Source of the DNA: an uncultured Candidatus Bathyarchaeia archaeon
Lineage (GTDB): Archaea; Thermoproteota; Bathyarchaeia; Bathyarchaeales; Bathyarchaeaceae
Direction: 5' to 3'
Length of the DNA stretch: 64,000 nucleotides
Assembly (NCBI GenBank): GCA_964655075.1
Contig: CAZZLD010000008.1
Coordinates: 380-64,379 of the forward strand
Under the pieces are notes generated by a model. It was not told the origin of the DNA. It worked only from the letters and a program-made list of their open reading frames with translations, and made no database searches. Each line of letters opens with the position of its first letter. The first letter of the stretch is position 1. Below, piece by piece: positions 1-64,000 of this stretch. The position numbers were made by a program, and so were the translations under genes.

Positions 1-1
1 C

Positions 2-253
2 TACAACGTTACTTTAACCATTATAGATAGTCGAGGATTAAACGCCACCATGTCTATTCTGTTGTCTGTTAGGCGTTTAGGTGATGCTAACGGCGACGAC
101 CACTGCCAAGTCGGTGACCTAGCCATCTTGGGTGGATCATGGTATAAGTGTGAGGGAAATCCCGGCTACGACGCGAGGGCCGACTTCACCGGCGACGGAT
201 GCGTCAATATAAACGACCTAGCCATCCTAGGCGCAAACTGGTACAAATATTAA
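2..253 (+). CDS. 3' end of a secreted PKD/dockerin-module protein (5' end outside window)
   Basis: Frame is open from nt 2. YNVTLTIIDSRG looks like the last strand of a PKD domain. Two Ca-binding dockerin repeats: GDANGDDHCQVGDLAILGGSW and DFTGDGCVNINDLAILGANW. Confidence 0.6.
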   Translation, partial: YNVTLTIIDSRGLNATMSILLSVRRLGDANGDDHCQVGDLAILGGSWYKCEGNPGYDARADFTGDGCVNINDLAILGANWYKY

Positions 254-336
254 CACTCTCACTGCATGCATCGAAAAAGCCACTAACCTCTTCAAATAAC
301 ATCCCGCCATAGTTTTTGTTTTGTTCCAATTAGGCT

Positions 337-1125
337 TCAAACGTGTGCGCGTCGCGCTGTTTTTTCTGTAAGCCTAGCTTTGAGTATTTTTGCGATTAAA
401 GCGATTGTTATTGCGGTTGCGCTGATTCCCGCAGTTACGACGATGGTTTGGTTTTCATTTTGCTTGACTATTATGCCTATGAGCGCCCAAACGATGACGA
501 GGCTGAATGCAACATCTTTCCTTGTGATGACCACTGCGAGGGTTATAATTAACGCTACGACAATCACGAGGGCGGTCCAAGCGACGTCACTGAGTCCCCA
601 GCCGTCCCAGTTGATTGCGACCAGTGCAGCGGCAACGTTGGCTATGGGCGCCACTGTGATCCAGCCTAGGTAGACGCTGAAAGGCAGATGCACACATAGT
701 TTTTCCCTTAAGGGAGCATCGGACTGACCGATCTGGAGGCGTAGGTAAATTGCGATCAGCGTGCCTAGGAGTGCGAACATGGGTACAAGAGATAAAACTA
801 TTTTTTCGTAGTGCCATAGGAAAAGCCATGAAATGTTTGCGATGCTGCTTAGTACAAAAAGATAGCTGATTTTGTGTAGGAATGGTTTTTCTCGTTGTTT
901 GGGTGATGCTTGGTAAATGGTGAAGATTAGCAGTAGGGTGTAGATTATGCTCCATATTGAGAAGACGTATCCTGCTGGGGTGAACAGGTTCGGGTATGAG
1001 TCTGATATCTCGGCGGTAGATTTTCCGTTTAGTGGTAAAATTTCGCTTAATGCATTGACTGCGACGAGTATTATGAAGGCGGCTACGTTTGAAACCTGCA
1101 GAATGAGGTTCTTTGAGGTTGACAT
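337..1125 (-). CDS. polytopic Trp-rich integral membrane protein (TspO/MBR-like N-terminal half possible)
   Basis: 262-aa ORF with about 8 hydrophobic helices. FTPAGYVFSIWSIIYTLL and SWLFLWHY are reminiscent of tryptophan-rich sensory proteins. Confidence 0.5.
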   Translation of the reverse strand: MSTSKNLILQVSNVAAFIILVAVNALSEILPLNGKSTAEISDSYPNLFTPAGYVFSIWSIIYTLLLIFTIYQASPKQREKPFLHKISYLFVLSSIANISWLFLWHYEKIVLSLVPMFALLGTLIAIYLRLQIGQSDAPLREKLCVHLPFSVYLGWITVAPIANVAAALVAINWDGWGLSDVAWTALVIVVALIITLAVVITRKDVAFSLVIVWALIGIIVKQNENQTIVVTAGISATAITIALIAKILKARLTEKTARRAHV

Positions 1126-1163
1126 AACATAAATATCTACTATCGCATATGAAATAAAGCTTT

Positions 1164-1415
1164 CTAGGTTTTGGGAGGGGTTGTTGGGGTTTGTTTTTTT
1201 GGTTTGTTGAAGTATAGGGCTGCTTCAGCTATGATTGAGGCTACTCCCAGAGCCATTAGCAGGATTCCTAGCCATTGATAAGAGGGAATCCATGATCCAT
1301 CCCTATTTTCCTCATAGAAGTAGGCAACTAATCCAAAGAATATCAGTATAGCGCCCAGAATAACAAACCATCCATTAGGCGACCAGCCACTCCGCGATTC
1401 GCCTTTTTCACTCAT
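1164..1415 (-). CDS. small two-helix membrane protein
   Basis: 83-aa ORF with two hydrophobic helices and a basic Pro/Thr tail. Confidence 0.4.
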   Translation of the reverse strand: MSEKGESRSGWSPNGWFVILGAILIFFGLVAYFYEENRDGSWIPSYQWLGILLMALGVASIIAEAALYFNKPKKQTPTTPPKT

Positions 1416-1437
1416 TCCAATTCCTCGCGCAAACGCT

Positions 1438-1650
1438 TTATTCCCGGTGTTTAATGACAGTCAGGTTTACGGCGATGTCGCCTTCCCATTGGAACCCGTG
1501 GCTTGTATACAGTATGAGGCTTTTCCCCGTGCTTGACGGCTTAGGGTCATTGGTCAACTCCACCGTTAAAGTAAGCTTGTTCCCCACTCGCTTAATATCC
1601 ACATCTTCACCTCCAAATACATGCAAGTAAACACAAGAGACAATAGACAA
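1438..1650 (-). CDS. hypothetical small beta-rich protein
   Basis: 70-aa ORF with protein-like composition (KLTLTVELTNDPKPSSTGKSLILYTSHGFQWEGDIAVNLTV). No family recognised. Confidence 0.3.
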   Translation of the reverse strand: MSIVSCVYLHVFGGEDVDIKRVGNKLTLTVELTNDPKPSSTGKSLILYTSHGFQWEGDIAVNLTVIKHRE

Positions 1651-1786
1651 TAAAAGGTAACCCTATCCTTTTTATGTTTTCCTTAAGCGAACCCCTAGGC
1701 GCATAAACCTGCATGCAACCAAGAACCAACAAATAAACACTCATATTCTGAGAGTTCAACTTATAATGCGGCCGTGAGGGTTAACC

Positions 1787-2878
1787 GTGTCCCCGCATTC
1801 AGACGAAGAAGACCTCTCAGAAGAGGAATTAGAGTATTACTCCAGGCAGATAGTCCTAAAGGAAATAGGCTACAAAGGACAGCTCCAACTAAAAAAAGCC
1901 AAAGTCTGCCTAGCAGGCCTAGGAGGCCTAGGCTCCCCAATTGCAATGCAACTAGCCGCCTTGGGCGTCGGACACCTGCGCCTCGTCGACCGAGACATCG
2001 TCGAACTGTCAAACCTCCAGAGGCAACACCTCTACACTGTGGACCAACTAGGATACCCCAAAGTTGAAGTCGCCGCTCGAAGGCTGAAGAATCTAAATCC
2101 CAACATAGAAATAGAGCCCGTTCCGCTTTCCTTGAACGCCGACAACGCAGAAGACATAATCAAAGGCGCCGACGTGGTGCTCGACGGCCTAGACAGGATG
2201 AAGCCCCGCTACGCCGTTAACAGAGCCTGCGTTAAGCTCGGCATACCCTACGTGTTCGGAGCAGCCATAACAACCCTCGGAAACACATCCACCATAATCC
2301 CCAAGAAAACACCGTGCCTCGAATGCTTCTACGGCAACCTCGACGACGAAAAACTGCCGACCTGCGCAACAGTGGGCGTACACATCTCAGTTATAAGCAT
2401 AATAGCAAGCATAGAAGTCGCCGAAGCAGTCAGAATAATCACGGGAAAACAGCCCCGCCTAGCCAACAAACTTCTCGTCTGCGACATAGAACATATGACG
2501 TTTGACGAAGTAAACGTTTCTAGAGCAGAGAAATGTCCAGTCTGCGGCTCAAAACCCACAGGCACCCCAATGCCTCTAAAACAGGAATTAATCGAAGAAA
2601 TATGCGGAAGAGGCGGAAAAAGAGCTTTCGTTGTCACCCCGAGGAAAAACCTAGAGCTAAACATGGAAGAACTGCATGAAGCCCTGAAGAGAAAATTCAA
2701 CATCAAAGTCAAAGCCAACCTCGGCATAACCTTTAACCGAAACCAAAAGACCACCGCAACTATCCTCAAAAGCGGCATAATGATCGTGGAAGGCGTGAGC
2801 GATAAAGAAGATGCACTTAATTTTTACAGCGGGATAATCATTGATGACCTCAACGTTCCTCGGTCAGCCATAAAATAA
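1787..2878 (+). CDS. ThiF/MoeB/UbaA-type E1-like adenylyltransferase with an extra C-terminal TBP-like domain
   Basis: YSRQI...GLGGLGSP nucleotide loop, LVDRD, two CxxC pairs (CLEC, CPVC). The C-terminal ~100 aa contain KTTATILKSGIMIVEGVSDKEDA. GTG start. Confidence 0.85.
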   Translation: MSPHSDEEDLSEEELEYYSRQIVLKEIGYKGQLQLKKAKVCLAGLGGLGSPIAMQLAALGVGHLRLVDRDIVELSNLQRQHLYTVDQLGYPKVEVAARRLKNLNPNIEIEPVPLSLNADNAEDIIKGADVVLDGLDRMKPRYAVNRACVKLGIPYVFGAAITTLGNTSTIIPKKTPCLECFYGNLDDEKLPTCATVGVHISVISIIASIEVAEAVRIITGKQPRLANKLLVCDIEHMTFDEVNVSRAEKCPVCGSKPTGTPMPLKQELIEEICGRGGKRAFVVTPRKNLELNMEELHEALKRKFNIKVKANLGITFNRNQKTTATILKSGIMIVEGVSDKEDALNFYSGIIIDDLNVPRSAIK

Positions 2879-3116
2879 TTATCCTAACTTTTGTGGGTGG
2901 GCGAGCGAGGGGATTTTAGAGGGAAAGGAGAAAGGCCTTTACAGACCGAGAATTCTAAACTCGCCCGCGCTCACCAGACATTAAATTTAGAGGAAACGAG
3001 TATCTAGGATTTGTGAAGGGCTAGTACAGATTCAGAGTTCATTTACAGGCACAGCGGAGAAGAAAAAGTAATTAGTGGATGTTGCTCTCACTTTTTGAAG
3101 TAAGGAATCAAAGAAC

Positions 3117-4280
3117 ATGAAGTTAGTTATGAAGTTCGGCGGCAGCTCAGTGGCGGACGCCGAGTCCATCAAGCACGTAGCGAAGATCATAGCCAATTAC
3201 ACCGAGAAGAACAGAATCGTAGTTGTGGTTTCAGCTTTAAAGGACATAACAAACCAGCTGATAGAAGCCTCCGAGAAAGCCAGAAGCGGAAACACAAAAG
3301 CCGTTAAGGAACTCGTGCGGAACTTAAAGAGCCGCCATCTAACCACCGCCCTAGAAGTCGTTGAAAACAGCGCTGCAAGAAAAAAGGTGGAACAGTCCAT
3401 CAACAAGCTCATCCGGGAGCTTGACAGAACGCTAACAGGCATAATCTATCTGGGCGAACTGACGGCGAAATCCAGAGACCACGTCTTATCCTTCGGAGAA
3501 CAGCTGTCCGCGTCAATCGTCTGGGGCGCCCTACGCAGCTTAGGCTTAAAAGTGCAATTTTTCACCGGAAAGGAAGCAGGCATAGTGACGGACTCCAACT
3601 TCGGAGAAGCCATGCCCCTACTCGACGTAACGAAAAAGCAGGTGAAAGCAAGACTCGGGCCTCTTCTCGCGAAGGGAGTAATAGTTGTGGTGATTGGTTT
3701 CATCGCCGCCACGCAGGACGGAACAACCACGACCATAGGCAGAGGAGGATCCGACTACACAGCCACAATCGTCGCCGCGTCAATAGGCGCAGACGAAGTC
3801 TGGATTTGGACCGACGTAGACGGGCTCATGACCACGGACCCAAAGATCATCCCTCAGGCGAAAAGAATTCCAGAGGTTTCCTTCGCGGAAGCCATAGAAA
3901 TGGCGGTTCTAGGCGCAAAATCCATGCATCCAAGGGCTTTGGAACCCACTATGGAGGCGGACATACCCGTTAGGATAAGGAACACGTTTAACCCCGAGAA
4001 CCACGGAACCCTCATAGTTAAAGAACAAAGGATCAAACCACGCGACATCGTGAAAGCCCTAAACATAGTAAACGACGCAGCCATGATCACAGTGGGTGGC
4101 GCAGGAATGGTGGGCACGCCAGGAACAGCCGCAAAAATTTTTGACGCAGTTGCCCGCCGAGGCGTAAACATTCGCATGATAGCCCAAGGGTCGTCAGAAC
4201 TCAACGTATCCTTCGTGGTTAAAGAGAATCAGAGCCTAGAGGCAGTTCAAGCGTTACACGAAGAATTCAAACTAAGCTGA
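3117..4280 (+). CDS. lysC: aspartate kinase
   Basis: MKFGGSSV N-terminus, GRGGSDYTA motif, C-terminal ACT-like region (VNIRMIAQGSSELNVSFVV). Confidence 0.85.
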   Translation: MKLVMKFGGSSVADAESIKHVAKIIANYTEKNRIVVVVSALKDITNQLIEASEKARSGNTKAVKELVRNLKSRHLTTALEVVENSAARKKVEQSINKLIRELDRTLTGIIYLGELTAKSRDHVLSFGEQLSASIVWGALRSLGLKVQFFTGKEAGIVTDSNFGEAMPLLDVTKKQVKARLGPLLAKGVIVVVIGFIAATQDGTTTTIGRGGSDYTATIVAASIGADEVWIWTDVDGLMTTDPKIIPQAKRIPEVSFAEAIEMAVLGAKSMHPRALEPTMEADIPVRIRNTFNPENHGTLIVKEQRIKPRDIVKALNIVNDAAMITVGGAGMVGTPGTAAKIFDAVARRGVNIRMIAQGSSELNVSFVVKENQSLEAVQALHEEFKLS

Positions 4281-4282
4281 AA

Positions 4283-4489
4283 TCAGAGAAGCCTCTGCCT
4301 GTTTAGAGTTTTTGTTTGCCATGAATAATGTCGGATTTTGGCGCTCGCTCCGTAACCGCAGGCGGCGCAACGTTTTTCCTTCACGTGGTACGCTCTTCTG
4401 CCGCATCTTCTGCATCGAATGTGGCGCGTCTTCCTCATGCGCCTTCCAAAAGAAGACGTGCCCTTGCTTGTCTTTCCCAAAAGTCTCAC
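4283..4489 (-). CDS. rpl37e: 50S ribosomal protein L37e (eL37)
   Basis: GTSSFGRR...CRRCGRRAYHVKEKRCAACGYG zinc ribbon. Overlaps the upstream Sm gene by 4 nt (the conserved archaeal Sm-L37e pair). Confidence 0.9.
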   Translation of the reverse strand: MRLLGKTSKGTSSFGRRMRKTRHIRCRRCGRRAYHVKEKRCAACGYGASAKIRHYSWQTKTLNRQRLL

Positions 4490-4713
4490 CTAGGGGGCGG
4501 CGAAATCAGAACGACGTTGTCTCCGCGCACGATGATGACGCCGAGTTTCCGCGTGTTCTCTTTATCGCTTATGTCATCTGTCTCCTCTAAGACCAGGTTG
4601 AGGTGCTGATCGAAACCCCTAAGCTTCCCCCTAAGGCTTCTCCCACCCCGCAACCTCACCAGCACAATTTTACCTAAGCTTTCCTCAAGAACCTTAATTG
4701 TCATTTCACTCAT
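4486..4713 (-). CDS. Sm-like archaeal protein (LSm/SmAP)
   Basis: Sm1/Sm2 motifs: VRLRGGRSLRGKLRGFDQHLNLVLEE ... IVRGDNVVLISP. Confidence 0.9.
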   Translation of the reverse strand: MSEMTIKVLEESLGKIVLVRLRGGRSLRGKLRGFDQHLNLVLEETDDISDKENTRKLGVIIVRGDNVVLISPPPR

Positions 4714-4899
4714 GGGTTAACCTTCTGCGTGTCTGTTCTTTCGCCTTTCTAAGAAGATTATATGAACAATTTAAATCTATTGGAAGCCGTTTTCATTAAA
4801 TTGCGAATGTTTCCAGTGGACTCGTAGAAATGTCTGAAAGCTTGTGAGACCGTTGCTAAGCACTTATAAGCCATGGCAGATCACTAATTTGCGATAAAA

Positions 4900-5124
4900 A
4901 TGTCCCTAGAAGGATTCATAGAATATAAACGAAGAGAATTCTGCAACGACATAGAATGCCCCGTGCAAATGCAGCTGAACAAGCTGGAGGCGGGATCAGA
5001 AGAATACGAGAAGGTTAGACAGACCTGTAGAACCAACTGCAGATACACCACGTGGCAGTTTCACCACTGGCTCATAGAAAAAGGCTATTTAATTCTAAAA
5101 CCAAAAGATGTGAAGGGGAAATAA
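4900..5124 (+). CDS. hypothetical Cys-containing small protein
   Basis: 74-aa ORF ending 2 nt before the aldolase gene. No family recognised. Confidence 0.35.
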   Translation: MSLEGFIEYKRREFCNDIECPVQMQLNKLEAGSEEYEKVRQTCRTNCRYTTWQFHHWLIEKGYLILKPKDVKGK

Positions 5125-5125
5125 A

Positions 5126-5923
5126 ATGGAGTGGGGAATGAAAAACAGGTTAGACCGGCTGATACAAAAGGACGGGAGAGCCCTGTTCCTGCCGATAGAC
5201 CACGGATACTTCCAAGGACCAACCCACAAACTGGAGAAGCCAGGAGAAACCATAAAACCGCTGATTCGATACACAGACGCCGTCATGCTAACACGCGGAG
5301 TGCTGAGAAACTGCGTGGACCCAGCCATCACGAAACCCATCATCCTGCGGGTCTCAGGAGGCACAAGCGTCGTGGGAGAAGACCTGTCCAACGAAGGACA
5401 GATAACGTCAATTAACGAGATTATCAGGCTTAACGCCAGCGCCGTGTCTATGTCAGTATACGTAGGAAGCAAGCATGAACACCAGACCCTGATAAACCTA
5501 GCGAGGCTTGTAGATGAATGCGAAGACTACGGAATACCCGTGATGGCGGTAACAGCCGTGGGAAGAGAACTCGAAAAGAGGGAAGCCCGCTTTCTAGCCT
5601 TATGCTGCAGAATAGCAGCTGAACTGGGCGTCAGAGTGGTGAAAACCTACTACTGCGAGGAAGGGTTCGAAAAGGTCGTTGAAGGATGTCCCGTGCCTGT
5701 AGTAATCGCAGGAGGCCCAAAAGTGGACACCGAGCTAGAGGTATTCGAATTCGTCCACGACGGCATACAGAAGGGCGCCATAGGAGTAAACCTCGGAAGA
5801 AACATATGGCAAGCAGAACATCCAGTAGCCATGATAAGGGCCATAAGAGCCATAATTCACAAAAACTACACGCCAAAGGAAGCCCAAGACCTGTTCGAAA
5901 AAGTAAAGAAGGAAAAGGCTTAA
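5126..5923 (+). CDS. DhnA-type class I aldolase (FbaB / ADH-synthase family)
   Basis: LPIDHG, Schiff-base Lys context VVKTYY, AGGPK, GRNIWQ. Collinear with archaeal MJ0400-type proteins as I remember them. Confidence 0.75.
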   Translation: MEWGMKNRLDRLIQKDGRALFLPIDHGYFQGPTHKLEKPGETIKPLIRYTDAVMLTRGVLRNCVDPAITKPIILRVSGGTSVVGEDLSNEGQITSINEIIRLNASAVSMSVYVGSKHEHQTLINLARLVDECEDYGIPVMAVTAVGRELEKREARFLALCCRIAAELGVRVVKTYYCEEGFEKVVEGCPVPVVIAGGPKVDTELEVFEFVHDGIQKGAIGVNLGRNIWQAEHPVAMIRAIRAIIHKNYTPKEAQDLFEKVKKEKA

Positions 5924-5938
5924 CAGCTTTCCTTAATT

Positions 5939-6979
5939 TTGGGTGAACCTATGCTTGTAGCGGTCTACCACAACAACAACGACGTGAGAGTTCAAGAAAT
6001 GCCCAAACCAGAAATCGGGCCCGACGAAATACTAATGAAAGTCATGGCTAGTGGAATATGCGGAAGCGACGTAGTAGAGTGGTACAGGCTTCCTAAGGCT
6101 CCAAGAGTTTTGGGGCATGAGGCAACGGGAATCATCGAAGAAACTGGAGAAAAGGTAACAAAATATCGGGTCGGAGACAGGGTCTTCGTTTCGCATCATG
6201 TGCCATGTAACAAATGTCGATACTGTCTAAGGGGGCATCACACGGCGTGCGAAACCCTGCACACGACAAACTACTATCCTGGAGGATTTTCGCAATACAT
6301 ACGGGTCCCAAGAATAAATGTGGAATACGGCGTATACAAGCTGCCGCCAAACATTTCCTACGAAGAGGGAGCCTTCATTGAACCCTTAGGATGCATAGTC
6401 AGAGGCCAAAGGCTTGCAGCCATTCGGAAAGACGACACACTGCTAATAATAGGAAGCGGAATATCAGGAATACTTCACATACAGCTTGCAAAATTCAGGG
6501 GCGTTCAGAAAATAGTTGCCGCCGACATAAACCCACACCGCCTAAAACTAGCCGAAAAATTCGGAGCCCACCACACAATAGACGCAAGAGAAAACATTCC
6601 ACAAAAACTGAAGGAAATAAACGAAGGAAGACCAGCTGATCAAGTAATACTGTGCACAGGCGCAACCCAAGCCGCTCTAACAGCGTTAGAGTGCATAGAC
6701 AGGGGAGGAACAATCTTGTTTTTCGCCGTTCCAGACCCCACAGTAAAACTTCCAATACCCATAACTCAATTCTGGAGGAACGAAACAACAATAAAAACCT
6801 CCTATGGCGCAGCTCCAAAGGACTTGGAGGAATCCCTAAAAATTCTAGCCCAAAAGAAGATAAACGTTACAGATATGATAACGCATAAACTGAGCCTCCG
6901 CGAGATAGCTAAAGGTTTCAGGCTTGTGGCGGAGGCAGGCGAATCCCTAAAGGTAATTATTGAGCCAAACAGGGTCTAA
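5939..6979 (+). CDS. zinc-dependent medium-chain alcohol/threonine dehydrogenase
   Basis: GICGSD, GHE, structural Zn cluster CNKCRYCLRGHHTAC, Rossmann GSGISG. The true start is probably the ATG 12 nt downstream. Confidence 0.8.
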   Translation: MGEPMLVAVYHNNNDVRVQEMPKPEIGPDEILMKVMASGICGSDVVEWYRLPKAPRVLGHEATGIIEETGEKVTKYRVGDRVFVSHHVPCNKCRYCLRGHHTACETLHTTNYYPGGFSQYIRVPRINVEYGVYKLPPNISYEEGAFIEPLGCIVRGQRLAAIRKDDTLLIIGSGISGILHIQLAKFRGVQKIVAADINPHRLKLAEKFGAHHTIDARENIPQKLKEINEGRPADQVILCTGATQAALTALECIDRGGTILFFAVPDPTVKLPIPITQFWRNETTIKTSYGAAPKDLEESLKILAQKKINVTDMITHKLSLREIAKGFRLVAEAGESLKVIIEPNRV

Positions 6980-7062
6980 CCCTTGATCCATGCATACATA
7001 AAAAGGGTCTGCGGGAAGCATCTTCTCTATAGTTATAATTTAAATTCCATGTCTGAATAATA

Positions 7063-7569
7063 ATGTTGACGATGTTTAAAGTTTCGAAGCGGCACTTCCT
7101 AAAGGAAAAGGAAGCTGAGCAGCTCCTCAAGGAACTTTCGCAGAAACTCAGGATAGACCTTAAGCAACTGTTCGGAACCAAAATCCGCGTTGAACAGACA
7201 GAAACTCAAGGCGCAAAAATCTTCATTATCGATGGGAAACCGTTGTTTGCAAGGCTGGATGGAACGCTTTTGCCTACGTTAAAGTTTGAAGACATCTTAT
7301 CTTTCCTCCCCAAGCTGATAGTGGACATGGGCGCAGTTTCGTATGTCTGCAACGGAGCTGACGTGATGGCGCCCGGAGTTGTTGAGATCAAAGGAAACTT
7401 CAATGAAGGAGACTTTCTTGTAATTGCGGATGAACGCCACGAAAAACCGCTGGCTATAGGAATCGCCCTCGCAAACTCACAGACTGCAAAAACCCTTAAA
7501 CATGGAAAAGTTGCAAGAAACACGCACTTCGTAGGCGACAGCCTCTGGGCTGTCATAAAAAACATCTAA
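7063..7569 (+). CDS. PUA-domain RNA-binding protein (MCT-1/Tma20-like)
   Basis: C-terminal PUA signature: VDMGAVSYVCNGADVMAPGV...GDFLVIADERHEKPLAIGIAL. Confidence 0.7.
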   Translation: MLTMFKVSKRHFLKEKEAEQLLKELSQKLRIDLKQLFGTKIRVEQTETQGAKIFIIDGKPLFARLDGTLLPTLKFEDILSFLPKLIVDMGAVSYVCNGADVMAPGVVEIKGNFNEGDFLVIADERHEKPLAIGIALANSQTAKTLKHGKVARNTHFVGDSLWAVIKNI

Positions 7570-7666
7570 CGGGAAAGCTAAACTAAACCAAATTTTGGGG
7601 TAAATAAGGAAACCTTTAAAGTCACCGCGCCCCAAAGTAACTTTTACCGAAGAAGGTGCAGAACCT

Positions 7667-8071
7667 TTGCCGCGTATAGGGAAGAAAATCAAGATTTTCG
7701 GCAAGACTAAAAAACCTGAGGAACCTAAGGCGGAGCCAGAAACCGCGGAGGAGCCAGTTGAAGAGTTTGTTGTTAATCCTCCTCCACCAGAAGTTTACTT
7801 TAAGGCTATGCCTCTGCGAGAACTTGAAGACGTAGACATCATCAAACGCGAAGTTACGTTGGGGAACATCCTCGTCATAAGGGTTACTCCCCTCGCGAAG
7901 AAGAGCATCGACGACGTGAAAAGGGCGGTTAACGAGTTAAGCGAGTTTGTTCAAAGGGTTAAAGGGGACATCGCCCGCCTAGGTGAAGAACGCGTGGTGG
8001 TTACTCCGTACTTTGTTCGAATTTGGCGCAGCGGCACAGTGTCTGAGAAGAACGTTCCTACCGCAGCCTGA
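7667..8071 (+). CDS. sepF: archaeal cell-division protein SepF
   Basis: Acidic/Pro linker followed by a DUF552-like core (LGNILVIRVTPL...VKGDIARLGEERVVVTPYFVRI). TTG start. Confidence 0.65.
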   Translation: MPRIGKKIKIFGKTKKPEEPKAEPETAEEPVEEFVVNPPPPEVYFKAMPLRELEDVDIIKREVTLGNILVIRVTPLAKKSIDDVKRAVNELSEFVQRVKGDIARLGEERVVVTPYFVRIWRSGTVSEKNVPTAA

Positions 8072-9974
8072 TTGTTTCTAGAACGCTTGGCACCATAGTT
8101 TCAACCTTGTACTTCCTATAGAGGCTATTCGCTAAACTTAGGCACTTCGTTCTTTCGCCGTGGCAGACAATTATTCTTTCAGGCTTCGGCGTGACTCTGT
8201 GCACGTAATTGGTGATCTGCTTCCTGTCTGAGTGTCCCGAAAATCCTTCGATTGATTCAACCTTCAATTTTACCTTTGTGATTTCAACCTTTCCGTTGCT
8301 GTTCAGCATGGAAGTTTCTGTCAAGCCCTTCTGCACTCGGCTTCCCAAGGTTCCCTCAATCTGGTAGCTGATGAAAATGATCGTGTTGCGTTCGTCTGAC
8401 GCTAGACGCTTGAAATAGTCGATCACGGGTCCGCCTTCCAGCATGCCCGATGTGGCTACGATGATGCTTGGTTCTCCTTCTATGATTTCCTCTCTGGCGC
8501 TAGGATGTTCCACGATGGTGAAATAGTCAGATTGGAACGGGTTTACTCCTTCGTGGAGGACGCTGTTTCGTATGGGCTTCGCCAAGTACTCGGGGTAAGC
8601 CGTGTGGATGGCGGTTGCCTCGGAGATCATGCCTTCGATGAACACGGGCGCCTCCTTCAGCAAGCCTCGCCGCATGTACTCGTCTATAACCAGCATGGCT
8701 TCTTGGGCTCTCCCGACGGCTGGAACCGGAATTATCACTTTTCCCCCCTGTTCTAGCGTTTGGTTGATGGTTGAGGTGAGCCTTTCTTCTGATTCTAGTC
8801 TTGGGGGCATTATGTCTTGGGGTGCGCCGTAGGTGCTTTCGGTTATTATGGTTTCCACTCTTGGGAAGTCGGTGGCAGCTGGCTCTAAAAGCATGGTTTG
8901 CCCGTACTTGTAGTCTCCTGTGTAGACGATGTTGTGTAAGCCTTCTCCTATGTGCAGGTGGGCTATGGAGGAGCCCAGTATGTGTCCTGCGTTGTGGAGT
9001 GTCAAGCGTACGTCTGGGGATACGTCTGTTACTAGTCCGTACCGGAGGGGGATCGTGTGTAGTACGCTGTCGCGGACGTCTTTTTGGTCGTAGGGCGGCA
9101 TGATTCCCTGTTTGCTCATGACGTCGAGGTAGTCCATTTGGAGGAGGGTCATGAGGCTTAGGGTTGGGGCTGAGCAGTAGACGGGTCCGTCGTATCCGTA
9201 TTTGAATAGAAACGGGAGGAAGCCGCAGTGGTCGAGGTGCGCGTGGCTTATAACAACCGCGTCCAACGCGTCCAAGTCGAATTGGCCTACGTCGAGGCGT
9301 GGGTAGGCGTTGAGGGGGTTGAGGTTTCCTGGGTGGATGCCGCAGTCCAGCAGCACTTTGCTTTCTCTTGTTTCGAGGAGGATGGCTGAGCGTCCGACTT
9401 CTTGGAATCCGCCGAGGGCGGTTATTCGGATGTCTCCTGTTTCGTTGATGACGGGTCTGAAGATTCTTTCTCCGACGGTTCGGAGGATTCTGCTTCGTTC
9501 TTTGCTTTCGGAGTGGAGGAAGTGGCGGATGTGGGCCATGATCTTCGACGGGATTGGGGGGCTTCTGAGGACGCGGGGTCTCCATCGGGTTTGTTTTATG
9601 ATCTCTTGAAGCACAGTGCCGTTTTTTCCGATGACTAGTCCGGGTTTTTTGGCTTCTATTACGACTTCGCCGAGGCTGGGATCAAAGTTGGTGTTGGTGA
9701 TTTCCGCTTCTTCTGAGACGATTTCCGCTATGGCTTTTTCTGTTTCCTTCTCGTCGAGGCGTATGGAGGGGTCTGAGCGGATTACGATTCTTTTTCTGAT
9801 GAGGCCTACTATGTCTGCTACGACGTAGCTTTGTTCGATGAGGATTTCTGGGCGTTTGGTGTATACCGCTAGGGCTGGGCCTTCGTATTCTATGCGGGTG
9901 ATTTCGGCTTCTTTCGGTATGTGGTCTAGGATGACTTTACTGATGTCCACTTCGTTTTTGCTGTTCGAAGTCAC
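8058..9974 (-). CDS. aCPSF1 beta-CASP ribonuclease with N-terminal KH domains
   Basis: 638 aa. KH-like N-terminus, metallo-beta-lactamase motif HAHLDHCG, beta-CASP region, C-terminal VCHGE. Confidence 0.9.
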   Translation of the reverse strand: MTSNSKNEVDISKVILDHIPKEAEITRIEYEGPALAVYTKRPEILIEQSYVVADIVGLIRKRIVIRSDPSIRLDEKETEKAIAEIVSEEAEITNTNFDPSLGEVVIEAKKPGLVIGKNGTVLQEIIKQTRWRPRVLRSPPIPSKIMAHIRHFLHSESKERSRILRTVGERIFRPVINETGDIRITALGGFQEVGRSAILLETRESKVLLDCGIHPGNLNPLNAYPRLDVGQFDLDALDAVVISHAHLDHCGFLPFLFKYGYDGPVYCSAPTLSLMTLLQMDYLDVMSKQGIMPPYDQKDVRDSVLHTIPLRYGLVTDVSPDVRLTLHNAGHILGSSIAHLHIGEGLHNIVYTGDYKYGQTMLLEPAATDFPRVETIITESTYGAPQDIMPPRLESEERLTSTINQTLEQGGKVIIPVPAVGRAQEAMLVIDEYMRRGLLKEAPVFIEGMISEATAIHTAYPEYLAKPIRNSVLHEGVNPFQSDYFTIVEHPSAREEIIEGEPSIIVATSGMLEGGPVIDYFKRLASDERNTIIFISYQIEGTLGSRVQKGLTETSMLNSNGKVEITKVKLKVESIEGFSGHSDRKQITNYVHRVTPKPERIIVCHGERTKCLSLANSLYRKYKVETMVPSVLETIRLR

Positions 9975-10211
9975 TGTTTTTCTGCTCCATTTTCATAGGC
10001 TTTCGGTTAAAAGCTTCCTTTACAGTTGTTTGCAAATGATCAAAAACATCCTGCGCCTAGATGATGCGCAAAATGTCATCACCCGAAATAATTAACACCC
10101 TCATATAAAGGTTTTTCGTGAAACACGGACATAAAACGATACTGTAAACTTATTCGAGATGAAGCTTAGGCGTTTGGTGGTTTAGTTCACGCTTTGTTGC
10201 TTTGAGTTTTC

Positions 10212-12464
10212 TTACGTCTTTGAGAAATGATTTTGAGGACTAAGATAACAGTTATTGTGGTCAAAATCGCGCTCCTTTATACCGTACTTGCTTTGGCTAC
10301 TGCTATCTGAAGCTGTTTTGGTTATTGGATCTATAGCGAAATGTAAACCATCAATCTTAAAATATCCAGTGCCAATATTTGAAGTGTCGTTCTCAAGCGC
10401 AATTTCAATACACACAATGTCGTTGCTTGGATTTCCAACTTTCGTGAAATCACTTAAATTTTGAATCTCTTGGGTGCTCCAAGGCTTTGGAACGCCACCA
10501 GTTTGCCCAATCCATAGTTTTCTCTGGTAATAATCAGTTGTATAATCTCCTTCCTTAGTATAGAGGCGAACAACCCACCAGTCCACAGGTCCTGTTAGTG
10601 ACCACTTGTCCCAAAATTTAATTTTCCTAAATAAAGAAACATCAATATAGGCTCGTCTTCTTACCTGAATTTTGAGACCTGGATCGGATATAAGATCTGC
10701 TTTTATGCTGTTGTTTCCTACTTTTTTGTCTGTGTTGTCAACGGCAAAGATAACAGTTGGTTGTGGGCTGCTCCAGTTTGAGATGTTTTCTGTCCATGCG
10801 TCCGTGTCTCGGGGTTGGTATTCTGCTTCGCGGGTTAGCAGTTGGATTTGGTTAGCTACGTCTTCAGCGGTTTCTTTCCAGCTTATTTTCTTGATGTTGT
10901 ACGCCGGCTCGTTCACGGCTTTAACCTGTACGTTGTCGAAGTGGGCATGCGTCAACAGCGTAAACAAACCCGTTTTCCCCGTTGCGTACCGCGAATCCGT
11001 CTCCGTCTTCTTTAACTCTCCGTCAAGATAGCACTTTATGGAAGTGTCCTCCACCTCGGCTTTCAACTCGTAAAACTGCTGGTCCACGAACGTTAAGCCC
11101 GTCACTGTTGACCCAATGCTGTTCAGCGTAGATCCGCCGTCGTCCGTCCAATAAAGCTGAAGCTCCCCGCTAGCCTTGTCAACTAGGAGCGCATAAAAAT
11201 GCGTGTCATCCTGCACCCTGAAGGCCAAGCCGATCTTGCTGTCTCCGTCCGCCACATACTTCACGTCAGCCTGAACCGCGTAGTCCTGCCAGTGAGTTTT
11301 TCCCGCCCAAACCCGCTTAGCACCCGCAGACTTATCGCTCTGACTCAGCTCCTCGCTCTCTATAGGCCAGCTTCCAGTAACTGCCACCCACTTGTCCAAG
11401 TTGCCCCTGAAATCATCGTAGAAGATTCCAGCATAGATTTTCTCGGCGCACGTGTACTTCGGATTCGGCACGAAGTGGATGTCGCCTGCGGGGTCCACGT
11501 AAAAGTCGTAGCCGTAGGTGGTGCCTTTCAGCGACGCATCCGCCAGCTTCCTGAGAAGATTAAAGACGCCTTCCTCGTTGAACTCGGGCGTGACCTCGTT
11601 GTCCGTGTCCTCCACAGAGAAGGCGGTTAACTCGGTTATCTCGCCGTCGCGGACGTCCTTAACGACCTGGCTGATCTTCGCACTAGCCGTGTACTTCTTA
11701 GTGAACGTCCGCTCGCAGAAAACCTGCCCCAAGTCGGAGCCCGCTATAGTAACCAGAGGGTTGCCCGGGTCCCCAGACATCTCCTTGTCGGCTACGTATC
11801 CGCTGATCAGCTTCTGGTCGAGAGCCTCGCCGTTCGCCGCCAAGTAAATCATAACCAAGTCGCCTACACTCGGTTTCTCGGTGTAGATGCCGCGGTCGTT
11901 CAGCAGCGTGAACCTGAAACCCGAAACCGCCGTGGTGGCACACAACTCCACGTCCAAGCTCTCAACCTCCTGAGGCACTACGGGGCTATCCTTGATGATG
12001 GCAACATAGTCAAAGTAAAGAGCCGCCGTTTGGTTGTTCCCGCCAGTGTCAGAACGAACAAACAGCTGAACGGCAATGACGGTTTTTCCAACAGGCAAAT
12101 CAACGGTGATCTCCGTCATCTCCGTCGGAGCATAGCCACTAGCGTTAACGTCACTGGCATCAGAAAACTTCACGTAGATCATGTAGTAGGGCTTGTATCC
12201 GGCGCCCTTCAGCCTCACCCGGCACTTACGGTACGTGTCCGTGCTTATGCTCAGGCTGCCCTTCTCGTAGCCCGCCCCATCCGACGAGTCAGACTCCGTC
12301 ACCGTCATCACGCCGAGATCAGCAACCAAACCGCCGTTGTTCACGAAAGACTGGCTGGCAGCCGAACGGATGAGAACCCACCCGCTGCGAAAATGGTCGT
12401 CAAGAAAACCGAACTGCCGCTCGAAAACTTCAATGTGGCACCGGGGCCAACCGGGATAGGGCAT
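10212..12464 (-). CDS. tail hub / receptor-binding protein (gp27/gpD-like core plus LamG/DUF1080-like lectin domain)
   Basis: 750 aa. Hub-like segment VGDLVMIYL...LISGYV...LVTIAGSDLGQ...GYDFYVDPAGDIHF. Concanavalin-like segment IGLAFRVQDDTHFYALLVD...YELKAEV...GKTGLF...HFDNVQV. Confidence 0.5.
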   Translation of the reverse strand: MPYPGWPRCHIEVFERQFGFLDDHFRSGWVLIRSAASQSFVNNGGLVADLGVMTVTESDSSDGAGYEKGSLSISTDTYRKCRVRLKGAGYKPYYMIYVKFSDASDVNASGYAPTEMTEITVDLPVGKTVIAVQLFVRSDTGGNNQTAALYFDYVAIIKDSPVVPQEVESLDVELCATTAVSGFRFTLLNDRGIYTEKPSVGDLVMIYLAANGEALDQKLISGYVADKEMSGDPGNPLVTIAGSDLGQVFCERTFTKKYTASAKISQVVKDVRDGEITELTAFSVEDTDNEVTPEFNEEGVFNLLRKLADASLKGTTYGYDFYVDPAGDIHFVPNPKYTCAEKIYAGIFYDDFRGNLDKWVAVTGSWPIESEELSQSDKSAGAKRVWAGKTHWQDYAVQADVKYVADGDSKIGLAFRVQDDTHFYALLVDKASGELQLYWTDDGGSTLNSIGSTVTGLTFVDQQFYELKAEVEDTSIKCYLDGELKKTETDSRYATGKTGLFTLLTHAHFDNVQVKAVNEPAYNIKKISWKETAEDVANQIQLLTREAEYQPRDTDAWTENISNWSSPQPTVIFAVDNTDKKVGNNSIKADLISDPGLKIQVRRRAYIDVSLFRKIKFWDKWSLTGPVDWWVVRLYTKEGDYTTDYYQRKLWIGQTGGVPKPWSTQEIQNLSDFTKVGNPSNDIVCIEIALENDTSNIGTGYFKIDGLHFAIDPITKTASDSSSQSKYGIKERDFDHNNCYLSPQNHFSKT

Positions 12465-12564
12465 CTACTAGCCTCCTGCCCTCCGCACCTTATCGGCGAC
12501 AACAACGCCTAAATCCCGCAGAAGCTGCTCCCTATCGATGTCACCGCTGATGGGCGCCCGATTC

Positions 12565-13500
12565 TCAAAATACACGTTTACAGTCTGATGCGTTGAGCTG
12601 AACGAAGTCGAGGTCGGTTCCCATGCTGTTCTGGTTCTCAGCGATTATGCGGTCAACCTCCCTGACCATCTTCCACCGTTTCGCGTTGTCGCCCTTACTC
12701 CAAACGTCAACGGCATACTCACCGTCAAACCGTCTAGGCGTCTGCCCTATGCCCAAAAACCGCGTAGGCGTGGTGACGTGGCTGACCACAACCTGAGGCA
12801 TTTCTTCTTTGCGGTCGTACCAGTCGGTGCTGAACTTAGGCGTGAAGTCAACTATCTTTCCAGCCCAACCGTCTGAAAGCAACTTCGCTAAAGCCCGCTT
12901 AGGATCCGTAAACGCGTGAGCGATTAGCTGTTGACTGCTCAAAACCAAGTGGCTGAGCACAAGTTCGCTCGGGGCGTCAGGCACGTAAACCAGAAAACCC
13001 ACAGCGTCGTTTCTCATCAAGTAGGCGGTGCTCGGCATCTCCAAAACATGCACATCCAAGGTTCCATCCAGCAGTTCTACGGCGACCTTCACCTCGGCAG
13101 ACGTGGGACGCTGAACGTAAACCGCCTTAATTCCGCTCAACTCATACGTGATTCCGCTGGGGTTCTCTGAAGCGCCGGCGTGAGCGATGAGTTCTCCCGT
13201 GTCCCCGTCGATTCTGACGCCGAAGGCGGCGGTCCCCATGTTTGCGCCCTGCGCCATCCAGCCCAGCTGGGTTCCAGCAGTTGCTCCAGCCACGGTTGGC
13301 AAAGGCGACGCTAGGCGCAGCCTAACAACAGGCATTCCGGCGGCGGGAATTTCATCGGCGAACATCCAGTGGGCTCCTGTGCCCGTCGGCGAAACCGTTA
13401 AACCGCCCTTCCCGAAGGCGTAAAAAACGTTGTTCGTGACGATTTCCCAACCGCCAGGGAAAGAGGTCATCGCCGTGAAGTCGTGGACTGTAAGCGTCAC
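12565..13500 (-). CDS. virion neck/tail-completion-like protein
   Basis: 311 aa, GTG start overlapping the stop of the upstream frame. The C-terminal half (PQVVVSHVTT...GEYAVDVWSKGDNAKRWKMVREVDRII) resembles DUF3168-type tail-completion proteins. Confidence 0.35.
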   Translation of the reverse strand: MTLTVHDFTAMTSFPGGWEIVTNNVFYAFGKGGLTVSPTGTGAHWMFADEIPAAGMPVVRLRLASPLPTVAGATAGTQLGWMAQGANMGTAAFGVRIDGDTGELIAHAGASENPSGITYELSGIKAVYVQRPTSAEVKVAVELLDGTLDVHVLEMPSTAYLMRNDAVGFLVYVPDAPSELVLSHLVLSSQQLIAHAFTDPKRALAKLLSDGWAGKIVDFTPKFSTDWYDRKEEMPQVVVSHVTTPTRFLGIGQTPRRFDGEYAVDVWSKGDNAKRWKMVREVDRIIAENQNSMGTDLDFVQLNASDCKRVF

Positions 13501-14634
13501 CCTACTTTAGCCTCCTTTTCGATTTTTGCTTCCGCTAAAACCTCTAGGTGGGACCTCTTCGGGTCAACAGCGAGGATTTTCCACCTTTGCCCTCCGTAGC
13601 TTATCTCATATCCATCCTTGAGGACGACGGTGGTTAGACTGAGTAAGAAAACGGCTTTTCCAAGTTTCACGGTTCCTGCTGGAGTCGCCTTTTCGCGTCC
13701 TGTAAGCTCGACGAAGCCCTTTGCGGTTGTGACTTCCTCAGAGTAAACGGGGTTTCCGTAGGGATCGACGCCCGCATAAGTAAGTTGAACTACGTTAATG
13801 TCTAGGCCCTTAGCCTGAGCTCTTTTGTCGAACTGCGAGGAAGGAACACGCTCGTTTTTTTTCCAGTTCAGCCACGGTTGCGAGGGCGCCCAAAAAAGCT
13901 TTGTTCTGCGCTGTGACGATGGCGATCAATTCCGGATAATAACATATGCTGCAGCCTTCGGCGCTTGCATTTGCGTCACCAGCAAAGTACCACTGCCAAA
14001 CAACAATTCTCTTGCATGAAAGCGTTCCCGCCTGCGTGTAAATGCCTTCAACTTGGCTCTTTGAAACGGTTGAAGCGTTCGTGTAGAGCCAAATGTAGAT
14101 TCCTTGGTTGTGCATTGGGGCCACGTGTCGCCTGTGTAGTCGTGGGTTACATCCGCGTAATAGTCAAAGTCCTGCGTGACAAGCTGCTGTATTTGGCTAC
14201 CCGAAATCTGTCCGTTCCATCCAGTAACCGCTTCAATAACCACGTATTTGCCGTCGGCGCCTAGGATGCTGTAGGCGGAAGCCGCCATCCGGTTCCACTC
14301 TGTGATGTCGCCTCCGGTTTCAAAAATTATCTGCGTGTCGTCAACGTAGAAACCGTCAACATGCAGGTAATCCGCCTTTTTTCCCTCGAAATAGGTGTTG
14401 GTTCTCGCCGTGGTTTGGGCACAGAACGTATCCCCAGGCTCTTAAGCCAACCTCGTGCAGGTTGTTTACGTTGACTGCCTCATCATAATCCGGCGTGCGT
14501 GTTCCGCGGTCTCGGAAAACGACATCGGTGAAGTAGGCGTCCCTGATTTTTTGAGCTGTCTCTTGGTCTATGAGGCCGTCGACCCACGTGAACGCCTGCT
14601 TCGGGTACTTCTTGATGTAGCGAACCAGCTTAGG
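13501..14634 (-). pseudogene. frame-disrupted virion gene(s) ending in a head-tail adaptor-like domain
   Basis: Hand translation gives four protein-like segments in different frames, joined at T6 (14377-14382), G4 (14117-14120) and T8 (13855-13862) runs. The last segment (DGYEISYGGQRWKILAVDPKRSHLEVLAE) matches the head-tail joining protein pattern. No start codon for the first or last segment. Confidence 0.55.
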
Positions 14635-14964
14635 TCACACCCTTTTCAAGCCCGTTTGATAATGCCGATAAATTTTCTCGATTTCCCCGTCCAGAATTGC
14701 GGTCAGTTCTTCCTTATTCTGGGTTTCGCTGAACTCGCCAGCGGTAAAGGAAACCGCCACATCCAGTCTGTTCAGAATGTCCTTGGCGGCGAGGAGGGCG
14801 GAAAGACGCTTTATTCTGCGCGGCACGCTGCCTGCGAAAGATCCGATCTCTTGGTCGATCTGGGCGTCCGCATCAGAAATGTACTCGTCTATTTCAGCGT
14901 CTGAAATGACTGATTCGTCTACAGGAGCGAAACGCCTCACGTCTGACGGGGTTGAATAAGCCAT
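14635..14964 (-). CDS. gp6-like head-tail connector protein
   Basis: 109 aa. STPSDVRRF...DAEIDEYISDADAQIDQEIG pattern typical of HK97 gp6/SPP1 gp15-type connectors. Confidence 0.5.
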   Translation of the reverse strand: MAYSTPSDVRRFAPVDESVISDAEIDEYISDADAQIDQEIGSFAGSVPRRIKRLSALLAAKDILNRLDVAVSFTAGEFSETQNKEELTAILDGEIEKIYRHYQTGLKRV

Positions 14965-15119
14965 TTTGGGGCACTCTCTGAAACTATTTTTAGAAAATAA
15001 GGCGTATTTAAGTTATTTTCGCGAAAAAACGTTGTTGTTGGGGCGTGTTTAAAAATTGGTTACTGAAAAAAACTTACCGAAAAATCACAACGATTCTAGA
15101 AAGCTGGTGCCCTTGGCGG

Positions 15120-15320
15120 TTATTCTGTAAACTCCGCGGTTTGCCCTTTCCACGTATCCTTTTTCGTGAGAAAACTCATGATGCTCTGGAAGGTGTGGGG
15201 GGTTCCGCCCTGTCTAAGAGCGCTTTTCAACAATGGCGTCCAACGCATGGAGCCACCTTCTTTTTCTAGGCTGGAAAGCACAGTTTTAGCCAGCAGCAGT
15301 TTTTCTTCTAGGAGACTCAT
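15120..15320 (-). CDS. small helical hypothetical protein
   Basis: 66-aa ORF overlapping the upstream gene by 4 nt (operon-like). Confidence 0.3.
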   Translation of the reverse strand: MSLLEEKLLLAKTVLSSLEKEGGSMRWTPLLKSALRQGGTPHTFQSIMSFLTKKDTWKGQTAEFTE

Positions 15321-15589
15321 GTTAGAACTACCTCGACGGATGTTTGCGTGCTGTAGTAGGGCGGCGTATGATTATTGCAGACGTAGAGAACCTTCTGGCC
15401 TTTTTCGCTTTGGTGAATGGTCGGCGTTAAATCAGGCGTGTAAGGCGTCATTTCCTGTCCGCAGAGGGGGCAGAACTTGTAGCAGTCGCAGAGTATTGGA
15501 AAGGCAGGGCGTTTACGTGTGTAAGTTTTGCCGCATCGATCACATTTACCTGTCGCATACCCAACTTCTGGAATGGTCATTTTCATCAT
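15317..15589 (-). CDS. zinc-ribbon protein
   Basis: CDRCGK ... CDC ... CPLCGQ Cys pairs. Confidence 0.45.
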   Translation of the reverse strand: MMKMTIPEVGYATGKCDRCGKTYTRKRPAFPILCDCYKFCPLCGQEMTPYTPDLTPTIHQSEKGQKVLYVCNNHTPPYYSTQTSVEVVLT

Positions 15590-15658
15590 CCTCGCAACAT
15601 TTGTATCCTTCTCGTGTTAACTCCCAAGGCTGAACAGCTCGCCCACAGTTAAGACATT

Positions 15659-15937
15659 TCATTTTGAAGCTGAAGTTTTCATTTCTTTAATGTCTTTGAA
15701 CAATTGGGGAATGAGGTTAACCGCGTCGATGCGTAATTGGTTGTCTGCTATCTCCAGAAGACGCGGATATCTCGAATTTAACACTAGCAGAATTTCAGCG
15801 TCGGTTTTTGCATCTCCATAGTCTACTTCAACACGCGCAGGCAGACCATCAACTTCAAGATACACGTCCCAATAGTCCCTTTCGTCGTTGCAAGGGTCAA
15901 CGTACGTTAAACGGGTTTTAGAAATTATGTTTATCAA
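15659..15937 (-). CDS. hypothetical virion-module protein
   Basis: 92-aa ORF with a 4-nt overlap with the upstream propeller gene. Confidence 0.35.
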   Translation of the reverse strand: MINIISKTRLTYVDPCNDERDYWDVYLEVDGLPARVEVDYGDAKTDAEILLVLNSRYPRLLEIADNQLRIDAVNLIPQLFKDIKEMKTSASK

Positions 15938-16971
15938 GGCTTCAATACTCCTACGCCGATTTTCTGAACGTTGCTGTTGTTTTTTCCTTCATACCACATG
16001 TAGAACGCGCCGTCCATCATTAACAAACTGGGAAAAACATCGTATTTCTCATCCCATTGACCCGCTGCTCCTACATCCCAAATGGGGTTGAGCGGCCACT
16101 TAGTAAAGTTGAAGCCGTCGCTTGATGTTGCCATGCCGATTCGGTATTTCGTGTCTGTGGCATCGTAGCCACTGTACATTAAATACCAAACGCCCAAATT
16201 CCAAAAAAGAGCGCAATATCCGATTTCGTTTTCATCCCACTCGCCTGCTCCACCTTTATTCAAAACTGTCCCGTACCGCGCCCAATTGACGCCATCCTTA
16301 GACGTAGCCACACCGATGCCGCCGGAATCATCCCGATAGACCATGTGATATAAGCTGCCCAACCGCGTGACGCCGCTGCCTTGAACATAATTCGCTAAAG
16401 TAAGAGGGTTGCTCGCTGATTTAGTCCACGGCCCCATGGGGCTGCTTGCGTAAGCGTAGCAAAGTACTTTTGTAGTTCCGTTATATCCTGTGTACCACAT
16501 TTTCCATTTGTTTGCAGAACTTTCATATTCGTCGTAGATTACGGACAATTGATAAGCTCTTTGCGAATCATAACTTTGATCGTTATCGATCAGGCTCTGA
16601 TAGTCTTGGTCTCCATCATACCGGCTGTATGGTCCTTCAGGGTCGGTTGCAGTTGCGAGTCCTAAACGATAATTTGAATCAGAGTTTCTCTGTCCAGTGT
16701 AAAACAGGTAATAAGTGCCGTTGTAGTAAACAACGCAAGGCTGCAACACGTTTTTGTCGTCGAACCTATCACCGCCCGTGTACGGAGACAAAATTGGGTT
16801 ACTGCTACTTCTGACGCCCCACGCTTTCAAATCGCTTAACGGCAAACGAAGACATCTTATCCAGCCCTGTTCATCCGCCCAATTCCACTCCCGATGCCAC
16901 TCGGCATAATCTCTAATATCGCTCTTCTTATGCTTCTGAGGCAAATTTAAAAAATGGGTTGCTTCTGCCAT
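15934..16971 (-). CDS. five-bladed beta-propeller glycoside-hydrolase-like protein (GH43/32/130-type fold)
   Basis: Five recurring blade motifs: YYLFYTGQ, WKMWYTGYNG, LYHMVYRDDSGG, WYLMYSGYD, FYMWYEGKNN. Confidence 0.55.
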   Translation of the reverse strand: MAEATHFLNLPQKHKKSDIRDYAEWHREWNWADEQGWIRCLRLPLSDLKAWGVRSSSNPILSPYTGGDRFDDKNVLQPCVVYYNGTYYLFYTGQRNSDSNYRLGLATATDPEGPYSRYDGDQDYQSLIDNDQSYDSQRAYQLSVIYDEYESSANKWKMWYTGYNGTTKVLCYAYASSPMGPWTKSASNPLTLANYVQGSGVTRLGSLYHMVYRDDSGGIGVATSKDGVNWARYGTVLNKGGAGEWDENEIGYCALFWNLGVWYLMYSGYDATDTKYRIGMATSSDGFNFTKWPLNPIWDVGAAGQWDEKYDVFPSLLMMDGAFYMWYEGKNNSNVQKIGVGVLKP

Positions 16972-16978
16972 GCTGCGC

Positions 16979-17215
16979 CTAACTCCTCGTTATGCTTGTC
17001 AGTTTCTTTTCGCCATCGTAACCGAAAGTAAACGTCAGAAGCGTAGAGGTGCCCTTCTTAAAGACCATGGTGGAAATGTCGCCGTCGCCATCGTAGGTGA
17101 ACTCGATCTTGTCGCAGTCAGCAATTTTACTCCGTAAATCGAAGGGAAGCTTTTCAAAGATGCCTTTATACGCTTCGTCGTATCGGCTCCAAGTTGGTTC
17201 ACTCATAAAAACCAC
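16979..17215 (-). CDS. hypothetical small protein downstream of capsid gene
   Basis: 78-aa ORF co-oriented in the head module. Confidence 0.35.
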   Translation of the reverse strand: MVFMSEPTWSRYDEAYKGIFEKLPFDLRSKIADCDKIEFTYDGDGDISTMVFKKGTSTLLTFTFGYDGEKKLTSITRS

Positions 17216-17269
17216 CCAGAAAAAATGGGGAAAAGAAGTTTCGCCAAAACCAGAAACTCCTTATTATGC

Positions 17270-18193
17270 TTATCTTGAGCCTCTTGCCACAGCCTTGCTT
17301 CTTAGGACGCCTAAGCCGTACCGTTCAGAGCCTAGGGCGCCGAACAGCATCTTCGCGGGATCCTCGTAGGGTTTAGTCGTTGCGTCCCTTCGCAGAGGCA
17401 TAGCCGCAGCATACCGAGTGTCAATCATCAATGTGCTCGTCACAAGAGAGCTGACGACGATTTCTATGCCCAAGATTCTCTGCGGATAAACACCGGTCCT
17501 TATGGCCTGTTCAGGCGCGTAGTAGAGACTGTCGATGAACTGGTCTAAACGGAGCAGCTCGCTCATTATGGTCGGCGAAACCGCCAATACGTTAGGGTGA
17601 AAGTTTTCGCTTTCAACAGCCTTCCAAAGATCCGTGAAGTTCGCCCACGTTATCGGTGAAGCTATTGTAACTTCAGCTCCACCCGCCAAGTCGCCCGCTG
17701 AGATGCCCTCGTACAGAGCCACGATGTCCGCGGTTTCCTGTTCCGCCAAGCTTAGCCCAATTTCCTCCACCTGCCGCTCCAGAACATTCCAGGAAGCGTC
17801 TTCTAGGAAACTTTCGCTCCACTCTTGGCTGCACGCAATCTCGTAATCGCATTCGATGTCCACATAATCGTATTTTTCGCCTGTTGGAGGCGGCTCAGTC
17901 TGTCCAACCCGCCAAGCTTTGCCTCTCTTCGCCCTTACGAAACGCACTAGATACTTCTCAGTCGGCACAACCCATATGAGTTCGCGCCCTATGCATGCGG
18001 GCTTCGCTGCGTCAACAACTACGCTGTGCACCGCGCCTAAGGCCTGAGCGATGTCCTTGTAAACGGCTTCCCGCATAACGAGCTGATAGAGCGGGTTCAC
18101 TGCGGCATTGGCTGTCATCTCTTTCCATTCGCCCTCGCCCATGTCGGGGTCCCTGAGAACGGCTTCCTTCAAAACGTTCTTTTCTTCGCTCAT
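17270..18193 (-). CDS. major capsid protein (HK97-fold candidate)
   Basis: 307 aa. Lies directly (0-nt gap) downstream of the DUF2190 decoration gene and the protease. Size and position are typical. No motif-level proof. Confidence 0.6.
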   Translation of the reverse strand: MSEEKNVLKEAVLRDPDMGEGEWKEMTANAAVNPLYQLVMREAVYKDIAQALGAVHSVVVDAAKPACIGRELIWVVPTEKYLVRFVRAKRGKAWRVGQTEPPPTGEKYDYVDIECDYEIACSQEWSESFLEDASWNVLERQVEEIGLSLAEQETADIVALYEGISAGDLAGGAEVTIASPITWANFTDLWKAVESENFHPNVLAVSPTIMSELLRLDQFIDSLYYAPEQAIRTGVYPQRILGIEIVVSSLVTSTLMIDTRYAAAMPLRRDATTKPYEDPAKMLFGALGSERYGLGVLRSKAVARGSR

Positions 18194-18604
18194 TTAGATC
18201 GACCCCACAAGGATGAGACCAGTGTCTCCGTCAGCAAAATCCTGCAAAGCTCTGCCCACGATTTTCTCTTCGTCTCCTGCGGATGGAGTTGCTGGATAAG
18301 CCGCAACTGCGCCGCTTGCAGCCGAGATCACCTTTTCTCCTGCGGTTATGGCGCCTGAAGCTGTGACTTTGACGATTCCGATGAGCATCACTGGGATGTA
18401 TTCACTTGCTGATCCTGAGGCTAAGGCAACGCCTATCACGTCTACGGCGTTGGCTCCGGCTGTTGCAACGCTTACGTACTCGCCCGCTGTGTGGGTGTCT
18501 GCGACGACAAGTTGACCTTTGGTTACGGCTGATTCGCATTTGAAGCTCTGAATTAGGATTCCGTATCCTTCGCCTACGTCCCAACTGCTGAACAAATCGG
18601 TCAA
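18194..18604 (-). CDS. DUF2190-type head decoration/cement protein
   Basis: Gly/Ala-rich beta protein. KGQLVV...VIGVAL...ASGAITAGEKV...IVGRAL pattern of DUF2190. Confidence 0.65.
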   Translation of the reverse strand: MTDLFSSWDVGEGYGILIQSFKCESAVTKGQLVVADTHTAGEYVSVATAGANAVDVIGVALASGSASEYIPVMLIGIVKVTASGAITAGEKVISAASGAVAAYPATPSAGDEEKIVGRALQDFADGDTGLILVGSI

Positions 18605-18662
18605 AGCATTCCTTTCTCCTTTATCATTTTCCGTTTCACCGTTCCGTCGCGGCTAATCCGGG

Positions 18663-19799
18663 TCAACTAGATGACTGCAACTTTCTGCGGATTCTGCGAA
18701 CCAGTTCGTAGGGACCGTAGCCCCAATGCCGCGGAACCCGTTCAGGCAGAAGTGCCAAAACCTCCTCTCTCCTGATTAGGTCACCTGAACTCGGCTCAGC
18801 CTCGGTTGTTGGCGCTATGACGGCTTCACCCAGAGACCTCTTGGCTTCGGATTTTTCCTTGCCTATGATTTGAATAACCCCGATAGGGGGCATGACACTC
18901 GTGGCTTGAAGCTTCGGCTTCGAATACTGCGGATGTTCCTGAAGCCAAGTGTTAACTTTCTCCAGCGTCCACCCGCTGGCTTTCATGAAGAGTAGGCTCT
19001 GAACCCGAAGGCTTTCGGGCTGTTCCCTCGGGCGCCCCATTAGGGCTTGGATGCCGTTGATGGGGTCAATCCAAGTGGTTGAGAACTTTTCTTCAAGGAA
19101 GGCAGCCGGGTCCTTCACGGTGTGCAAGATGAACTCTTGGGATTCCGCCTTTCCGCGTTTAACGTCCTTCGCCTCTTTTATGCGGTTGATTATGCCCTCC
19201 CAAACTTCTAGGGTTGTCTGGGGGTCGCCGGGCTCATATTTCTCTAGGAAGTCTAGGCGGGTGAAGATGATGCCTTTCGGCGCGGCCCCGTTGACGTTCT
19301 CAAGGGTTCGCCAGTTGAATTCCACTGAACAGTGCTCTATTTTTCCGTCCCTGATTTTTTGAACTATGTCGTCGGGCGCATAGGCTAAGCCTTCCACGGC
19401 GCCATCCTCGTATTCGGAGGCTAACACGCGGTAGGGGTCGGGAACCTTGCTTTCGTGGTCTACGCCTAGGGGTTTGTCAGTTAGTGTCCTCGCCGACCTG
19501 ACGAGTTCTTCTTCGAGGTATTCGCGGATGTTAGGCCACTCTTCGGGATGAAAAGTCCTAACAGGGTGTAAAGCCTTGAACTTCACCAGGTTTTTTTTGG
19601 GCACATCGGCGATTTCCACGTCGCCCAGCCAACGGAAACCCTCCTTAGCCTCGGCTTCAGGCTTGGGTTTGGTGTAGTCAATGTTGTGGGCTTTGCAGTG
19701 GGCGTAAAATTTGCTTTTCCCTTCGTCTTCGCCGTGTTGGTCGATGAAGCTCTGATACAGTTCCTGCCAGTCTGAATGAATAGGCATACAACATCGCAA
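18663..19799 (-). CDS. prohead protease (HK97 S78-like) with C-terminal scaffold-like extension
   Basis: KPLGVDHES...EDGAVEGLAY...GKIEHCSVEF resembles the His/Ser regions of HK97-family prohead proteases. Located upstream of the decoration and capsid genes. Confidence 0.55.
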   Translation of the reverse strand: MRCCMPIHSDWQELYQSFIDQHGEDEGKSKFYAHCKAHNIDYTKPKPEAEAKEGFRWLGDVEIADVPKKNLVKFKALHPVRTFHPEEWPNIREYLEEELVRSARTLTDKPLGVDHESKVPDPYRVLASEYEDGAVEGLAYAPDDIVQKIRDGKIEHCSVEFNWRTLENVNGAAPKGIIFTRLDFLEKYEPGDPQTTLEVWEGIINRIKEAKDVKRGKAESQEFILHTVKDPAAFLEEKFSTTWIDPINGIQALMGRPREQPESLRVQSLLFMKASGWTLEKVNTWLQEHPQYSKPKLQATSVMPPIGVIQIIGKEKSEAKRSLGEAVIAPTTEAEPSSGDLIRREEVLALLPERVPRHWGYGPYELVRRIRRKLQSSS

Positions 19800-19902
19800 A
19801 ATATGTCACCAACTCAATTTAAAAGCAGAAATTACGCCGAAAACCAATATCTCGACTGACGAGGTTATGTTTTATTATGATTTTCAACCGATTTAGGTGT
19901 TT

Positions 19903-20077
19903 CCTTTTGGTATGATTATTGTTAGGTTTTTTGTTTTCATTTGATGGTTATTCCGCCGATGATACCTAAGAGGAGTTCCCATACAGCTCGATCTTGAAGT
20001 ATAACTAGAAAATAAGGGTAAGAGCCAAAAATCGTAAAACAAATGTTTGCAAAGATTCCATAAATCATACCAAAAGG
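19903..20077. repeat. perfect 15-bp inverted repeat pair (CCTTTTGGTATGATT / AATCATACCAAAAGG) flanking 145 bp
   Basis: Read directly: 19903-19917 and 20063-20077 are exact reverse complements, in an A+T-rich intergenic region. Confidence 0.8.
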
Positions 20078-20129
20078 TGCAAAACTGATATAATCAGAAA
20101 AGCTATATAATTTATTAACATCGTTTTAA

Positions 20130-20717
20130 TTGGGAGTGATGTGTATGAGAAAGACTTTAATTGTTGCACCCTTGGTGATTATCCTGTTCTCTTTGCTGCC
20201 TTTTGTTTCATTAGATGATAACGACTCTGTGGGACCGCAGTTAGGGGACTACCGTGTGCCCGCGAGCGCTCAAAGGGGAGAAATATATGAATGGAACATT
20301 TGGGTTAGCTACTCTTATGGACACTATTGTACGTATCCTTCACAGGGACCCATGCACACTTGTGGATTTATAGGAAACTCCCCTATGAGTATGGAATTTG
20401 AGAGCGATGGCGGGGGAGTTGACAACGTCACTCTTTATATTAAGCCTTGGCACAGCGGCACCTACAAGTTTAATGTAACTCTTCGAGTTTTTAATCGTCC
20501 CGACGGCTACGTTTGGAATGGAAGCATGTGGTTAAGCGCTGAGTACAAAGAACTCCTTTATACCTTTCCTAATACCTATTTCACGTGGGAAGTTGATATT
20601 GACAAAGACGGAGTTCACGCTTTTGACATGACTGAAGGACTCATCTTCAATTGGACAGTTAACAACTTGTACTGGGGAGACGGACATGAGATAGTCTACA
20701 TAGTCACCAAACTATAA
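20130..20717 (+). CDS. secreted/anchored hypothetical protein
   Basis: N-terminal signal/anchor (LIVAPLVIILFSLLPFV) followed by a beta-rich Trp/Tyr-rich domain. A+T-richer than its neighbours. Confidence 0.45.
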   Translation: MGVMCMRKTLIVAPLVIILFSLLPFVSLDDNDSVGPQLGDYRVPASAQRGEIYEWNIWVSYSYGHYCTYPSQGPMHTCGFIGNSPMSMEFESDGGGVDNVTLYIKPWHSGTYKFNVTLRVFNRPDGYVWNGSMWLSAEYKELLYTFPNTYFTWEVDIDKDGVHAFDMTEGLIFNWTVNNLYWGDGHEIVYIVTKL

Positions 20718-20838
20718 TAGTTAGATGGACATTACTCTATACTTATCACCCAATAACCCCCTACATCCTCAGAGACTAGCCCAGTGGAGTAAAGGTGAAA
20801 TTCTGCTTTTAAATATTCACGCTGAGGAACCCTATTGT

Positions 20839-21117
20839 CTAGTTGAACCATATTTTTTCGTTGAATAGGCATAGGAAGTTTTTTCCTTTTTCTGTTAGGC
20901 TGTATGTCTTCGTGGGGATGCCCCATTTTTTGTTTGTTTCTGTGAGTTGGATGAGGTTGTGTTTTATGCATAGTTTGAGTTGGCGGTAGAAGCCGTGGTG
21001 GTTTTTGAATCCTGTTTCGTTTCTTAGGGCGCGGTATATTGCCAACGTGTTCTTCGGTCCCTTGGCCAAGGTTTTTAGGAGTTTTATGACCTGTGTGAGT
21101 TCGTGGGGTTTTGGCAA
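20839..21117 (-). CDS. winged-helix DNA-binding protein
   Basis: 92 aa. TLAIYRALRNETGF...LIQLTETNKKWGIPTKTYSLTEKG (HTH plus wing). Confidence 0.6.
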   Translation of the reverse strand: MPKPHELTQVIKLLKTLAKGPKNTLAIYRALRNETGFKNHHGFYRQLKLCIKHNLIQLTETNKKWGIPTKTYSLTEKGKNFLCLFNEKIWFN

Positions 21118-21251
21118 CTGCGACCGCCTTTGTCTGTTGTCTGTTTTTCAGTATACATACAACGTCTGAGCTTTTAAGTTTTACTGTTGTCCGAAATTCG
21201 AAAAGCAAACAATTAAATACCCAAAAAAGCAACCATAATAACTGAACAAAA

Positions 21252-21530
21252 ATGAGCATATCCAATTTGGAGCAGACAGCAGCCCTACGCATACTCCTCT
21301 ACCTGCTGGAAAAGGGAAAAGCCTCAAGAACAGACCTGAGAAGAAGCATAGACGCCAGCATATCCGCCATATACAACGCCTTGCCGAAACTCAAAAAACT
21401 AGGACTAATCAAGGAAGAGGGACGCAAAACATTTCCCTTCACCGTCCACGTTCTGCTAACGCCGAAAGGCAGAAAAGTCGCAGAACAACTCACCCTAGTC
21501 AACAATATCCTAACAGAGGAACAGCCATGA
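21252..21530 (+). CDS. winged-helix (ArsR/MarR-like) DNA-binding protein
   Basis: 92 aa. ALRILLYLLEKGKASRTDLRRSIDASISAIYNALPKLKKLGLIKEE. Confidence 0.6.
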   Translation: MSISNLEQTAALRILLYLLEKGKASRTDLRRSIDASISAIYNALPKLKKLGLIKEEGRKTFPFTVHVLLTPKGRKVAEQLTLVNNILTEEQP

Positions 21531-21778
21531 AAAAACGTGGATTCTACGTAATTGCGGTCCTTTGCATAATCATCACGTCAGCCATCCTCCTAGACCAATT
21601 TTTGCGCTACGGCTACCTCTTAGAGTTAAAAGATGTTCTCCACCATGAGTTCTTTGCCTTCGTTTTCCTAGCCTTTGCTCTAGGAATAATATTTGTTACA
21701 TATACTGCTTCAGAACATCAAACCACGTTTAGAATCCATATTGGGCGTTCATATTGTTTTTATAGATTTAAAATTTAA
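21527..21778 (+). CDS. small membrane protein
   Basis: 83 aa, two hydrophobic helices, 4-nt overlap with the upstream regulator gene. Confidence 0.4.
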   Translation: MKKRGFYVIAVLCIIITSAILLDQFLRYGYLLELKDVLHHEFFAFVFLAFALGIIFVTYTASEHQTTFRIHIGRSYCFYRFKI

Positions 21779-21808
21779 ATCAAACATATTACGATAAATT
21801 CACCCCAA

Positions 21809-22579
21809 TTGACAGGAACAGACGGAGGGCCTCAAATAGCAACCAAAACCCCATTGGTCTCGATAATCATACCCACTTACTGCGAGGAGGAAAACATTGA
21901 GCAGTGCCTGAAAAGCACCGGAAAACAGAAATTCGAAAAGGGTAAAATCGAGGTAATTGTTGTAGACAGCAACAGTCCTGACAATACGAAAACAATCGCC
22001 AAAAAATATGCGGACAAAGTGATAAACATAAAAGATCGCGGCGTCAGTAAAGCTAGAAACGTCGGAGCGCAAAGAGCGAAAGGCGAAATACTGCTCTTTC
22101 TAGACGCAGACACTCTTTTGGACCCCAGATTCATAGCTGAAATGTATGAAAGTTTTGCTGATTCTAACGTGGTATGTGTTTCCGGCTCGGTGGGAGGTCT
22201 CGAAAGGCTGGGGATAATAGGTGACCTGTTCAAGTTCTTCCATTACAGCCTCATGAACACGGTAGCTGCATTAACTGCGCATTTTGGCTTCCCCTCTTTC
22301 CCAACTGTATGTTGCGCCTGTAGAAAATCGGTTTTCCATGGAATCGGGGGGTTTGATGAAGGCTTGGCTATCGCTGAGGACTTGGTTTTCTCTCGGAGAA
22401 TGGGAAAAATTGGGAAGTGTTTGGTTAACAAAGGCGCTAAGGCTTACACTTCTCTGAGGCGGGTTAAAAAGAACGGGCGGATGAAGAACTACTGGATATA
22501 CTTCAGAAACTACTTCAGGGTCTTCGTCTTAAACCAAAAACCTTGGATCCAAGACTTTCCCCACACGCGGGAAATCTGA
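21809..22579 (+). CDS. family 2 glycosyltransferase
   Basis: VSIIIPTYCEE, VVDSNSPDNT, LFLDADT (DxD) motifs. Confidence 0.8.
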   Translation: MTGTDGGPQIATKTPLVSIIIPTYCEEENIEQCLKSTGKQKFEKGKIEVIVVDSNSPDNTKTIAKKYADKVINIKDRGVSKARNVGAQRAKGEILLFLDADTLLDPRFIAEMYESFADSNVVCVSGSVGGLERLGIIGDLFKFFHYSLMNTVAALTAHFGFPSFPTVCCACRKSVFHGIGGFDEGLAIAEDLVFSRRMGKIGKCLVNKGAKAYTSLRRVKKNGRMKNYWIYFRNYFRVFVLNQKPWIQDFPHTREI

Positions 22580-22589
22580 AAGGCGCTTT

Positions 22590-23273
22590 CTATTTCTTGG
22601 CGATTATCCACCACTCCGGAAGCAGCGAAGCGGCTCTACTCGAGTTTACGAAAAACCGAATCTTCCTAAAAGCAAAGGCAACCATCCCCAAGCATTTTTC
22701 GACCTTAAGCCCGTGGTTCGCCAAGACGGTTTTCCACTGTTTGAGCCAAAAGTCGTTTGTGTGGGTTTCATCCTCCAATCCTAAACGCCCGCAGAGGTGC
22801 GTCCAGACTAGGGGATTAGGTAACTGCAAGAAGAGAACTCCGTCCTTCTTTAGGATTCTTACGATGTCCTTTAGGCACTGACTTAAATCTGGCACATGCT
22901 CCAGTGTGTCCACGACGGTTACGACATCGAATGTTTCGTCTTTGAAGGGAAGATTAACCGCGGAAGCCCTCGAAACTTTTCCTCTGCAGAATTCCTTTGA
23001 CTTCTTAACCGCGAACTGGGATATGTCTATTCCGCAAGATTCAAAGTGCCTAGCAGCTGCATTTACGAGAAAACCGTAGGCGCACCCGATGTCCAGCAGC
23101 CTCCCGCCAGCCTTAAACTCCCAGATGAACTTCAGCATCTTCTCCCAGTGGGGAAACTGCCCTAAATTTTTGTAACTGCCAATAGTCCACCAATAGTTAG
23201 AACCTCTGCCCTCGAAGTAGGCTTCACCGTAAAGCTTCTCGCCCACCTGTTCACACTCAACCTTTAAGGTCAT
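22590..23273 (-). CDS. class I SAM-dependent methyltransferase
   Basis: Motif I LLDIGCAYGF, motif II/III FDVVTVVDTLEHV. Confidence 0.8.
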   Translation of the reverse strand: MTLKVECEQVGEKLYGEAYFEGRGSNYWWTIGSYKNLGQFPHWEKMLKFIWEFKAGGRLLDIGCAYGFLVNAAARHFESCGIDISQFAVKKSKEFCRGKVSRASAVNLPFKDETFDVVTVVDTLEHVPDLSQCLKDIVRILKKDGVLFLQLPNPLVWTHLCGRLGLEDETHTNDFWLKQWKTVLANHGLKVEKCLGMVAFAFRKIRFFVNSSRAASLLPEWWIIAKK

Positions 23274-23357
23274 TCTGTAACAGGCTAAAATAAATTTGGG
23301 TACACTCTGCCTAAAGTTAGAAGTTTGATGTGCCGCGCGCTTTTTTCAGTTTGCTCT

Positions 23358-23735
23358 TTATTCTTTGCTTTTGGTTTTGAATTTGCGGGACACCTTTGCG
23401 AAGGCGTTCTTCACGTTTTTCTCGTCCAGCACTGTGTACTTGTATTCGTTAGGATGCTTCTCGTTTAGTGTGACATCCTCGCTGGTGATGCCGAAGATTT
23501 CCTTAAGAACTTCCTCGATTTCCCTCTGCACCTCTTCTGCGCTGGACGTTTCTCCTCTCAGGTAAACATAAAGCGACCCGCGTTTACGGTAGGCTAAGCC
23601 GGACACGAACTTGAGGCCCTCCACATCCACGAAGGTCGCACCGAAGGCTTTATCAATCCCTGAAACCTGCAACACACATTCCTCGTGCTTGAAGTTCAGT
23701 AATCTTCCTTTTTTCTTTAAAAGCTTTATAGACAA
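23358..23735 (-). CDS. hypothetical protein
   Basis: 125-aa ORF with protein-like composition. No family recognised. Confidence 0.4.
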   Translation of the reverse strand: MSIKLLKKKGRLLNFKHEECVLQVSGIDKAFGATFVDVEGLKFVSGLAYRKRGSLYVYLRGETSSAEEVQREIEEVLKEIFGITSEDVTLNEKHPNEYKYTVLDEKNVKNAFAKVSRKFKTKSKE

Positions 23736-23821
23736 TTATCACGCCGTTTCGCCCATATTGCCCTCCCACGTAATTTTGACTTAAATAAACTCGCCCCGAA
23801 CACTGTTTCGGTTGAAGAGGC

Positions 23822-25015
23822 TTGAGCCAAGTTTTAAGAAAGATCAAGGATTTTTCTCGGCGGCTGACCGAGGCCAAGGAACGGGGAGTTCTGCTGCCGG
23901 CTTGGAAAGAAGCCTACGGCGAAACCCCGGCTGTGACCTTCAGCGATTTGATGGCGATCTATGTCAGTGATTACGCGGCGAAGGCGGCGGTTGACTTTCT
24001 AGCGGATCAGTCAGTCGGTGCGGGCTTCTATACCAGTGTGAACAGCGATTACGCGGCGGCTGAAAAGGCGAAACAGATCGTGGATGAATTTAATGAACGC
24101 GTGAACTTGGACGGTCTGTTGCAGGTCGCCGCCCGAGAAATCGTCGCGTTCGGCAACAGCTTCTGGGAGAGGATCACCCCCAGCAAATTTGAGAGCCTTA
24201 AGATTTTGCCCGTCACAAGCATCGAGAAAGTTTTGCGAGACCGGTACGGCGGCATCCGCGGTTACAAGCAGACGGCGACGTACGACGGCAAGATCCTAGC
24301 GCCGGAAACCATAGTCCACTTCCGCTGGAACCCAGTGAACGGGGAACCCTTCGGAACCGGAATCCTGCGGGTTTTAGCCGAGAAGCTGACGGTGAACGGG
24401 GAGACGCGGGAGAGTTTGATCGGCGTGAAGGCGAGGCTGGAGAAGGCGATGTGCGACATATTTGAGAAGTACGCGGGTCCAGATGAGCTTTGGGTCTTCG
24501 AAGGCGTGGGAGACGCCAAACTGGCTGAGTACCAGCGCCTGATTAAGGGGAAGCCGAAGGCGGGGGCAAGGTTTGTTTACAATAGGGCTGCTGACGTGAA
24601 AACCGTGCAGGTGGATCCGAGAGCCAGGTTCGACGGTTACGTGGAACACTTAATCAACCAGTTTTACCTAGGGCTACAAACCCCGCTGCCTAAGCTCTTC
24701 ACCACGCCCGGGTTCACGGAAGCCAGCGCCAAAGCAGCTGTTGAACTATCGGAGCGCAAGGTCGTCTCGCTGCAGCGGTTCATCAAACGTATTGTAGAAC
24801 GGGAGGTCTTTCAACCCGTTGTTAAACAGGCTGGTTTAGACCCTGTTAGAGCGAGCGTGCGGTTAATTTGGGGTTCTCCTCAAACGTCGGAGGTTCGGAT
24901 TGAGGATTTGCTGAAGGCGGCTGAACTTGGGTTTGTGCGCCGCGAAGAACTGCGGAAGATGTTGATGAAAAGCGGTTGGGGCATCGAAGAAACAGAGGTT
25001 AAGGAGGAGGTGTAA
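23822..25015 (+). CDS. portal protein
   Basis: 397 aa, portal-typical size. Segments FGNSFWERI ... IVHFRWNPVNGEPFGTGILR resemble HK97/SPP1-type portals. TTG start. Confidence 0.6.
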   Translation: MSQVLRKIKDFSRRLTEAKERGVLLPAWKEAYGETPAVTFSDLMAIYVSDYAAKAAVDFLADQSVGAGFYTSVNSDYAAAEKAKQIVDEFNERVNLDGLLQVAAREIVAFGNSFWERITPSKFESLKILPVTSIEKVLRDRYGGIRGYKQTATYDGKILAPETIVHFRWNPVNGEPFGTGILRVLAEKLTVNGETRESLIGVKARLEKAMCDIFEKYAGPDELWVFEGVGDAKLAEYQRLIKGKPKAGARFVYNRAADVKTVQVDPRARFDGYVEHLINQFYLGLQTPLPKLFTTPGFTEASAKAAVELSERKVVSLQRFIKRIVEREVFQPVVKQAGLDPVRASVRLIWGSPQTSEVRIEDLLKAAELGFVRREELRKMLMKSGWGIEETEVKEEV

Positions 25016-25017
25016 GC

Positions 25018-25317
25018 ATGTTGGAGATAGTTGCTTTCGCGGGTGTTCTGTTAGGCGTTTTATGCAGGACGCTGTTGCCTTTCGTGGTTAAGATGCAGGA
25101 CTCTGTAAGCAAAGGCTCAGGGTTTGCTTGGAACTGGGCGTACGCTTACACGGCTGTTTCAGCGTTCTTCACAAGCTTTGTCATAGCCATTTTGGCTTTT
25201 CCAGCCTTCAATATTCCTGCAGGTTCCTTGAGCCTCTTCTATGTGTTCCTCTTGAGTTTCGGATACGGCTGGGGCTTGAACGACCTTTACAACAAGGTCC
25301 TCGTGGATTTACGGTAG
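25018..25317 (+). CDS. three-helix small membrane protein
   Basis: 99 aa. Starts 3 nt after the portal stop. Confidence 0.5.
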   Translation: MLEIVAFAGVLLGVLCRTLLPFVVKMQDSVSKGSGFAWNWAYAYTAVSAFFTSFVIAILAFPAFNIPAGSLSLFYVFLLSFGYGWGLNDLYNKVLVDLR

Positions 25318-25374
25318 AACGCGCTGTTGGCGCTTCGAAAGCGGTCGGTTCAAGGGATTTAGAGCCTTGCTTGG

Positions 25375-25953
25375 TTATTCGATGCTTATCTTTTCTCCCG
25401 AAGGCTTCTTTTTCTCAATTCGTTTAAGCGTAACTTCCAGCACGCCGTTCTTGTAGGATGCTTTGGCGCTTTTGGAGTCCACCTTTACCGGCAGCTCCAC
25501 CTCTTTGCGGTATTTGTGTTTCTCGGTGTCCACAGATATCGTCAAAGTTTCTTCGGTGCCGAAGAGTTTGATGTCGTCCCTCTCTACGCCTGGAACTTCA
25601 GCGATGACCTGGACAACCTTGTCGCCAGTCACCACATCCACTAAGGGTTCACGTTCTTCCGCTGTTTCTGGGGTGCCGAATTTTGAGGGCCTCACGTTCC
25701 CGAACTCTCGGATGATGGGTTTGCCATCTGGTCCCATGGTCATGGAGTATCCGTACACGTACGGTCCCCAAGTTTTAACGGTGCTTCCGTCTGGTAGTTT
25801 ACGCTCCTTAACAAATTCTTCTGGGAAGCCTCTGCTGAACTCCCTAAGCATTTCTTCAAACATTTTGTCTATGTCTTCGAACGGTGAGAAACGCGACCTT
25901 CGCCTCCGCTTCCACCACTCGTCCCAATAACTCATCCTACACACCTCAAACAA
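25375..25953 (-). CDS. Hsp20/alpha-crystallin small heat-shock protein
   Basis: Alpha-crystallin domain: VDVVTGDKVVQVIAEVPGVERDDIKL...ASYKNGVLEVTLKR. The likely true start is MSYWDEWW. Confidence 0.85.
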   Translation of the reverse strand: MFEVCRMSYWDEWWKRRRRSRFSPFEDIDKMFEEMLREFSRGFPEEFVKERKLPDGSTVKTWGPYVYGYSMTMGPDGKPIIREFGNVRPSKFGTPETAEEREPLVDVVTGDKVVQVIAEVPGVERDDIKLFGTEETLTISVDTEKHKYRKEVELPVKVDSKSAKASYKNGVLEVTLKRIEKKKPSGEKISIE

Positions 25954-26065
25954 TACTCTTGAAAAGCCAAATATAAAAACTCTTCACAACCGCTCGATTG
26001 TGCAATTAAGGAACAACCATAGCTCAACAAAAAACTTTTATTCTATGTAAAGGCATGTAAAAGGC

Positions 26066-26581
26066 ATGACCGGCAAAGTTCAGAAAGCTCCAGTCAAAGA
26101 GGGGCGTCGGATCACCGGATGGAAGCTGGGCTTAATACTTGGATTGCCACTCGGCGCTTTATACGGGTTAATTAGTAATCTTTATTATTGGTTGGCATAC
26201 GGTTCATCTTGGTATGTTTTCTTTCTCCGTTTCACGTTACCGGAGGGATTGATTCTAGGCGCAATTGCTGGAGTAGTTTTCGCGGTGACGTTTGCTAGTT
26301 TGCCCGGTGAAACGGTGCTGGTTAAAAGCGGTACACTCGCTTTGGTTTTCTTCGCTTTTACGTTTGTCCCGATTCTCTTCGGATATTATCCCACTCTTTA
26401 TTCAGAATCAATACTGCCGTCCCTCCTTGGGATTAAATATTGGCGTTTAACTCCCTATTATTACGGCGTCTTTGCCCATCGAGTGCTTTTATGGGTGATA
26501 ACGCTGCTGATCGCATGGATGACGTTTGGAACCTTGATAGGTCTCCTCTGGAGTAAATTCTCACATAAGACCAAAGAATAG
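26066..26581 (+). CDS. polytopic membrane protein
   Basis: 171 aa with about 5 hydrophobic helices. Confidence 0.5.
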   Translation: MTGKVQKAPVKEGRRITGWKLGLILGLPLGALYGLISNLYYWLAYGSSWYVFFLRFTLPEGLILGAIAGVVFAVTFASLPGETVLVKSGTLALVFFAFTFVPILFGYYPTLYSESILPSLLGIKYWRLTPYYYGVFAHRVLLWVITLLIAWMTFGTLIGLLWSKFSHKTKE

Positions 26582-26624
26582 AGACACAATCTGTCTCTTT
26601 TTTCTAATAAGCACCAGCCAAAAT

Positions 26625-27128
26625 TCAGGTTCTTAGTTCCCACTCGCACCAGCTGTCTGCGGGATGCTTGTCTGGAGGGGCATATTTGCAGGTCACTTTG
26701 ACTTTTTCATCAATGTTTTTAGCAAAGTTGGAGAACTCCGCCACATGCATGGCCTTACATGGAAACTCTCCTCTTCCGTGTTTCAGTCTCGCCTCCTGCG
26801 GCGGACAGTGTCTTACTCGGATTATGGCTCTATCCTCAGTTTGCTCAACCACCTCGTAGCTCAAGATGTTTGACCAAGGAAAGTACGAGTAGGCTTCGAT
26901 TACTGCGGCGACACCGCGATCCTTTATGGGGAACGTTTTCTTTATGTCCTTCGCCGCCATGCCGCCTATTCTAGCCCAGATGCCCTCATTCATCCTAACT
27001 GCTTCATCGAGTCCAAACTTGTCCTCCACAGCCAAAAACCAGAAGGCGTCAACAACCCTATAATGCCACAGAAGAAAATCCACGTACTTCTCTAAATCAT
27101 CCCGCGTCATCTTCGAAAAATTCATCAC
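26625..27128 (-). CDS. conserved hypothetical cytosolic protein (possibly DUF6125/ATC-hydrolase-like)
   Basis: 167 aa. WHYRVVDAFWF...RHCPPQEARLKHG...CKAMH. The family assignment is only a weak recollection. Confidence 0.35.
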   Translation of the reverse strand: MMNFSKMTRDDLEKYVDFLLWHYRVVDAFWFLAVEDKFGLDEAVRMNEGIWARIGGMAAKDIKKTFPIKDRGVAAVIEAYSYFPWSNILSYEVVEQTEDRAIIRVRHCPPQEARLKHGRGEFPCKAMHVAEFSNFAKNIDEKVKVTCKYAPPDKHPADSWCEWELRT

Positions 27129-27239
27129 AACCCCTCTTCAACTATTCCATGGGTACAATTAATATAATTGTTTGGGAATTTCACGAGGCTTCAACAGCGT
27201 GAAAGTTAAAAATAAAAGAGGATTTACTTCGTAGCTGGC

Positions 27240-27914
27240 GTGGAGAGTTGCAGCTTGAAAAACCGGGTTGAAGAGGCATACGGGGAAGTCTTGGAAACAG
27301 CTAGGGAATACGAACGGAGGTGCTTTGAAGGCAAACGGTGGGGCGGTCACGCTCTTTTAATTATAGTCGACGCAGCCCTAGACTCGATTGGCCTGAAGTA
27401 CTTTCAAATCGTCGTTCCAAGGGTGAAGCAGTTTTACGAGAACTACGTTAAAACAGGCCAAATAGCATCTCTTCAAGATTTCGCTAGGCTGTCACCGCAG
27501 GACGCGAGGCTCACGAAGATAATGAATAACGAGCGGTGTTGGAGGGCTGCCATAGATGTCTGCAAAGAACTGGACAGGATCAGAAAGGAAAAAGGGCTGA
27601 AGGGCAACTTCGAAGCCCTGCGGTTCTGGGCGGAAAGAGCCAACTACGAAAACTGGAAGGAAGACCCCGTAGGAAAAATTTCAGGCATCGGCCTAATCAC
27701 CTTCCAGTATCTACGCATGCAAGCCGGCGTGGACACCACCATGCCGGACAAGATCGTGAAGAGGGCTGCTTTGAAAAACTTCGGCATAAAGGCGAAAAAC
27801 GACGTAGACTTCATCAAGAAAATGGAGGTCTTCTCAAAGGAAACAGGGTACTCTCAGGTTCTGCTGTGCTGGGCCATATGGCTCAAAGAATCAGACGCGG
27901 AAACCTCGCATTGA
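27240..27914 (+). CDS. hypothetical protein with helix-hairpin-helix motif
   Basis: KISGIGLITFQYLRMQAGVDTTMPD resembles an HhH DNA-binding element. Confidence 0.4.
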   Translation: MESCSLKNRVEEAYGEVLETAREYERRCFEGKRWGGHALLIIVDAALDSIGLKYFQIVVPRVKQFYENYVKTGQIASLQDFARLSPQDARLTKIMNNERCWRAAIDVCKELDRIRKEKGLKGNFEALRFWAERANYENWKEDPVGKISGIGLITFQYLRMQAGVDTTMPDKIVKRAALKNFGIKAKNDVDFIKKMEVFSKETGYSQVLLCWAIWLKESDAETSH

Positions 27915-27962
27915 GAAAGCTTACGTTATATTAAGACATACTGATTTAAGTTACATGTATCT

Positions 27963-28736
27963 GTGTTATTTAGCGTCAGACGTTTTATAAGTCCGCTTCA
28001 GCGTGAGGATACAGCACAGGAGGTCGAAGAACCTGTTGGCTATATCCTCACAGAACACCACGGGGGTCGTGATGTTCAGATGAGTAAGGAAAATTTTAGG
28101 TGTAAAAAGGTTTTGGAAGGCAAGGTTGTTGACGTAGGCTCTCTTCAGAAGGGCGATTTGATTCATATTGAGTGGTCTGATGCCAGCGAAGTGCGCGCCC
28201 GTCTGTCTGAGCACCGTAGGAATCCTGAGGCTAGAGTTTATGAGTGGGGTGTTTTCCTAGGCGTTTCTGAAAGGGGGAAGCGTCGATACCTTCTGCTCGG
28301 CAAGGAGTTGGCTCTCCCGTGGAAGGAGTGGGGAGCTGTTCGCGTTCCCCTTGACATCTTGGACAAGATTTACGTGATTAGGCCGCAGTTCTGTCGCGTT
28401 CTGCCCGCCGGCGTTTTGAGGAAAATCCGCATGAGGCCAGCGCATAACTACGTGTTTTTGAGGAAGTTTCGTCTGCGGGAATCCGTTAGAAGTGCCTTAA
28501 CGAAGCGAGTTTCAACAGCGCAGGGCCACGGCAAGAAGATCAGGGTAAATGAGGAGGTTCTGCCCAGCGAACGCCTAGTCTTAGGGGTCTGTTTCAGCGT
28601 TGTAGCCCTAGCCCTGCTGACAGTCGTCGAGGCTCTCCACATGATTTTTCTAGGGTCCTTTAACAGCGAGGTCTTCGCAGGCATCACGCTCATCATAGGC
28701 ACCATTCTAGGCGCTTTTTTCGGAGCTAAAGCATAA
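27963..28736 (+). CDS. hypothetical protein with C-terminal membrane anchor
   Basis: 257 aa with two C-terminal hydrophobic helices. The stop overlaps the start of the next gene. Confidence 0.4.
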   Translation: MLFSVRRFISPLQREDTAQEVEEPVGYILTEHHGGRDVQMSKENFRCKKVLEGKVVDVGSLQKGDLIHIEWSDASEVRARLSEHRRNPEARVYEWGVFLGVSERGKRRYLLLGKELALPWKEWGAVRVPLDILDKIYVIRPQFCRVLPAGVLRKIRMRPAHNYVFLRKFRLRESVRSALTKRVSTAQGHGKKIRVNEEVLPSERLVLGVCFSVVALALLTVVEALHMIFLGSFNSEVFAGITLIIGTILGAFFGAKA

Positions 28737-29179
28737 TGGCTAGGGGTAGACGTTGGACAAGAGAGGAGGATAGGCTGCTTGAGGATATGGTTAAGCGGGG
28801 GTTGTCTGTTGAGGAGATTGTGAGGAGTGGGAGGTTTCCTGATCGGACTTTTGAAGCTATAAGGATGCAGGTTGGTAGGCTGTCTTTTGTTCGTCGAAGG
28901 CAGAAAATTTTTGTTGAACAAATCGCTCCGGTTGATGTTCTTAGCTTAGAAGATGTTCTGAGGCGGTTTTCTTGTGCTTTTCGGAGGATTTGTGATGCGG
29001 ATGAGGTTAGTAAGTTGGAGCTTGAGCGTTTTCGGATTGTTTTCTCCGCAGCTAAGGATTACGGCCCTATTTTGGCGGGTTTTGAGAGGTTGAAGCAGGT
29101 TGATGAGGAGATCAAGAACCTTAGGAAGATGGTTGAAGAGGTTAAGGCGCAAGTTTCTGCGAGAAACCCAGAGGCTTAG
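28736..29179 (+). CDS. SANT/Myb-like HTH protein, small-terminase candidate
   Basis: RRWTREEDRLLEDMVKRGLSVEEIV (Myb/SANT-like), a coiled-coil tail, located immediately upstream of and overlapping the large terminase. Confidence 0.45.
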   Translation: MARGRRWTREEDRLLEDMVKRGLSVEEIVRSGRFPDRTFEAIRMQVGRLSFVRRRQKIFVEQIAPVDVLSLEDVLRRFSCAFRRICDADEVSKLELERFRIVFSAAKDYGPILAGFERLKQVDEEIKNLRKMVEEVKAQVSARNPEA

Positions 29180-30479
29180 GCTTGAGCTTCAAGACTTGGT
29201 TAAAGCTGAGAAACTGGGCTACAAAGATTTAGATGTTGTTTCGTTCGCGGAGAGGGTTCTTAGGGTTAAGCTTTTTGCTTATCAGGCTGAGCTGCTGAGG
29301 GATTCGAGTAAGCGTTTAGTCGCGGTTATGGGTCGTCAGAGCGGGAAAACCACGACTATTGCGGTGAAGGCGATTTATTTGGCTGTTGTTAACGACGGCG
29401 TGACTGTTTTGATTACGTCTCCGAGCTTGAGGCAGAGCATGATTATGTTCAGTCGGATATCCGCATTTGTTTTTACCAGTCCACTAAAGAGTCAAGTGGT
29501 TCGGTCCACTAGGACTACTGTTCAGTTTGACAACCGAAGCGAAATCATTGCTTTGCCTGCGAGTGAGAATTTCCTTCGCGGTTACAGTGCCTTCTGCGTA
29601 ATTTGCGATGAGGCGGCTTTCATGCCTGAGGAAATGATCATAAACGTAATCTTTCCTATGCTGAGCACAACCGACGGCATAGCCATCTTCCTTTCAACGC
29701 CGTGGGGCAGAGACCACTTCTTTTACCGCGCCTTCATGAACCCCGACTACAGCGTTCACCGCGTTAAGTCAAGCGAATGTCCGCTTATCAAGCCTGAGTT
29801 CCTTGAGGAGATGAGGCGTACCATGACTGATCAGACTTTCCGCATGGAGTACGAAGCCGAGTTTGTGGAAGCGGCGAATGCGTATTTTCCGCAGGACCTT
29901 ATTCGTGGTTGCGTGGACCCCGCCTCGGATTTTCTTTCCAGCCTAGAAAAGGCTGTTCCCAGAGGGGAGTATTATGGGGGCTGCGACTTTGGTAAGCTTG
30001 AGGATTTTAGTGTTGTGGCGGTTTTGAAGCGTGAGGGCGGCTTTCTCAGGCTTGTCTACTTGTATGAGTTTCCGATTGGCACTCCGTACAGTAATGTTAT
30101 AGGGCATTTGGTGAGGGCGAATCAGAAGTTCAGATTCCGAAAGGTGCAGGTGGATCAGACTGGGGTGGGTGAGCCTGTTTTGGAGGAGCTTAAGGTTCAG
30201 GGCGTGCCTGCCGAGGGCTTAACGTTCACGGTTAAAGCTAAGGAGGAGCTGCTCAGCTGCCTAAAACTTGCTATGGAGCAGAAGCGTCTTAAAATGCCCT
30301 ATAACAGGCGTCTTTGCGAGCAGGTTAATGAGCAGCAGTATGCTTACAGCAAGAGTGGTCATCTTCTGTTTAGTCATTCTTCGGGTTCTCACGATGATAT
30401 GTTGTGGAGTCTAGCTTTGGGCGTTTATGCTGGAACTGTGGGCAGGGAGGAGCCGTCTAAGTTTGTGAGGGCGTACTGA
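29100..30479 (+). CDS. terL: terminase large subunit
   Basis: Walker A GRQSGKTT, Walker B VICDEAAF, RNase-H-like nuclease acidic motifs GGCDFGK, VDQTGVGE, HDDMLWSLAL. The start is uncertain (alternative TTG at 29196). Confidence 0.85.
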   Translation: MMRRSRTLGRWLKRLRRKFLRETQRLRLELQDLVKAEKLGYKDLDVVSFAERVLRVKLFAYQAELLRDSSKRLVAVMGRQSGKTTTIAVKAIYLAVVNDGVTVLITSPSLRQSMIMFSRISAFVFTSPLKSQVVRSTRTTVQFDNRSEIIALPASENFLRGYSAFCVICDEAAFMPEEMIINVIFPMLSTTDGIAIFLSTPWGRDHFFYRAFMNPDYSVHRVKSSECPLIKPEFLEEMRRTMTDQTFRMEYEAEFVEAANAYFPQDLIRGCVDPASDFLSSLEKAVPRGEYYGGCDFGKLEDFSVVAVLKREGGFLRLVYLYEFPIGTPYSNVIGHLVRANQKFRFRKVQVDQTGVGEPVLEELKVQGVPAEGLTFTVKAKEELLSCLKLAMEQKRLKMPYNRRLCEQVNEQQYAYSKSGHLLFSHSSGSHDDMLWSLALGVYAGTVGREEPSKFVRAY

Positions 30480-30480
30480 G

Positions 30481-31941
30481 TTGCGGGAGTTTTTTCGTGT
30501 TGGGAAGGTTACGAGGAAGTGGGATCGGGCAGCTGGCAAGTTCCGTTATGATATTCGTTTTAGGGTTAGGACTGAGGTTACGCCTAGAACCATTGCGGTG
30601 GCTGAGGCTTTCGGCTTAGGCGTTGACCAGTATCGGAGGCATGTGGTTTACGATAATGTGGAGTTGAAGATTGGTCTCGGAGATGTTGTTTACATTACGG
30701 GTGAGTCAGGTTCAGGCAAGAGCGTTTTGCTCCGCGCCTTAGAGAAGGATTTGGGAGATCAAGCCGTAAACATCGCTGACGTGGAGTTTGATGCTGCTAG
30801 TCCTCTTATTGACACGGTTGGCGGGAGCCTTGAAGAGGGTTTGGAGCTGCTTTCGCTTGTGGGCTTGAACGATGCTTTTCTTTTTGTGAGGCGTTACGGT
30901 GAGTTGAGCGAGGGGCAGAAGTACCGTTATCGGCTGGCTAAGCTGATGGAGTCTGGGCGTCAGTTTTGGGTTATGGACGAGTTCTGTGCTACGCTTGACA
31001 GGGACACGGCTAAGATTGTGGCTTTTAATGTTCAGAGGTTGGCTAGGAGGATGGGTAGGGCGGTTTTGGCGGCTACGTCCCACGGGGACCTTTTGGGGGA
31101 TTTTAGGCCTTCTGTTTTCGTTAGGAAGGGCTTCGGGAAGGACATTGAGGTTAAGTATTTTTGTAACGGGGTTAGTGGGGCGTGTTCTTTAACTCGGAAT
31201 ATGCGCGTGGTGGAGGGTTCCTTGGAGGATTATGAGGGTTTGGCTTCTTTTCATTATCGAAGCTCTAGGGTTCCGGCTCCTATGAAGGTTTTTGCTTTAA
31301 GGCGTGGAAGCGAGACGGTTGGCGTGATTGTTTATAGTTATGCGGGCATCTTGGCTTTTGGCAGAGGCAAGGCTTTTGGGCGTAGGCTGACCGTTGAGGA
31401 GATTAACCGCGACCTCGCCTTGATTTCCCGCGTTGTTTTGCATCCCAAATATCGTTCTATAGGCTTAGGAGTTAGACTCGTGAAGGAGACTCTGTCTCTT
31501 GTTGGTAAGCCCTTCGTGGAGGCTGTGGCGGTCATGGCTAAATACAACTGTTTCTTCGAGAAGGCTGGAATGACTAAAATTGCGGAGAGCAAGCCTGACA
31601 AAAGCGTTGTTGAGGCTGTTGAAAGGCTGAGGGATTTAGGGTTCAACCCCGTGGCACTAGCCTCAGAAAGAAGCAACCTTAAACGATTAAGAAAACTTAG
31701 CCCAAAAGATGTTCAGAAAGTGCACGAAATCCTACTCGGAGTCTCCAGCGGCTATTACAAGCGTTTAAAGGGCTCAGGCAAGGCCTACGTGAATAAAAGC
31801 GAATACAGAGAGTTCATAAGGAAGGTCTCCCATGAAAAACTCGCCAAAGTCCTCCGAACCCTCGCCATCCTAACACAGACAAAAGTCTACCTCCTATGGA
31901 GAAATCCCAATGAAAACCAGTGTTGGCGAGGCTGTGACTGA
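30481..31941 (+). CDS. ABC-type ATPase fused to a GNAT acetyltransferase domain
   Basis: Walker A GESGSGKS, ABC signature LSEGQKYR, Walker B FWVMDEF. C-terminal GNAT motif A: VVLHPKYRSIGLGVRLV. TTG start 1 nt after the terL stop. Confidence 0.75.
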   Translation: MREFFRVGKVTRKWDRAAGKFRYDIRFRVRTEVTPRTIAVAEAFGLGVDQYRRHVVYDNVELKIGLGDVVYITGESGSGKSVLLRALEKDLGDQAVNIADVEFDAASPLIDTVGGSLEEGLELLSLVGLNDAFLFVRRYGELSEGQKYRYRLAKLMESGRQFWVMDEFCATLDRDTAKIVAFNVQRLARRMGRAVLAATSHGDLLGDFRPSVFVRKGFGKDIEVKYFCNGVSGACSLTRNMRVVEGSLEDYEGLASFHYRSSRVPAPMKVFALRRGSETVGVIVYSYAGILAFGRGKAFGRRLTVEEINRDLALISRVVLHPKYRSIGLGVRLVKETLSLVGKPFVEAVAVMAKYNCFFEKAGMTKIAESKPDKSVVEAVERLRDLGFNPVALASERSNLKRLRKLSPKDVQKVHEILLGVSSGYYKRLKGSGKAYVNKSEYREFIRKVSHEKLAKVLRTLAILTQTKVYLLWRNPNENQCWRGCD

Positions 31942-31950
31942 TGAGATTAA

Positions 31951-32076
31951 GAGGCTGAGTATTTGGCGTATTTGCGTATAAGGATGGAGCAGGGGCGGTT
32001 TAGGATGCCTTATGACAAGCGGTTGTGTCAGCAACTTGATGAGAAATGTAAAAATGTGCCTAATTTTCTAGAATGA
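31951..32076 (+). pseudogene. fragment of a second, diverged terminase large-subunit gene
   Basis: Hand translation EAEYLAYLRIRMEQGRFRMPYDKRLCQQLDEK aligns with terL residues KEELLSCLKLAMEQKRLKMPYNRRLCEQVNEQ. No start, truncated at both ends. Confidence 0.7.
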
Positions 32077-32122
32077 AATTCCACAACGTTCTTATCGAAT
32101 CTAACCATATTTTCAATAGGGC

Positions 32123-33718
32123 ATGTATGTGCGACGTGATAAGAGTTTAGTTGCTTTGCTCCTTGTTGCTTTGATTGTTTTACCGATGCTTCCTATGGCC
32201 ACTTATGGCTACGATGATTATGAGTGGTATTGGGTTGACTCACAGAACCCTGAAGTTCAAAGAATGATTAGAGAGGTTTGTGTTTTTCCGTTGGAAGACA
32301 ACTTGATGTTGAACTTGCGAATTTTGTTCTATGCTTTAGGTCGCAGCTTTAGATATGACTACACCAAGGAACATGCTTGGCAAAGCATTCCAGAAATGTT
32401 CAGACAAAAGAAAGGTGTATGTTGTGACTTTGCGCGGCTCTACTATAGTCTTTTAAGAGGCATAGGCTGGCCTGAACATTGCATTCAAATTGTATATGGA
32501 CCAATCTACAATCTTTTAGGTAACTACATGGGGGCGTGGCATGCTTGGGTGGAGATTAAAACTCCATCACCGTCTGGGACCGTTTTATCGTTATCAGCTA
32601 ACGAGTCAATAGTAACGCTGGAAGGAGAACAGCTCGTGATGGGTTTCAATGACACGATGGTAACTTTGCCTGAAATAACAGAGGAGCGAATACGGGAAGT
32701 TCAAAATCTAGGTTTCTTTACACGAGACGGCTGGATTCCAATAGACCCGACAGCAAGTGTCTGCACGTATGGTTTGTTTCCCTTCCTTGCAGACCTGTTT
32801 CTAGTCTTCGGATATGGCATGTTCTTCCTAAATGGTTGGACAGTTCACTTTGACGAAATCTACCCTTACTACGCTAATGCTGACAGAGGAAACCCATCAT
32901 GGGATAATTTAACCGTCACTCTTGAACCTCAAGAGTCGTTTAACGTGTCGTATCTACATAGTGTAGAACTCTATCAACTAACATTGAGGTTAACAAGCGC
33001 AGTTAATTCTACGCTTCCAATAGACTTTGAAATAAGAAATCCCAAAATGCAAGTTATCGACTCCGCCTCAACCGTCACGTCTTACGCCATCGATGTGCAA
33101 TTTGACCATTATTGGGAACCCATCTTTCCTAAAGACCTTGGAATCTATTGGTTTACAGTCTACAATCCACAAACAGAACCAGTAAACGTCACATTTGACC
33201 GATTCGGTGGGCCGATACTAGTTTGGCTTGGAGGTGAAGAAGCGATCAACCAGACTCTTTACGATGAATATAATAGACTTCAGCCCTTGCCAGTCCCTGC
33301 TTCTATTTCTGTATGTAACGAATTTGGTGACGATAAAAACACGTTCGCTTCTGTTGAAGACGTGTATGTGACGGGTAGCGGATACCCAGCGAATATCGAA
33401 GTAGCAATTTACATCATACCTGACGGTTTTGACTTAACCCCTAGCAATGCTAAGACGGTTACCTATAAAACCACAGAGACTAATGGAACTCTAGCTGTTA
33501 CCTTGGTATGGGCACATCCTTTAGATTTAGGAACATACGACGTCTGGGTTGACGTAAACCAAAACGGCGTGTTTGATTATGGCGACACATGCAATCATGA
33601 AGCCATAGCCATTTTCGGATTTCAGGTAATACCTGAACCTACAACTATTCTTTCAATATTTGTAATGTTCGCTGCTCTCGTAACCGTATTCTTCATAAGA
33701 AAACCTAAGCGCATATAG
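32123..33718 (+). CDS. secreted transglutaminase-like cysteine protease with PEP-CTERM-type anchor
   Basis: Cys-His-Asp core (KKGVCCDFARLY, GAWHAWVEI, WIPIDPT). C-terminus VIPEPTT plus a TM helix plus RKPKR. Confidence 0.7.
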   Translation: MYVRRDKSLVALLLVALIVLPMLPMATYGYDDYEWYWVDSQNPEVQRMIREVCVFPLEDNLMLNLRILFYALGRSFRYDYTKEHAWQSIPEMFRQKKGVCCDFARLYYSLLRGIGWPEHCIQIVYGPIYNLLGNYMGAWHAWVEIKTPSPSGTVLSLSANESIVTLEGEQLVMGFNDTMVTLPEITEERIREVQNLGFFTRDGWIPIDPTASVCTYGLFPFLADLFLVFGYGMFFLNGWTVHFDEIYPYYANADRGNPSWDNLTVTLEPQESFNVSYLHSVELYQLTLRLTSAVNSTLPIDFEIRNPKMQVIDSASTVTSYAIDVQFDHYWEPIFPKDLGIYWFTVYNPQTEPVNVTFDRFGGPILVWLGGEEAINQTLYDEYNRLQPLPVPASISVCNEFGDDKNTFASVEDVYVTGSGYPANIEVAIYIIPDGFDLTPSNAKTVTYKTTETNGTLAVTLVWAHPLDLGTYDVWVDVNQNGVFDYGDTCNHEAIAIFGFQVIPEPTTILSIFVMFAALVTVFFIRKPKRI

Positions 33719-33771
33719 AGGCACTTAAGCACTCAAAAGCGCGCATTGCTAAGCAAATACATCTTTTGTTA

Positions 33772-34749
33772 TTAGCTCTGAGTTTTATCTGAACACATGT
33801 CACAGTATCCGAGTATTAGTTTCTGATTTTCTATTAGTTTCGAAAGTTTTTCAAGGAACTCGATGAATTCATTCAGAAGATTGTCTAACTTCTTTCTCTT
33901 CAAGACAAGAGTTTCAATTGATCGTCTTATTTGTTCATCCTTTTCCAACTCGTCAACAATTTTTATGACGTTTTCGCATTGCCGTTTTTTTCCTTGCACC
34001 AATCGAGAAAAAGCGCCTTTTGAGACGAAAAAGACATTCGGCTTTTCTCTATCCTCATTAACCTGCATTTCTCCTTCGAAAAGTTTTCTTCCGTACTTAA
34101 TCATTGCTGCTATATCTTGATAGATAATATAGCTAAGATGCTTCGCCCCAAAATATTCCTTAGGCGGCTGGCCACGAAAGTCGTGAGTAGCTAGACCTGT
34201 TTGCATAGATACTTCATTCGCGAGGTTAGTGCATATCGCCTCGAAAACGCTTTTCGCCTCTTTCATATAATTGCTGTAATCCTTTTTGAGCTGAATCCAA
34301 TTCCTATGTTGCTTAGGATATCCCTTGGACAGGTGCTGGAAAAGCTCCCCAGAATATTTGAAGTCAGGATCCCTAGGAAGAGTAACAGTGACTTCGCGGT
34401 CAACAACCAGATTTCCCATTGTTGAGCTTTCAATCGTAACTACCCCTCCTATGACCACAGTGCCTCTATCCACACCTCGAAGAAGATTTATCCAAGGATC
34501 AATAGCGTGCTCTCGTAACACTTTCATGTGCACAATCTCAGAGGGTTGCTTTGGCGTGGTTTCTTTTGTTTTTACCTCTGGTTTCTTCTCGGTTTCCTTT
34601 GGCAAATAGCTTTGGACTATACCGGTTATAGCTGCAATTGAAGCAACAAGGATCGAAGTAATTTCCCATGTTAGAATTGCTAAAGCTCCTAAAGCAAGAG
34701 AAACAGAAACACCAAGAATGCCGATAATAACAACAATCTTGCGGAGCAT
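33772..34749 (-). CDS. membrane-anchored hypothetical protein
   Basis: 325 aa, two N-terminal TM helices, a Lys/Glu-rich helical C-terminal domain. A+T-rich. Confidence 0.5.
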   Translation of the reverse strand: MLRKIVVIIGILGVSVSLALGALAILTWEITSILVASIAAITGIVQSYLPKETEKKPEVKTKETTPKQPSEIVHMKVLREHAIDPWINLLRGVDRGTVVIGGVVTIESSTMGNLVVDREVTVTLPRDPDFKYSGELFQHLSKGYPKQHRNWIQLKKDYSNYMKEAKSVFEAICTNLANEVSMQTGLATHDFRGQPPKEYFGAKHLSYIIYQDIAAMIKYGRKLFEGEMQVNEDREKPNVFFVSKGAFSRLVQGKKRQCENVIKIVDELEKDEQIRRSIETLVLKRKKLDNLLNEFIEFLEKLSKLIENQKLILGYCDMCSDKTQS

Positions 34750-34818
34750 AAATGTTAATAATTTATAATTACAATAAAATCTTTTTTACGTGTTGTGTGT
34801 TGTTTTTTTGTTGGTTGG

Positions 34819-34977
34819 TTATGTTTTTTTGCTGAAGATTGTTTTGATGGGGAGTGTTATGCCGATTGTGAAGAGTGTGGCTCCGAGTGTGAAGGTCATG
34901 CTGCTCAGGGTCAGCTCGAAATATCCGGTTACGACCTTGTAACCGATCAAGCTCCCCCAAGTTACGACACCAGACAC
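34819..34977 (-). CDS. candidate 52-aa two-helix membrane peptide (below ORF-track cutoff)
   Basis: Hand translation: VSGVVTWGSLIGYKVVTGYFELTLSSMTFTLGATLFTIGITLPIKTIFSKKT. GTG start 9 nt after AAGGAGG. Confidence 0.3.
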   Translation of the reverse strand: MSGVVTWGSLIGYKVVTGYFELTLSSMTFTLGATLFTIGITLPIKTIFSKKT

Positions 34978-35161
34978 CAAAAGAGCCCTCCTTAAGAGAA
35001 TAAGTTATCCCCAAACCCAAACCCCTAACCTTCCCTCTTTTTTGTACATTTCAGTGCATTACGGCTCATTAATATATGTGAGGCATTTATTCTTTGCGCC
35101 GCAATGCTAATAAGTAATATACAGCCTTGACTGTAGCAAAGATCGGGGAGATGAGTAAAGC

Positions 35162-35335
35162 ATGAGAACGGTGCTAAAGAAAAAGAAAAAGTGGATGACG
35201 ATACAGCTGCCGGAAGGCCTAATTCAGCAAGTAGACAAGGCCATTGCAACTCCGGGACTCGGCTACACTTCCAGAAGCGAATTCATCAAAGAGTCTGTGC
35301 GGATGAGAATAGCGGAACTCCAGAAGCGGAAATAA
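35162..35335 (+). CDS. ribbon-helix-helix (CopG-like) DNA-binding protein, 57 aa (below ORF-track cutoff)
   Basis: Hand translation: MRTVLKKKKKWMTIQLPEGLIQQVDKAIATPGLGYTSRSEFIKESVRMRIAELQKRK. Classic RHH strand-helix-helix pattern. Confidence 0.6.
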   Translation: MRTVLKKKKKWMTIQLPEGLIQQVDKAIATPGLGYTSRSEFIKESVRMRIAELQKRK

Positions 35336-35436
35336 ACAAGCGCGCACATTTTGCATCTCCATTGAGCTATTTGGCTGTTTTAGGTTGAAAAAATGAAAAA
35401 CCCATATGCGCGCGCATAGTAGAATAAGGGTAAAGG

Positions 35437-36018
35437 TTATTTCCCGTTAGATTTCGGTATTCCCAGCCATCTGGGAGTGCGATTCACGTATTTTCGATAG
35501 TCGTCTCCGTACATGTAAAGGCAGTAACGTTCTTCAGCTGATAAATTCGCGTTGAGCACAATAAACAACACCGCGGTTAAGAGAAGATACAACCAAGAAG
35601 CGCAAGCTATTCCCAAACCGATCTGCATCAGAAGCAAACCAACGTACATGGGGTTCCTCGAAAAACGATAAAGACCCTCGGTGACGAGCTTGTCCTTAGG
35701 AGCAGCAGCGAAATTCACAACCGCAACAACGGCGAAAACCACCCCAAACGCAAAGACAAAGAGACCACCGAACAGCCACGTTGCACCAAGTTGCAGAGGC
35801 AAAAAAACAGCATAAACAAAAGAAGAGAACAGAGGCAAGAAAACGGCATTCATGACCAATCTCTCCTTTCTAGTCAGCTGAAAATCCCCTGATTGCCCAG
35901 ATTCCCTAGCAGCCGTCACCCTCACATCAAAAAAGAACAGGATCAGCATAGGAACAACAAGAACCCAAGCATTCCACAAGCCCAACTCAAACGCCGGCAC
36001 AAACGACAACACCTTCAC
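35437..36018 (-). CDS. isoprenylcysteine carboxyl / phospholipid methyltransferase-family membrane protein
   Basis: YRFSRNPMYVGLLLMQIGLGI signature, multi-TM. Confidence 0.7.
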   Translation of the reverse strand: MKVLSFVPAFELGLWNAWVLVVPMLILFFFDVRVTAARESGQSGDFQLTRKERLVMNAVFLPLFSSFVYAVFLPLQLGATWLFGGLFVFAFGVVFAVVAVVNFAAAPKDKLVTEGLYRFSRNPMYVGLLLMQIGLGIACASWLYLLLTAVLFIVLNANLSAEERYCLYMYGDDYRKYVNRTPRWLGIPKSNGK

Positions 36019-36087
36019 CCCAGAAACCTAATTCTACAACAAGGATAAATATAGTTTCTGAATTGTTAAATTAAATGCAGGTAGAAA

Positions 36088-36369
36088 ATGAAACTTAGGA
36101 AACGGGTTATAAGGCAGTTTGTTAAAATAGTCCTAGTGGTGACTCGGAACTTGAAGGTCAGCGTCGTGGTTGAACGGGATGAAGACGGATGGTTCGTAGG
36201 CTCGGTTCCTGAGCTTCCAGGCTGCCACACCCAAGCAAAAAGCTTAGATGAACTGATGAAGCGGATGAGGGAGGCGGTGGAGGCTTATCTGGAAACCGAG
36301 GGCAAAAAAGCCGTAAAAGACCTGAAAACAGAATTCGTAGGCGTACAGCTTTTGGAAGTTGAGGCTTAA
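36088..36369 (+). CDS. hicB: HicB-family antitoxin
   Basis: VVVERDEDGWFVGSVPELPGCHTQAKSLDEL (UPF0150/HicB fold). Confidence 0.7.
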   Translation: MKLRKRVIRQFVKIVLVVTRNLKVSVVVERDEDGWFVGSVPELPGCHTQAKSLDELMKRMREAVEAYLETEGKKAVKDLKTEFVGVQLLEVEA

Positions 36370-36374
36370 ACCTC

Positions 36375-36605
36375 ATGGCACTCAAGCCAACACCACCTAA
36401 TAAAATAATAAAAGCGCTAATCAAACTCGGCTTCAAAATTGTCCGACAAAAAGGAAGCCACATGGTGCTTAAGCATTCTGATGGAAGAATAACAGTTGTT
36501 CCCATTCACCCAGAAGAGGAAATAGGTAGAGGCCTCCTAGCAAAAATTATCAGAGACACAGGTTTATCAAAAGAAGAATTTCTCAGAACCTTAGAAGAGG
36601 CCTAG
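36375..36605 (+). CDS. hicA: HicA-family mRNA interferase toxin
   Basis: IIKALIKLGFKIVRQKGSHMVLKH (YcfA/HicA motif). 5-nt gap after hicB. Confidence 0.75.
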   Translation: MALKPTPPNKIIKALIKLGFKIVRQKGSHMVLKHSDGRITVVPIHPEEEIGRGLLAKIIRDTGLSKEEFLRTLEEA

Positions 36606-36687
36606 ACTTTTCCACCCAAAGAAGTCAGGAAACACAGACTATGCTCTCAACCTTACATACAGATAAGATGAAAAGGGGCGAATCAAT

Positions 36688-36915
36688 TTGGAGAAAGAAC
36701 CCTTAAAAGTTTGGTTCGATCCAGAAGGCGACCTGCTGGAGGTAACCCTGAGCAAACCGAGAAAAGGCTTCTTCAAAGACGTAGGCGACGACATCTTCCT
36801 AAGAGTAGACGAAAAAGGAAACATCCTAGGATTCGCCATCCTCAACGCCATGAAAAGAACAAAAAAACTCAGAGAAGTAAACCTACCCCTAAAAGCATCC
36901 TTCTCAACAACCTAA
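36688..36915 (+). CDS. DUF2283-family small protein
   Basis: KVWFDPEGDLLEVTLSK...IFLRVDEKGNILGFAILN. Confidence 0.6.
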   Translation: MEKEPLKVWFDPEGDLLEVTLSKPRKGFFKDVGDDIFLRVDEKGNILGFAILNAMKRTKKLREVNLPLKASFSTT

Positions 36916-36941
36916 AACCCGAAAAGACACCACACAACATT

Positions 36942-37052
36942 CTAGGCCAGGAAGCTGTTTTTCTCTTGGTTGATTATGGCTGCGTCGTAGTTGTCTAGGC
37001 TGGCTGCGTCCCGCTTCATAGCCGAATCCACCGCCTCAAACCACCACAGGAA
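36942..37052 (-). pseudogene. psmB 3'-end fragment, copy A (most diverged)
   Basis: Direct nucleotide similarity to 48510-48590. Translates to AVDSAMKRDAASLDNYDAAIINQEKNSFLA* after a 1-nt indel. Confidence 0.8.
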
Positions 37053-37114
37053 GTTTTAAGGCTATAAACCACAAACAACAATTAACAATAACCTACAAAT
37101 CCAGACTGGAGGAG

Positions 37115-37624
37115 GTGAGAGATTTGGAAACTAAAGAGATGTCTTTCGAAGAGAAGTACGACAAGCTCTACGACCAGTACGTCCTTACAGACGTTATAGC
37201 CTGGGCTTTCGCTAAGGAGATGGGACTCACAGACAAGTACTTGGACTACCTGATGAAGACTTATAAAAAGACGATGCCATCAATCATGGGTTACGCCTTC
37301 AAGTTCATCAAAATGCTATCACCAGGTAGAACCTTCAAAAAGTTTGTCGAGGGCCTCTTAAAAGATGGCCAAGTTACAGAGCCGTTGTCCAACACGGAAA
37401 TCGTCAGTCTTTCTGACCGAGAAGCAGTAATCAAATATAAGAACTCTGTAATGCTAAAAAAGTATAGGGACGCAATGAAAAAAGCAGGTCTTAAGCTCGA
37501 TTTGAAGGAATACTGGGAACTTAGCATGGAAGCAGGCAAAGACATGATGAAGGATTTCGGGTTTGATCTGACATCACGTATCGAAGAAGACTCCACAATA
37601 ACCATAATAAAGTTGAAGAAATGA
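37115..37624 (+). CDS. hypothetical Lys-rich helical protein
   Basis: 169-aa ORF. No family recognised. Confidence 0.45.
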   Translation: MRDLETKEMSFEEKYDKLYDQYVLTDVIAWAFAKEMGLTDKYLDYLMKTYKKTMPSIMGYAFKFIKMLSPGRTFKKFVEGLLKDGQVTEPLSNTEIVSLSDREAVIKYKNSVMLKKYRDAMKKAGLKLDLKEYWELSMEAGKDMMKDFGFDLTSRIEEDSTITIIKLKK

Positions 37625-37765
37625 CCCAACTCTAGAAGGCTTAAATGCCCAAAAGAGTCCTCCTTAAGAGTATAAGTTATACCTACACACACTTTTTTCT
37701 GGGTCCGCTTAGGCTCTAACCGCTCGTTAAGCATTTAAGAAAGGACATTCTAAGAGGACAGACAG

Positions 37766-38059
37766 GTGACTTATTTGGATGAAAAAGTTTTTAGATCAAT
37801 ATTCGGGGGAACAGTCCTGATTGCAGGCTTAATGATGCTTGCTCTAGGAATCCTTTCATACGCAAGTATGCCAGGCTTTGTTTTGGCATTCGCAGGTTTA
37901 TTCTTTGCCGTATACGGGGCTGTAATTTACACAGGTGGACAGACCCCCATCAAAACACCACAAGATAAACTGTATTGCAAAAAATGCGGAAAAGAAGTAA
38001 AGCAAGACTTCAATTTATGTCCATACTGCGGCGAAAAGCTGGTCATTGAGAAGAAATAA
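37766..38059 (+). CDS. membrane protein with C-terminal zinc ribbon
   Basis: Two TM helices followed by CKKCGKEV...CPYCGEKL. Confidence 0.55.
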   Translation: MTYLDEKVFRSIFGGTVLIAGLMMLALGILSYASMPGFVLAFAGLFFAVYGAVIYTGGQTPIKTPQDKLYCKKCGKEVKQDFNLCPYCGEKLVIEKK

Positions 38060-38283
38060 GAATGCACGCGCAAGCTATATGTTAAACTTTAATCCCAAAC
38101 CCAAACCCCCAAACCTTCTCGCTCAATCATCGACTCAAACGCATACACGTCCTCTTACTCTCACTCACATACTCACTCAACGCGCGCACACGCGCTCAAA
38201 ATTCGCGTGCGTTAATTCTTTGGTTTCGCGCGCGCACATTAAAACTATAAATCAGCTGGTCACAGTAAGTTCTGGAGATCAAC

Positions 38284-38547
38284 ATGTTCTTTGTCACCCT
38301 CGCGAAGATGAAAGGAAAGATGACGCCAGCCTTCATAGAAGCCACCAAGAAGACCTGCAAAAGTCCCCCTCCAGGCATAAAGTACCACGACATACTCTGG
38401 ACCTTGGGACAATACGACTTCGTCATAATCTACGAAGCACCCGACGAGAAACAAGCAATAAAATGGGCCCTACCGTGGGCCGACTTCTGCGAAACCCAAA
38501 CCATGACCGCGGTCCCACACGAAGAAGCACTAAAGCTCCTCAAATAA
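38284..38547 (+). CDS. GYD-domain protein
   Basis: MFFVTLAKMKGK...ILWTLGQYDFVIIYEAPDEK. Confidence 0.65.
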   Translation: MFFVTLAKMKGKMTPAFIEATKKTCKSPPPGIKYHDILWTLGQYDFVIIYEAPDEKQAIKWALPWADFCETQTMTAVPHEEALKLLK

Positions 38548-38623
38548 CCCCCCCCCTTTTTATAACGGTTTACACGCGCACCCTCCCACAAAACGCGCCA
38601 CACGAAAAGTTTTATCCTTTCAG

Positions 38624-39253
38624 ATGGAAATACTGCAAAGCATGCTCTATTCAAGAGAAAAAGCAGCAGGAGCACTCTTCTTCATCGCAGCCACCCAGTT
38701 CGTCCTAGGCCTCACCATCGCAGAGGCACTGTACCCCGGCTACAGCGTGTCCGACAACTACGTAAGCGACCTCGGAGTCGGACCGTCCGCCATAATCTTC
38801 AACTCATCCACCTTCCTCGCAGGATTACTACTGCTCATCGGAACGTACCTCCTAAGACACAACTCAGACCTTAAAACCGTCAACACGCTGCTCCTCCTAT
38901 CGGCTGTAGGATTAATGGGCGTCGGCATCTTCACGAAACATTACAGAACCATTCACGGCGCGGTGGCCACGATGGCCTTCTTCTTCTCCGGGTTAACAGC
39001 CATAACATCATTCAAAGTGCTGAAAAAACCATTGTCCCTGATAAGCATAATACTCGGAGCGATGACGCTTGGAGCATTAGCCCTCTTCTCAGGCGGCATG
39101 GTCACAAGCGGCTCACTAACCAGCGACATCGCGTATGACAGCAGTTTCTACTTGGGCTTAGGCCCCGGCGGAATGGAACGCATGATCGTCTACCCAGCCC
39201 TCATGTGGCTCGCCGGATTCGGCGGACACCTACTTACAAAGCGAGAAACATAA
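38624..39253 (+). CDS. DUF998-family membrane protein
   Basis: About 6 TM helices. N-terminal AGALFFIAATQFVLGLTIAEALYPGYSVSDNYVSDLG. Confidence 0.55.
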   Translation: MEILQSMLYSREKAAGALFFIAATQFVLGLTIAEALYPGYSVSDNYVSDLGVGPSAIIFNSSTFLAGLLLLIGTYLLRHNSDLKTVNTLLLLSAVGLMGVGIFTKHYRTIHGAVATMAFFFSGLTAITSFKVLKKPLSLISIILGAMTLGALALFSGGMVTSGSLTSDIAYDSSFYLGLGPGGMERMIVYPALMWLAGFGGHLLTKRET

Positions 39254-39406
39254 ACAACCCACTGTATCGGAGATTAAATTTTAACCCCAAAAGTGGTTCC
39301 TGCCGTGACTGTGGCTACAGGTTTTCCTGAGCCAAATTTTTTATACCTTGATCCATGATAGGGAGCCAGGGCTGTCTTTGCCAGTAGAAGAGGGAGACTA
39401 AAATAG

Positions 39407-40078
39407 GTGGGGCTTTTCAATTACTACATTAAGAATTGGTATTACATCGGCAGTCTTCTGTTTGTAGCGTTGACGTTTCTGGTTGGCTTTTTTGGGGAGG
39501 CAATCGATCCACTTCAAAAGGTCCTCTTACTGAGTTACATGGCCTTACTTGTACACCAGTTTGAGGAATATGCCATTCCAGGCGGATTTCCCGCTGTCTT
39601 TAATATCGGATGGAACAAAGAGAAGGAAGCCCCCGACAGGTATCCGCTGAACCGAAAAACCGCCTTTGTTGTCAATGTTCTTTGCGCATATCCATTTTAC
39701 ATTATCGCCATTGTCTTTCCAGGCTTGATTTGGCTTGGGCTTGCGCAAGTTCTATTTGGTATGGCCCAACTCTTTATTCACGGGATTTTTATCAACATAA
39801 AAATGAAGTCCCTCTACAATCCGGGGCTGGGGGCGGTTGTGTTCCTTCACTGGCCAATCGGCATCTACTACATCTGGTACATCTATGCAAATGGGCTCAT
39901 GCAACCCTGGTATTGGATTGCAGGCTTTGTCTTAACACTGCTGGTCGCAGTCCTGCTTGTTGACCTGCCTGTTACTAAACTTAAAGACAAGAACTCGAAA
40001 TACCCATTTTCAACAGAAGAAATGGAGCGGTTCCATGTTAAGGAAAAAATGGCGGAGTTGGCAAAAAACCAAACGTGA
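39407..40078 (+). CDS. HXXEE-domain membrane protein
   Basis: LVHQFEEY motif, multi-TM. Confidence 0.55.
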   Translation: MGLFNYYIKNWYYIGSLLFVALTFLVGFFGEAIDPLQKVLLLSYMALLVHQFEEYAIPGGFPAVFNIGWNKEKEAPDRYPLNRKTAFVVNVLCAYPFYIIAIVFPGLIWLGLAQVLFGMAQLFIHGIFINIKMKSLYNPGLGAVVFLHWPIGIYYIWYIYANGLMQPWYWIAGFVLTLLVAVLLVDLPVTKLKDKNSKYPFSTEEMERFHVKEKMAELAKNQT

Positions 40079-40080
40079 AC

Positions 40081-40458
40081 TCACTTTCTTTTCTCTAATA
40101 GTTCATCCAAGGCCTCTTTTCCAAAGAGCTCTTGGTAAATTGCCATGGAACCAAGCAGTTTGCTGCCGAGAATTTTTTTGGTTTCCTCTATATCGCTTGC
40201 AAGCTTTTCTTGTTCAAGTTTTCCCTTGGGAGTAAGTTCATAGTATACTCTGCCAGAGGATTCATCCTTTGTAGAAGTGATCAGCCCATTTTTCTCCATG
40301 CGTCTTAGAATGGGATAGACTGTTCCAAAGCTTATCCGGATGTGCCCATTAGTTATTTTTTCCATTCGGCTGGTCAGTTCATACCCGTAGATTGGACCGT
40401 CTTTCATAAGCCGGAGAAAGACAGGTAGGTACACTTTTGAGGAGAATCCTTTCATCAT
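40081..40458 (-). CDS. padR: PadR-family transcriptional regulator
   Basis: YGYELTSRMEKITNGHIRISFGTVYPILRRMEKNGLI. Confidence 0.8.
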   Translation of the reverse strand: MMKGFSSKVYLPVFLRLMKDGPIYGYELTSRMEKITNGHIRISFGTVYPILRRMEKNGLITSTKDESSGRVYYELTPKGKLEQEKLASDIEETKKILGSKLLGSMAIYQELFGKEALDELLEKRK

Positions 40459-40485
40459 ATTTCTAAATTACTACCCCACCGTCTT

Positions 40486-40553
40486 TATATCGAAACGATA
40501 TATTTATATGTTTCTGCAGGAGTAGTGTCTTTGCGATAGTATCGTTTCGATAC
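40486..40553. promoter_or_regulatory. two palindromes sharing an ATCG-N3-CGAT core between padR and the ABC exporter (candidate operators)
   Basis: TATATCGAAACGATATA (40486-40502) and GTATCGTTTCGATAC (40539-40553), read directly. Confidence 0.4.
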
Positions 40554-40767
40554 AATCGAAAAAGAGGTAAAGTATGATGATTGGTAGCGGGTTTAACCAA
40601 GGCCTTTCTGTTGAAATCGAAGGTAGGGACTACCCGGGATGGGCATTTCCAGGTAATAAGCATTTTCAGCAGAAGAAATTGAGCGTTTCCACCTCCTCGG
40701 CTAATTTGGTATTCAAAAAGGGAATTTTCAATTATTCATGAAAATATAAAGACAAGATGATAAAAAC

Positions 40768-41757
40768 ATGACACAACAATCAGGAATTCAGCTTAAAGAA
40801 TCTCAACAAGATGAATTGGCTATCGAAGCACACGGGCTTGTTAAGGTATTTGGCGATACTCGCGCAGTTGATGGCGTGGATTTAGCCATCCCGACGGGCT
40901 GCATATACGGCCTGCTTGGGCCAAACGGTGCTGGTAAGACAACAATAATCAATATTCTTGCTACACTTCTAAAGCCAAATGCCGGGACTGCAAAAATCTT
41001 CGGTCATGATGTGAAGCAGGAAGCCCACATTGTCCGTCAGCTCATCAGCGTGACGGGTCAATACGCCACTTTAGACGAGAAACTATCTGCAACTGAGAAC
41101 TTGACCATTTTTGCGCTTTTGCTAGGATACAGCCGATCCGAAGCTCACAAAAAGGCTGCAGATCTGCTTGAGTTGTTTGGACTGACCCCTGTAGCCAATC
41201 GAACAGCCGATAAATTCTCGGGGGGCATGCGACGAAAACTCGATTTGGCGGCCAGTCTTCTTAACCCATCGCCACTCATCTTTCTTGATGAGCCTACAAC
41301 AGGTCTCGATCCGGGCACAAGGATTCAGATGTGGGACATTATTAGGCGACTTGCTTCAAAAGGGTGCACGATCCTTTTAACCACACAGTACCTTGATGAG
41401 GCCGACCAACTTGCCGACCGAATAGTAGTGATTGACCAAGGACGTGTAGTAGCTGAAGGCACGCCTGATGAACTGAAAAAGCAAGTCGGAGTTGCGGCAT
41501 TGCATCTAAGGATTATCGATGCAGAAAACCTTGACAAGGCAATGTGCATAACTCAAGAAGTGCTAAAGGTTAAAGCATCAACATCCGAGCCCACATTGAT
41601 TACCGCCCCGATGGCAAATCCAGAGCGAGTAACAGACTTGCTTCTTGCCTTGAAAAAGGCAGAAATCCACCTTGCTGAGGTAACCGTCCAAAAACCAACG
41701 CTCGATGAAGTTTTCCTAGCTCTGACAGGCCATAGCAAACATGAGGAGAAAGTGTAA
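40768..41757 (+). CDS. ABC transporter ATP-binding protein (DrrA/ABC-2 type)
   Basis: Walker A GPNGAGKTT, signature FSGGMRRKL, Walker B LIFLDEPTTGLD. Confidence 0.9.
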   Translation: MTQQSGIQLKESQQDELAIEAHGLVKVFGDTRAVDGVDLAIPTGCIYGLLGPNGAGKTTIINILATLLKPNAGTAKIFGHDVKQEAHIVRQLISVTGQYATLDEKLSATENLTIFALLLGYSRSEAHKKAADLLELFGLTPVANRTADKFSGGMRRKLDLAASLLNPSPLIFLDEPTTGLDPGTRIQMWDIIRRLASKGCTILLTTQYLDEADQLADRIVVIDQGRVVAEGTPDELKKQVGVAALHLRIIDAENLDKAMCITQEVLKVKASTSEPTLITAPMANPERVTDLLLALKKAEIHLAEVTVQKPTLDEVFLALTGHSKHEEKV

Positions 41758-42574
41758 CCAAATGATCAATGAAGAAATTATCCCTGCTGCTGAGCGCAAA
41801 CTAAAGAACCGCACAAGTCTTCGCATGACTCTAAGCAATTCGTTGACGATGGCCTATCGCAACGTAATTTTGATTCGCCGGACGCCGCAGCAGCTGTTTG
41901 ATGTCACGGTACAGCCTATTCTTTTTACAGTCCTGTTTACGTTTCTCTTCGGAGGGGCAGTCTCTGGCGACGTGCAGAGTTACCTGCCGATAATCATCCC
42001 AGGCGTTTTGGGCCAGACGTTGTTAACTGCGTGCATGGCTACGGGCGTCCAGCTTCGCGAGGATATGGATAAGGGAGTGTTCAATCGTTTCAAATCCTTC
42101 CCGATGTCCCGTATGGCTCCACTAGCTGGACCGCTACTGGCCGATGTGATCCGTTACGGCATTGCCACAGTCCTGACACTCGTTATAGGCTACCTCCTCG
42201 GTTTTCGTTGGGCAAGTATCGACGGTGCCGTAGTGGGTTGCCTTCTCGTCATTTTCGCTGCATGGTCTATTAGCTGGATATTTGCTTTGCTTGGGACCGT
42301 TGCCCACACGGCACAAACCGTGCAGGGGATCTCCATGGCCATCATGTTTCCACTGGCATTTCTGTCCGGCGCCTTCGTACCCACCAATACTCTGCCCGAT
42401 TGGCTGCAAGTTTTTGTCAACATAAACCCATTGACCTATATCGTAAGCGCTACCAGACAGCTTTTCAACTACGGTACTATCGGCAATGACTTTTGGCTAT
42501 CACTTGTAGGGGCATTAGCAGTTGTAGCAATATTTGCCCCCATTACCTTAGTCGCTTACATGCGGAAAGCATAG
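41741..42574 (+). CDS. ABC-2 type transporter permease
   Basis: 6-TM ABC-2 permease pattern. Overlaps the ATPase gene. An alternative ATG lies at 41762. Confidence 0.8.
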   Translation: MRRKCNQMINEEIIPAAERKLKNRTSLRMTLSNSLTMAYRNVILIRRTPQQLFDVTVQPILFTVLFTFLFGGAVSGDVQSYLPIIIPGVLGQTLLTACMATGVQLREDMDKGVFNRFKSFPMSRMAPLAGPLLADVIRYGIATVLTLVIGYLLGFRWASIDGAVVGCLLVIFAAWSISWIFALLGTVAHTAQTVQGISMAIMFPLAFLSGAFVPTNTLPDWLQVFVNINPLTYIVSATRQLFNYGTIGNDFWLSLVGALAVVAIFAPITLVAYMRKA

Positions 42575-42659
42575 GAGGAATCTGTCATGCCCAATTCGAC
42601 ATCTAATCCGAAATGCGCGCGTACAATATGTAGCGGAATGATGGTGTTAAGATCGATAG

Positions 42660-43184
42660 ATGATGAATAAAATAGAAGAGCAGGGTTGTTTATTGAAGCC
42701 AATTGTTTTATACTCTTCCAAAAGCGGTAACACAGAGAAGATTGCAAGAGAAATCGCTTCTGAACTCAACTGTCGATGCGAAAAAATAGACAAGACTTTC
42801 GACTCAACCATCATAGACTTGGATAATTTTGACCTTGTGTTTCTTGGGACTGGCAATTATGACGCGAACCCCAATGCTGAACTACTCAATTACCTAAAAG
42901 AAATGAATCCAAAAAACAACGTGGATTTTGCTCTTTTTATGACATGGTTGGGTCGTGGAACAACCGATAAAGGTGTTTATAACGAAGTAAAGGCGGCTGT
43001 TGAGGCTAAAGGTCAGAGACTCTTGGAAAACTGCTATAGTTGCTTATTCGAAGGACACTCAATAATAGCACGAGTAATAGGACGAATAGTATTCCCTAAT
43101 GCAAAGGGGCATCCAACTGCCGAAGACCTAAGTAATGCAAGGAAATGGGCAAAAGAAATCGTAAGATCAATCAATGACTTTTAG
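42660..43184 (+). CDS. flavodoxin-like protein
   Basis: VLYSSKSGNTEKIAREIA FMN-phosphate loop. Confidence 0.7.
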   Translation: MMNKIEEQGCLLKPIVLYSSKSGNTEKIAREIASELNCRCEKIDKTFDSTIIDLDNFDLVFLGTGNYDANPNAELLNYLKEMNPKNNVDFALFMTWLGRGTTDKGVYNEVKAAVEAKGQRLLENCYSCLFEGHSIIARVIGRIVFPNAKGHPTAEDLSNARKWAKEIVRSINDF

Positions 43185-43210
43185 GATAAAGTGCTGTAGT
43201 GGGGTTATTT

Positions 43211-44018
43211 TGTGTGTGGGATTAAATTTTAATCCAACCAACCTGAAAATCAGGCTGGAAAATAACTGCAAGTCAGCTGGAAAGCAGGTGGATATTGAAG
43301 AGGGTAGTAGGCAGGTTGCATATCGGGGTTGAAAAGCAACTATGTTATTGGAAAAAATTTTGAAAAAACCAATAATGTGTCGTGTTTTCTATTAAAATAT
43401 GTATATGGTGGATAATGAAAGAAACAAGTCATTGTTGCTTTTCGTTTTTGCTAATTAAATAATATCTTCCGTCCTTTGTTGCAACGACACCAGAAGGTAT
43501 GATTGTATTAGCACTCATTTTCAGCCACCTTTCATCAAGTTTGAGTTCTTGGGCTGTTTTAGCAGTCTCTTCAGAAGTAGCTCCCACTTCTTTGAGTGCC
43601 TTTTTAGTACGCTCCAATATCCATCCTGCATAAGCTGCTGCTGCCAATTGAATCACCTCAACTATTATGTTAATAAGTGATATATTTTAAGTTCGTGTTA
43701 AAAATCCTAGAAAAAATCTAGAATTCCTGCTAATTATGAGAAAAAACTCATTTACCCTTTCTATAAAGAATTTAACTTTTTCAAAACTACAATTCTTGGA
43801 TTCCACTCTTTCTTTTCGTTTCTTAAATATTTGGCGAAAAGCAAGGCTTCTTCATCAATTAAAGTCTCAATAGTCTATACCTTTTACCAATCCTTTTTTC
43901 TTGGTACTTGAATTATCTTACGCTGACGCCATCTTCACTTCTTCAAGGCAGGCGTCAGCTATCAGAATCAGTTTTGGTTGGTTGGTTGGATTAAATTATA
44001 CCCCAAAACCCACACACA
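43211..44018. repeat. imperfect terminal inverted repeats bracketing ~0.74 kb (MITE-like or small-element candidate)
   Basis: Left arm TGTGTGTGGG-N8-TTAATCCAACCAACC (43211-43243). Right arm is the reverse complement with an N14 spacer (43980-44018). Both blocks are exact. Confidence 0.45.
43429..43656 (-). CDS. hypothetical small protein inside the IR-bounded segment
   Basis: 75-aa ORF. No family recognised. Confidence 0.35.
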   Translation of the reverse strand: MIQLAAAAYAGWILERTKKALKEVGATSEETAKTAQELKLDERWLKMSANTIIPSGVVATKDGRYYLISKNEKQQ

Positions 44019-44173
44019 TATATGAATCACACCGACTTCTCCTCTCTGTTACGACATGTTGGACCATATGCCTTAAAACGAATACTTGAACTACAAAAAC
44101 TCAGCAATGAATGGAAAAAAGATAAAAAAAGAAAAAGGACTGTGAACGAAGAATAGAAAGTCAACTTGTGAGT

Positions 44174-44332
44174 TTAAAATCTATTTCTTCTCGGCGGTCT
44201 TCTCTTTGCATAGCATTCTCGGCAGTATACCGGTCTGCTTCCATCAGGTTTGAACGGAACTTCACATTCTTGGCCACAATCAGCACAAACTGCCTTATGC
44301 ATTTCTCTCGGTTCCCTTCTCTCATACGACAT
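44174..44332 (-). CDS. CxxC-CxxC zinc-ribbon protein, 52 aa (below ORF-track cutoff)
   Basis: Hand translation: MSYERREPREMHKAVCADCGQECEVPFKPDGSRPVYCRECYAKRRPPRRNRF. Confidence 0.55.
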   Translation of the reverse strand: MSYERREPREMHKAVCADCGQECEVPFKPDGSRPVYCRECYAKRRPPRRNRF

Positions 44333-44498
44333 CCAGATTACACCTCCAATTCGCTGAACGAACCAGTCTTCGTTTAGAACACTAATCCTTGAACATTTAA
44401 TGTCGAAAAACCGCCTTATAAATTATGCGGGTTTGGAGTCAAAATCACATCCCACACAAAAAAACTAAAAAAGGATACGCAACGCAAAGCAGAGAAGC

Positions 44499-44642
44499 TT
44501 ACCTTACAAATTTGCTTCGGTTCCTTTTGAATTTCTTCTTACAGTCCACGCTACAGAAATAATATGTTTCCCCTTCATGGTTGATCTTGAATTTCGCTGT
44601 CTTTTCATTCAAAATCACGCCGCAAACAGGATCCCTAGGCAT
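44499..44642 (-). CDS. YHS/TRASH-domain metal-binding protein, 47 aa (below ORF-track cutoff)
   Basis: Hand translation: MPRDPVCGVILNEKTAKFKINHEGETYYFCSVDCKKKFKRNRSKFVR. Confidence 0.6.
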   Translation of the reverse strand: MPRDPVCGVILNEKTAKFKINHEGETYYFCSVDCKKKFKRNRSKFVR

Positions 44643-44950
44643 TGTTTCATCCTTCTCCCTATCTAGTGGTAAACAACATAAGATAAGGCTGCCTGCTTAT
44701 AATCCTTAATGGTCCCAGAGCCTTCCATTCATTTCAAAAGCCCCTCCCCCGCACATAAGTCCCCTCTCTCGGCAACATTTAATTATCCGCCTCTAAATGT
44801 TACGACAAGCGCCATTTCAATTCGCGTGAGGCCTCCCACAGAAACTGCGTCCATTTGTCCATTCCACAAACATAGCTGGATGCACACGCAATAAAAACAA
44901 AAAATAAAAAAGCGGATTACGTAGATGTAGAACGCCTATGCACGGTTATC

Positions 44951-45160
44951 TCATTCAGAGACTGGTTTAACGTTGACGGCTCTCGGACCTCTAGTTGTGT
45001 CTTTCACTTCGAACTCCACTTTTTCGCCTTCAGTAAGACTGCGCTTGCCCTGAATCTCCGAGTTATGAACAAAGACTTCTTTGCCGTCTTCGGTTTTAAT
45101 GAAGCCGTAGCCCCTCATGCCGAGCCATCTCGTCACTGTACCCTTGGTCATATCTTTCAC
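44951..45160 (-). CDS. cspA: cold-shock domain protein
   Basis: RNP1/RNP2: RGYGFIKTEDGKEVFVHNSEI. Confidence 0.85.
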   Translation of the reverse strand: MKDMTKGTVTRWLGMRGYGFIKTEDGKEVFVHNSEIQGKRSLTEGEKVEFEVKDTTRGPRAVNVKPVSE

Positions 45161-45692
45161 CTCGACCCTGTTAGTCAGCTAGAATCATTCTCAGAAAACG
45201 TAAAACCGCCTATAACCGTTCTACATTCTTCGAAAGAACCCTAACTGCTTAACCCACCATGCGGCAGTCCCCACTATTAACCTTTGCCCTGCTATGCGCG
45301 CGAGAGTAAAACCGAAACATTAACTTTCTTTTGGGCTGTGGAATTAGCTTGGTCCAAGAGTCCCAGAGTAAATGTTTTTAAGGAGCCATCACGGTTTTGT
45401 TGTAAAAAGCGGAGGTCACAACTTGGCTAAAAAAAGCAAGAAAGCGAAAGCTGCAGGTCGAGAACAGCACAGACAACTTCAAAGGGCTAAAAAAATGCAG
45501 AAGAAACAGAAAAAGAATGTCGCGCTCCCTGTAAAACATAGAAAAGGAAAATAGCCTTTCTTCTTCTTACCGCATCCCTCTATTATGCGCGCGCTTATTC
45601 CACAAGCCATAAAAACATTCAAAACACAAATTCGCTAAGTCGCCCGCTCTCCCTTTCTTCTTTGCCACGCGCACTAAAAAATTGATCTGTTT

Positions 45693-45807
45693 TTAAGCTA
45701 AGAGCTGTTTTTTCTGTTGGTCTGTTAGCGCCCTATAGCCCTTCTCATTGATTATGGCTACGTCGAAGCTGTCTCCGCTGGCTGCATCCCGCTTCATAGC
45801 CGAATCC
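45693..45807 (-). pseudogene. psmB 3'-end fragment, copy B
   Basis: 45706-45807 matches 48466-48567 at 94/102 nt by hand alignment. Translates to ADSAMKRDAASGDSFDVAIINEKGYRALTDQQKKQLLA*. Confidence 0.85.
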
Positions 45808-45880
45808 GCAACCTCTTATTCCATGCTTCAGAAATATGCTCGTAATTAAAGCAGCTAACATCAATAGAAAATGGGGGACA

Positions 45881-48337
45881 TTAAGTGGTTTTGCGCAAGC
45901 GTTTCGTCAAGATCGCGATAACTAAAGTGCCTACCAACAGCGGCAGAATTATGAATGTTGAAAACTCAGGAAACACCGTTGTGCCATAGATTATGACTGG
46001 GTGAGTGCTATGACTGAAGGTGAAGTAAAGGAAAGAGTGCGTAGCATTTTGCGTCAACGTCGGAGTTACGGGCAAATAATCAACTGAGACTGTATACGGT
46101 CCTCCAAGAAGTTCGTTGGGAATTGTAACGTTACAGAAGCCCACAGTGCCTGAAGCCCCGGTAACGTTGAAACCTACCGATTTATTTTCTCTATCAAAGA
46201 CAAAAGTTGAAGGGTAAACAGTAGAGTTGGTATCGACTATAACGTTAAAGGTCCTGTTGTCCACAACAATGGGAAAAGTGTAGATTTCTGATGTCCCATA
46301 ATAGCAGGTTGACCAGAGGTCCACGCCATAGTTGCTATTGAAGTACCAGCCTTGCAGCCATGACGAACGCACAAAGAATTCAGCATCGTGCCACCAAACC
46401 ATGTACATCAAGACCTCATTTGCCAACGTGTTCATTTCGTTGCTAACTCTCACCAGTTCGGTTACGTTGCCTGCTGCGTCAGCGGCAACGGCTTGCGCGT
46501 AGAGGTCATCCAGCGCAGTTATGTTCCATTGGTTCCAACTAGGATATGCACCCCTTGAATAATACATTGGTTGCAACCAATCCAAAACGTGGTTGAAGTC
46601 TCCGATCCAGCCACCCATGTACGAGTCAATCTGGTGCCTGGAGGCCAAAGTGTATTGTTGACCGCCTGGAACAAGCACAACTTCCCAAGTCAGACCATAA
46701 ATTCTCCGACTTATTGCGTTCAGATTATCAACCATCGTAGTTAGAACCTTTATGAATGTCTCTGCTGCCGTTTGCACATAAATCCTGATAGTCTTTGGAT
46801 TATGCGTAGAAAATGAGTTGTCAACCACTCCAGCCGGAATCTTTGTTCCGTTGTAGTAGTACATGTCGTAGTCCGTGCTGTTCAGCGGGTTCGCGTAGGC
46901 ATCACTGATCAGTTCCGCAGCCTTTATTAAGTTGAAGGAGAATGTCGGCCCAATGTCTGGGTTATAAGAGCCTGCTGGCGCTGTTCCCGGTGGAATAATG
47001 TTCTTTGCTAAGAGACTCAGCCTGTAGTTGATGTTTATGTTGGCGTAAGTCATGTTAACCGCGCAGGCTGCGGCCATTCTCAGCCTCCAGTCAGAGAAGG
47101 GCTGCCATGACCTGAATGAGCCGTCGGTGTTGGTGACGTTGGTATTGAAGTCGAGCCACCAAGTGTTGAATGTTGGATATACTCCGTGAACGGTCACACC
47201 CGAAATTATGGAAGATAGAACTCCATCGTCGATCCAAGTGTCTCGGTCAATCACAGAGAATATGTTAGCTTCAGGAACCTGTATTGCAGTAACGTCTCCG
47301 TTCTTCAAGTCGAGCAGCCTCGTCGTGAAGCTAGGCTGATTTCTGAATTCTATTGTCTCTATCCTCGTCTTGCCCGCTGGCGGCAAGTTCATGTCGTTTG
47401 GACCGCCCCAATAGTCGCCGTAAGCCTTCAAGATAATATCGTAGGTGAATGGATCAGCACTTTCAACGTAGTAGGGGCCTGTGCCAAAGGTCCAACCGTC
47501 TTCTGGCATGTTAAAGTAAGTGTCTCCGTCACCAGCTCTGTGTATGAAGTATGTGGTGTAGTCTCTATCCCATCTTCCCCATCCGCCGTATTCATAGTCT
47601 TTTCTAACGGTTTCGGTGGGCGAAACTATGCCCGCCCAAGGTCCTGCCATAATGGGTAGAAACTGTGTGGTTGGAGTGGCTATGTTTAGCCTAACCTTGT
47701 AAGTGCCCAGTATTTCCACGAAGTTCAAGGCCAAAACGTCCGCAACCCAGCTTGCGTCATATGATGGATTAGCTCCCATGGCGGAGAAGACATTTCCGTC
47801 AGGATCGAGTAGTTGTTGAACCATCCATCCCGCTTGGCTTCCATGCACCGGAGCGACGGGACCGCCGCTTGTGGCATCCATCATGAGAAGCCTGTTAAGG
47901 CTGAACCACACGGCTATCGCGTTGAACGGAGTTCCATCCTGAAACGTTATTCCCTGCCGCAAAGTGAAGTTGTAGTGCAATCCGTCATCGCTGACTGTAT
48001 AGCTCTCCGCTAACCACGGAATAACTTCAGTGGAGCTGCTCCCGTTATACCACAGCAACATCTCAACGCTATGCCAAAGGGTCCAATAGTCAAATTGATA
48101 GTAGGAAACGTGGGGATCCATCCACTGGAAGCTGTTCCCAGACTCGTAAATCAACTTGTTATCTGCGACAAAGCTTGGAACTTCAGCTTGAATCTGTTCA
48201 GAGTCAACAACATAAAAGTTAGCCGCGTGAGAAGACATAGCTTCAGCCACGTGGAAAACCGTAAGAATGGTCAAGAGTGCAAACAGGACCACTACGTATG
48301 CCGACAGGCGTCTCGTTTTTAGAATTTCCATTTCCAC
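45881..48337 (-). CDS. family-5 (Opp/Dpp-type) substrate-binding protein with extra C-terminal domain and PEF-CTERM anchor
   Basis: 818 aa. Signal peptide. IPWLAESYTVSDDGLHYNFTLRQGITFQDGTPFNA SBP_bac_5 signature. C-terminus FPEFSTFIILPLLVGTLVIAILTKRLRK. Confidence 0.75.
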   Translation of the reverse strand: MEMEILKTRRLSAYVVVLFALLTILTVFHVAEAMSSHAANFYVVDSEQIQAEVPSFVADNKLIYESGNSFQWMDPHVSYYQFDYWTLWHSVEMLLWYNGSSSTEVIPWLAESYTVSDDGLHYNFTLRQGITFQDGTPFNAIAVWFSLNRLLMMDATSGGPVAPVHGSQAGWMVQQLLDPDGNVFSAMGANPSYDASWVADVLALNFVEILGTYKVRLNIATPTTQFLPIMAGPWAGIVSPTETVRKDYEYGGWGRWDRDYTTYFIHRAGDGDTYFNMPEDGWTFGTGPYYVESADPFTYDIILKAYGDYWGGPNDMNLPPAGKTRIETIEFRNQPSFTTRLLDLKNGDVTAIQVPEANIFSVIDRDTWIDDGVLSSIISGVTVHGVYPTFNTWWLDFNTNVTNTDGSFRSWQPFSDWRLRMAAACAVNMTYANININYRLSLLAKNIIPPGTAPAGSYNPDIGPTFSFNLIKAAELISDAYANPLNSTDYDMYYYNGTKIPAGVVDNSFSTHNPKTIRIYVQTAAETFIKVLTTMVDNLNAISRRIYGLTWEVVLVPGGQQYTLASRHQIDSYMGGWIGDFNHVLDWLQPMYYSRGAYPSWNQWNITALDDLYAQAVAADAAGNVTELVRVSNEMNTLANEVLMYMVWWHDAEFFVRSSWLQGWYFNSNYGVDLWSTCYYGTSEIYTFPIVVDNRTFNVIVDTNSTVYPSTFVFDRENKSVGFNVTGASGTVGFCNVTIPNELLGGPYTVSVDYLPVTPTLTQNATHSFLYFTFSHSTHPVIIYGTTVFPEFSTFIILPLLVGTLVIAILTKRLRKTT

Positions 48338-48452
48338 TCGTTATAATAGTCTGTACATGAGGTATTTAGCTTTTATACCTTCGCAGTTTTTAATGCACAG
48401 CCAAAACAAGCGGATTTAGTAGCTTTATGCAAGAATTTGCTTATTGCGGATT

Positions 48453-49079
48453 TTAGGTTAGGATTTGTTTTTTCTGTTGGTCTGTTAACGCCTTGTAGCC
48501 TTTCTGGTCGATTATGGCTACGTCGAAGCTGTCTCCGCTGGCTGAATCCCGCTTCATAGCCGAATCCACCGCCTTAACCACCACAGGAAGAAGCCCCTCC
48601 ACCAAAACATCCTCCTTATACTGATCCTCCAAAACGCCGTAAGCAATAGGCGAACCCGAACCCGTAGCCACACATTTTTCCTCAGCGAGACTACCCAGAG
48701 GATCAACCGTGAAAACGTGAAAACCACTGTCGTCAACGCCGCCCACGATAACCTGCGTAAGCAAAGTTCCACGAGCCGAAAACAGCACGTTAGCGATGAT
48801 GCGAGCCGCTGACTGAACAGGCATACGCCGCCCCATGTTAAGCTCATAAAGCCTAGCGTTAACCGTAAGCATCTCCACCGTCCACTGAGCGTCGGCTACA
48901 CCACCAGCAATCGTCATAGCCAAATGATCCGCAACCTTGTAAATCTTCTTCCCCCGCTTATGTGCCACAAAAGTCCCCATCGTAACCCGCGTGTCAGAGG
49001 CTAAAATAACGCCGTCTCGGCAAACCACGCCAATAGTGGTGGTGCCCTTCAGAGCCAACTTATCGCGAATTTCACTCAA
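48453..49079 (-). CDS. psmB: proteasome beta subunit
   Basis: Propeptide followed by the Thr1 context KG/TTTIGVVCRDGVILASD. Full length, 208 aa. Confidence 0.9.
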   Translation of the reverse strand: MSEIRDKLALKGTTTIGVVCRDGVILASDTRVTMGTFVAHKRGKKIYKVADHLAMTIAGGVADAQWTVEMLTVNARLYELNMGRRMPVQSAARIIANVLFSARGTLLTQVIVGGVDDSGFHVFTVDPLGSLAEEKCVATGSGSPIAYGVLEDQYKEDVLVEGLLPVVVKAVDSAMKRDSASGDSFDVAIIDQKGYKALTDQQKKQILT

Positions 49080-49212
49080 CTCCCATTTCCCCTCAGAGAG
49101 AAACCAAGCGAAAATGAATACATGAAAACGTGGTATAAAAGATTACCTCTAGAGAACGGCTTTAAGAAAGTTTTAAATTGTCCACCATTGAGTTGTAAGC
49201 AGGTGCAACAAG

Positions 49213-49920
49213 ATGATAGGCGCAGTAATCTTCGTAATATTCTTCCTAATCTTCACCCTAATATCCGCCCTAATCTACACCGACCTACCGCCAGCCGCCA
49301 TAATACTCGAATTGTTCGGCATAACCATGACCGGAATTCAATACGGCGACTGGATAATCGGCCTCATAAACGGCGTAATCTACGGCTTCATAATCTGGCT
49401 CATCTACAGCATAATCAGACTCGCCACAAGAAGAGAAAAACCCGAACGCGTAATCGTTAAACCCGTTGTTACACCAGCCAAGCCAGCAGTGACAGCAAGG
49501 GCACCCTCCACGCTAGACCGAGGAATAGAAGACATCGAAGGAATAGGGCCCTCCTACGCGGAGAAACTGAAAGGCGCCAACATAACAACCATAAAAGACC
49601 TGCTGAAGGCAGGCGGCACCAAAAAAGGAAGAGAAACACTGACGAAGATAGTCGGCGCGTCCGAGAAAACCGTGCTCAAGTGGGTCAACCGTGCAGACCT
49701 CTTCCGCATAAAAGGCATAGGCAAAGAATACTCCGAGCTCCTGGACGTGGCGGGCGTCAACACCGTAGTCGAACTCTCCAGAAGAAACGCAGAAAGCTTA
49801 CGCGAGAAACTGGAAGAAGTCAACGTGGAAAAGAGAATCGTGAAGCAGCTACCGTCTGTTGACACCCTCAACGAATGGATAAAACGCGCCAAAAGGCTGA
49901 AACGCCGAGTGGAATACTAA
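49213..49920 (+). CDS. membrane-anchored DUF4332 (tandem HhH) protein
   Basis: N-terminal TM helices. IEGIGPSYAEKLKGANITTIKDLL and IKGIGKEYSELLDVAGVNTVVELS. Confidence 0.6.
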   Translation: MIGAVIFVIFFLIFTLISALIYTDLPPAAIILELFGITMTGIQYGDWIIGLINGVIYGFIIWLIYSIIRLATRREKPERVIVKPVVTPAKPAVTARAPSTLDRGIEDIEGIGPSYAEKLKGANITTIKDLLKAGGTKKGRETLTKIVGASEKTVLKWVNRADLFRIKGIGKEYSELLDVAGVNTVVELSRRNAESLREKLEEVNVEKRIVKQLPSVDTLNEWIKRAKRLKRRVEY

Positions 49921-50007
49921 ACCGCAAACCCGATTTCTGTTACCGATGCACTTAAAAACCACCAAAAACCAAAAATACCGATCGGAAACGCCGAGCCGTG
50001 AGAACCC

Positions 50008-51063
50008 TTGAGTAAAAGTCTCCATCGAATGGAGCTTCCTAGAGAGGTTATCGTGGGAGAAGGAACCCTCGACCTCGTGCCTGAAATATGCAAAAAACTC
50101 GGATTCCGCAAATCCGCCTACATGGTAACAGGGTCAAAAACCTACCGCATCGCAGGCAAAAAAATCATCGACCTCCTAGAAGACGCTGGCATACAAGTCA
50201 ACTACCACACCATCTCCACCAACACCCCGTGGAACGTAAGGGTAGTTGAAGAAAAAATCAAAGAACTAAAACCCCGCGTGATCCTCGGCGTCGGAGGAGG
50301 AACCAAAATCGACGTAGCCAAACTCAGCAGCGCCCGCCGAAACACACCCTTCATAAGCATACCCACAACCGCCTCCCACGACGGAATCGCCAGCCCCTTC
50401 GCCTCCCTCAAAGGACTAAAAACACCCTTCTCCCTAGCAGCCCAAGCCCCCATGGCCATCATCGCAGACACAGACATCATCAAACAGGCGCCTCACCGAT
50501 TTGCAGCAAGCGGATGCGGAGACGTCGTTTCCAAGCTAACGGCCGTCAACGACTGGAAGATGGCCCACGAAACGCAAAATGAGTATTACGGCGAGTACGC
50601 AGCTAGCCTAGCCCTCATGAGCGCCAAGCTGATTATGGAAAACGCCGAGTTGATCAAACCCGGCGAGGAGGAAGGCGTCCGCGTCCTGTTGGAGGCGCTG
50701 ATCAGCTGCGGCGTCGCCATGAGCATCGCGGGAAGCAGCAGACCGTGCAGCGGCTCAGAGCACCTGTTCACCCACGCGTTGGACATGATCTCGCCTAACC
50801 ATGCCATGCACGGGGAAGAATGCGGCGTCGGAACCATAATGATGGCTTACCTCCACAGGAAAAACTGGCAACGAATCAAGTGCACATTGGAGAAAGTGGG
50901 AGCCCCGACCACGGCTAAAGAACTCGGCGTAGACCCAAAACACATCATTGATGCTCTGGTGCAGGCACGCACCATCAGACCTGAACGGTACACTATCTTA
51001 GAGAAGAAAAACCTTGACCGCGACGCAGCCGAAAAAATCGCAGACGCCACAGGCATAATCTAA
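50008..51063 (+). CDS. egsA: glycerol-1-phosphate dehydrogenase [NAD(P)+]
   Basis: LPREVIVGEG..., GVGGGTKIDVAK, TTASHDGIASP. Archaeal lipid-backbone enzyme. Confidence 0.85.
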   Translation: MSKSLHRMELPREVIVGEGTLDLVPEICKKLGFRKSAYMVTGSKTYRIAGKKIIDLLEDAGIQVNYHTISTNTPWNVRVVEEKIKELKPRVILGVGGGTKIDVAKLSSARRNTPFISIPTTASHDGIASPFASLKGLKTPFSLAAQAPMAIIADTDIIKQAPHRFAASGCGDVVSKLTAVNDWKMAHETQNEYYGEYAASLALMSAKLIMENAELIKPGEEEGVRVLLEALISCGVAMSIAGSSRPCSGSEHLFTHALDMISPNHAMHGEECGVGTIMMAYLHRKNWQRIKCTLEKVGAPTTAKELGVDPKHIIDALVQARTIRPERYTILEKKNLDRDAAEKIADATGII

Positions 51064-51821
51064 CCAGTTTTCTCTTTCTCGGGTTTTCTGGCCTTTTTAG
51101 TCTCTTTTGGCGCCTCAGGTTTCGCTTCAGCGGGTTCCGGCTTCTTGAACACTTCGATGAACTTCACGATGGTTAACTGCGGGAAGAACTTCTGGATGTC
51201 CACGGCGATGCCTCTCTTCGCAAGCTGAAGTCCTTCAACGTACAGCGCCTCCTCCGGCACGCTCACAGCAACCTCTTTTTGCCCTGTCTCTAAGCTGAAC
51301 TTGTTTACGTCCACCCTTGGAATCCTGCGGTGAATAAGCGCTGAAATTTTTTGCGCCCTTGTGGTAAGCCTTTTCTTAACCGTGACCTCGTAAAGCAAGG
51401 TTTTGCCCGCCAACGGCGGATTGAAGTCGAGTTGAATTCTGCCGGATCCCGTGGTTCGCACCGTAGCGGGTTTTCCGTCCCATTCTATGCGCAGTCCCGG
51501 GCGGGGGGTAATTCCGCGGGCGGTCAGCCTCCTCAGGGAAACCATCCTGACCTTTTCGGGGTCGCGGTTTCCGAAGGCTTTCTCCGGCGGTATATCCACA
51601 GACGCAGCTTTTCCTAACTCGAAGGTCGGGAAGCTCTCGTCTAGTGCCTTGAGCATCCATCCTTCGCCGACCACTATCAGCGTAGGCTCGTAGATTTCTT
51701 CGGCTTTGTAGACCCCCTTGCTTTTCGCCACCTCTTCGAGGGTGGTGTCGAAGACTTCCCCTGTTTCTTTGACGCTTCCCGTGTAGTCGATAAGTATGAA
51801 ATCGCCTTTCTTAATGGGCAT
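51060..51821 (-). CDS. long-type FKBP peptidyl-prolyl isomerase
   Basis: GDFILIDYTGSVKETGEVFDTT... plus an IF/C-terminal domain and a Lys/Glu/Pro tail. Confidence 0.8.
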   Translation of the reverse strand: MPIKKGDFILIDYTGSVKETGEVFDTTLEEVAKSKGVYKAEEIYEPTLIVVGEGWMLKALDESFPTFELGKAASVDIPPEKAFGNRDPEKVRMVSLRRLTARGITPRPGLRIEWDGKPATVRTTGSGRIQLDFNPPLAGKTLLYEVTVKKRLTTRAQKISALIHRRIPRVDVNKFSLETGQKEVAVSVPEEALYVEGLQLAKRGIAVDIQKFFPQLTIVKFIEVFKKPEPAEAKPEAPKETKKARKPEKEKTG

Positions 51822-51872
51822 CTTAAATCCCTGTGCCTTTTTACTTACTTAGATTTAAACCTTTAACCTTTT

Positions 51873-52559
51873 TCAGTATAAGGACTTCAGCTTCACTTCG
51901 ATTTTTTCGTCAAAATCCGCTAGGGCGTAGCGTCCGTGTCTCGCCGGTCCCGGGTTAACTATGAGCGTGTTGCCTATTTTGTCGATGCCTGTTGCCTCGT
52001 GAACGTGCCCGCAGAACACGATGGAAGGCTTGTTTTTTTCGATGAACTGCCTGAGAGCAGAACTGCCGATGTGTTCACCTGAGTAAACCGTGTCCAACTT
52101 TGTGTCTTTAGGCGGATGATGGGAAACCACAACTAGCCAGCGGCGTTCCGCAGCGTGTTCGAAACCTCGGTTCAACACTTCCTCGAGCTGTTCATCCGTT
52201 ATCTCAAAAGGGGTGTAAAAGGGGCTGACGAGTCCGCCTCCGACGCCCACAAACGTCGCATTCTCGTAAGCTTCGCTTGAACCATGGATGCAGTGGGCAC
52301 CTTCGATGTCGACGCCGGTTAACGACGGCGGGTCGCAGTTGCCGGGCACAAACAGAACAGGCAACCGCAGCTTAACTAAAGGCTTTAACAGCGCCTTCGC
52401 CTCTTGAACTGAGCCGAAGTGGGTGATGTCGCCGCAAACAACCACGATGTCTACACGTAAATCTTTCGCTTCCGCAGCTACTTCTCGAAAGATCTGCATG
52501 TTTCCGTGAAAATCAGAGGCTGCGAGAACCTTCAACTGATAATCAACCCAGATTAACAA
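51873..52559 (-). CDS. metallophosphoesterase (YfcE/MJ0936-like)
   Basis: ASDFHGN, CGDITHFG, GNCD, VVSHHPP, GHVHE motifs. Confidence 0.8.
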   Translation of the reverse strand: MLIWVDYQLKVLAASDFHGNMQIFREVAAEAKDLRVDIVVVCGDITHFGSVQEAKALLKPLVKLRLPVLFVPGNCDPPSLTGVDIEGAHCIHGSSEAYENATFVGVGGGLVSPFYTPFEITDEQLEEVLNRGFEHAAERRWLVVVSHHPPKDTKLDTVYSGEHIGSSALRQFIEKNKPSIVFCGHVHEATGIDKIGNTLIVNPGPARHGRYALADFDEKIEVKLKSLY

Positions 52560-52665
52560 AAACGGGCTTCATATTTAAAACTGTGGAGAGCTTCGATGTT
52601 AACATGTGACAAATAGAATGTTTAGTGAGTGAATCAACGGTTGATGTTTGTTTAGGCTTAAACGT

Positions 52666-52848
52666 TCACTCGATGACTTTGATGGCGCTTTGGGGGCACT
52701 GGACCTCACATGCCATGCAAACGAGGCATTCTTCAGGTCTCACCGCCACAGACTTCCCGTTTTTGATCTCAAAGACCTCTACGGGACAAACATCAACGCA
52801 GGTTCCGTCTCCATCACATTTTTCTAAATCGATTTCGATCTTAGCCAT
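52666..52848 (-). CDS. 2x[4Fe-4S] ferredoxin
   Basis: CDGDGTCVDVCP and CLVCMACEVQCP clusters. Confidence 0.85.
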   Translation of the reverse strand: MAKIEIDLEKCDGDGTCVDVCPVEVFEIKNGKSVAVRPEECLVCMACEVQCPQSAIKVIE

Positions 52849-52909
52849 GCAACAGTCCTCCTTAGAGTTTAGTCAAATTGATGATCTCAGATAAAAATGT
52901 TTGGTTGTT

Positions 52910-54679
52910 CTAGTGGATTTCGGTTCTTAGGCGCAGGAGCATTCCGTCAATGGTAACCCTCGCTTTTTCCCTTCTGCGGTGATAGTCCGCTAGGAGTCGG
53001 TGGTAGGCTTCTGAGGAGATTTGTCCACGGCGGCGGCGGATTTCAATTCTTCGGATGTCGCCTTCTAAGCCTTCAAGTTCAGTTTCGGCAACCTCAATCC
53101 GTCTCACCATATTCGCATATCCCGGACCGGACTTCTGCATCTTTTCTTTCAGGTCCGTTAAGTTGCGGGATAAGTTAGAGAGACGCCCCTCAAGAGTTCT
53201 TCTTCGCAGCTTATACCGCCGTCTCGGAATCCTGCCCTTCCGCACTTGGCGTTCCATCGTTTCAAGCTGCGCTGAGATTCTTTCCCTTTCCTCATATGCG
53301 TCCACAAAACTTCTTAGAACTTCTGGGGAGACGGGAATAACGGGAATCGTGGGTCTTGGGGCACGCCAGAGTAATGCTATGCCGAACACGGCAGCAACCA
53401 CTAGTCCTGTTAAAATCGTTGGACGGAAAGAAGCCCAAAAGACGGGGTGCTTGTATGCAATGGAGAAGTTGAGGTTGTTGAGTTCTGTGACGTTGTAAAG
53501 AGCGTAGGTTACCTCATCACGAAACACTCCTTTTTGCACGGCAGCTGGTTCCGCAGAGGAAAGCTCAGAAACGAAATTGGCGCCTTCAGGCAATGTTACG
53601 GTCACGGTTAAGTTTCTTATGACCCAGCTGAAACGTTCAGAGAAGGCAAACGTTAAGTTAAGATCGCTCAAACCGCGCGGGGTGATGTACACCTCTCGTG
53701 GAAGCTTGTAGGTTACCGTGAATTCCTCAGACTCGCCTGCTTCCATCGCTGTTCTGAAGGTCACTGTCACGTTTGAATATGTAGTTGCGTTCCCTTCGTT
53801 TGCCTTCACTCCGCTCAGTGGAGCCATTAGATCGTGTGCTGCCACATCATAGGCGCCTTTAGGCAAGCCGAGGGATATGCTCGTGACTTCTCCCGCGGCT
53901 TTGTTGGTTATGTGATAGAAGTCGGAAACGTGGATTTGCCCCATGGTGTCTATGGTTATCTCTCGTCTCATTTCGTTGTTTTCAACTAGGAGGAAGGTTG
54001 TTTCCGCAGTGAATGTTATCCAGGCGGGCTCTCTACTGAAGCTTTCGAGAGCGCCCTCATGGGCGTAGCTTAAGATTTCGCTGGAGCCGACCGTGGTTGC
54101 GGTAAAGTTGTGAGAGCCAGTGGCGTAAGTGAGGCCCGCCAAGAGAACAACGGTAACGTTGCACCTTGAGGCTTCTTCATTTAGGCTTGGGTACAAGGGA
54201 AAGGTAAAGTTAAACGTGCTTTGAGCAGTTGCGGAGATAAGGTCGGAGAACAAGGAGACCACCGTGAAGGAGTATGACCCGCCGTCGCTCACGTTAACCG
54301 ACGGTAACGCAACATTCATCCCGTAGAAGCCGATTCTTCCCAATCCGACATCTAGCGCTAAATCTAACTTCGCGTCAGGGTTTGAATCGGCATAGGCAAA
54401 ACAGTAATGTAGGTTAGGTTTGTATCCGTAGGGGAAGCCTAATGAAAAGTTCCGTATCAGCGCCGCGTTTTCTCCGGGATTAGTGGACAGCGTTATAGTG
54501 TCGTTTATGATCACTGTTCCCGTGTTTTTAATTTCAATTGTGCGATCAACTTGGATGTTTACGGGGTTTGAGGGAGATGTTTGAGCGCTGGCGGTTGTGA
54601 ATGAGCCTAGGGAACTGAGCGCCAAGAGTAGGAGGAAGGTGAACGTAAGCATAAGCGGTGTTAATCGCCCAATTTTCAC
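52910..54679 (-). CDS. ribophorin I (OST1)-like type-I membrane protein
   Basis: Signal peptide, ~415-aa extracytoplasmic domain, one TM (LTGLVVAAVFGIALLW), ~170-aa coiled-coil tail. VDRTIEIKNTGTV, REITIDTMGQIHVSDFYHITNKAAG and LTVTVTLPEGANF parallel eukaryotic ribophorin I segments. Confidence 0.5.
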   Translation of the reverse strand: MKIGRLTPLMLTFTFLLLLALSSLGSFTTASAQTSPSNPVNIQVDRTIEIKNTGTVIINDTITLSTNPGENAALIRNFSLGFPYGYKPNLHYCFAYADSNPDAKLDLALDVGLGRIGFYGMNVALPSVNVSDGGSYSFTVVSLFSDLISATAQSTFNFTFPLYPSLNEEASRCNVTVVLLAGLTYATGSHNFTATTVGSSEILSYAHEGALESFSREPAWITFTAETTFLLVENNEMRREITIDTMGQIHVSDFYHITNKAAGEVTSISLGLPKGAYDVAAHDLMAPLSGVKANEGNATTYSNVTVTFRTAMEAGESEEFTVTYKLPREVYITPRGLSDLNLTFAFSERFSWVIRNLTVTVTLPEGANFVSELSSAEPAAVQKGVFRDEVTYALYNVTELNNLNFSIAYKHPVFWASFRPTILTGLVVAAVFGIALLWRAPRPTIPVIPVSPEVLRSFVDAYEERERISAQLETMERQVRKGRIPRRRYKLRRRTLEGRLSNLSRNLTDLKEKMQKSGPGYANMVRRIEVAETELEGLEGDIRRIEIRRRRGQISSEAYHRLLADYHRRREKARVTIDGMLLRLRTEIH

Positions 54680-54740
54680 TTAATCCACCAGATTAGCCTT
54701 GATTACGTAAGTTTTAGCCTTTTTATTACTTTGCTTCCTT

Positions 54741-55796
54741 TTATTTATTTTGTGAAAAATCAGTCAGCCTTCGGTCCTTCAACTCCACGTACTGGTTTAT
54801 TCTCCGCGTGAAACTCGCCCCTAAAATACGTTCTAAGTCAGCGGAATACCGAATCTTAACGTTCTTTCTTGCCCTGATTATTTTCTGCGCGGTTAAAGGT
54901 CCCACGCGGGGTATCCTGACAATCTCGTGGTAAGTGGCTGTGTTCAGGTCTACTGGAAACAGGTCAGGGTTCATGTTGGCGAAAACCAGCTTCGGGTCCA
55001 TGTTGGGCAGAAAACCCTCATCGTCCACTATTTGATCGAAGGCGCTGGCTGTGAATCCGTAGTCTCGAAGGAGGAAAGATGATTGGTAGAGGCGGTATTC
55101 TCTTGAAGGTGGGCACGCGGACTGTTTCTCAAGCGGAGTTTTAGCCACGGGCTCGAAGCCGCTGTAGTAAACCCGTTTTAAGCCGAGTTTCTTGTAGAGC
55201 CTGTCGGTGGTTTGGATGTACTGCCAGTCGTTGTCGGAAGCGGCGCCTACGATCATTTGGGTGTCCACGCCAGCCTTGCCGAAGCCGAACTTCGATTCAG
55301 CAGCCTCAGGCTTCGCGCGCCGAACTTCGTCGACGACCCAGTCTAGGCGCTTGAGAATGGCTTCTTTGAAGCCTCCCTTGTCGGGGCAGAGGTCGCTGAA
55401 GGCTTCTCGGTTCGGCGCCTCAAGGTTTATTCCCACGCGGTCCGCCAACTCTACGGCTTCGGTGACGTAGTTTCGGCTTACGCCCGGCATAACCCTCAGG
55501 TGAACATACCCTGAGTATCCTGTTTTTCTGAGAATGCGGAGAACCTCAAGCTGTTTCTCCGTGACGTAGTCAGGGTCGCCCAAAACCGAAGAACTTAGAA
55601 AAAGCCCCATTATCTTCCTCTCCCGCCAGAGATGCATGGTGACGTCTACAAGCTCTTTGGGTTCCCAAATCCTCCGAGGGCACTTCCTCCCAGACCTGAA
55701 GGCGCAGTAGGCGCAATCGTTGCTGCAGTGGCTGGTGAGAAGCGTTTTCAACAAGGGAACGCATTTCCCCCGCGCCGCAGCCTCGTAGATAGGCAC
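54741..55796 (-). CDS. radical SAM protein with C-terminal HhH (putative DNA modification/repair radical SAM family)
   Basis: CSNDCAYC (CxxxCxxC) cluster. C-terminal VDLNTATYHEIVRIPRVGPLTAQKII. Confidence 0.7.
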   Translation of the reverse strand: MPIYEAAARGKCVPLLKTLLTSHCSNDCAYCAFRSGRKCPRRIWEPKELVDVTMHLWRERKIMGLFLSSSVLGDPDYVTEKQLEVLRILRKTGYSGYVHLRVMPGVSRNYVTEAVELADRVGINLEAPNREAFSDLCPDKGGFKEAILKRLDWVVDEVRRAKPEAAESKFGFGKAGVDTQMIVGAASDNDWQYIQTTDRLYKKLGLKRVYYSGFEPVAKTPLEKQSACPPSREYRLYQSSFLLRDYGFTASAFDQIVDDEGFLPNMDPKLVFANMNPDLFPVDLNTATYHEIVRIPRVGPLTAQKIIRARKNVKIRYSADLERILGASFTRRINQYVELKDRRLTDFSQNK

Positions 55797-55939
55797 GACC
55801 CCTCGGTCCCAGCGGGCGCCGAGCCTCAGAAGATGCCACTTATCTCTCTGCCGCGGCAGTTTGAATCTTCCCTCGCAACTATAATTTCTCTAAACCTAGA
55901 TTTAAGGAAGCGCTAGTGTGCGTAACAAAATAATTTGGT

Positions 55940-56284
55940 TTAGCATTCTCCGTTTTTTAGGTAGTAGTCGTCTTCTTTTTTGGGTCCGAAGCTTCTTACG
56001 CCTTTTTCTCTGAGCTGTTTCCTGAGCCGCTGAGCGTAACTGCGGTCTATTTCACCCCTCTTCTCTAAATAACCGATTATCTCTTCGGCTTGTTTTTGGT
56101 TGTCGCACCTGCGGAGGAAGTCGATTACGTCGGGGCTGTACCCAGCGAACCGGCTGGTTGAGGCTTTTTCCGCGGTTTCGCGGTCTGACCGAACCGAATT
56201 TATGTTTATCTTCTGTTTTTCGCCTTCAACCTCATCAGCTAAACGTGGAAACATCTTCTTAAACCGTTCCTTGTCGATCTCCAT
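55940..56284 (-). CDS. DUF2095-family archaeal protein
   Basis: PDVIDFLRRC...EEIIGYLEKRGEIDRSYAQRLRKQLREKGVRSFGPKKEDDYY. Confidence 0.55.
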   Translation of the reverse strand: MEIDKERFKKMFPRLADEVEGEKQKININSVRSDRETAEKASTSRFAGYSPDVIDFLRRCDNQKQAEEIIGYLEKRGEIDRSYAQRLRKQLREKGVRSFGPKKEDDYYLKNGEC

Positions 56285-56395
56285 CTTTGTTGTTGACCTC
56301 CGAGCTGTTTAGGTTAAGGTCCTAACCACGAATGTTCCTGCTTATCTAATTAAATTCTGCGGTGAACTGCCTATTAAATCTGCAGATGGAAAGTT

Positions 56396-57025
56396 CTAGG
56401 GCGCGCGTTCAGGCACAAACCGCCGGAGAGGGTTTTCCTCGACAACCTTCTGAAGCTGCGCGTAGCTCAAGCCGGTTAAGCGGTCTCCGTATATCTCGCA
56501 TCGCCTAGGCGCGTTCCTTTTTTCAGGGTCCCTGACGACGATTTCCGCCTGATTGTCCGACGGCAGAGCAAGATAAATGTGGAAGGAGGTTTCCAGTTTG
56601 CCTTTTTTTGTCACCGTCATCTGTTCGCTTCTTTCAACGCTGAAACCGTTTCTCTCCAGTTGAGTGACTGCAGCTTGCGGGTTTAAAGCGAAAATTTCTA
56701 TGTCTATGTCGCTGTTATGGTGGGCGGTTCCGCGCCAGACGCTTCCAACAAGCCTAGGGTAGAAATCCTTCAAAACCGCCATTATTGTTAGAGCTTCTCT
56801 CCGCATCTGCAAAAGCCGTTCCCTTCTTGGCGTTCCCTCCTCTTCGTCGGAGATTCTGTCCAGCGCGTTCGCCACTTCGAAGTTGCTTGGAAGAATTCGG
56901 GCGCCGAGGGCCTCAGCAGCCCTTCTTTTAGCCTGTCGGTATTCCTTCTCCTGCGACGTGTAGAGGAGCATGGCGGCTTCTCGGGCGACTTTTTCCCTTA
57001 ACTGCGTTAAACGTTTTTCCTTCAA
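56396..57025 (-). CDS. Pol-beta-superfamily nucleotidyltransferase
   Basis: GSVWRGTAHHNSDIDIEIF (G[SG]...DxD) motif. Confidence 0.65.
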   Translation of the reverse strand: MKEKRLTQLREKVAREAAMLLYTSQEKEYRQAKRRAAEALGARILPSNFEVANALDRISDEEEGTPRRERLLQMRREALTIMAVLKDFYPRLVGSVWRGTAHHNSDIDIEIFALNPQAAVTQLERNGFSVERSEQMTVTKKGKLETSFHIYLALPSDNQAEIVVRDPEKRNAPRRCEIYGDRLTGLSYAQLQKVVEENPLRRFVPERAP

Positions 57026-57060
57026 GCTTGTTCCTCTCTCGAGAACCGAGAGATTGCCCT

Positions 57061-57702
57061 TTAGTCTGCTTTGACTGTTGGAGGCTTTTTCGGGGTTTCT
57101 TTAGGCTCCTCTGCGTCAACCGAAGGCTGGAGAACAAGTTTTGATTTTCGCACGCCTACGTGGCGGAGGGGAGCAAATTTTTTGGCTTCGTTGTAGATGT
57201 CGGAGGCGATTTTTCCTAGAACGGCTTCTTGGACGAACTGGTTGAAGGTTAGGACCTTAGCTTTTTCTTCGACTATTCGTTTCATGATGTTGCGGATGGC
57301 CTGTTGCTGAGAGGTCTTAACGCGGGTACGGGAGAAGGCTGAAACGGCGATTCTCAGTTGGTAACCGTCTTTTGTCGTGACGTTGTAGAGTCCGTCAACG
57401 CGGGTGGTTCTTCTCCGGACTAAGCTTCGCAGGTAGTCCCGGGAGTATTCGTGACCTTTAAAGACGGTTTGGGCTGTTTTGCCGTCCACTTCGGTTACTT
57501 GGAAGTACATTTTCATGTATTGATGCGAAAAATCGTCCGTTATGTCATAAAGCGTCGCGTCAATGATCCTTCCCACGAGCCCCTCGGACTCTTCGGCTGG
57601 CACAAAGCCCAGTTCGACTCCTCCAAAATACGGAGGGGAAACTACCTTATACCATGACTTGCCGCGCCACTTGTCCCGCACGGTCTTCTTTTTTGTAGAC
57701 AA
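57061..57702 (-). CDS. rps3ae: 30S ribosomal protein S3Ae (eS1)
   Basis: KDKWRGKSWYKVVSPPYFGG...GRIIDATLYDITDDFSH. Confidence 0.9.
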   Translation of the reverse strand: MSTKKKTVRDKWRGKSWYKVVSPPYFGGVELGFVPAEESEGLVGRIIDATLYDITDDFSHQYMKMYFQVTEVDGKTAQTVFKGHEYSRDYLRSLVRRRTTRVDGLYNVTTKDGYQLRIAVSAFSRTRVKTSQQQAIRNIMKRIVEEKAKVLTFNQFVQEAVLGKIASDIYNEAKKFAPLRHVGVRKSKLVLQPSVDAEEPKETPKKPPTVKAD

Positions 57703-57772
57703 GGTAAACCTCCATGTTAACTGAGAACAGTTACAAACGAGTATTAAAAGCTTAACGCTTTATTACTGCGCG

Positions 57773-58327
57773 CTAATTATCAGGAGTTTGGGGGAAGGGA
57801 TAAAAATCTTGCTGAACCTTTCGATATGAGGTCCCCTTAAAATCCAAATCATAAGCGCTCATAATTATTTCTTTACGTTCATAATTGTATCTTAAGAAGA
57901 TGACTAGATACTTCTCATTTGGGAACATCAGCACTTGTTTGTTCAAGATATCTCTCATCTCTTCTAGCATATCAGATTCATTAGCATTCGGTCTGAGATG
58001 AAATAATCCAACCTTCAAAAGCGCTTTAATATCCACCAGTTTTTCAAAATCTTCCAATATATCTTTCTTGTTCTTTGATAGTTCAGACTCCATAGCCAAC
58101 CCCAGATGTCGGCTTGGCTTATCACATCGCCACACAATATCAACTAGATACTCTTTCTCGTTTTTGCTTGTATAAAGGGAATGAAATGTCTCCTCCTCAC
58201 CCAGTTTTCCAAAGTATTCCTTTACTTTAAAGGTCCAATCCTTAAGACTTCGTTCCCAAGCGAGTCCAGACTCGTTAAGTAACCAATTTCTGAACTTATG
58301 ACATATGTAATCCGGTCTTAAGGACAC
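57773..58327 (-). CDS. hypothetical protein, possible PD-(D/E)xK-fold nuclease
   Basis: 184 aa. EYLVDIVW ... LGLAMESELSKNKK resembles a D...E-x-E...K restriction-endonuclease-like core. Weak. Confidence 0.3.
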   Translation of the reverse strand: MSLRPDYICHKFRNWLLNESGLAWERSLKDWTFKVKEYFGKLGEEETFHSLYTSKNEKEYLVDIVWRCDKPSRHLGLAMESELSKNKKDILEDFEKLVDIKALLKVGLFHLRPNANESDMLEEMRDILNKQVLMFPNEKYLVIFLRYNYERKEIIMSAYDLDFKGTSYRKVQQDFYPFPQTPDN

Positions 58328-58333
58328 ACCAGT

Positions 58334-58828
58334 TCACCTTTCGTCCGAAACTAGATAAGAAAAGAAGCCAAGAGCAAAAAGGAGGAACAGAACACCAAGT
58401 ATTTGATTTCCCTTATCTTTTTCCGATTTAAGCCTTAATGAGAGCCTTCTAATTTGCTCTAAAACCAAGTTTGGCTTGTCTCTGTCTAAGACAACATAAG
58501 GCAAGTCGTTAATATCTTCAGGTATCTGAATCTCAGGCTCAACAATAAGGATAATAGGTTTCGCAAAAGCCTTAGCCATACCGATTTCGAAAAAAACATT
58601 CGCTGATTCGATACTATTCTCTGTCAAAAGAACGATTACATAATCCGAAGCGTGGATGTGGTCTTTGACATTTTCAGACAGAGGTTTTGTTCTTAGGTCT
58701 CTTACAGAAGTAGTTTCAAAAGTGTAAATGTTAACCCCGCTTTGTTTAAGAATACTGTATAATGAATTTACAGTCTGTTCATCTTTTGGTGAGTAACTAA
58801 TGTATACCGTAAAAGCCAATTCCATCAC
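58334..58828 (-). CDS. TIR-like domain protein with C-terminal transmembrane anchor
   Basis: FTVYISYSPKDE, SDYVIVLLTENSIESANVFFEIGMAKAFAKPIILIV, IPEDINDLPYVVL. C-terminal helix ILGVLFLLFALGFFSYLV. Confidence 0.6.
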   Translation of the reverse strand: MMELAFTVYISYSPKDEQTVNSLYSILKQSGVNIYTFETTSVRDLRTKPLSENVKDHIHASDYVIVLLTENSIESANVFFEIGMAKAFAKPIILIVEPEIQIPEDINDLPYVVLDRDKPNLVLEQIRRLSLRLKSEKDKGNQILGVLFLLFALGFFSYLVSDER

Positions 58829-58904
58829 TACCTCTTTTTCAATTCTATCACTCTAAAAATGTTGTGCCTGTGCCTAAAAAAGGATTACGTGCGTAACGAT
58901 TAGG

Positions 58905-59501
58905 TTATGATTTTCTGAACTCGGATAATGCTTTTTGTAATCTCATTGCTGTATTAAAACTTAGTTCGTCACCTTTGTATTCGCATCGATAAAGACCTTG
59001 CAGGTTAGAAGGCAGTTCAACTTTATTGTCAACCAGCAAAATTACTTTTTTGTTGTATGTAAGAAAAGCTGCACCAATTTCTATTAGAACATTTTGATTT
59101 ATTCCATAAGTCCCGTCTTCTCTTTTTTCTTGCTCGTCTGCGCTTACGTTAATTATTGAACAGTCACATTCTCTCATTATGCCAAACACTTTTTCAGGAA
59201 TAGGAATTGCCGTAGTTTCTCTTTCCTCAGCAATGACATATTCAAACTGCCCAAAATTCAAAATCTGCTTAATTGGATTAACTATTTTCTTATTCTTACT
59301 ATGAGAAATGAAAACTCGAGGTTTTTTGATTCCTTCTTCTACCACTTCTTCTTTCTCTTCTGTTTCCTCAATCTCTCCTTCAGCTTCTGCTTCCTCTTCC
59401 ATTTTTAGGTTCAAATCCCTTCCACGGTGCCAAACGACGTTTAAATCCTTGTTGCGCGCGCGAAGTTCCTTCCATAAATCATAAAAACTGAAAGACGACA
59501 T
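58905..59501 (-). CDS. CAP12/Pycsar-effector-type TIR-like domain protein with acidic N-terminal extension
   Basis: RVFISHS..., CDCSIINVSADE...INQNVLIEIGAAFLTYNKKVILLV, VELPSNLQGLYRCEY match the TIR-like (COG4271-type) pattern. The N-terminus carries an EEEAEAEGEIEETEEKEEVVEE run. Confidence 0.7.
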   Translation of the reverse strand: MSSFSFYDLWKELRARNKDLNVVWHRGRDLNLKMEEEAEAEGEIEETEEKEEVVEEGIKKPRVFISHSKNKKIVNPIKQILNFGQFEYVIAEERETTAIPIPEKVFGIMRECDCSIINVSADEQEKREDGTYGINQNVLIEIGAAFLTYNKKVILLVDNKVELPSNLQGLYRCEYKGDELSFNTAMRLQKALSEFRKS

Positions 59502-59535
59502 AGCTTAAGATAAAGCAATTATTTGTGATTGTAGA

Positions 59536-59994
59536 ATGACTCAGAATGGGAAGGATTACTCAGACTACATGAAATTTCTGTCAAACTTGGCGAGTGGACA
59601 AGCTTTCCTTGCAGGGTTCACATTTACAGTCATAGTCTTACTTCTTACGCGGCTTCCAGACCCAAGCAGCATCTCCTCACAGCTCGTACTGTTCTTCTTG
59701 ACAGTCATGTTCGGTCTGTTCATGTTCTTATGGACTTCTCTTAACGTAGAACTATTATATTCCGTTAAAAACATTCCCAAATCAACAAAGCGAATGGATT
59801 TGTTAAGGGTGCTAGTGGTCATTGCTGATATGATGTCTGGTGCCTCGGTAATGTTGATCTTTCTTCTCTGGAATCTCATCTATCTCTTTTCAGCATCTCT
59901 GGCTATGTACGCAATAATCATCATCGTAGATATCTTCGGAATAGTGAAACCATTGCAAGAATATCGTAGAAAAATCTTTCAAAGTGAAGATTAA
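59536..59994 (+). CDS. four-helix transmembrane protein (candidate membrane effector)
   Basis: 152 aa with 4 predicted TM helices. Divergently transcribed, 34 bp from the TIR-like operon. Confidence 0.5.
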   Translation: MTQNGKDYSDYMKFLSNLASGQAFLAGFTFTVIVLLLTRLPDPSSISSQLVLFFLTVMFGLFMFLWTSLNVELLYSVKNIPKSTKRMDLLRVLVVIADMMSGASVMLIFLLWNLIYLFSASLAMYAIIIIVDIFGIVKPLQEYRRKIFQSED

Positions 59995-60038
59995 AACCTG
60001 CGCACTGTTGGTTTATGTTCAACCGCACTCTTTCGGTG

Positions 60039-60614
60039 CTATTTGAATCTCGAAACGAACTTATTGCCCTTAATATAAAATCTCAGTAATTTGCTCTTGC
60101 CTTTTGAGATGCCTATTCTGGTTGACTTTGCAACGTCTACTCTCTCATCGGAGTCTTCTACGAATAGTTCATCTCCTGTCAGGTCTAGTCCATTGTGTCT
60201 TTCGTCTATTCCAAATGCCTTTGTTAGCTTTCCCGGTCCATTCGTGAGATTCTTTCCATTGTCGATGCCTCTGTTCTTTTTCATGATTTCTATTCCTTCC
60301 AGAGGCTCTAAAGCCCTTATCAACACGGCTCCCAGTTTTCCTGTTTTTGCATTTACGTTTAACATCCAATGGTTTCCGTAAGTGAAATAAACAAATGTGT
60401 ATCCAGCTGGCATTAACAATGCTTGAGGAATGCTTTTTACTCTTCTAAATCCGATAGCGCCAGGATCATCAAGTCCTAGGTATGCTTCTACTTCGACTAT
60501 TTTTCCCTTCAAAGTTCCTCCTTCAGTCTTGTGAACAAGAATTTTCCCTAGAATTTCTCTGGCGACTTTTTTCGTATCCTTAGAGTAGAATTCCCTTGGG
60601 AGCTTCATAAACAA
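60039..60614 (-). CDS. mpg: 3-methyladenine DNA glycosylase (AAG/Mpg family)
   Basis: VAREILGKILVH...GKIVEVEAYLG, YFTYGNHWMLNV, AVLIRALEPLEG, GPGKLTKAFGI. Confidence 0.8.
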   Translation of the reverse strand: MFMKLPREFYSKDTKKVAREILGKILVHKTEGGTLKGKIVEVEAYLGLDDPGAIGFRRVKSIPQALLMPAGYTFVYFTYGNHWMLNVNAKTGKLGAVLIRALEPLEGIEIMKKNRGIDNGKNLTNGPGKLTKAFGIDERHNGLDLTGDELFVEDSDERVDVAKSTRIGISKGKSKLLRFYIKGNKFVSRFK

Positions 60615-60793
60615 AGTTCATCCCTGTTGCTTAAGTCTTTTTGCACCGCCAACTGATTGCCATAACGCATATAACCAAGGTCTTCACCTCTCCAACGGCT
60701 CTTGAAGACTCACAGAATATGTCGCGTGTCCTTCAGTCTCTCTGTTAGCAGAACCAAACGCGCGCATGTAGGGTATAAATTATATGCCCCCCC

Positions 60794-60861
60794 AGCGGCA
60801 CTGCGTGCCGCTACCTCTGACACGCTGCCTTCGGCAGCGGATCAAAGCGTGCTAACGCACG
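60794..60861. other. three tandem GC-rich hairpins (candidate structured RNA, att/ori-type site)
   Basis: AGCGGCAC-TGC-GTGCCGCT (60794-60812), CGCTGCC-TTC-GGCAGCG (60823-60839), CGTGC-TAAC-GCACG (60848-60861). Preceded by TATAAATTATAT and a C7 run, followed by (CGGTTAA)x2. Confidence 0.5.
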
Positions 60862-61045
60862 AGCAGAAATAAGGCTGAAAAGAGGCACGGTTAACGGTTA
60901 ACGATACTTATTACTATTCTTAGCTATTAAGAGCAATAGCAGAAGAGGGAAGCAGAAGACAGGCTTCTGAAAACCTATTATTCATCGGGGCTAAGGCGAG
61001 TGGTTTTAGTAAAACTCTTATACACAGATTCAGTTAACTGTACTT

Positions 61046-61492
61046 ATGCCAAAACCATCTAGTCTAAGAAGGAAGTACAAGGTAATGCCCAAAGCCCTTC
61101 AAATTGAGAATTTCAAGAGATTGTTTCTGAGAGCAAATGATGATTATGATGACCCTGATGCTGAGATGGCCAACATAGATTTTGAAAATGCTGTAGAAGA
61201 TGACCTTAGTTTTCGGGAAAACTTGCGTAATTTTGAAGAGCAGTATCCGCAGTATCGTTGGAAAGTTCCTAAAAAAAATCCCTTAGGAGAAGAACGCCCT
61301 GTATGGAAATCAAAGTTCGATTTAGAAGGCAATACTGTCGCTTACACAGCAATAGTTTTAGTAAAACCACACAGAGTTACAGCAAAAAACAGAACTTACC
61401 TGCACGGAAGGATTCAAGCTACGGTTGACAGAAAATGGATAGGATGTAAGGCTAAGGTCTCAATACAAGTTCCTGTCGGGAAACGTGGGTAA
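61046..61492 (+). CDS. hypothetical protein with C-terminal AbrB/DUF2080-like swapped-hairpin domain
   Basis: C-terminus LHGRIQATVDRKWIGCKAKVSIQV resembles DUF2080 (putative transposon-encoded) / AbrB-like domains. Confidence 0.4.
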   Translation: MPKPSSLRRKYKVMPKALQIENFKRLFLRANDDYDDPDAEMANIDFENAVEDDLSFRENLRNFEEQYPQYRWKVPKKNPLGEERPVWKSKFDLEGNTVAYTAIVLVKPHRVTAKNRTYLHGRIQATVDRKWIGCKAKVSIQVPVGKRG

Positions 61493-61764
61493 ACTGCTAC
61501 GTAGTAGTTATGCGACAATTCATTTGATATTTAGCTTCTGAATTTCAGTTATAAAAGCGGAATCAGTGGAAATACTAAAAGTGAATAGAGGCAGAATAAA
61601 GCGGGAAACTTATATAGGTCTTATATAAGGTCTTGATTCGAAAAAGGAGCCTTAATCGGGCTTACTTCACGGAAACCTTTAAATAGAGCGAGTATTATTA
61701 TTAAAGCGTAAATCGAAAATCGTAAAACGTTGTAGGAAAACCAGAGATTTTTGAGGGAAATAAA

Positions 61765-61977
61765 TTGCCTAGATCACTCTCTAAACGTAAGAAAGAACAG
61801 CTCTGGATAAAGTGCCCCAGATGCAGATACAGATGGAGTCCAGACCCCAGAAAATGGAGAAACTGGAATCTAACGTACAATCACGAAAAGGTATTGACCT
61901 GTCCTTCTTGCAGTGCGAGAGTAAAAGTATCGGCTAATGTCGTAAGGCAAACACTCAAGCACAGAGGAATGCTCTAA
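61765..61977 (+). CDS. zinc-ribbon protein
   Basis: CPRCRYRW ... CPSCSARV. TAATG overlap with the next gene. Confidence 0.5.
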   Translation: MPRSLSKRKKEQLWIKCPRCRYRWSPDPRKWRNWNLTYNHEKVLTCPSCSARVKVSANVVRQTLKHRGML

Positions 61978-62483
61978 TGGACATGATAGGGTTCAAGGCT
62001 CCTCCTTCTTGGAAAGAACTGGTAAAGAAACTAGCGCAAGAGAAGGGATTGAGGGAATCTGAAGTTGCGAGAATGATATTCGGAACAGGCTTGAAACATA
62101 GATCTGAAGTAAACGGAAAATTGCACGAATTAGCAGAAGAAGGAGAAATCGTCATGAAAGGAAAGAGAGCTTTGGCGTTAAGAAAGACGATAGGACATTT
62201 CGGCGGTCATCAATCAGGATGGAGAGAAGCAGCCGAAAGAATAGAGAATCCTATTGTTCAACGTGCATATATAGAGATTACCGAAAATGTGCAGAGAGAC
62301 GTTATGGAATACTTGAAAAAGAGAAAGAAAACAAAGGGCAGAAGAACCCTCTTGGAATGGCTGTGGGATACTAGATGTCAAGGATGTCAATATCAAATAA
62401 ATAGAAACAAGGACTTTTGCGAGAAGTATTGCAAGGTGTATAAGCGGATAAAAGAGGGATTCAAACGCGGTAGAAAAAGGTAG
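61977..62483 (+). CDS. RHH-like DNA-binding protein with basic Cys-containing C-terminus
   Basis: IGFKAPPSWKELVKKLAQEKGLRESEVARMIF (strand-helix-helix). Confidence 0.45.
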   Translation: MDMIGFKAPPSWKELVKKLAQEKGLRESEVARMIFGTGLKHRSEVNGKLHELAEEGEIVMKGKRALALRKTIGHFGGHQSGWREAAERIENPIVQRAYIEITENVQRDVMEYLKKRKKTKGRRTLLEWLWDTRCQGCQYQINRNKDFCEKYCKVYKRIKEGFKRGRKR

Positions 62484-62498
62484 AAGAGGTGATAAAAC

Positions 62499-62873
62499 GT
62501 GACAAGTAGAGATGATGGGATAAGAGAAGTACTGAGACGAAAGAAACCAAGGATTCCAGCTAGTAGAAGGCTAGAGAAAGAGAGGATTATGAGGAGCTAT
62601 CGAGAGCCTGTATCGTTCAAGTTCTACGGAACTTACAAAGACGGCATAGAAAGGAAACACTTTGAGTTCTCTGTGGTTGTACCTCGTACTATGAAGAGAA
62701 GGGTAATGTACTTCTGGGTAAAGCGGACTGTAAGAGACATGAAATGGGAAGACGAACTTCCTGAAGGACACTATTATCACACCTATCGAGGATTCTTGAA
62801 CCTTCACACTCAGACAGACTGGGAAAAAACAGACGGGATAGTGGACTACGACGTCGACCATACAGCTACCTAA
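62499..62873 (+). CDS. hypothetical protein
   Basis: 124-aa ORF co-oriented in the element. No family recognised. Confidence 0.35.
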   Translation: MTSRDDGIREVLRRKKPRIPASRRLEKERIMRSYREPVSFKFYGTYKDGIERKHFEFSVVVPRTMKRRVMYFWVKRTVRDMKWEDELPEGHYYHTYRGFLNLHTQTDWEKTDGIVDYDVDHTAT

Positions 62874-62922
62874 AGGATTTCCTATACTCGGCTATGAAAC
62901 TAACAGGTACTTCCTGTTAGAC

Positions 62923-63333
62923 TTGGACAAGAGGACTAGCCTAAAAGAGGTCAAGAAGACAGCGTTAGAGATAGGCAAGAAATACGGTCTAGGAGATTGC
63001 TTGATAGTCCATAGTTCAGACGATAAACAATTAACGCTAGACCTCAAGCCTCTACAGAATTACAACTTGATATACGGAAAGAGAGTTCCTTTCGAGTTTC
63101 AACAACGGGTTCTAAAAAAGCTTCGGGATTCTGGAATAATAGGCGACGTAAGGTACGTTGAGTTCAGAGAAAAAGAAGGAAGCTCCACTTTGAGGGTTTC
63201 TCCGAAGAACCATCAGAAAGTATGTGGAAAAGTGTGTGGTTACATAAAGATAACTGGGGAAGTCGAAGGGATTATGGAATATTTAAAGTTCCTTCAGATA
63301 GGAAGGAGCATAGAGAAAGAACTCCTCAGGTGA
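62923..63333 (+). CDS. hypothetical protein (frame open upstream to 62842; possible degenerate AEP-like domain)
   Basis: The listed TTG start is preceded in-frame by PKGFPILGYETNRYFLLDLDKRTS with no canonical start codon. Confidence 0.35.
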   Translation: MDKRTSLKEVKKTALEIGKKYGLGDCLIVHSSDDKQLTLDLKPLQNYNLIYGKRVPFEFQQRVLKKLRDSGIIGDVRYVEFREKEGSSTLRVSPKNHQKVCGKVCGYIKITGEVEGIMEYLKFLQIGRSIEKELLR

Positions 63334-63339
63334 TGCTTA

Positions 63340-63960
63340 ATGTTAGACTGTGATCTCAAGATTGCCGAGAAAAGAGGGACTTTAAAAAAGTTAAGAGACA
63401 GCAGAACGGTTGGAGATATATTTCAAGCGTGGAAGCACACAAATCCCAACACTGATTGGCGAACATATTGGGATAGTCAGCTGAAAGCCTGTGTGGATCT
63501 CTACGAAAAATACGATTGGAAGCTATTGTGCATACTGCATGGCTCTAAGATGCCCGTTAAAGGCGTGAGATGGACTCAAAGAGACTTGACTTATGAGAAT
63601 GCATTGATTCTATTTCAGAAGAAAATGAACATAGCGGTAAACTTGAAGAAATCTCGTTTAATCGTCGCTGACTGTGATGACAGAGATATACCTGAAAATA
63701 TGAAGCCGTATTTCTACAAAACAATATCAGTTATCAGCCCTCATGGATACCACCTGTATTTTAACTACGACTTTGAGGTAGACGATGAAACACTGCATGA
63801 ACTATGCATGACATTCAACAAGCCGAACTTGTTCAGAGGAGGAAAGAATGCGCCTCAATATGTCCTAGTGCCGTTAAGCTGTGCAGATAAAAAATACTAT
63901 GAGTTCATCAACACTTCGAGCTTGATGGATTTCAGCGAGTTTATTGGTGAAATAAGATGA
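63340..63960 (+). CDS. bifunctional primase-polymerase (PrimPol, AEP superfamily) domain protein
   Basis: Motif I LIVADCDD (DxD), motif II SPHGYHLYF. Confidence 0.7.
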   Translation: MLDCDLKIAEKRGTLKKLRDSRTVGDIFQAWKHTNPNTDWRTYWDSQLKACVDLYEKYDWKLLCILHGSKMPVKGVRWTQRDLTYENALILFQKKMNIAVNLKKSRLIVADCDDRDIPENMKPYFYKTISVISPHGYHLYFNYDFEVDDETLHELCMTFNKPNLFRGGKNAPQYVLVPLSCADKKYYEFINTSSLMDFSEFIGEIR

Positions 63961-64000
63961 GAAGATATGAAGTGCTTACTGACAAGCCAGAACACTGCAT
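63957..64000 (+). CDS. start of next element gene (truncated by window end)
   Basis: ATGA overlap with the PrimPol stop. MRRYEVLTDKPEHC... Confidence 0.3.
   Translation, partial: MRRYEVLTDKPEHC

Follow-up and report, generated by a model that had tools for sequence, protein, structure and literature searches.

Displaced copies of the psmB 3' end in a 38.5-kb island between psmB and fttA of an uncultured Bathyarchaeia archaeon

The 64-kb stretch of DNA analysed here (the window) carries an intact gene for the proteasome beta subunit, psmB, which is 84-88% identical to that of close relatives and 65-76% identical to that of 80 other Bathyarchaeia species. In a BLASTN comparison of the psmB region with the whole window, two further copies of its 3' end were found and no others with E < 2. 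Copy B lies at 45691-45807 and aligns with 48451-48567 over 117 nt at 88.9% identity (E 5.8e-39); copy A, at 36967-37053, aligns with 48505-48590 over 87 nt at 88.5%, with a single 1-nt indel (E 6.2e-26). A repeat search of the window recovered the identical three-member family. These repeats, far beyond chance, are all sense-oriented and lie downstream of the intact gene, within the following layout:

48453-49079, minus strand: psmB, intact proteasome beta subunit gene, 208 aa (Pfam Proteasome, E 6e-54)
48451-48590, minus strand: copy C, the live psmB 3' end, repeated part (BLASTN)
45691-45807, minus strand: copy B, displaced psmB 3' end, in frame with its own stop (BLASTN)
36958-37053, minus strand: copy A, degenerate psmB 3' end (BLASTN match 36967-37053)
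About 34784-34830, minus strand: possible fourth remnant, tail only of an f3-type fragment (90% over 41 nt to the tail of fragment f3 in relative L001, E 2.8e-7)
9975-48452: whole island between psmB and fttA, 38.5 kb
8058-9974, minus strand: fttA (aCPSF1), a termination-factor gene and the ancestral downstream neighbour of psmB (Pfam KH_TffA, Lactamase_B, Beta-Casp, RMMBL)

Three same-facing copies of the psmB end had been proposed in the initial annotation from a hand alignment, and they are real; its count of 94 of 102 nt between 45706-45807 and 48466-48567 was exact, and the BLASTN search of the psmB end against the contig that it suggested returned the two extra copies only. As it had also stated, copy B still reads in frame into a psmB-like C-terminus with its own stop (...DSAMKRDAASGDSFDVAIINEKGYRALTDQQKKQLLA*). 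The features it gave for copy A (roughly 85-90% identity, a 1-nt indel, a gap of about 27 nt and 23 nt more of the gene) were likewise all seen: past the 1-nt insertion the copy reads ...AVDSAMKRDAASLDNYDAAIINQEKNSFLA*, with a 27-nt deletion, a change of SGD to SLD and its own stop, and its 5' edge reaches about 23 nt further into the gene than that of copy B. Over a 57-nt block the gene and copy B differ at 1 position, and the homologous tail beyond it is 80% identical. This resembles the usual picture of an incoming element that supplied a diverged replacement gene end. The fourth remnant, in low-complexity sequence, is a tentative assignment. An assembly artefact at copy A and around it is excluded by two Logan assemblies made independently for the same strain, which agree with the window at 100% identity over 26375-40244 and 35517-42159. 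Four different JGI, ENA and Logan samples also yielded assemblies of relatives with fragments of the same kind.

The distance from psmB to the start of fttA is 19-77 nt in 81/81 other Bathyarchaeia loci. In the window it is 38.5 kb, with collinear flanks, which makes this an insertion rather than a rearrangement and, given the adjacency elsewhere, means that 9975-48452 is entirely inserted DNA. This split of an otherwise adjacent pair supports the proposal that the copies were left behind by insertions at the 3' end of psmB in which the gene was rebuilt. The inserted region is, however, far larger than the two segments between the copies (I and II) to which it had been confined, and it includes remnants of a head-tailed virus. 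The psmB-end copies mark modules within the first 11.6 kb of the island, and no psmB remnant was detectable just upstream of fttA. The contents of the island relevant here are:

45881-48337, minus strand: slot-1 cargo (segment I), 818-aa solute-binding protein (SBP) with a PEF-CTERM-like tail (Pfam SBP_bac_5, E 1.5e-44)
44036-45690, minus strand: older part of segment II, common to and collinear with L001
45423-45554, plus strand: small basic ORF, in that older part
44951-45160: CSD (Pfam), in that older part
44499-44642: YHS (Pfam), in that older part
44174-44332: treble-clef zinc finger (Pfam), in that older part
37054-44035: 7-kb block absent from L001, where the zinc-finger gene runs straight into fragment f2
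37054-37118, minus strand: conserved arm abutting copy A, 97% identical to L001 15604-15670
36061-36947: DUF2283-like/HicA/HicB toxin-antitoxin module (Pfam HicA, E 6e-21)
29100-30479: TerL (phrog_2, 3e-45)
23822-25015: portal protein (profile match)
18194-18604: cement protein (profile match)
17270-18193: major capsid protein (profile match)

The fragments are clade-specific and recurrent: L001 and L004 carry three each and L097 at least one, in a clade sampled by only about five genomes, and none was found within 10 kb of psmB in the 80 other species. In relatives whose psmB is 75-84% identical they surround cargo different from that of the window, and across eight lineages the place directly behind psmB is taken by eight different genes (SBP; radical SAM; an unknown convergent gene; HSP20; a small basic ORF, then SnoaL; VapBC; V4R+MEDS; ORF181). 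L001 has the radical-SAM gene in slot 1 in place of the SBP gene. Its fragment f1 is 85% identical to copy B, with the same genes behind it (small basic ORF, then CSD), and the window's 44036-45690 is collinear with L001 12252-12926 (84%) and 15671-16506 (90.7%). Copy A is 95% identical to L001 fragments f2 and f3, with derived changes in common, and is mosaic-like, its 5' part resembling f2 (shared T insertion) and its 3' part f3 (shared 27-nt deletion). In another arrangement, a PEMT gene lies alone between two repeats in L001. The history suggested by these counterparts is less simple than the two successive events, of one segment each, that had been envisaged, and segment II, treated as a single unit, is composite, with 44036-45690 common to L001 and 37054-44035 a later block. 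The insertion reading had also been tied to relatives without segments I and II being free of fragments, which holds in part only: L001 lacks the SBP gene and the 7-kb block and has counterparts of copies B and A, so that the repeats predate the cargo that they now enclose, and there has been turnover of that cargo. A comparison of empty sites, suggested at the same time, gave the 81/81 adjacent psmB-fttA pairs and L001 without the 7-kb block, but no precise empty site for segment I alone.

The genes of the 7-kb block, with Pfam as evidence, are ORF75, flavodoxin, ABC ATPase, ABC-2 permease, PadR, HXXEE, DUF998, GYD, a Zn-ribbon membrane protein and the V4R-like ORF169. ORF169, with its V4R/Bet3-like fold, is not a recombinase. 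The arm carries a promoter-like TATA region and the ribosome-binding site of the outward-facing ORF169; in L001 it fronts a different gene (SnoaL), and in L097 it is partly conserved beside HicB. Its junction with the fragment is alike in the window, L001 and L097 (...TATAGCCTTAAAA joined to CTTC(C/G)TGTGG, also given as ...TTAAAA joined to CTTCCTGTGG). No single crossover core common to all fragments was evident, since apart from these three shared arm junctions the fragments start elsewhere in the gene, with 5' edges at no fewer than four gene positions (about 463, 490, 506-526 and 575). Between the window and L001, the non-coding A-type fragments are 95% and the arm 97% identical, as against 61-77% at third codon positions of the backbone. 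The HicAB module is 92.7% identical to that of L097, whereas the backbone is only 70-74% identical, and third-codon-position identity is 0.91 in the module versus 0.48-0.54 in backbone genes; such values show horizontal exchange of the module between distant lineages. Further, the L097 fragment is 96% like the psmB of the window and 85% like the psmB of L097 itself. In L160, a VapBC module follows directly after the psmB stop, with no duplication.

Pfam and PHROGs searches of every sizeable ORF revealed no integrase, transposase or Cas1, so that the earlier statement that none lies between the copies extends to the whole 64 kb. No PF00589-like or other recombinase hit was obtained for any of these ORFs, and none appears in the precomputed Pfam annotations of the relatives' islands either. 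The ORFs that border the copies (SBP, small basic ORF, V4R-like and DUF2283-like) are not integrase-like, and no recombinase adjoins psmB, whose upstream genes are DUF4332 and Fe-ADH. Inverted repeats were not found at the segment ends, nor any hairpin or inverted-repeat structure within the psmB-end repeats. The TerL, portal, major capsid and cement genes, scattered among cellular genes, are remnants of a head-tailed virus inside the island, in which no tail or integrase genes of the virus were recognised. A syntenic virus-like cluster with backbone-level identity is present in L097, but on the other side of psmB. A search of IMG/VR, including 43 contigs with relatives of the island's terminase, found no psmB-like attP.

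The best reading of the locus is an accretion island grown by recombination that restores the gene end. This may have been the work of an integrase, since lost or acting in trans, or homologous recombination by a single crossover (Campbell type). We consider it on balance probable that the copies are attachment-site-like scars in such an island at the psmB 3' end, founded by a site-specific recombinase that is now lost or encoded elsewhere. A circular DNA bearing its own last 90-170 nt of psmB would recombine either with the end of the chromosomal psmB or with a copy displaced earlier; the incoming end would rebuild psmB, the cargo would come to lie behind it, and the previous end would be pushed downstream as a dead fragment. 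Repeated rounds would stack the modules, and later recombination between the direct repeats could delete, swap or re-circularise them, which would account for the turnover of cargo. Inferred here are the circular intermediate, the recombinase type and the sequence of these events. The enzyme behind the founding event or events would have been the site-specific recombinase that some integrating element encoded. The most plausible such element is the head-tailed virus that left its terminase, portal and capsid genes in the island, and the recombinase gene would since have been lost or reside elsewhere in the genome, leaving the present modules (transport, redox, stress, toxin-antitoxin) as integrase-less cargo. 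The link of the virus-like cluster to the founding event is only a guess, because of the cluster's backbone-level identity and its position across psmB in L097. Several findings count against this explanation: no integrase, transposase or Cas1 was found in the window or the relatives' islands; some modules comprise just one gene (0.7-2.6 kb) and in this differ from self-sufficient elements; and the fragment 5' edges vary, L160 has no duplication, no attP was found and no remnant lies beside fttA.

The missing recombinase gene and the varying fragment edges and inferred crossover positions could instead reflect homologous recombination without any site-specific enzyme, a possible but rather unlikely alternative. 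After an initial accident, modules would loop out between psmB-end repeats, move between cells by transformation, vesicles or transduction, and re-insert by a Campbell-type single crossover at the conserved psmB end or any older fragment, which would produce exactly the same layout of gene, cargo and fragment. The mosaic copy A is what repeat-repeat recombination would be expected to yield, slot-1 cargo was swapped between the same two repeats with no extra fragment left, and stretches of 26-57 nt in the psmB ends are nearly identical across lineages, enough for such recombination. Yet the first event that split psmB from fttA is left unexplained, as is the SnoaL block of L001, which ends with the arm at a site where the window's similarity to the psmB core is limited to 8 nt (TTTCTGTGGGAG), and the process should be inefficient at only 73-85% identity, although modules crossed between such lineages. 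Conservation of the non-coding repeats above the synonymous-site level would be expected if they were sites of a recombinase encoded elsewhere. This is one argument for an active cassette-capture platform, in which the psmB end would be a fixed entry site, psmB-derived repeats the cassette boundaries, and small integrase-less cassettes (toxin-antitoxin, transport, stress) would be inserted, excised and shuffled within and between lineages in the manner of integrons or tycheposon satellites. The modules are indeed small (one to few genes, many toxin-antitoxin) and each repeat-bounded, slot 1 beside psmB is hypervariable, PEMT stands alone between its repeats, and the conserved A-type repeats and arm suggest functional sites or recent mobility. 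We nevertheless hold such a platform to be improbable: no recombinase was found, the repeats are without hairpin or inverted-repeat structure, cassette genes face both ways with promoter-like regions of their own, many island genes have no flanking repeat, and there are only about five genomes.

The degeneracy of the fragments, together with the two psmB paralogues present in many archaea, might suggest that the copies are not insertion scars but decayed paralogues, local segmental duplications, a dispersed repeat or assembly chimeras. This is very improbable and largely excluded by the shared truncation, facing, positions and independent assemblies: at least seven fragments in three genomes all lack the first ~460 nt, face the same way and lie at module boundaries; neither the window nor 80 other loci hold other copies; and the independent assemblies agree.

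The accretion reading has precedents. Elements at 3' ends of protein-coding genes restore the gene end, with direct repeats flanking the insert; they form arrays by re-use of one site, and many are cryptic and cargo-bearing (PMC6563490, 2019). The locus is like them in the targeted and restored protein-gene 3' end, flanking direct repeats, site re-use and cargo, but the att sites of those elements are short (13 bp in one example) and integrases were part of their definition, whereas here the repeats are 90-150 nt, no integrase is present and a conserved gene pair is split (PMC6563490). psmB is absent from the target list of that study (PMC6563490). Our literature search found no report of psmB as an integration target, in agreement with the initial annotation, which knew of no element targeting it. 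Casposons at the aEF-2 3' end likewise use a protein-coding gene end and insert in tandem; their own features (Cas1, PolB, terminal inverted repeats and 14-15-bp target-site duplications) are lacking here, where there is no Cas1 or PolB and the repeats are 87-117 nt of gene sequence.

In tRNA-gene islands (pNOB8-type archaeal elements and Prochlorococcus tycheposon islands), serial 3'-end integration produces a ladder in which partial copies of the gene alternate with cargo, some of it in integrase-less segments. The ladder layout is alike; here, however, the target is protein-coding and no tyrosine recombinase or replication gene was found in the modules. Of the marks of intact-integrase (pNOB8-like) elements, psmB-derived direct repeats flanking the insert, a full-length psmB and an empty site are present and an integrase is not; the Int(N)/Int(C) halves that border SSV-type elements, with att inside int, are absent. 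Integrons, including those in archaeal metagenome-assembled genomes, are ordered arrays of small cassettes at a fixed entry point, rich in toxin-antitoxin genes. A cassette-array layout beside a fixed entry point is common to both, but the locus has neither an adjoining IntI with attI nor attC inverted repeats: its repeats are gene-derived without attC-like hairpins, and its cassettes face both ways with promoter-like regions of their own. Xer/dif-exploiting (IMEX-like) elements are integrase-less, rely on host Xer and use short dif-like palindromic sites; the long gene-end repeats are unlike such sites, though they may contain a short core. Replacement-type and additive flexible genomic islands have hypervariable content at one conserved position, kept by homologous recombination between conserved flanks. 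Cargo is similarly swapped between conserved flanking sequences here, but the flanks are copies of the end of a single essential gene, an indication of a Campbell-type or site-specific origin.

In summary, the process is of a known kind, and psmB is new as its target gene. Bathyarchaeia abound in sediments; very few of them have been brought into culture, so that little is known of how they acquire genes. The locus is a clade-specific hotspot, at a previously unreported target, that breaks a psmB-fttA pair otherwise invariant across the class and in which transport, redox, stress and toxin-antitoxin modules build up and are replaced. In metagenomes, such islands can readily be recognised by their psmB-end repeats, which could also lead to the responsible recombinase or to mobile circles. 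If the repeats are working recombination sites, the locus would be a gene-capture system of a type so far undescribed for archaea.

With the psmB region as query, BLASTN of the whole 64-kb window returned the gene itself and two further stretches in the same orientation:

48453-49079, minus strand: psmB, complete proteasome beta subunit (Pfam E 6e-54)
45691-45807, psmB orientation: copy B, 88.9% over 117 nt (BLASTN, E 5.8e-39)
36967-37053, psmB orientation: copy A, 88.5% over 87 nt (BLASTN, E 6.2e-26)

This agrees with the initial annotation, which had described two extra copies of the psmB 3' end from the sequence by eye. Beyond copies A and B no match fell below E = 2 in that search, and a repeat search of the window recovered the same three-member family, so that the copies do not appear to belong to a dispersed repeat family; a possible fourth remnant, of the tail only, lies at ~34784-34830. 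The hand count of 94 of 102 nt for copy B was exact on recheck. Copy B retains its reading frame and stop codon, and differs from the gene at a single position within a 57-nt block, beyond which the homologous tail is 80% identical. Copy A carries both the 1-nt insertion and the 27-nt deletion that had been described, has the conserved SGD changed to SLD and ends in a stop of its own. The psmB core sequence lies around CTTCCTGTGGTGG, and the 5' edges of the fragments vary (gene positions about 463, 490, 506-526 and 575). Across copy A and its flanks, the window agrees at 100% with two Logan assemblies made independently from the same strain, which is also the source of read sets SRR14802572 and SRR14802573. 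The closest psmB matches are from Bathyarchaeia. Explanations of the copies other than insertion seem to us highly improbable.

To judge the extent of the inserted DNA, the window was compared with psmB loci from 80 further species of Bathyarchaeia (65-76% protein identity) and from a small number of metagenome contigs. Related genomes had been proposed as the place to look for an uninterrupted site, and there psmB and fttA are adjacent throughout: fttA/aCPSF1 starts 19-77 nt past the psmB stop, on the same strand, in all 81 loci with enough downstream sequence. In the window the gene lies far away:

8058-9974, minus strand (same orientation as psmB): fttA/aCPSF1

SepF and PUA, the usual neighbours of fttA, lie beyond it in the window too, and the Fe-ADH gene is upstream of psmB, as usual. 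Because the psmB and fttA flanks are collinear with the other loci, 9975-48452 is inserted DNA and, by this comparison of gene order, the island spans 38.5 kb, not 11.6 kb. No psmB-end fragments occur within 10 kb of psmB in any of the 80 other species. An original psmB end kept beside fttA was undetectable (Smith-Waterman score 38; shuffles 28.6 ± 4.2), a tRNA gene as target was discarded since the window contains no tRNA genes, and no known RNA families were found in the repeats or the island, apart from one sub-threshold snoRNA match.

On the opposite side of psmB, between Fe-ADH and psmB, the window has a gene for a DUF4332/helix-hairpin-helix membrane-anchored protein (49213-49920). It occupies the same position in the relative loci L001, L092, L094, L109 and L160 and is missing from it in L097 and L110, as well as in two other species checked (L005 and L020), judged there from the shorter Fe-ADH-to-psmB spacing. 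From this distribution, the gene is a putative second insertion, small and clade-specific.

The initial annotation had proposed two successive events, each bringing one segment: segment I (45808-48452), with the SBP gene, and segment II (37053-45692), between copies B and A. That model needs revision, as both fragments have counterparts in L001, a relative whose psmB is 84% identical to that of the window. The order in L001 is psmB, a radical-SAM gene, fragment f1, a small basic ORF, CSD, three SnoaL genes and a polyketide-cyclase gene, YHS, a zinc finger, fragment f2, PEMT, fragment f3 and then Hjc; three loci, each from another sample (L002-L004), have the same arrangement over the parts covered. 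Copy B, together with the small basic ORF and CSD that follow it, is collinear with f1 and its downstream DNA (85% identity between copy B and f1, 84% over the following block). Copy A is 95% identical to both f2 and f3, and its derived changes include the CCTAGACA motif shared with f2 and f3, the T insertion shared with f2 and the 27-nt deletion shared with f3. Since the fragments are present in L001 with other cargo, the repeats are older than the cargo now between them, and since a radical-SAM gene there replaces the SBP gene, the cargo of this first slot has been exchanged between the same two repeats. L001 also lacks window 37054-44035, its zinc-finger gene leading directly into f2, so segment II combines an older shared part (44036-45690) with a later 7-kb block. 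Relatives without segments I and II had been expected to lack the fragments; L001 carries both, but it retains the 44036-45690 part of segment II.

The 7-kb block has an imperfect direct repeat of ~23 nt at its two ends, which was given less weight on closer inspection. Its left junction coincides in part with a GT-rich/ATTAAA motif found repeatedly inside the block, and the likeness to the psmB core may therefore be coincidental. Within the same block the palindrome GGATTAAATTTTAATCC occurs three times with up to 3 mismatches (39271-39287, 43219-43235 and 43988-44004) and nowhere else in the window (0.36 expected). At a limit of 2 mismatches it was also absent from the 2 Mb of retrieved loci that do not belong to the same strain. 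A 75-aa ORF (43429-43656) lies between two inverted copies of 33 nt (43211-43243 and 43980-44012). MITE-like ends are one possible reading of these elements; an operator, which the block's PadR might use, is another. A GC palindrome, ATGCGCGCGCAT, occurs twice in the window (0.09 expected), just past PEMT (35406-35417) and just past copy B (45585-45596); in L001, similar motifs of the CGCGCGC kind lie behind f1 and f2, and in L097 ahead of the basic-ORF region. The very basic ORF of 43-44 aa (LAKKSKKAKAAGREQHRQLQRAKKMQKKQKKN...), which has a ribosome-binding site ahead and no Pfam match (window 45423-45554, plus strand), stands right after B-type fragments in three genomes at 85-89% nucleotide identity (L001 12246-12380; L097 about 16696-16830). 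In L097 it adjoins not CSD but a HicAB module, with the ORF in front.

The first gene after psmB is a different one in each of eight lineages of the clade:

Window: SBP
L001: radical SAM
L094: unknown convergent gene
L093: HSP20
L109: small basic ORF, then a SnoaL gene
L160: VapBC
L110: V4R+MEDS
L097: ORF181

A metagenome scan with psmB added no further close relative. L093, the closest (88% psmB identity), has HSP20 90 nt past psmB (L093 753-1703), and the corresponding window region (25369-25994) lies 22.4 kb further downstream of psmB. It was rejected as a clean empty site, as most of the portal gene is also missing there and the window HSP20 has no adjoining psmB remnant. Relative to L109 2814-2879, L160 2480-3264 has a VapBC (PIN and antitoxin) insertion that abuts the psmB stop and did not duplicate the gene end; therefore the hotspot also takes insertions that leave no fragment.

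Several comparisons point to present or recent mobility of both modules and repeats. L097 (75% psmB identity) has psmB, 7 kb of other genes, a DUF2283-HicA-HicB module and a psmB fragment at the contig end. The HicAB modules of the window (36061-36947) and L097 share 92.7% identity, with a third-codon-position identity of 0.91-0.92; for psmB, Fe-ADH and HSP20 in this pair of genomes the latter values are 0.48-0.54. The module also occurs in L158, in an unrelated context. The L097 fragment is 96% identical to the window psmB but only 85% to L097's own, which suggests that it came from a window-like lineage. The frameshifted, non-coding A-type fragments of the window and L001 share 95% identity, and the arm of 65 nt next to copy A (37054-37118) shares 97% with L001 15604-15670; backbone third-codon positions are only 61-77% identical. 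In three genomes the junction of arm and fragment (...TATAGCCTTAAAA|CTTCCTGTGG) is the same to the nucleotide. The arm provides an outward-facing gene with its ribosome-binding site and also contains a promoter-like TATA region; this gene is V4R-like (ORF169) in the window, SnoaL in L001 and HicB in L097; upstream of the ORF169 homologue in L109, the sequence is only loosely similar to the arm. Promoter activity would be an alternative reason for the conservation of the arm and the psmB 3' end. The SnoaL block of L001 ends in the arm where the window is uninterrupted and core-like (TTTCTGTGGGAG).

The island also contains remnants of a head-tailed virus:

17270-18193: HK97-type capsid
18194-18604: cement protein
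23822-25015: portal
29100-30479: terminase (phrog_2, 3e-45)

Genes for a glycosyltransferase, a methyltransferase and HSP20 are interspersed in the virus-like set (16954-25875 and 27240-31941), which could be an old domesticated or defective provirus. Window 16954-25875 is syntenic in L097 and its fellow relative L098 at backbone-level identity (about 74%), but there it lies on the opposite side of psmB, as it would if the psmB segment had been inverted. Directly after the terminase, a 486-aa protein (30481-31941) joins an ABC-type ATPase N-terminal part to an acetyltransferase-like C-terminal part; in 15 of 43 related IMG/VR contigs a homologue of this protein likewise comes after that of the terminase. 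PEF/PEP-CTERM-like sorting tails are present on the SBP_bac_5 protein (45881-48337; ...PEFSTFIILPLL...) and on a transglutaminase-like protein (32123-33718; ...PEPTTILSIFVMF...), which are thus probably two archaeosortase substrates.

Every sizeable window ORF was compared with Pfam, and unknown proteins also with PHROGs. No integrase, transposase, Cas1 or resolvase was found among them, which extends to the whole window the earlier statement that the DNA between the copies encodes no recombinase; the Pfam annotations of the relatives' islands include none either. ORF325, ORF311 and other unknown ORFs had no Pfam or PHROG matches, and the arm-adjacent ORF169 was rejected as a novel recombinase, its confident fold model (pLDDT 88) best matching V4R/Bet3/H-NOX-like ligand-binding domains. 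The repeats contain no hairpins and the segment ends no terminal inverted repeats. In IMG/VR the psmB-fragment pattern had no matches, the nine matches of the arm 17-mer and the one of a degenerate psmB pattern were due to chance, no viral contig encoded a psmB relative, and psmB-like DNA was absent from all 43 contigs with relatives of the island's terminase. A literature search found no report of psmB as an integration site, as the initial annotation had supposed.

Recombination of the chromosomal psmB end with a circular DNA that has its own copy of this end would leave an intact gene, the cargo and a truncated old end; the pattern between gene and copy B, with its 57-nt block and 80% tail, fits such an event. 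The same layout is expected from a site-specific integrase or from host homologous recombination. We lean slightly towards an accretion island that was founded by an integrase and is now integrase-less. Of 68 thaumarchaeal integrated elements, 14 lie in 3' ends of protein-coding genes, and arrays arise by re-use of one site (PMC6563490). This precedent favours an integrase at least for the founding events, as do the arm-core junction common to several genomes, the pseudo-core insertion in L001 and transfer between lineages too diverged for easy homologous recombination. Purely homologous cassette exchange would account for the variable fragment edges, the mosaic copy A, the clean swapping of cargo between repeats and the failure to find an integrase anywhere, and we consider it possible but unlikely as the whole explanation. 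That the locus is an active cassette-capture platform driven in trans appears more doubtful still.

The psmB island works like the stacked integrative-element islands known from tRNA genes and, in archaea, from the 3' ends of some genes that encode proteins. It cannot be assigned to an integrase-defined family because the defining gene is absent, and it does not qualify as a casposon, an SSV-type element or an integron. Its new features are psmB as the target, the splitting of a psmB-fttA pair that does not vary in the rest of the class, the long gene-end repeats (90-150 nt), which are conserved between species beyond what neutrality predicts, and the small modules without an integrase. If the repeats prove to be working recombination sites, the interest of this locus would be sharply higher.

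What the first reader, a model, noticed from the sequence alone, without database searches (positions are those of the whole stretch)
57773..59994. Compact TIR-like / TIR-TM / nuclease-like / 4-TM gene cluster with no cyclase or ThsA partner: candidate new archaeal defence system
Directly after rps3ae the sequence becomes visibly A+T-richer, and four tightly packed genes appear. (1) 58905-59501 has the TIR-like pattern of CAP12/Pycsar-effector (COG4271-type) proteins: RVFISHS, NQNVLIEIG with the conserved Glu, and VELPSNLQGLY. It also carries an unusual poly-acidic N-terminal extension. (2) 58334-58828 is a paralogous TIR-like domain (VYISYSPKDE, NVFFEIG, IPEDINDLPYV) ending in a transmembrane helix. 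(3) 57773-58327 has a D...E-x-E...K arrangement compatible with a PD-(D/E)xK nuclease. (4) 59536-59994 is a 4-TM protein transcribed divergently from a 34-bp shared intergenic region. In CBASS and Pycsar, TIR-like effectors sit beside a CD-NTase or PycC cyclase. In Thoeris, one or several TIR genes sit beside a SIR2, Macro or TM-Macro ThsA. None of those partners is present within 5 kb. The layout of duplicated TIR-like genes plus putative nuclease and membrane effectors resembles Thoeris in logic but not in components. The cluster lies in an island next to a PrimPol mobile element, a typical defence-island context.
Basis: partly seen in the sequence, partly recalled or inferred. Interest (0 to 1): 0.8.

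Follow-up and report, generated by a model that had tools for sequence, protein, structure and literature searches.

The report
Archaeal membrane-anchored TIR two-gene module
The four genes are real, but only two of them, a membrane-anchored TIR protein and a 180-residue protein of unknown family, form a conserved operon in Bathyarchaeia, probably a new variant of TIR-based antiviral defence. The third gene is a truncated copy of a stand-alone TIR gene and the fourth is an unrelated membrane protein.

Summary
All four ORFs, the quoted motifs, the 34-bp divergent spacer and the GC drop (0.50 to 0.37) are present. Both TIR calls pass Pfam thresholds.

The "four-gene system" reading does not hold.
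- **B and A (58334-58828 and 57773-58327).** In all 11 non-redundant loci that carry a close homologue of A, a B-type TIR gene lies directly upstream on the same strand, from a 17-nt overlap to a 20-nt gap. The flanks differ between loci. Every complete B orthologue keeps the TIR glutamate; every orthologue, including the cut one, keeps the C-terminal membrane anchor.
- **C and D.** Neither occurs at any of those loci.
- **C (58905-59501).** It is a 5'-truncated copy of a ~345-aa single-gene family (DUF7226-like N-domain, acidic linker, CAP12-type TIR). Homology stops at about 59406. The "poly-acidic extension" is the family's linker.
- **D (59536-59994).** It is a 4-TM protein whose homologues sit in unrelated contexts.
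- **A.** It belongs to a large unannotated superfamily (706 clusters) with invariant D63, E80 and E82. It has no Pfam, PADLOC, PHROG or PDB match and no convincing Foldseek match. The nuclease idea rests only on motif and topology, plus one relative next to a C5 methyltransferase.

Best reading: a Thoeris-like TIR-plus-effector pair, a new variant of a known kind. The mechanism is unproven.

The parts
58334..58828 (-). Gene B: TIR_2/ThsB-like TIR domain (aa 8-117) with a C-terminal tail-anchor TM helix (aa ~143-161). First gene of the conserved B-A operon. The true start is probably the ATG at codon 2.
   Evidence: Pfam TIR_2 48.9 bits (cut-off 28), ThsB_TIR 30.2 (21.2); PADLOC ThsB 1.3e-10. 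Hydropathy. The nine orthologues complete enough to show it, plus the window copy, keep the Glu of N[IV]FFEIG; all of them, and the cut copy in L011, keep the TM tail. The single-sequence AF2 model (pLDDT 70.7) hits SpbK, B. cereus TIR, TIR-STING, MyD88, SARM1 and EcThsB.
57773..58327 (-). Gene A: 184-aa soluble alpha/beta protein of an unannotated superfamily. Invariant D63, E80, E82; near-invariant W66, K96, K101, E138, Y140. Second gene of the operon and putative effector (nuclease-like, inferred).
   Evidence: 20 close homologues. 706 clusters in the representative library. Conservation. AF2 pLDDT 82.5, pTM 0.83, with an H-E-E-E-H-E core. No Pfam, NCBIfam, PADLOC, PHROG or PDB-sequence hit. 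Foldseek gives TM <= 0.43 only.
58328..58333 (-). 6-nt B-stop to A-start junction; tight coupling of the two genes.
   Evidence: Spacing ranges from a 17-nt overlap to a 20-nt gap across the loci.
58829..58904 (-). 76-nt spacer between C and B. Inferred to carry the B-A operon's own promoter (not tested).
   Evidence: Sequence. B-A occurs without C in all other loci.
58905..59501 (-). Gene C: TIR-only, 5'-truncated derivative of a ~345-aa DUF7226-like + CAP12-type TIR single-gene family. Homologous part is 58910-59406; residues 1-32 are unrelated; an internal ATG (M34) lies at the breakpoint.
   Evidence: Pfam PF10137 at 3.6e-18. Relatives are 76-91% identical over the C-terminal ~70-80% and 340-347 aa long. 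tblastn finds no N-domain anywhere in the window. DNA homology ends at 59406. dN/dS is 0.026 for the TIR part.
59536..59994 (+). Gene D: small 4-TM membrane protein, not linked to the TIR genes elsewhere.
   Evidence: Hydropathy. 18 homologues besides the window's own sequence (36-53% identity), no Pfam. Contexts are SOUL and an ABC transporter. Absent from all B-A and C-family loci.
57750..60000 (.). AT-rich islet (GC about 0.37) holding A, B, C and D. GC stays low, about 0.39-0.46, through MPG and the PrimPol-side genes to the window end.

Best explanation
The cluster is a small acquired islet holding three unrelated items, not one four-gene system.

1. **The functional unit is the two-gene operon B-A.** B is a TIR protein tethered to the membrane by a C-terminal tail anchor, with its catalytic glutamate (E81) intact. 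A is a 180-aa soluble protein with an invariant D...ExE...K constellation on an alpha-beta-beta-beta-alpha-beta core.
   - My preferred mechanism is Thoeris-like. On infection, B turns NAD+ into an ADP-ribose-derived signal, or acts directly on A. This switches on A, which I infer to be a restriction-endonuclease-like nuclease. The result is arrest or death of the infected cell.
   - Shown: the strict B-A operon conservation, the TIR identity, the retained Glu and the TM anchor.
   - Inferred: the defence role, the signalling step and the nuclease activity of A.
2. **C is a 5'-truncated remnant of a stand-alone TIR defence gene.** That family has a wHTH-like DUF7226 N-domain, an acidic linker and a CAP12-type TIR. 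C retains only the linker and the TIR. It is probably inert or unregulated, and it is not a conserved partner of B-A.
3. **D is an unrelated small membrane protein gene**, juxtaposed by the rearrangement that removed C's 5' half.
For: **B-A adjacency**
- Adjacency holds in 11 of 11 non-redundant loci carrying a core-family A: the window, L002, L004, L005, L009, L010, L011, L012, L013, L015 and L016.
- The flanks differ between loci: rps3ae, terminase, integrase + DUF4365 + PycTM, AlwI-like REase + PAPS reductase, PCNA, and a second TIR.
- B and A identities co-vary (r = 0.98, 36 pairs).

**Identity of B**
- TIR identity rests.
- The Glu is conserved in the ten copies that span it, and the TM tail in all eleven.

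**Conservation and fold of A**
- D63, E80 and E82 are invariant over 65 diverse members.
- One superfamily member (P0148, E 2.4e-27) lies directly downstream of a C5 DNA methylase fragment, an R-M-like arrangement.
- Other distant members lie beside an NB-ARC STAND NTPase, or beside HNH plus an ADP-ribosylglycohydrolase.

**C and D**
- C truncation.
- C-family members are solo genes beside an integrase or beside Cas1/SIR2_2.
- D is independent.

**Literature**
- TIR plus a variable adjacent effector is the accepted Thoeris pattern, with 29 predicted and 11 verified types (bioRxiv 10.64898/2025.12.03.692087).
- E. coli two-gene TIR systems need both genes (PMC11350192).
Against: - Most of the wider A superfamily has no TIR neighbour, so A does not intrinsically need a TIR signal.
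- A has no recognisable sensor domain such as SLOG, Macro or SAVED.
- None of the Thoeris TIRs I read about in that preprint is described as membrane-anchored, so B could itself be the effector.
- The defence-island context is suggestive but varies. Some loci sit among housekeeping genes (the window, L016).
- The MTase-adjacent case is a single 1.2-kb contig.
- C's ORF is intact and its TIR has been under purifying selection. A residual function for C, for example as an extra TIR, is not excluded.
Confidence: 0.55

Rival explanations
1. All four genes (two TIRs, a nuclease and a 4-TM protein) form one new Thoeris-like system with duplicated TIR sensors and two effectors.
For: - The four genes are tightly packed in one AT-rich islet.
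- Thoeris loci can carry several thsB genes.
Against: - C and D never co-occur with B-A in any other locus.
- C is a truncated fragment of a single-gene family.
- D homologues lie in unrelated contexts.
- C is separated from B by a 76-nt spacer, and D is on the other strand.
Confidence: 0.04
2. B-A is a defence pair with the roles reversed. B is the membrane-tethered NAD+-depleting (or membrane-acting) effector. A is the infection sensor or regulator, for example a DNA-binding, nuclease-fold protein that activates or restrains B by direct contact, with no diffusible signal.
For: - B's best structural match is SpbK, which I recall as a self-contained NADase effector; I did not read a paper on it here.
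- TIRs act as NAD+-depleting effectors in CBASS, Pycsar, pAgo and stand-alone proteins.
- The TM anchor is effector-like.
- A lacks a known ligand-sensor domain.
Against: - A's invariant acidic triad looks catalytic rather than merely sensory.
- B matches PADLOC ThsB profiles better than effector-TIR profiles.
- The single R-M-like context of an A relative points to an active nuclease.
Confidence: 0.25
3. B-A is a selfish toxin-antitoxin or addiction module, or an R-M-derived remnant, with no dedicated antiviral role.
For: - The pair is a compact, translationally coupled operon, found on mobile or variable DNA next to an integrase or a terminase.
- An A relative lies beside PIN toxin genes.
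Against: - No antitoxin-like DNA-binding domain is present.
- Both proteins are well conserved, with catalytic-looking residues.
- In the literature read here, prokaryotic TIR proteins appear overwhelmingly in defence systems.
Confidence: 0.1
4. B is not an NADase but a nucleoside 2-deoxyribosyltransferase/DNPH1-like nucleotide-processing enzyme. The pair has a metabolic or DNA-modification role.
For: - Pfam Nuc_deoxyrib_tr scores 27.4 bits, just under its 28.8 cut-off.
- DNPH1 is the second-best Foldseek hit.
Against: - TIR_2, ThsB_TIR, TIR and CAP12 all pass their cut-offs.
- The gene is patchily distributed and sits in variable regions.
- TIR and NDT folds are related, so cross-hits are expected.
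Confidence: 0.05

Closest known systems
Thoeris (ThsB TIR + variable effector; types I-XI verified and about 18 further predicted configurations; bioRxiv 10.64898/2025.12.03.692087)
   Same: - It is a two-gene operon of a short TIR-only protein with a ThsB-profile match and a conserved Glu, plus one adjacent non-TIR protein.
- It is patchily distributed in variable regions.
   Different: - The partner A matches none of the effector families named in the text I read: SIR2-SLOG, Macro-TM, SLOG, caspase-like, DUF2270, DUF6650, SLATT, CMP hydrolase, TIR, ion channel, HIT hydrolase.
- A has no Pfam domain at all.
- The TIR carries a C-terminal membrane anchor.
- So far the pair is restricted to Bathyarchaeia-type archaea.
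- Neither signal nor defence has been shown.
Stand-alone TIR NADase defence proteins (e.g. B. subtilis SpbK; PADLOC candidate PDC-S35; CAP12/PycTIR-type effector TIRs)
   Same: - C's TIR is of the CAP12/Pycsar-effector type, and its full-length relatives are single genes in defence islands.
- B's model is closest to the SpbK TIR.
   Different: - C has lost its N-terminal domain.
- PDC-S35 profiles match only the TIR half, both in C and in its full-length relatives.
- No SAVED, cNMP or STING sensor and no cyclase partner is present.
Single-domain restriction-endonuclease-fold effectors (NucC of CBASS/type III CRISPR; BamHI-type D...ExE active sites). Recalled from knowledge, not tested.
   Same: - A is small and single-domain.
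- It has an alpha-beta-beta-beta-alpha-beta core, with an acidic D / ExE constellation at the positions expected for PD-(D/E)xK enzymes.
   Different: - No sequence-profile or Foldseek similarity to any such protein was found.
- The Lys of the ExK motif is replaced by Glu.
- Ligand binding is unknown.

Membership tests
Thoeris | ThsB-type TIR-domain protein | tested here: met
   B: Pfam TIR_2 48.9 bits (cut-off 28), ThsB_TIR 30.2 (21.2); PADLOC ThsB 1.3e-10. The fold search hits TIR structures, including EcThsB.
Thoeris | Conserved catalytic glutamate in the TIR | tested here: met
   E81 (NVFFEIG) is conserved in the window copy and all nine orthologues that span it. That this Glu is the catalytic one is inferred from the motif; no structural alignment was made.
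Thoeris | Effector gene conserved next to the TIR gene in one operon | tested here: met
   A follows B in 11 of 11 non-redundant loci, from a 17-nt overlap to a 20-nt gap.
Thoeris | Effector belongs to a described Thoeris effector family or carries a known signal-sensing domain (SLOG, Macro, etc.) | tested here: not met
   A has no Pfam, NCBIfam, PADLOC or PHROG hit. I could not compare A with the 29 effector classes of the 2025 preprint, because the stored copy of Table S1 is truncated.
Thoeris | Infection-triggered production of an ADPR-derived signal that activates the effector; anti-viral protection | not testable with these tools
   Needs biochemistry and infection assays.
CBASS / Pycsar | CD-NTase or PycC cyclase in the operon | tested here: not met
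   There is no such hit in the neighbours. The only NTase-like gene (56396-57025; NTP_transf_2 20.8 bits, below the 21 cut-off) is a small Pol-beta-type protein in the normal-GC flank, and it is absent from all related loci.
CBASS / Pycsar | Effector TIR fused to a cyclic-nucleotide sensor (SAVED, STING, cNMP-binding) | tested here: not met
   C has only a linker and a TIR. Its relatives carry a DUF7226-like N-domain instead.
PADLOC PDC-S35 (single-gene candidate) | Match along the whole profile | tested here: not met
   Only about positions 60-260 of the 231-278-position profiles (the TIR half) match, in C and in the full-length relatives.
DUF7226-like + CAP12-TIR single-gene family (~345 aa) | C-terminal CAP12-type TIR closely related to the family | tested here: met
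   76-91% identity to P0001-P0010 over residues ~59-198.
DUF7226-like + CAP12-TIR single-gene family (~345 aa) | N-terminal ~170-aa domain, fused or as an adjacent ORF | tested here: not met
   It is absent from C and from the whole window. DNA homology stops at 59406. In L031 the N-domain is a separate upstream ORF, but the window has no such ORF.
PD-(D/E)xK nuclease superfamily (for A) | alpha-beta-beta-beta-alpha-beta core with D at the start of beta2 and (D/E)xK on beta3 | tested here: inconclusive
   The AF2 model shows H28-45, E49-52, E64-67, E75-82, H87-98 and E102-110. D63 precedes beta2. E80-x-E82 lies on beta3, with Glu in place of Lys, and K96 and K101 are nearby. This is compatible but not diagnostic.
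PD-(D/E)xK nuclease superfamily (for A) | Profile or structural similarity to a known member | tested here: not met

The most novel reading that the evidence does not exclude
B-A is a previously undescribed, archaea-specific Thoeris type. A tail-anchored TIR makes an NAD+-derived signal at the membrane. That signal activates a new single-domain, restriction-endonuclease-like effector family, the A superfamily of about 700 clusters. The family has no known ligand-binding domain and is used elsewhere in R-M-like or STAND-linked contexts.
Probability: 0.3. Interest if true: 0.65.

Novelty: new variant of a known kind. Interest (0 to 1): 0.45.

Why it matters
- **Defence biology.** Confirmation would add an archaeal, membrane-tethered version to the fast-growing set of TIR signalling systems.
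- **An orphan family.** It would give a first functional handle on a large unannotated protein superfamily: 706 clusters, no Pfam, no solved relative.
- **Defence-island reading.** The locus shows how islets accumulate decayed parts. A truncated TIR gene and an unrelated membrane gene can look like extra components of a system when the sequence is read alone.
- **Limits.** TIR plus a variable effector is already an established and very diverse pattern, and nothing here has been tested experimentally.

Tried and rejected
**Tests of whether the four genes belong together**
- I tested whether the ~180-aa genes that follow C-family TIRs (L028:6057-6599, L031:5711-6250) are A homologues, which would have made A a general TIR partner. 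They are not: hhalign probability is 2% and 0.1%.
- I looked for remnants of C's N-domain in the window and found none.
- I looked for direct repeats bounding the islet and found none convincing.

**Searches for the identity of A**
- Foldseek against PDB and BFVD gave only weak, non-specific hits.
- Profile searches of 65 diverse A members against Pfam, PADLOC, PHROGs and PDB sequences returned only scattered, insignificant single-member hits in the three family libraries and none at all in PDB.
- The longer A-superfamily proteins carry no informative domain fusions.
- The sources name sampled members only "hypothetical protein".

**Searches in annotated and viral collections**
- A and B were not found in IMG/VR. 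The broad alignment could not be used for that scan.
- tblastn of the window's A and three A relatives against annotated plasmids and phages found no match.

**Literature and side questions**
- I tried to check A against the effector list of the 2025 Thoeris survey. The stored supplement is truncated and carries no nuclease labels.
- "PDC-S35" does not occur in the literature library.
- The hairpin cluster at 60794-60862 has no tRNA, Rfam or viral-contig match.
Full report
**1. The observation**

The four ORFs lie exactly where stated, and their translations contain every quoted motif. C starts at 59501 and D at 59536, so they are divergent with a 34-bp spacer.

GC drops from about 0.50 to 0.35-0.39 at about 57750. 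The 58-60 kb block is the most AT-rich 2-kb block of the window, at 0.374.

The domain calls are as follows.
- C matches Pfam CAP12-PCTIR_TIR at E 3.6e-18, 66.1 bits against a cut-off of 24.7.
- B matches TIR_2 at 48.9 bits against 28, and also passes ThsB_TIR, TIR and CAP12.
- In PADLOC, B hits ThsB profiles (1.3e-10). C hits the single-gene candidate PDC-S35 (2.2e-11) and CBASS TIR effectors.
- A and D have no hit in Pfam, PADLOC, NCBIfam or PHROGs.
- B has one C-terminal hydrophobic helix (143-161) and D has four.
- The next gene, 60039-60614, is a 3-methyladenine DNA glycosylase, and 63340-63960 is a PrimPol.

No cyclase, SIR2, Macro or SLOG gene is nearby.

**2. Which genes belong together**

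A has 20 close homologues, the named ones from Bathyarchaeota MAGs. I fetched their contigs by exact look-up and by genome and metagenome scans. I then searched all ORFs of all loci with the four window proteins.

The results were:
- In every locus with a core-family A, a B-type TIR gene of about 160 aa lies immediately upstream on the same strand. The spacing ranges from a 17-nt overlap to a 20-nt gap. The loci are the window, L002, L004, L005, L009, L010, L012, L013, L015 and L016.
- In L011 the contig cuts B, but B's TM tail is still readable. That makes 11 of 11.
- The flanks all differ: a terminase region (L002); a second TIR and a histidine kinase (L004); integrase, DUF4365 and PycTM (L005); an AlwI-like REase and a PAPS reductase (L009); PCNA (L016).
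- B and A identities co-vary (r = 0.98).
- C- and D-type genes are absent from all these loci. They accompany B-A only in L001, which is a 100% identical second assembly of the same population.

A two-gene B-A module takes its place.

**3. Gene B**

The window copy and the nine orthologues that span it keep the glutamate of the N[IV]FFEIG motif (E81). All of them, and the cut copy in L011, keep a basic stretch followed by an 18-20-residue hydrophobic tail and a short acidic end. This is a tail-anchored TIR.

A single-sequence AF2 model (pLDDT 70.7) finds TIR structures first: the SpbK filament, B. cereus TIR, TIR-STING, MyD88, SARM1 and EcThsB. It also finds the related DNPH1/NDT fold.

**4. 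Gene A**

A profile search of 1.84 billion representatives finds 706 clusters at E <= 1e-3. Almost all are single-domain proteins of 160-200 aa. Over 65 diverse members, D63, E80 and E82 are invariant. W66, K96, L97, K101, E138 and Y140 are nearly so.

The AF2 model (pLDDT 82.5, pTM 0.83) has a helix, three strands, a helix and a strand as its core. D63 sits at the start of strand 2, and E80-x-E82 on strand 3. This layout is compatible with a PD-(D/E)xK nuclease in which Glu replaces the Lys. I recall this for BamHI from general knowledge and did not test it.

Nothing confirms that reading:
- No Pfam, PADLOC or PHROG family and no PDB sequence matches any of the 65 members meaningfully.
- Foldseek gives only nitrilase and ACC-central hits at TM ~0.4 in PDB, and nothing below E 1e-3 in BFVD.

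Contexts of more distant members are mixed but typical of defence or mobile DNA:
- One lies directly downstream of a C5 DNA methylase fragment, which looks R-M-like.
- One lies downstream of an NB-ARC STAND NTPase.
- One lies between an HNH gene and an ADP-ribosylglycohydrolase.
- One lies beside PIN genes.

None of these distant members has a TIR neighbour. So the TIR link is specific to the Bathyarchaeia branch.

**5. Gene C**

Its closest relatives are 76-91% identical, but only over the C-terminal ~70-80% of C. They are 340-347 aa long, with an N-terminal DUF7226-like domain, an acidic linker and the TIR.

- C's residues 1-32 are unrelated to the family.
- The "unusual poly-acidic extension" is the family's linker.
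- tblastn finds no N-domain anywhere in the window.
- DNA homology to the nearest relative runs from 58910 to 59406 and stops there. That point sits next to an internal ATG (M34).
- The TIR part shows dN/dS of 0.026 against that relative. This shows past constraint, not present function.

Full-length relatives are solo genes, next to an integrase or next to Cas1 and SIR2_2. In one genome the family is split into two overlapping ORFs.

PDC-S35 profiles match only the TIR half. C is therefore a truncated TIR-only derivative, and it is not a conserved partner of B-A. B and C are only distant homologues, with 27% identity over 114 aa.

**6. Gene D**

D has 18 homologues besides the window's own sequence (36-53% identity, about 160 aa) and no Pfam hit. 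The two contexts I could read have a SOUL-domain gene and an ABC transporter, with no TIR. D is an unrelated small membrane protein.

**7. Mechanism**

The literature now treats a TIR gene with a conserved adjacent non-TIR gene as a putative Thoeris system. There are 29 predicted effector classes, including DNases, TM proteins and DUFs, and 11 verified types. Stand-alone TIRs are set aside as likely NAD+-depleting effectors (10.64898/2025.12.03.692087). E. coli two-gene TIR systems need both genes (PMC11350192).

On that basis I favour this model: B senses infection and activates A, through an ADPR-derived signal or by contact, and A acts as a nuclease-like effector.

The main rival reverses the roles. 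B would be a membrane-tethered NADase effector, and A its sensor or regulator. The sequence data do not separate the two.

My confidence levels are:

| Claim | Confidence |
|---|---|
| The cluster decomposes as described | high, ~0.9 |
| B-A has a defence role | moderate, ~0.6 |
| The signalling mechanism is as proposed | low, ~0.35 |

**8. Comparison and novelty**

B-A meets the structural criteria of Thoeris: a TIR with a conserved Glu, and a conserved adjacent partner. It fails the criterion of a known effector or sensor domain, and it has an unusual TM-anchored TIR. CBASS and Pycsar membership fails because there is no cyclase and no sensor-fused effector.

I file it as a new variant of a known kind. 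It is interesting mainly for three reasons: its restriction so far to archaea, the membrane anchor, and the large orphan A superfamily. The original "four-component new system" claim should be dropped.

Noticed in passing
window 60770-60900 (hairpins at 60794-60862): Three consecutive GC-rich hairpins (one with a UUCG loop) sit in an AT-rich intergenic region, preceded by a TATA-like GGGTATAAATTATATG. The RNA fold z-score is -3.5. There is no tRNA, Rfam or viral-contig match. An independent Logan assembly of the same population ends exactly inside it, at window 60818. It may be a small structured RNA, or the border or attachment site of the PrimPol-side element.
   Followed up: partly
window 56396-57025 (-): A 209-aa protein one gene beyond rps3ae has a weak Pol-beta-type nucleotidyltransferase signature (GS...DIDIE; NTP_transf_2 20.8 bits against a 21 cut-off; DUF4269 4e-4). 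It is not a CD-NTase, it lies in the normal-GC part, and it is absent from all related loci. It is worth knowing, given the "no cyclase nearby" claim.
   Followed up: partly
window 60039-64000: The 3-methyladenine DNA glycosylase gene (60039-60614) and the tightly packed small +strand ORFs up to the PrimPol (61046-63960) also lie in low-GC DNA, about 0.39-0.46. No integrase or tRNA is in the window, and the element probably runs off the contig end. PHROG hits are only marginal.
   Followed up: partly
L031 4501-6250: In one 232-kb contig the C-type family is split into two ORFs overlapping by 4 nt: a 167-aa N-domain, 39% identical to the P0003 N-terminus, and a 194-aa TIR. They are followed by a 179-aa protein with a weak Halo_RE (restriction-endonuclease-like) hit. 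This is a second example of a TIR next to a small nuclease-fold gene, unrelated to A.
   Followed up: partly
L038 2-1152; L025 1911-4089; L024 1624-5483: Distant A-superfamily members sit next to a C5 DNA methylase fragment (R-M-like), between an HNH gene and an ADP-ribosylglycohydrolase, and downstream of an 868-aa NB-ARC/NACHT STAND NTPase. This suggests the orphan family is a recurrent defence or mobile-element component.
   Followed up: partly
L004 6791-7627; L002 8365-9657: In one Bathyarchaeota MAG the B-A pair is followed by a further, longer TIR_2 protein of 278 aa. In another contig it lies about 1.8 kb from a terminase large-subunit gene, and so possibly inside a provirus.
   Followed up: no
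L028-L030 6768-7499: The full-length C-family gene P0003 is accompanied, two genes downstream, by a second CAP12-type TIR protein (243 aa) with a weak DnaJ-type zinc-finger hit. Both lie next to a phage-type integrase.
   Followed up: no
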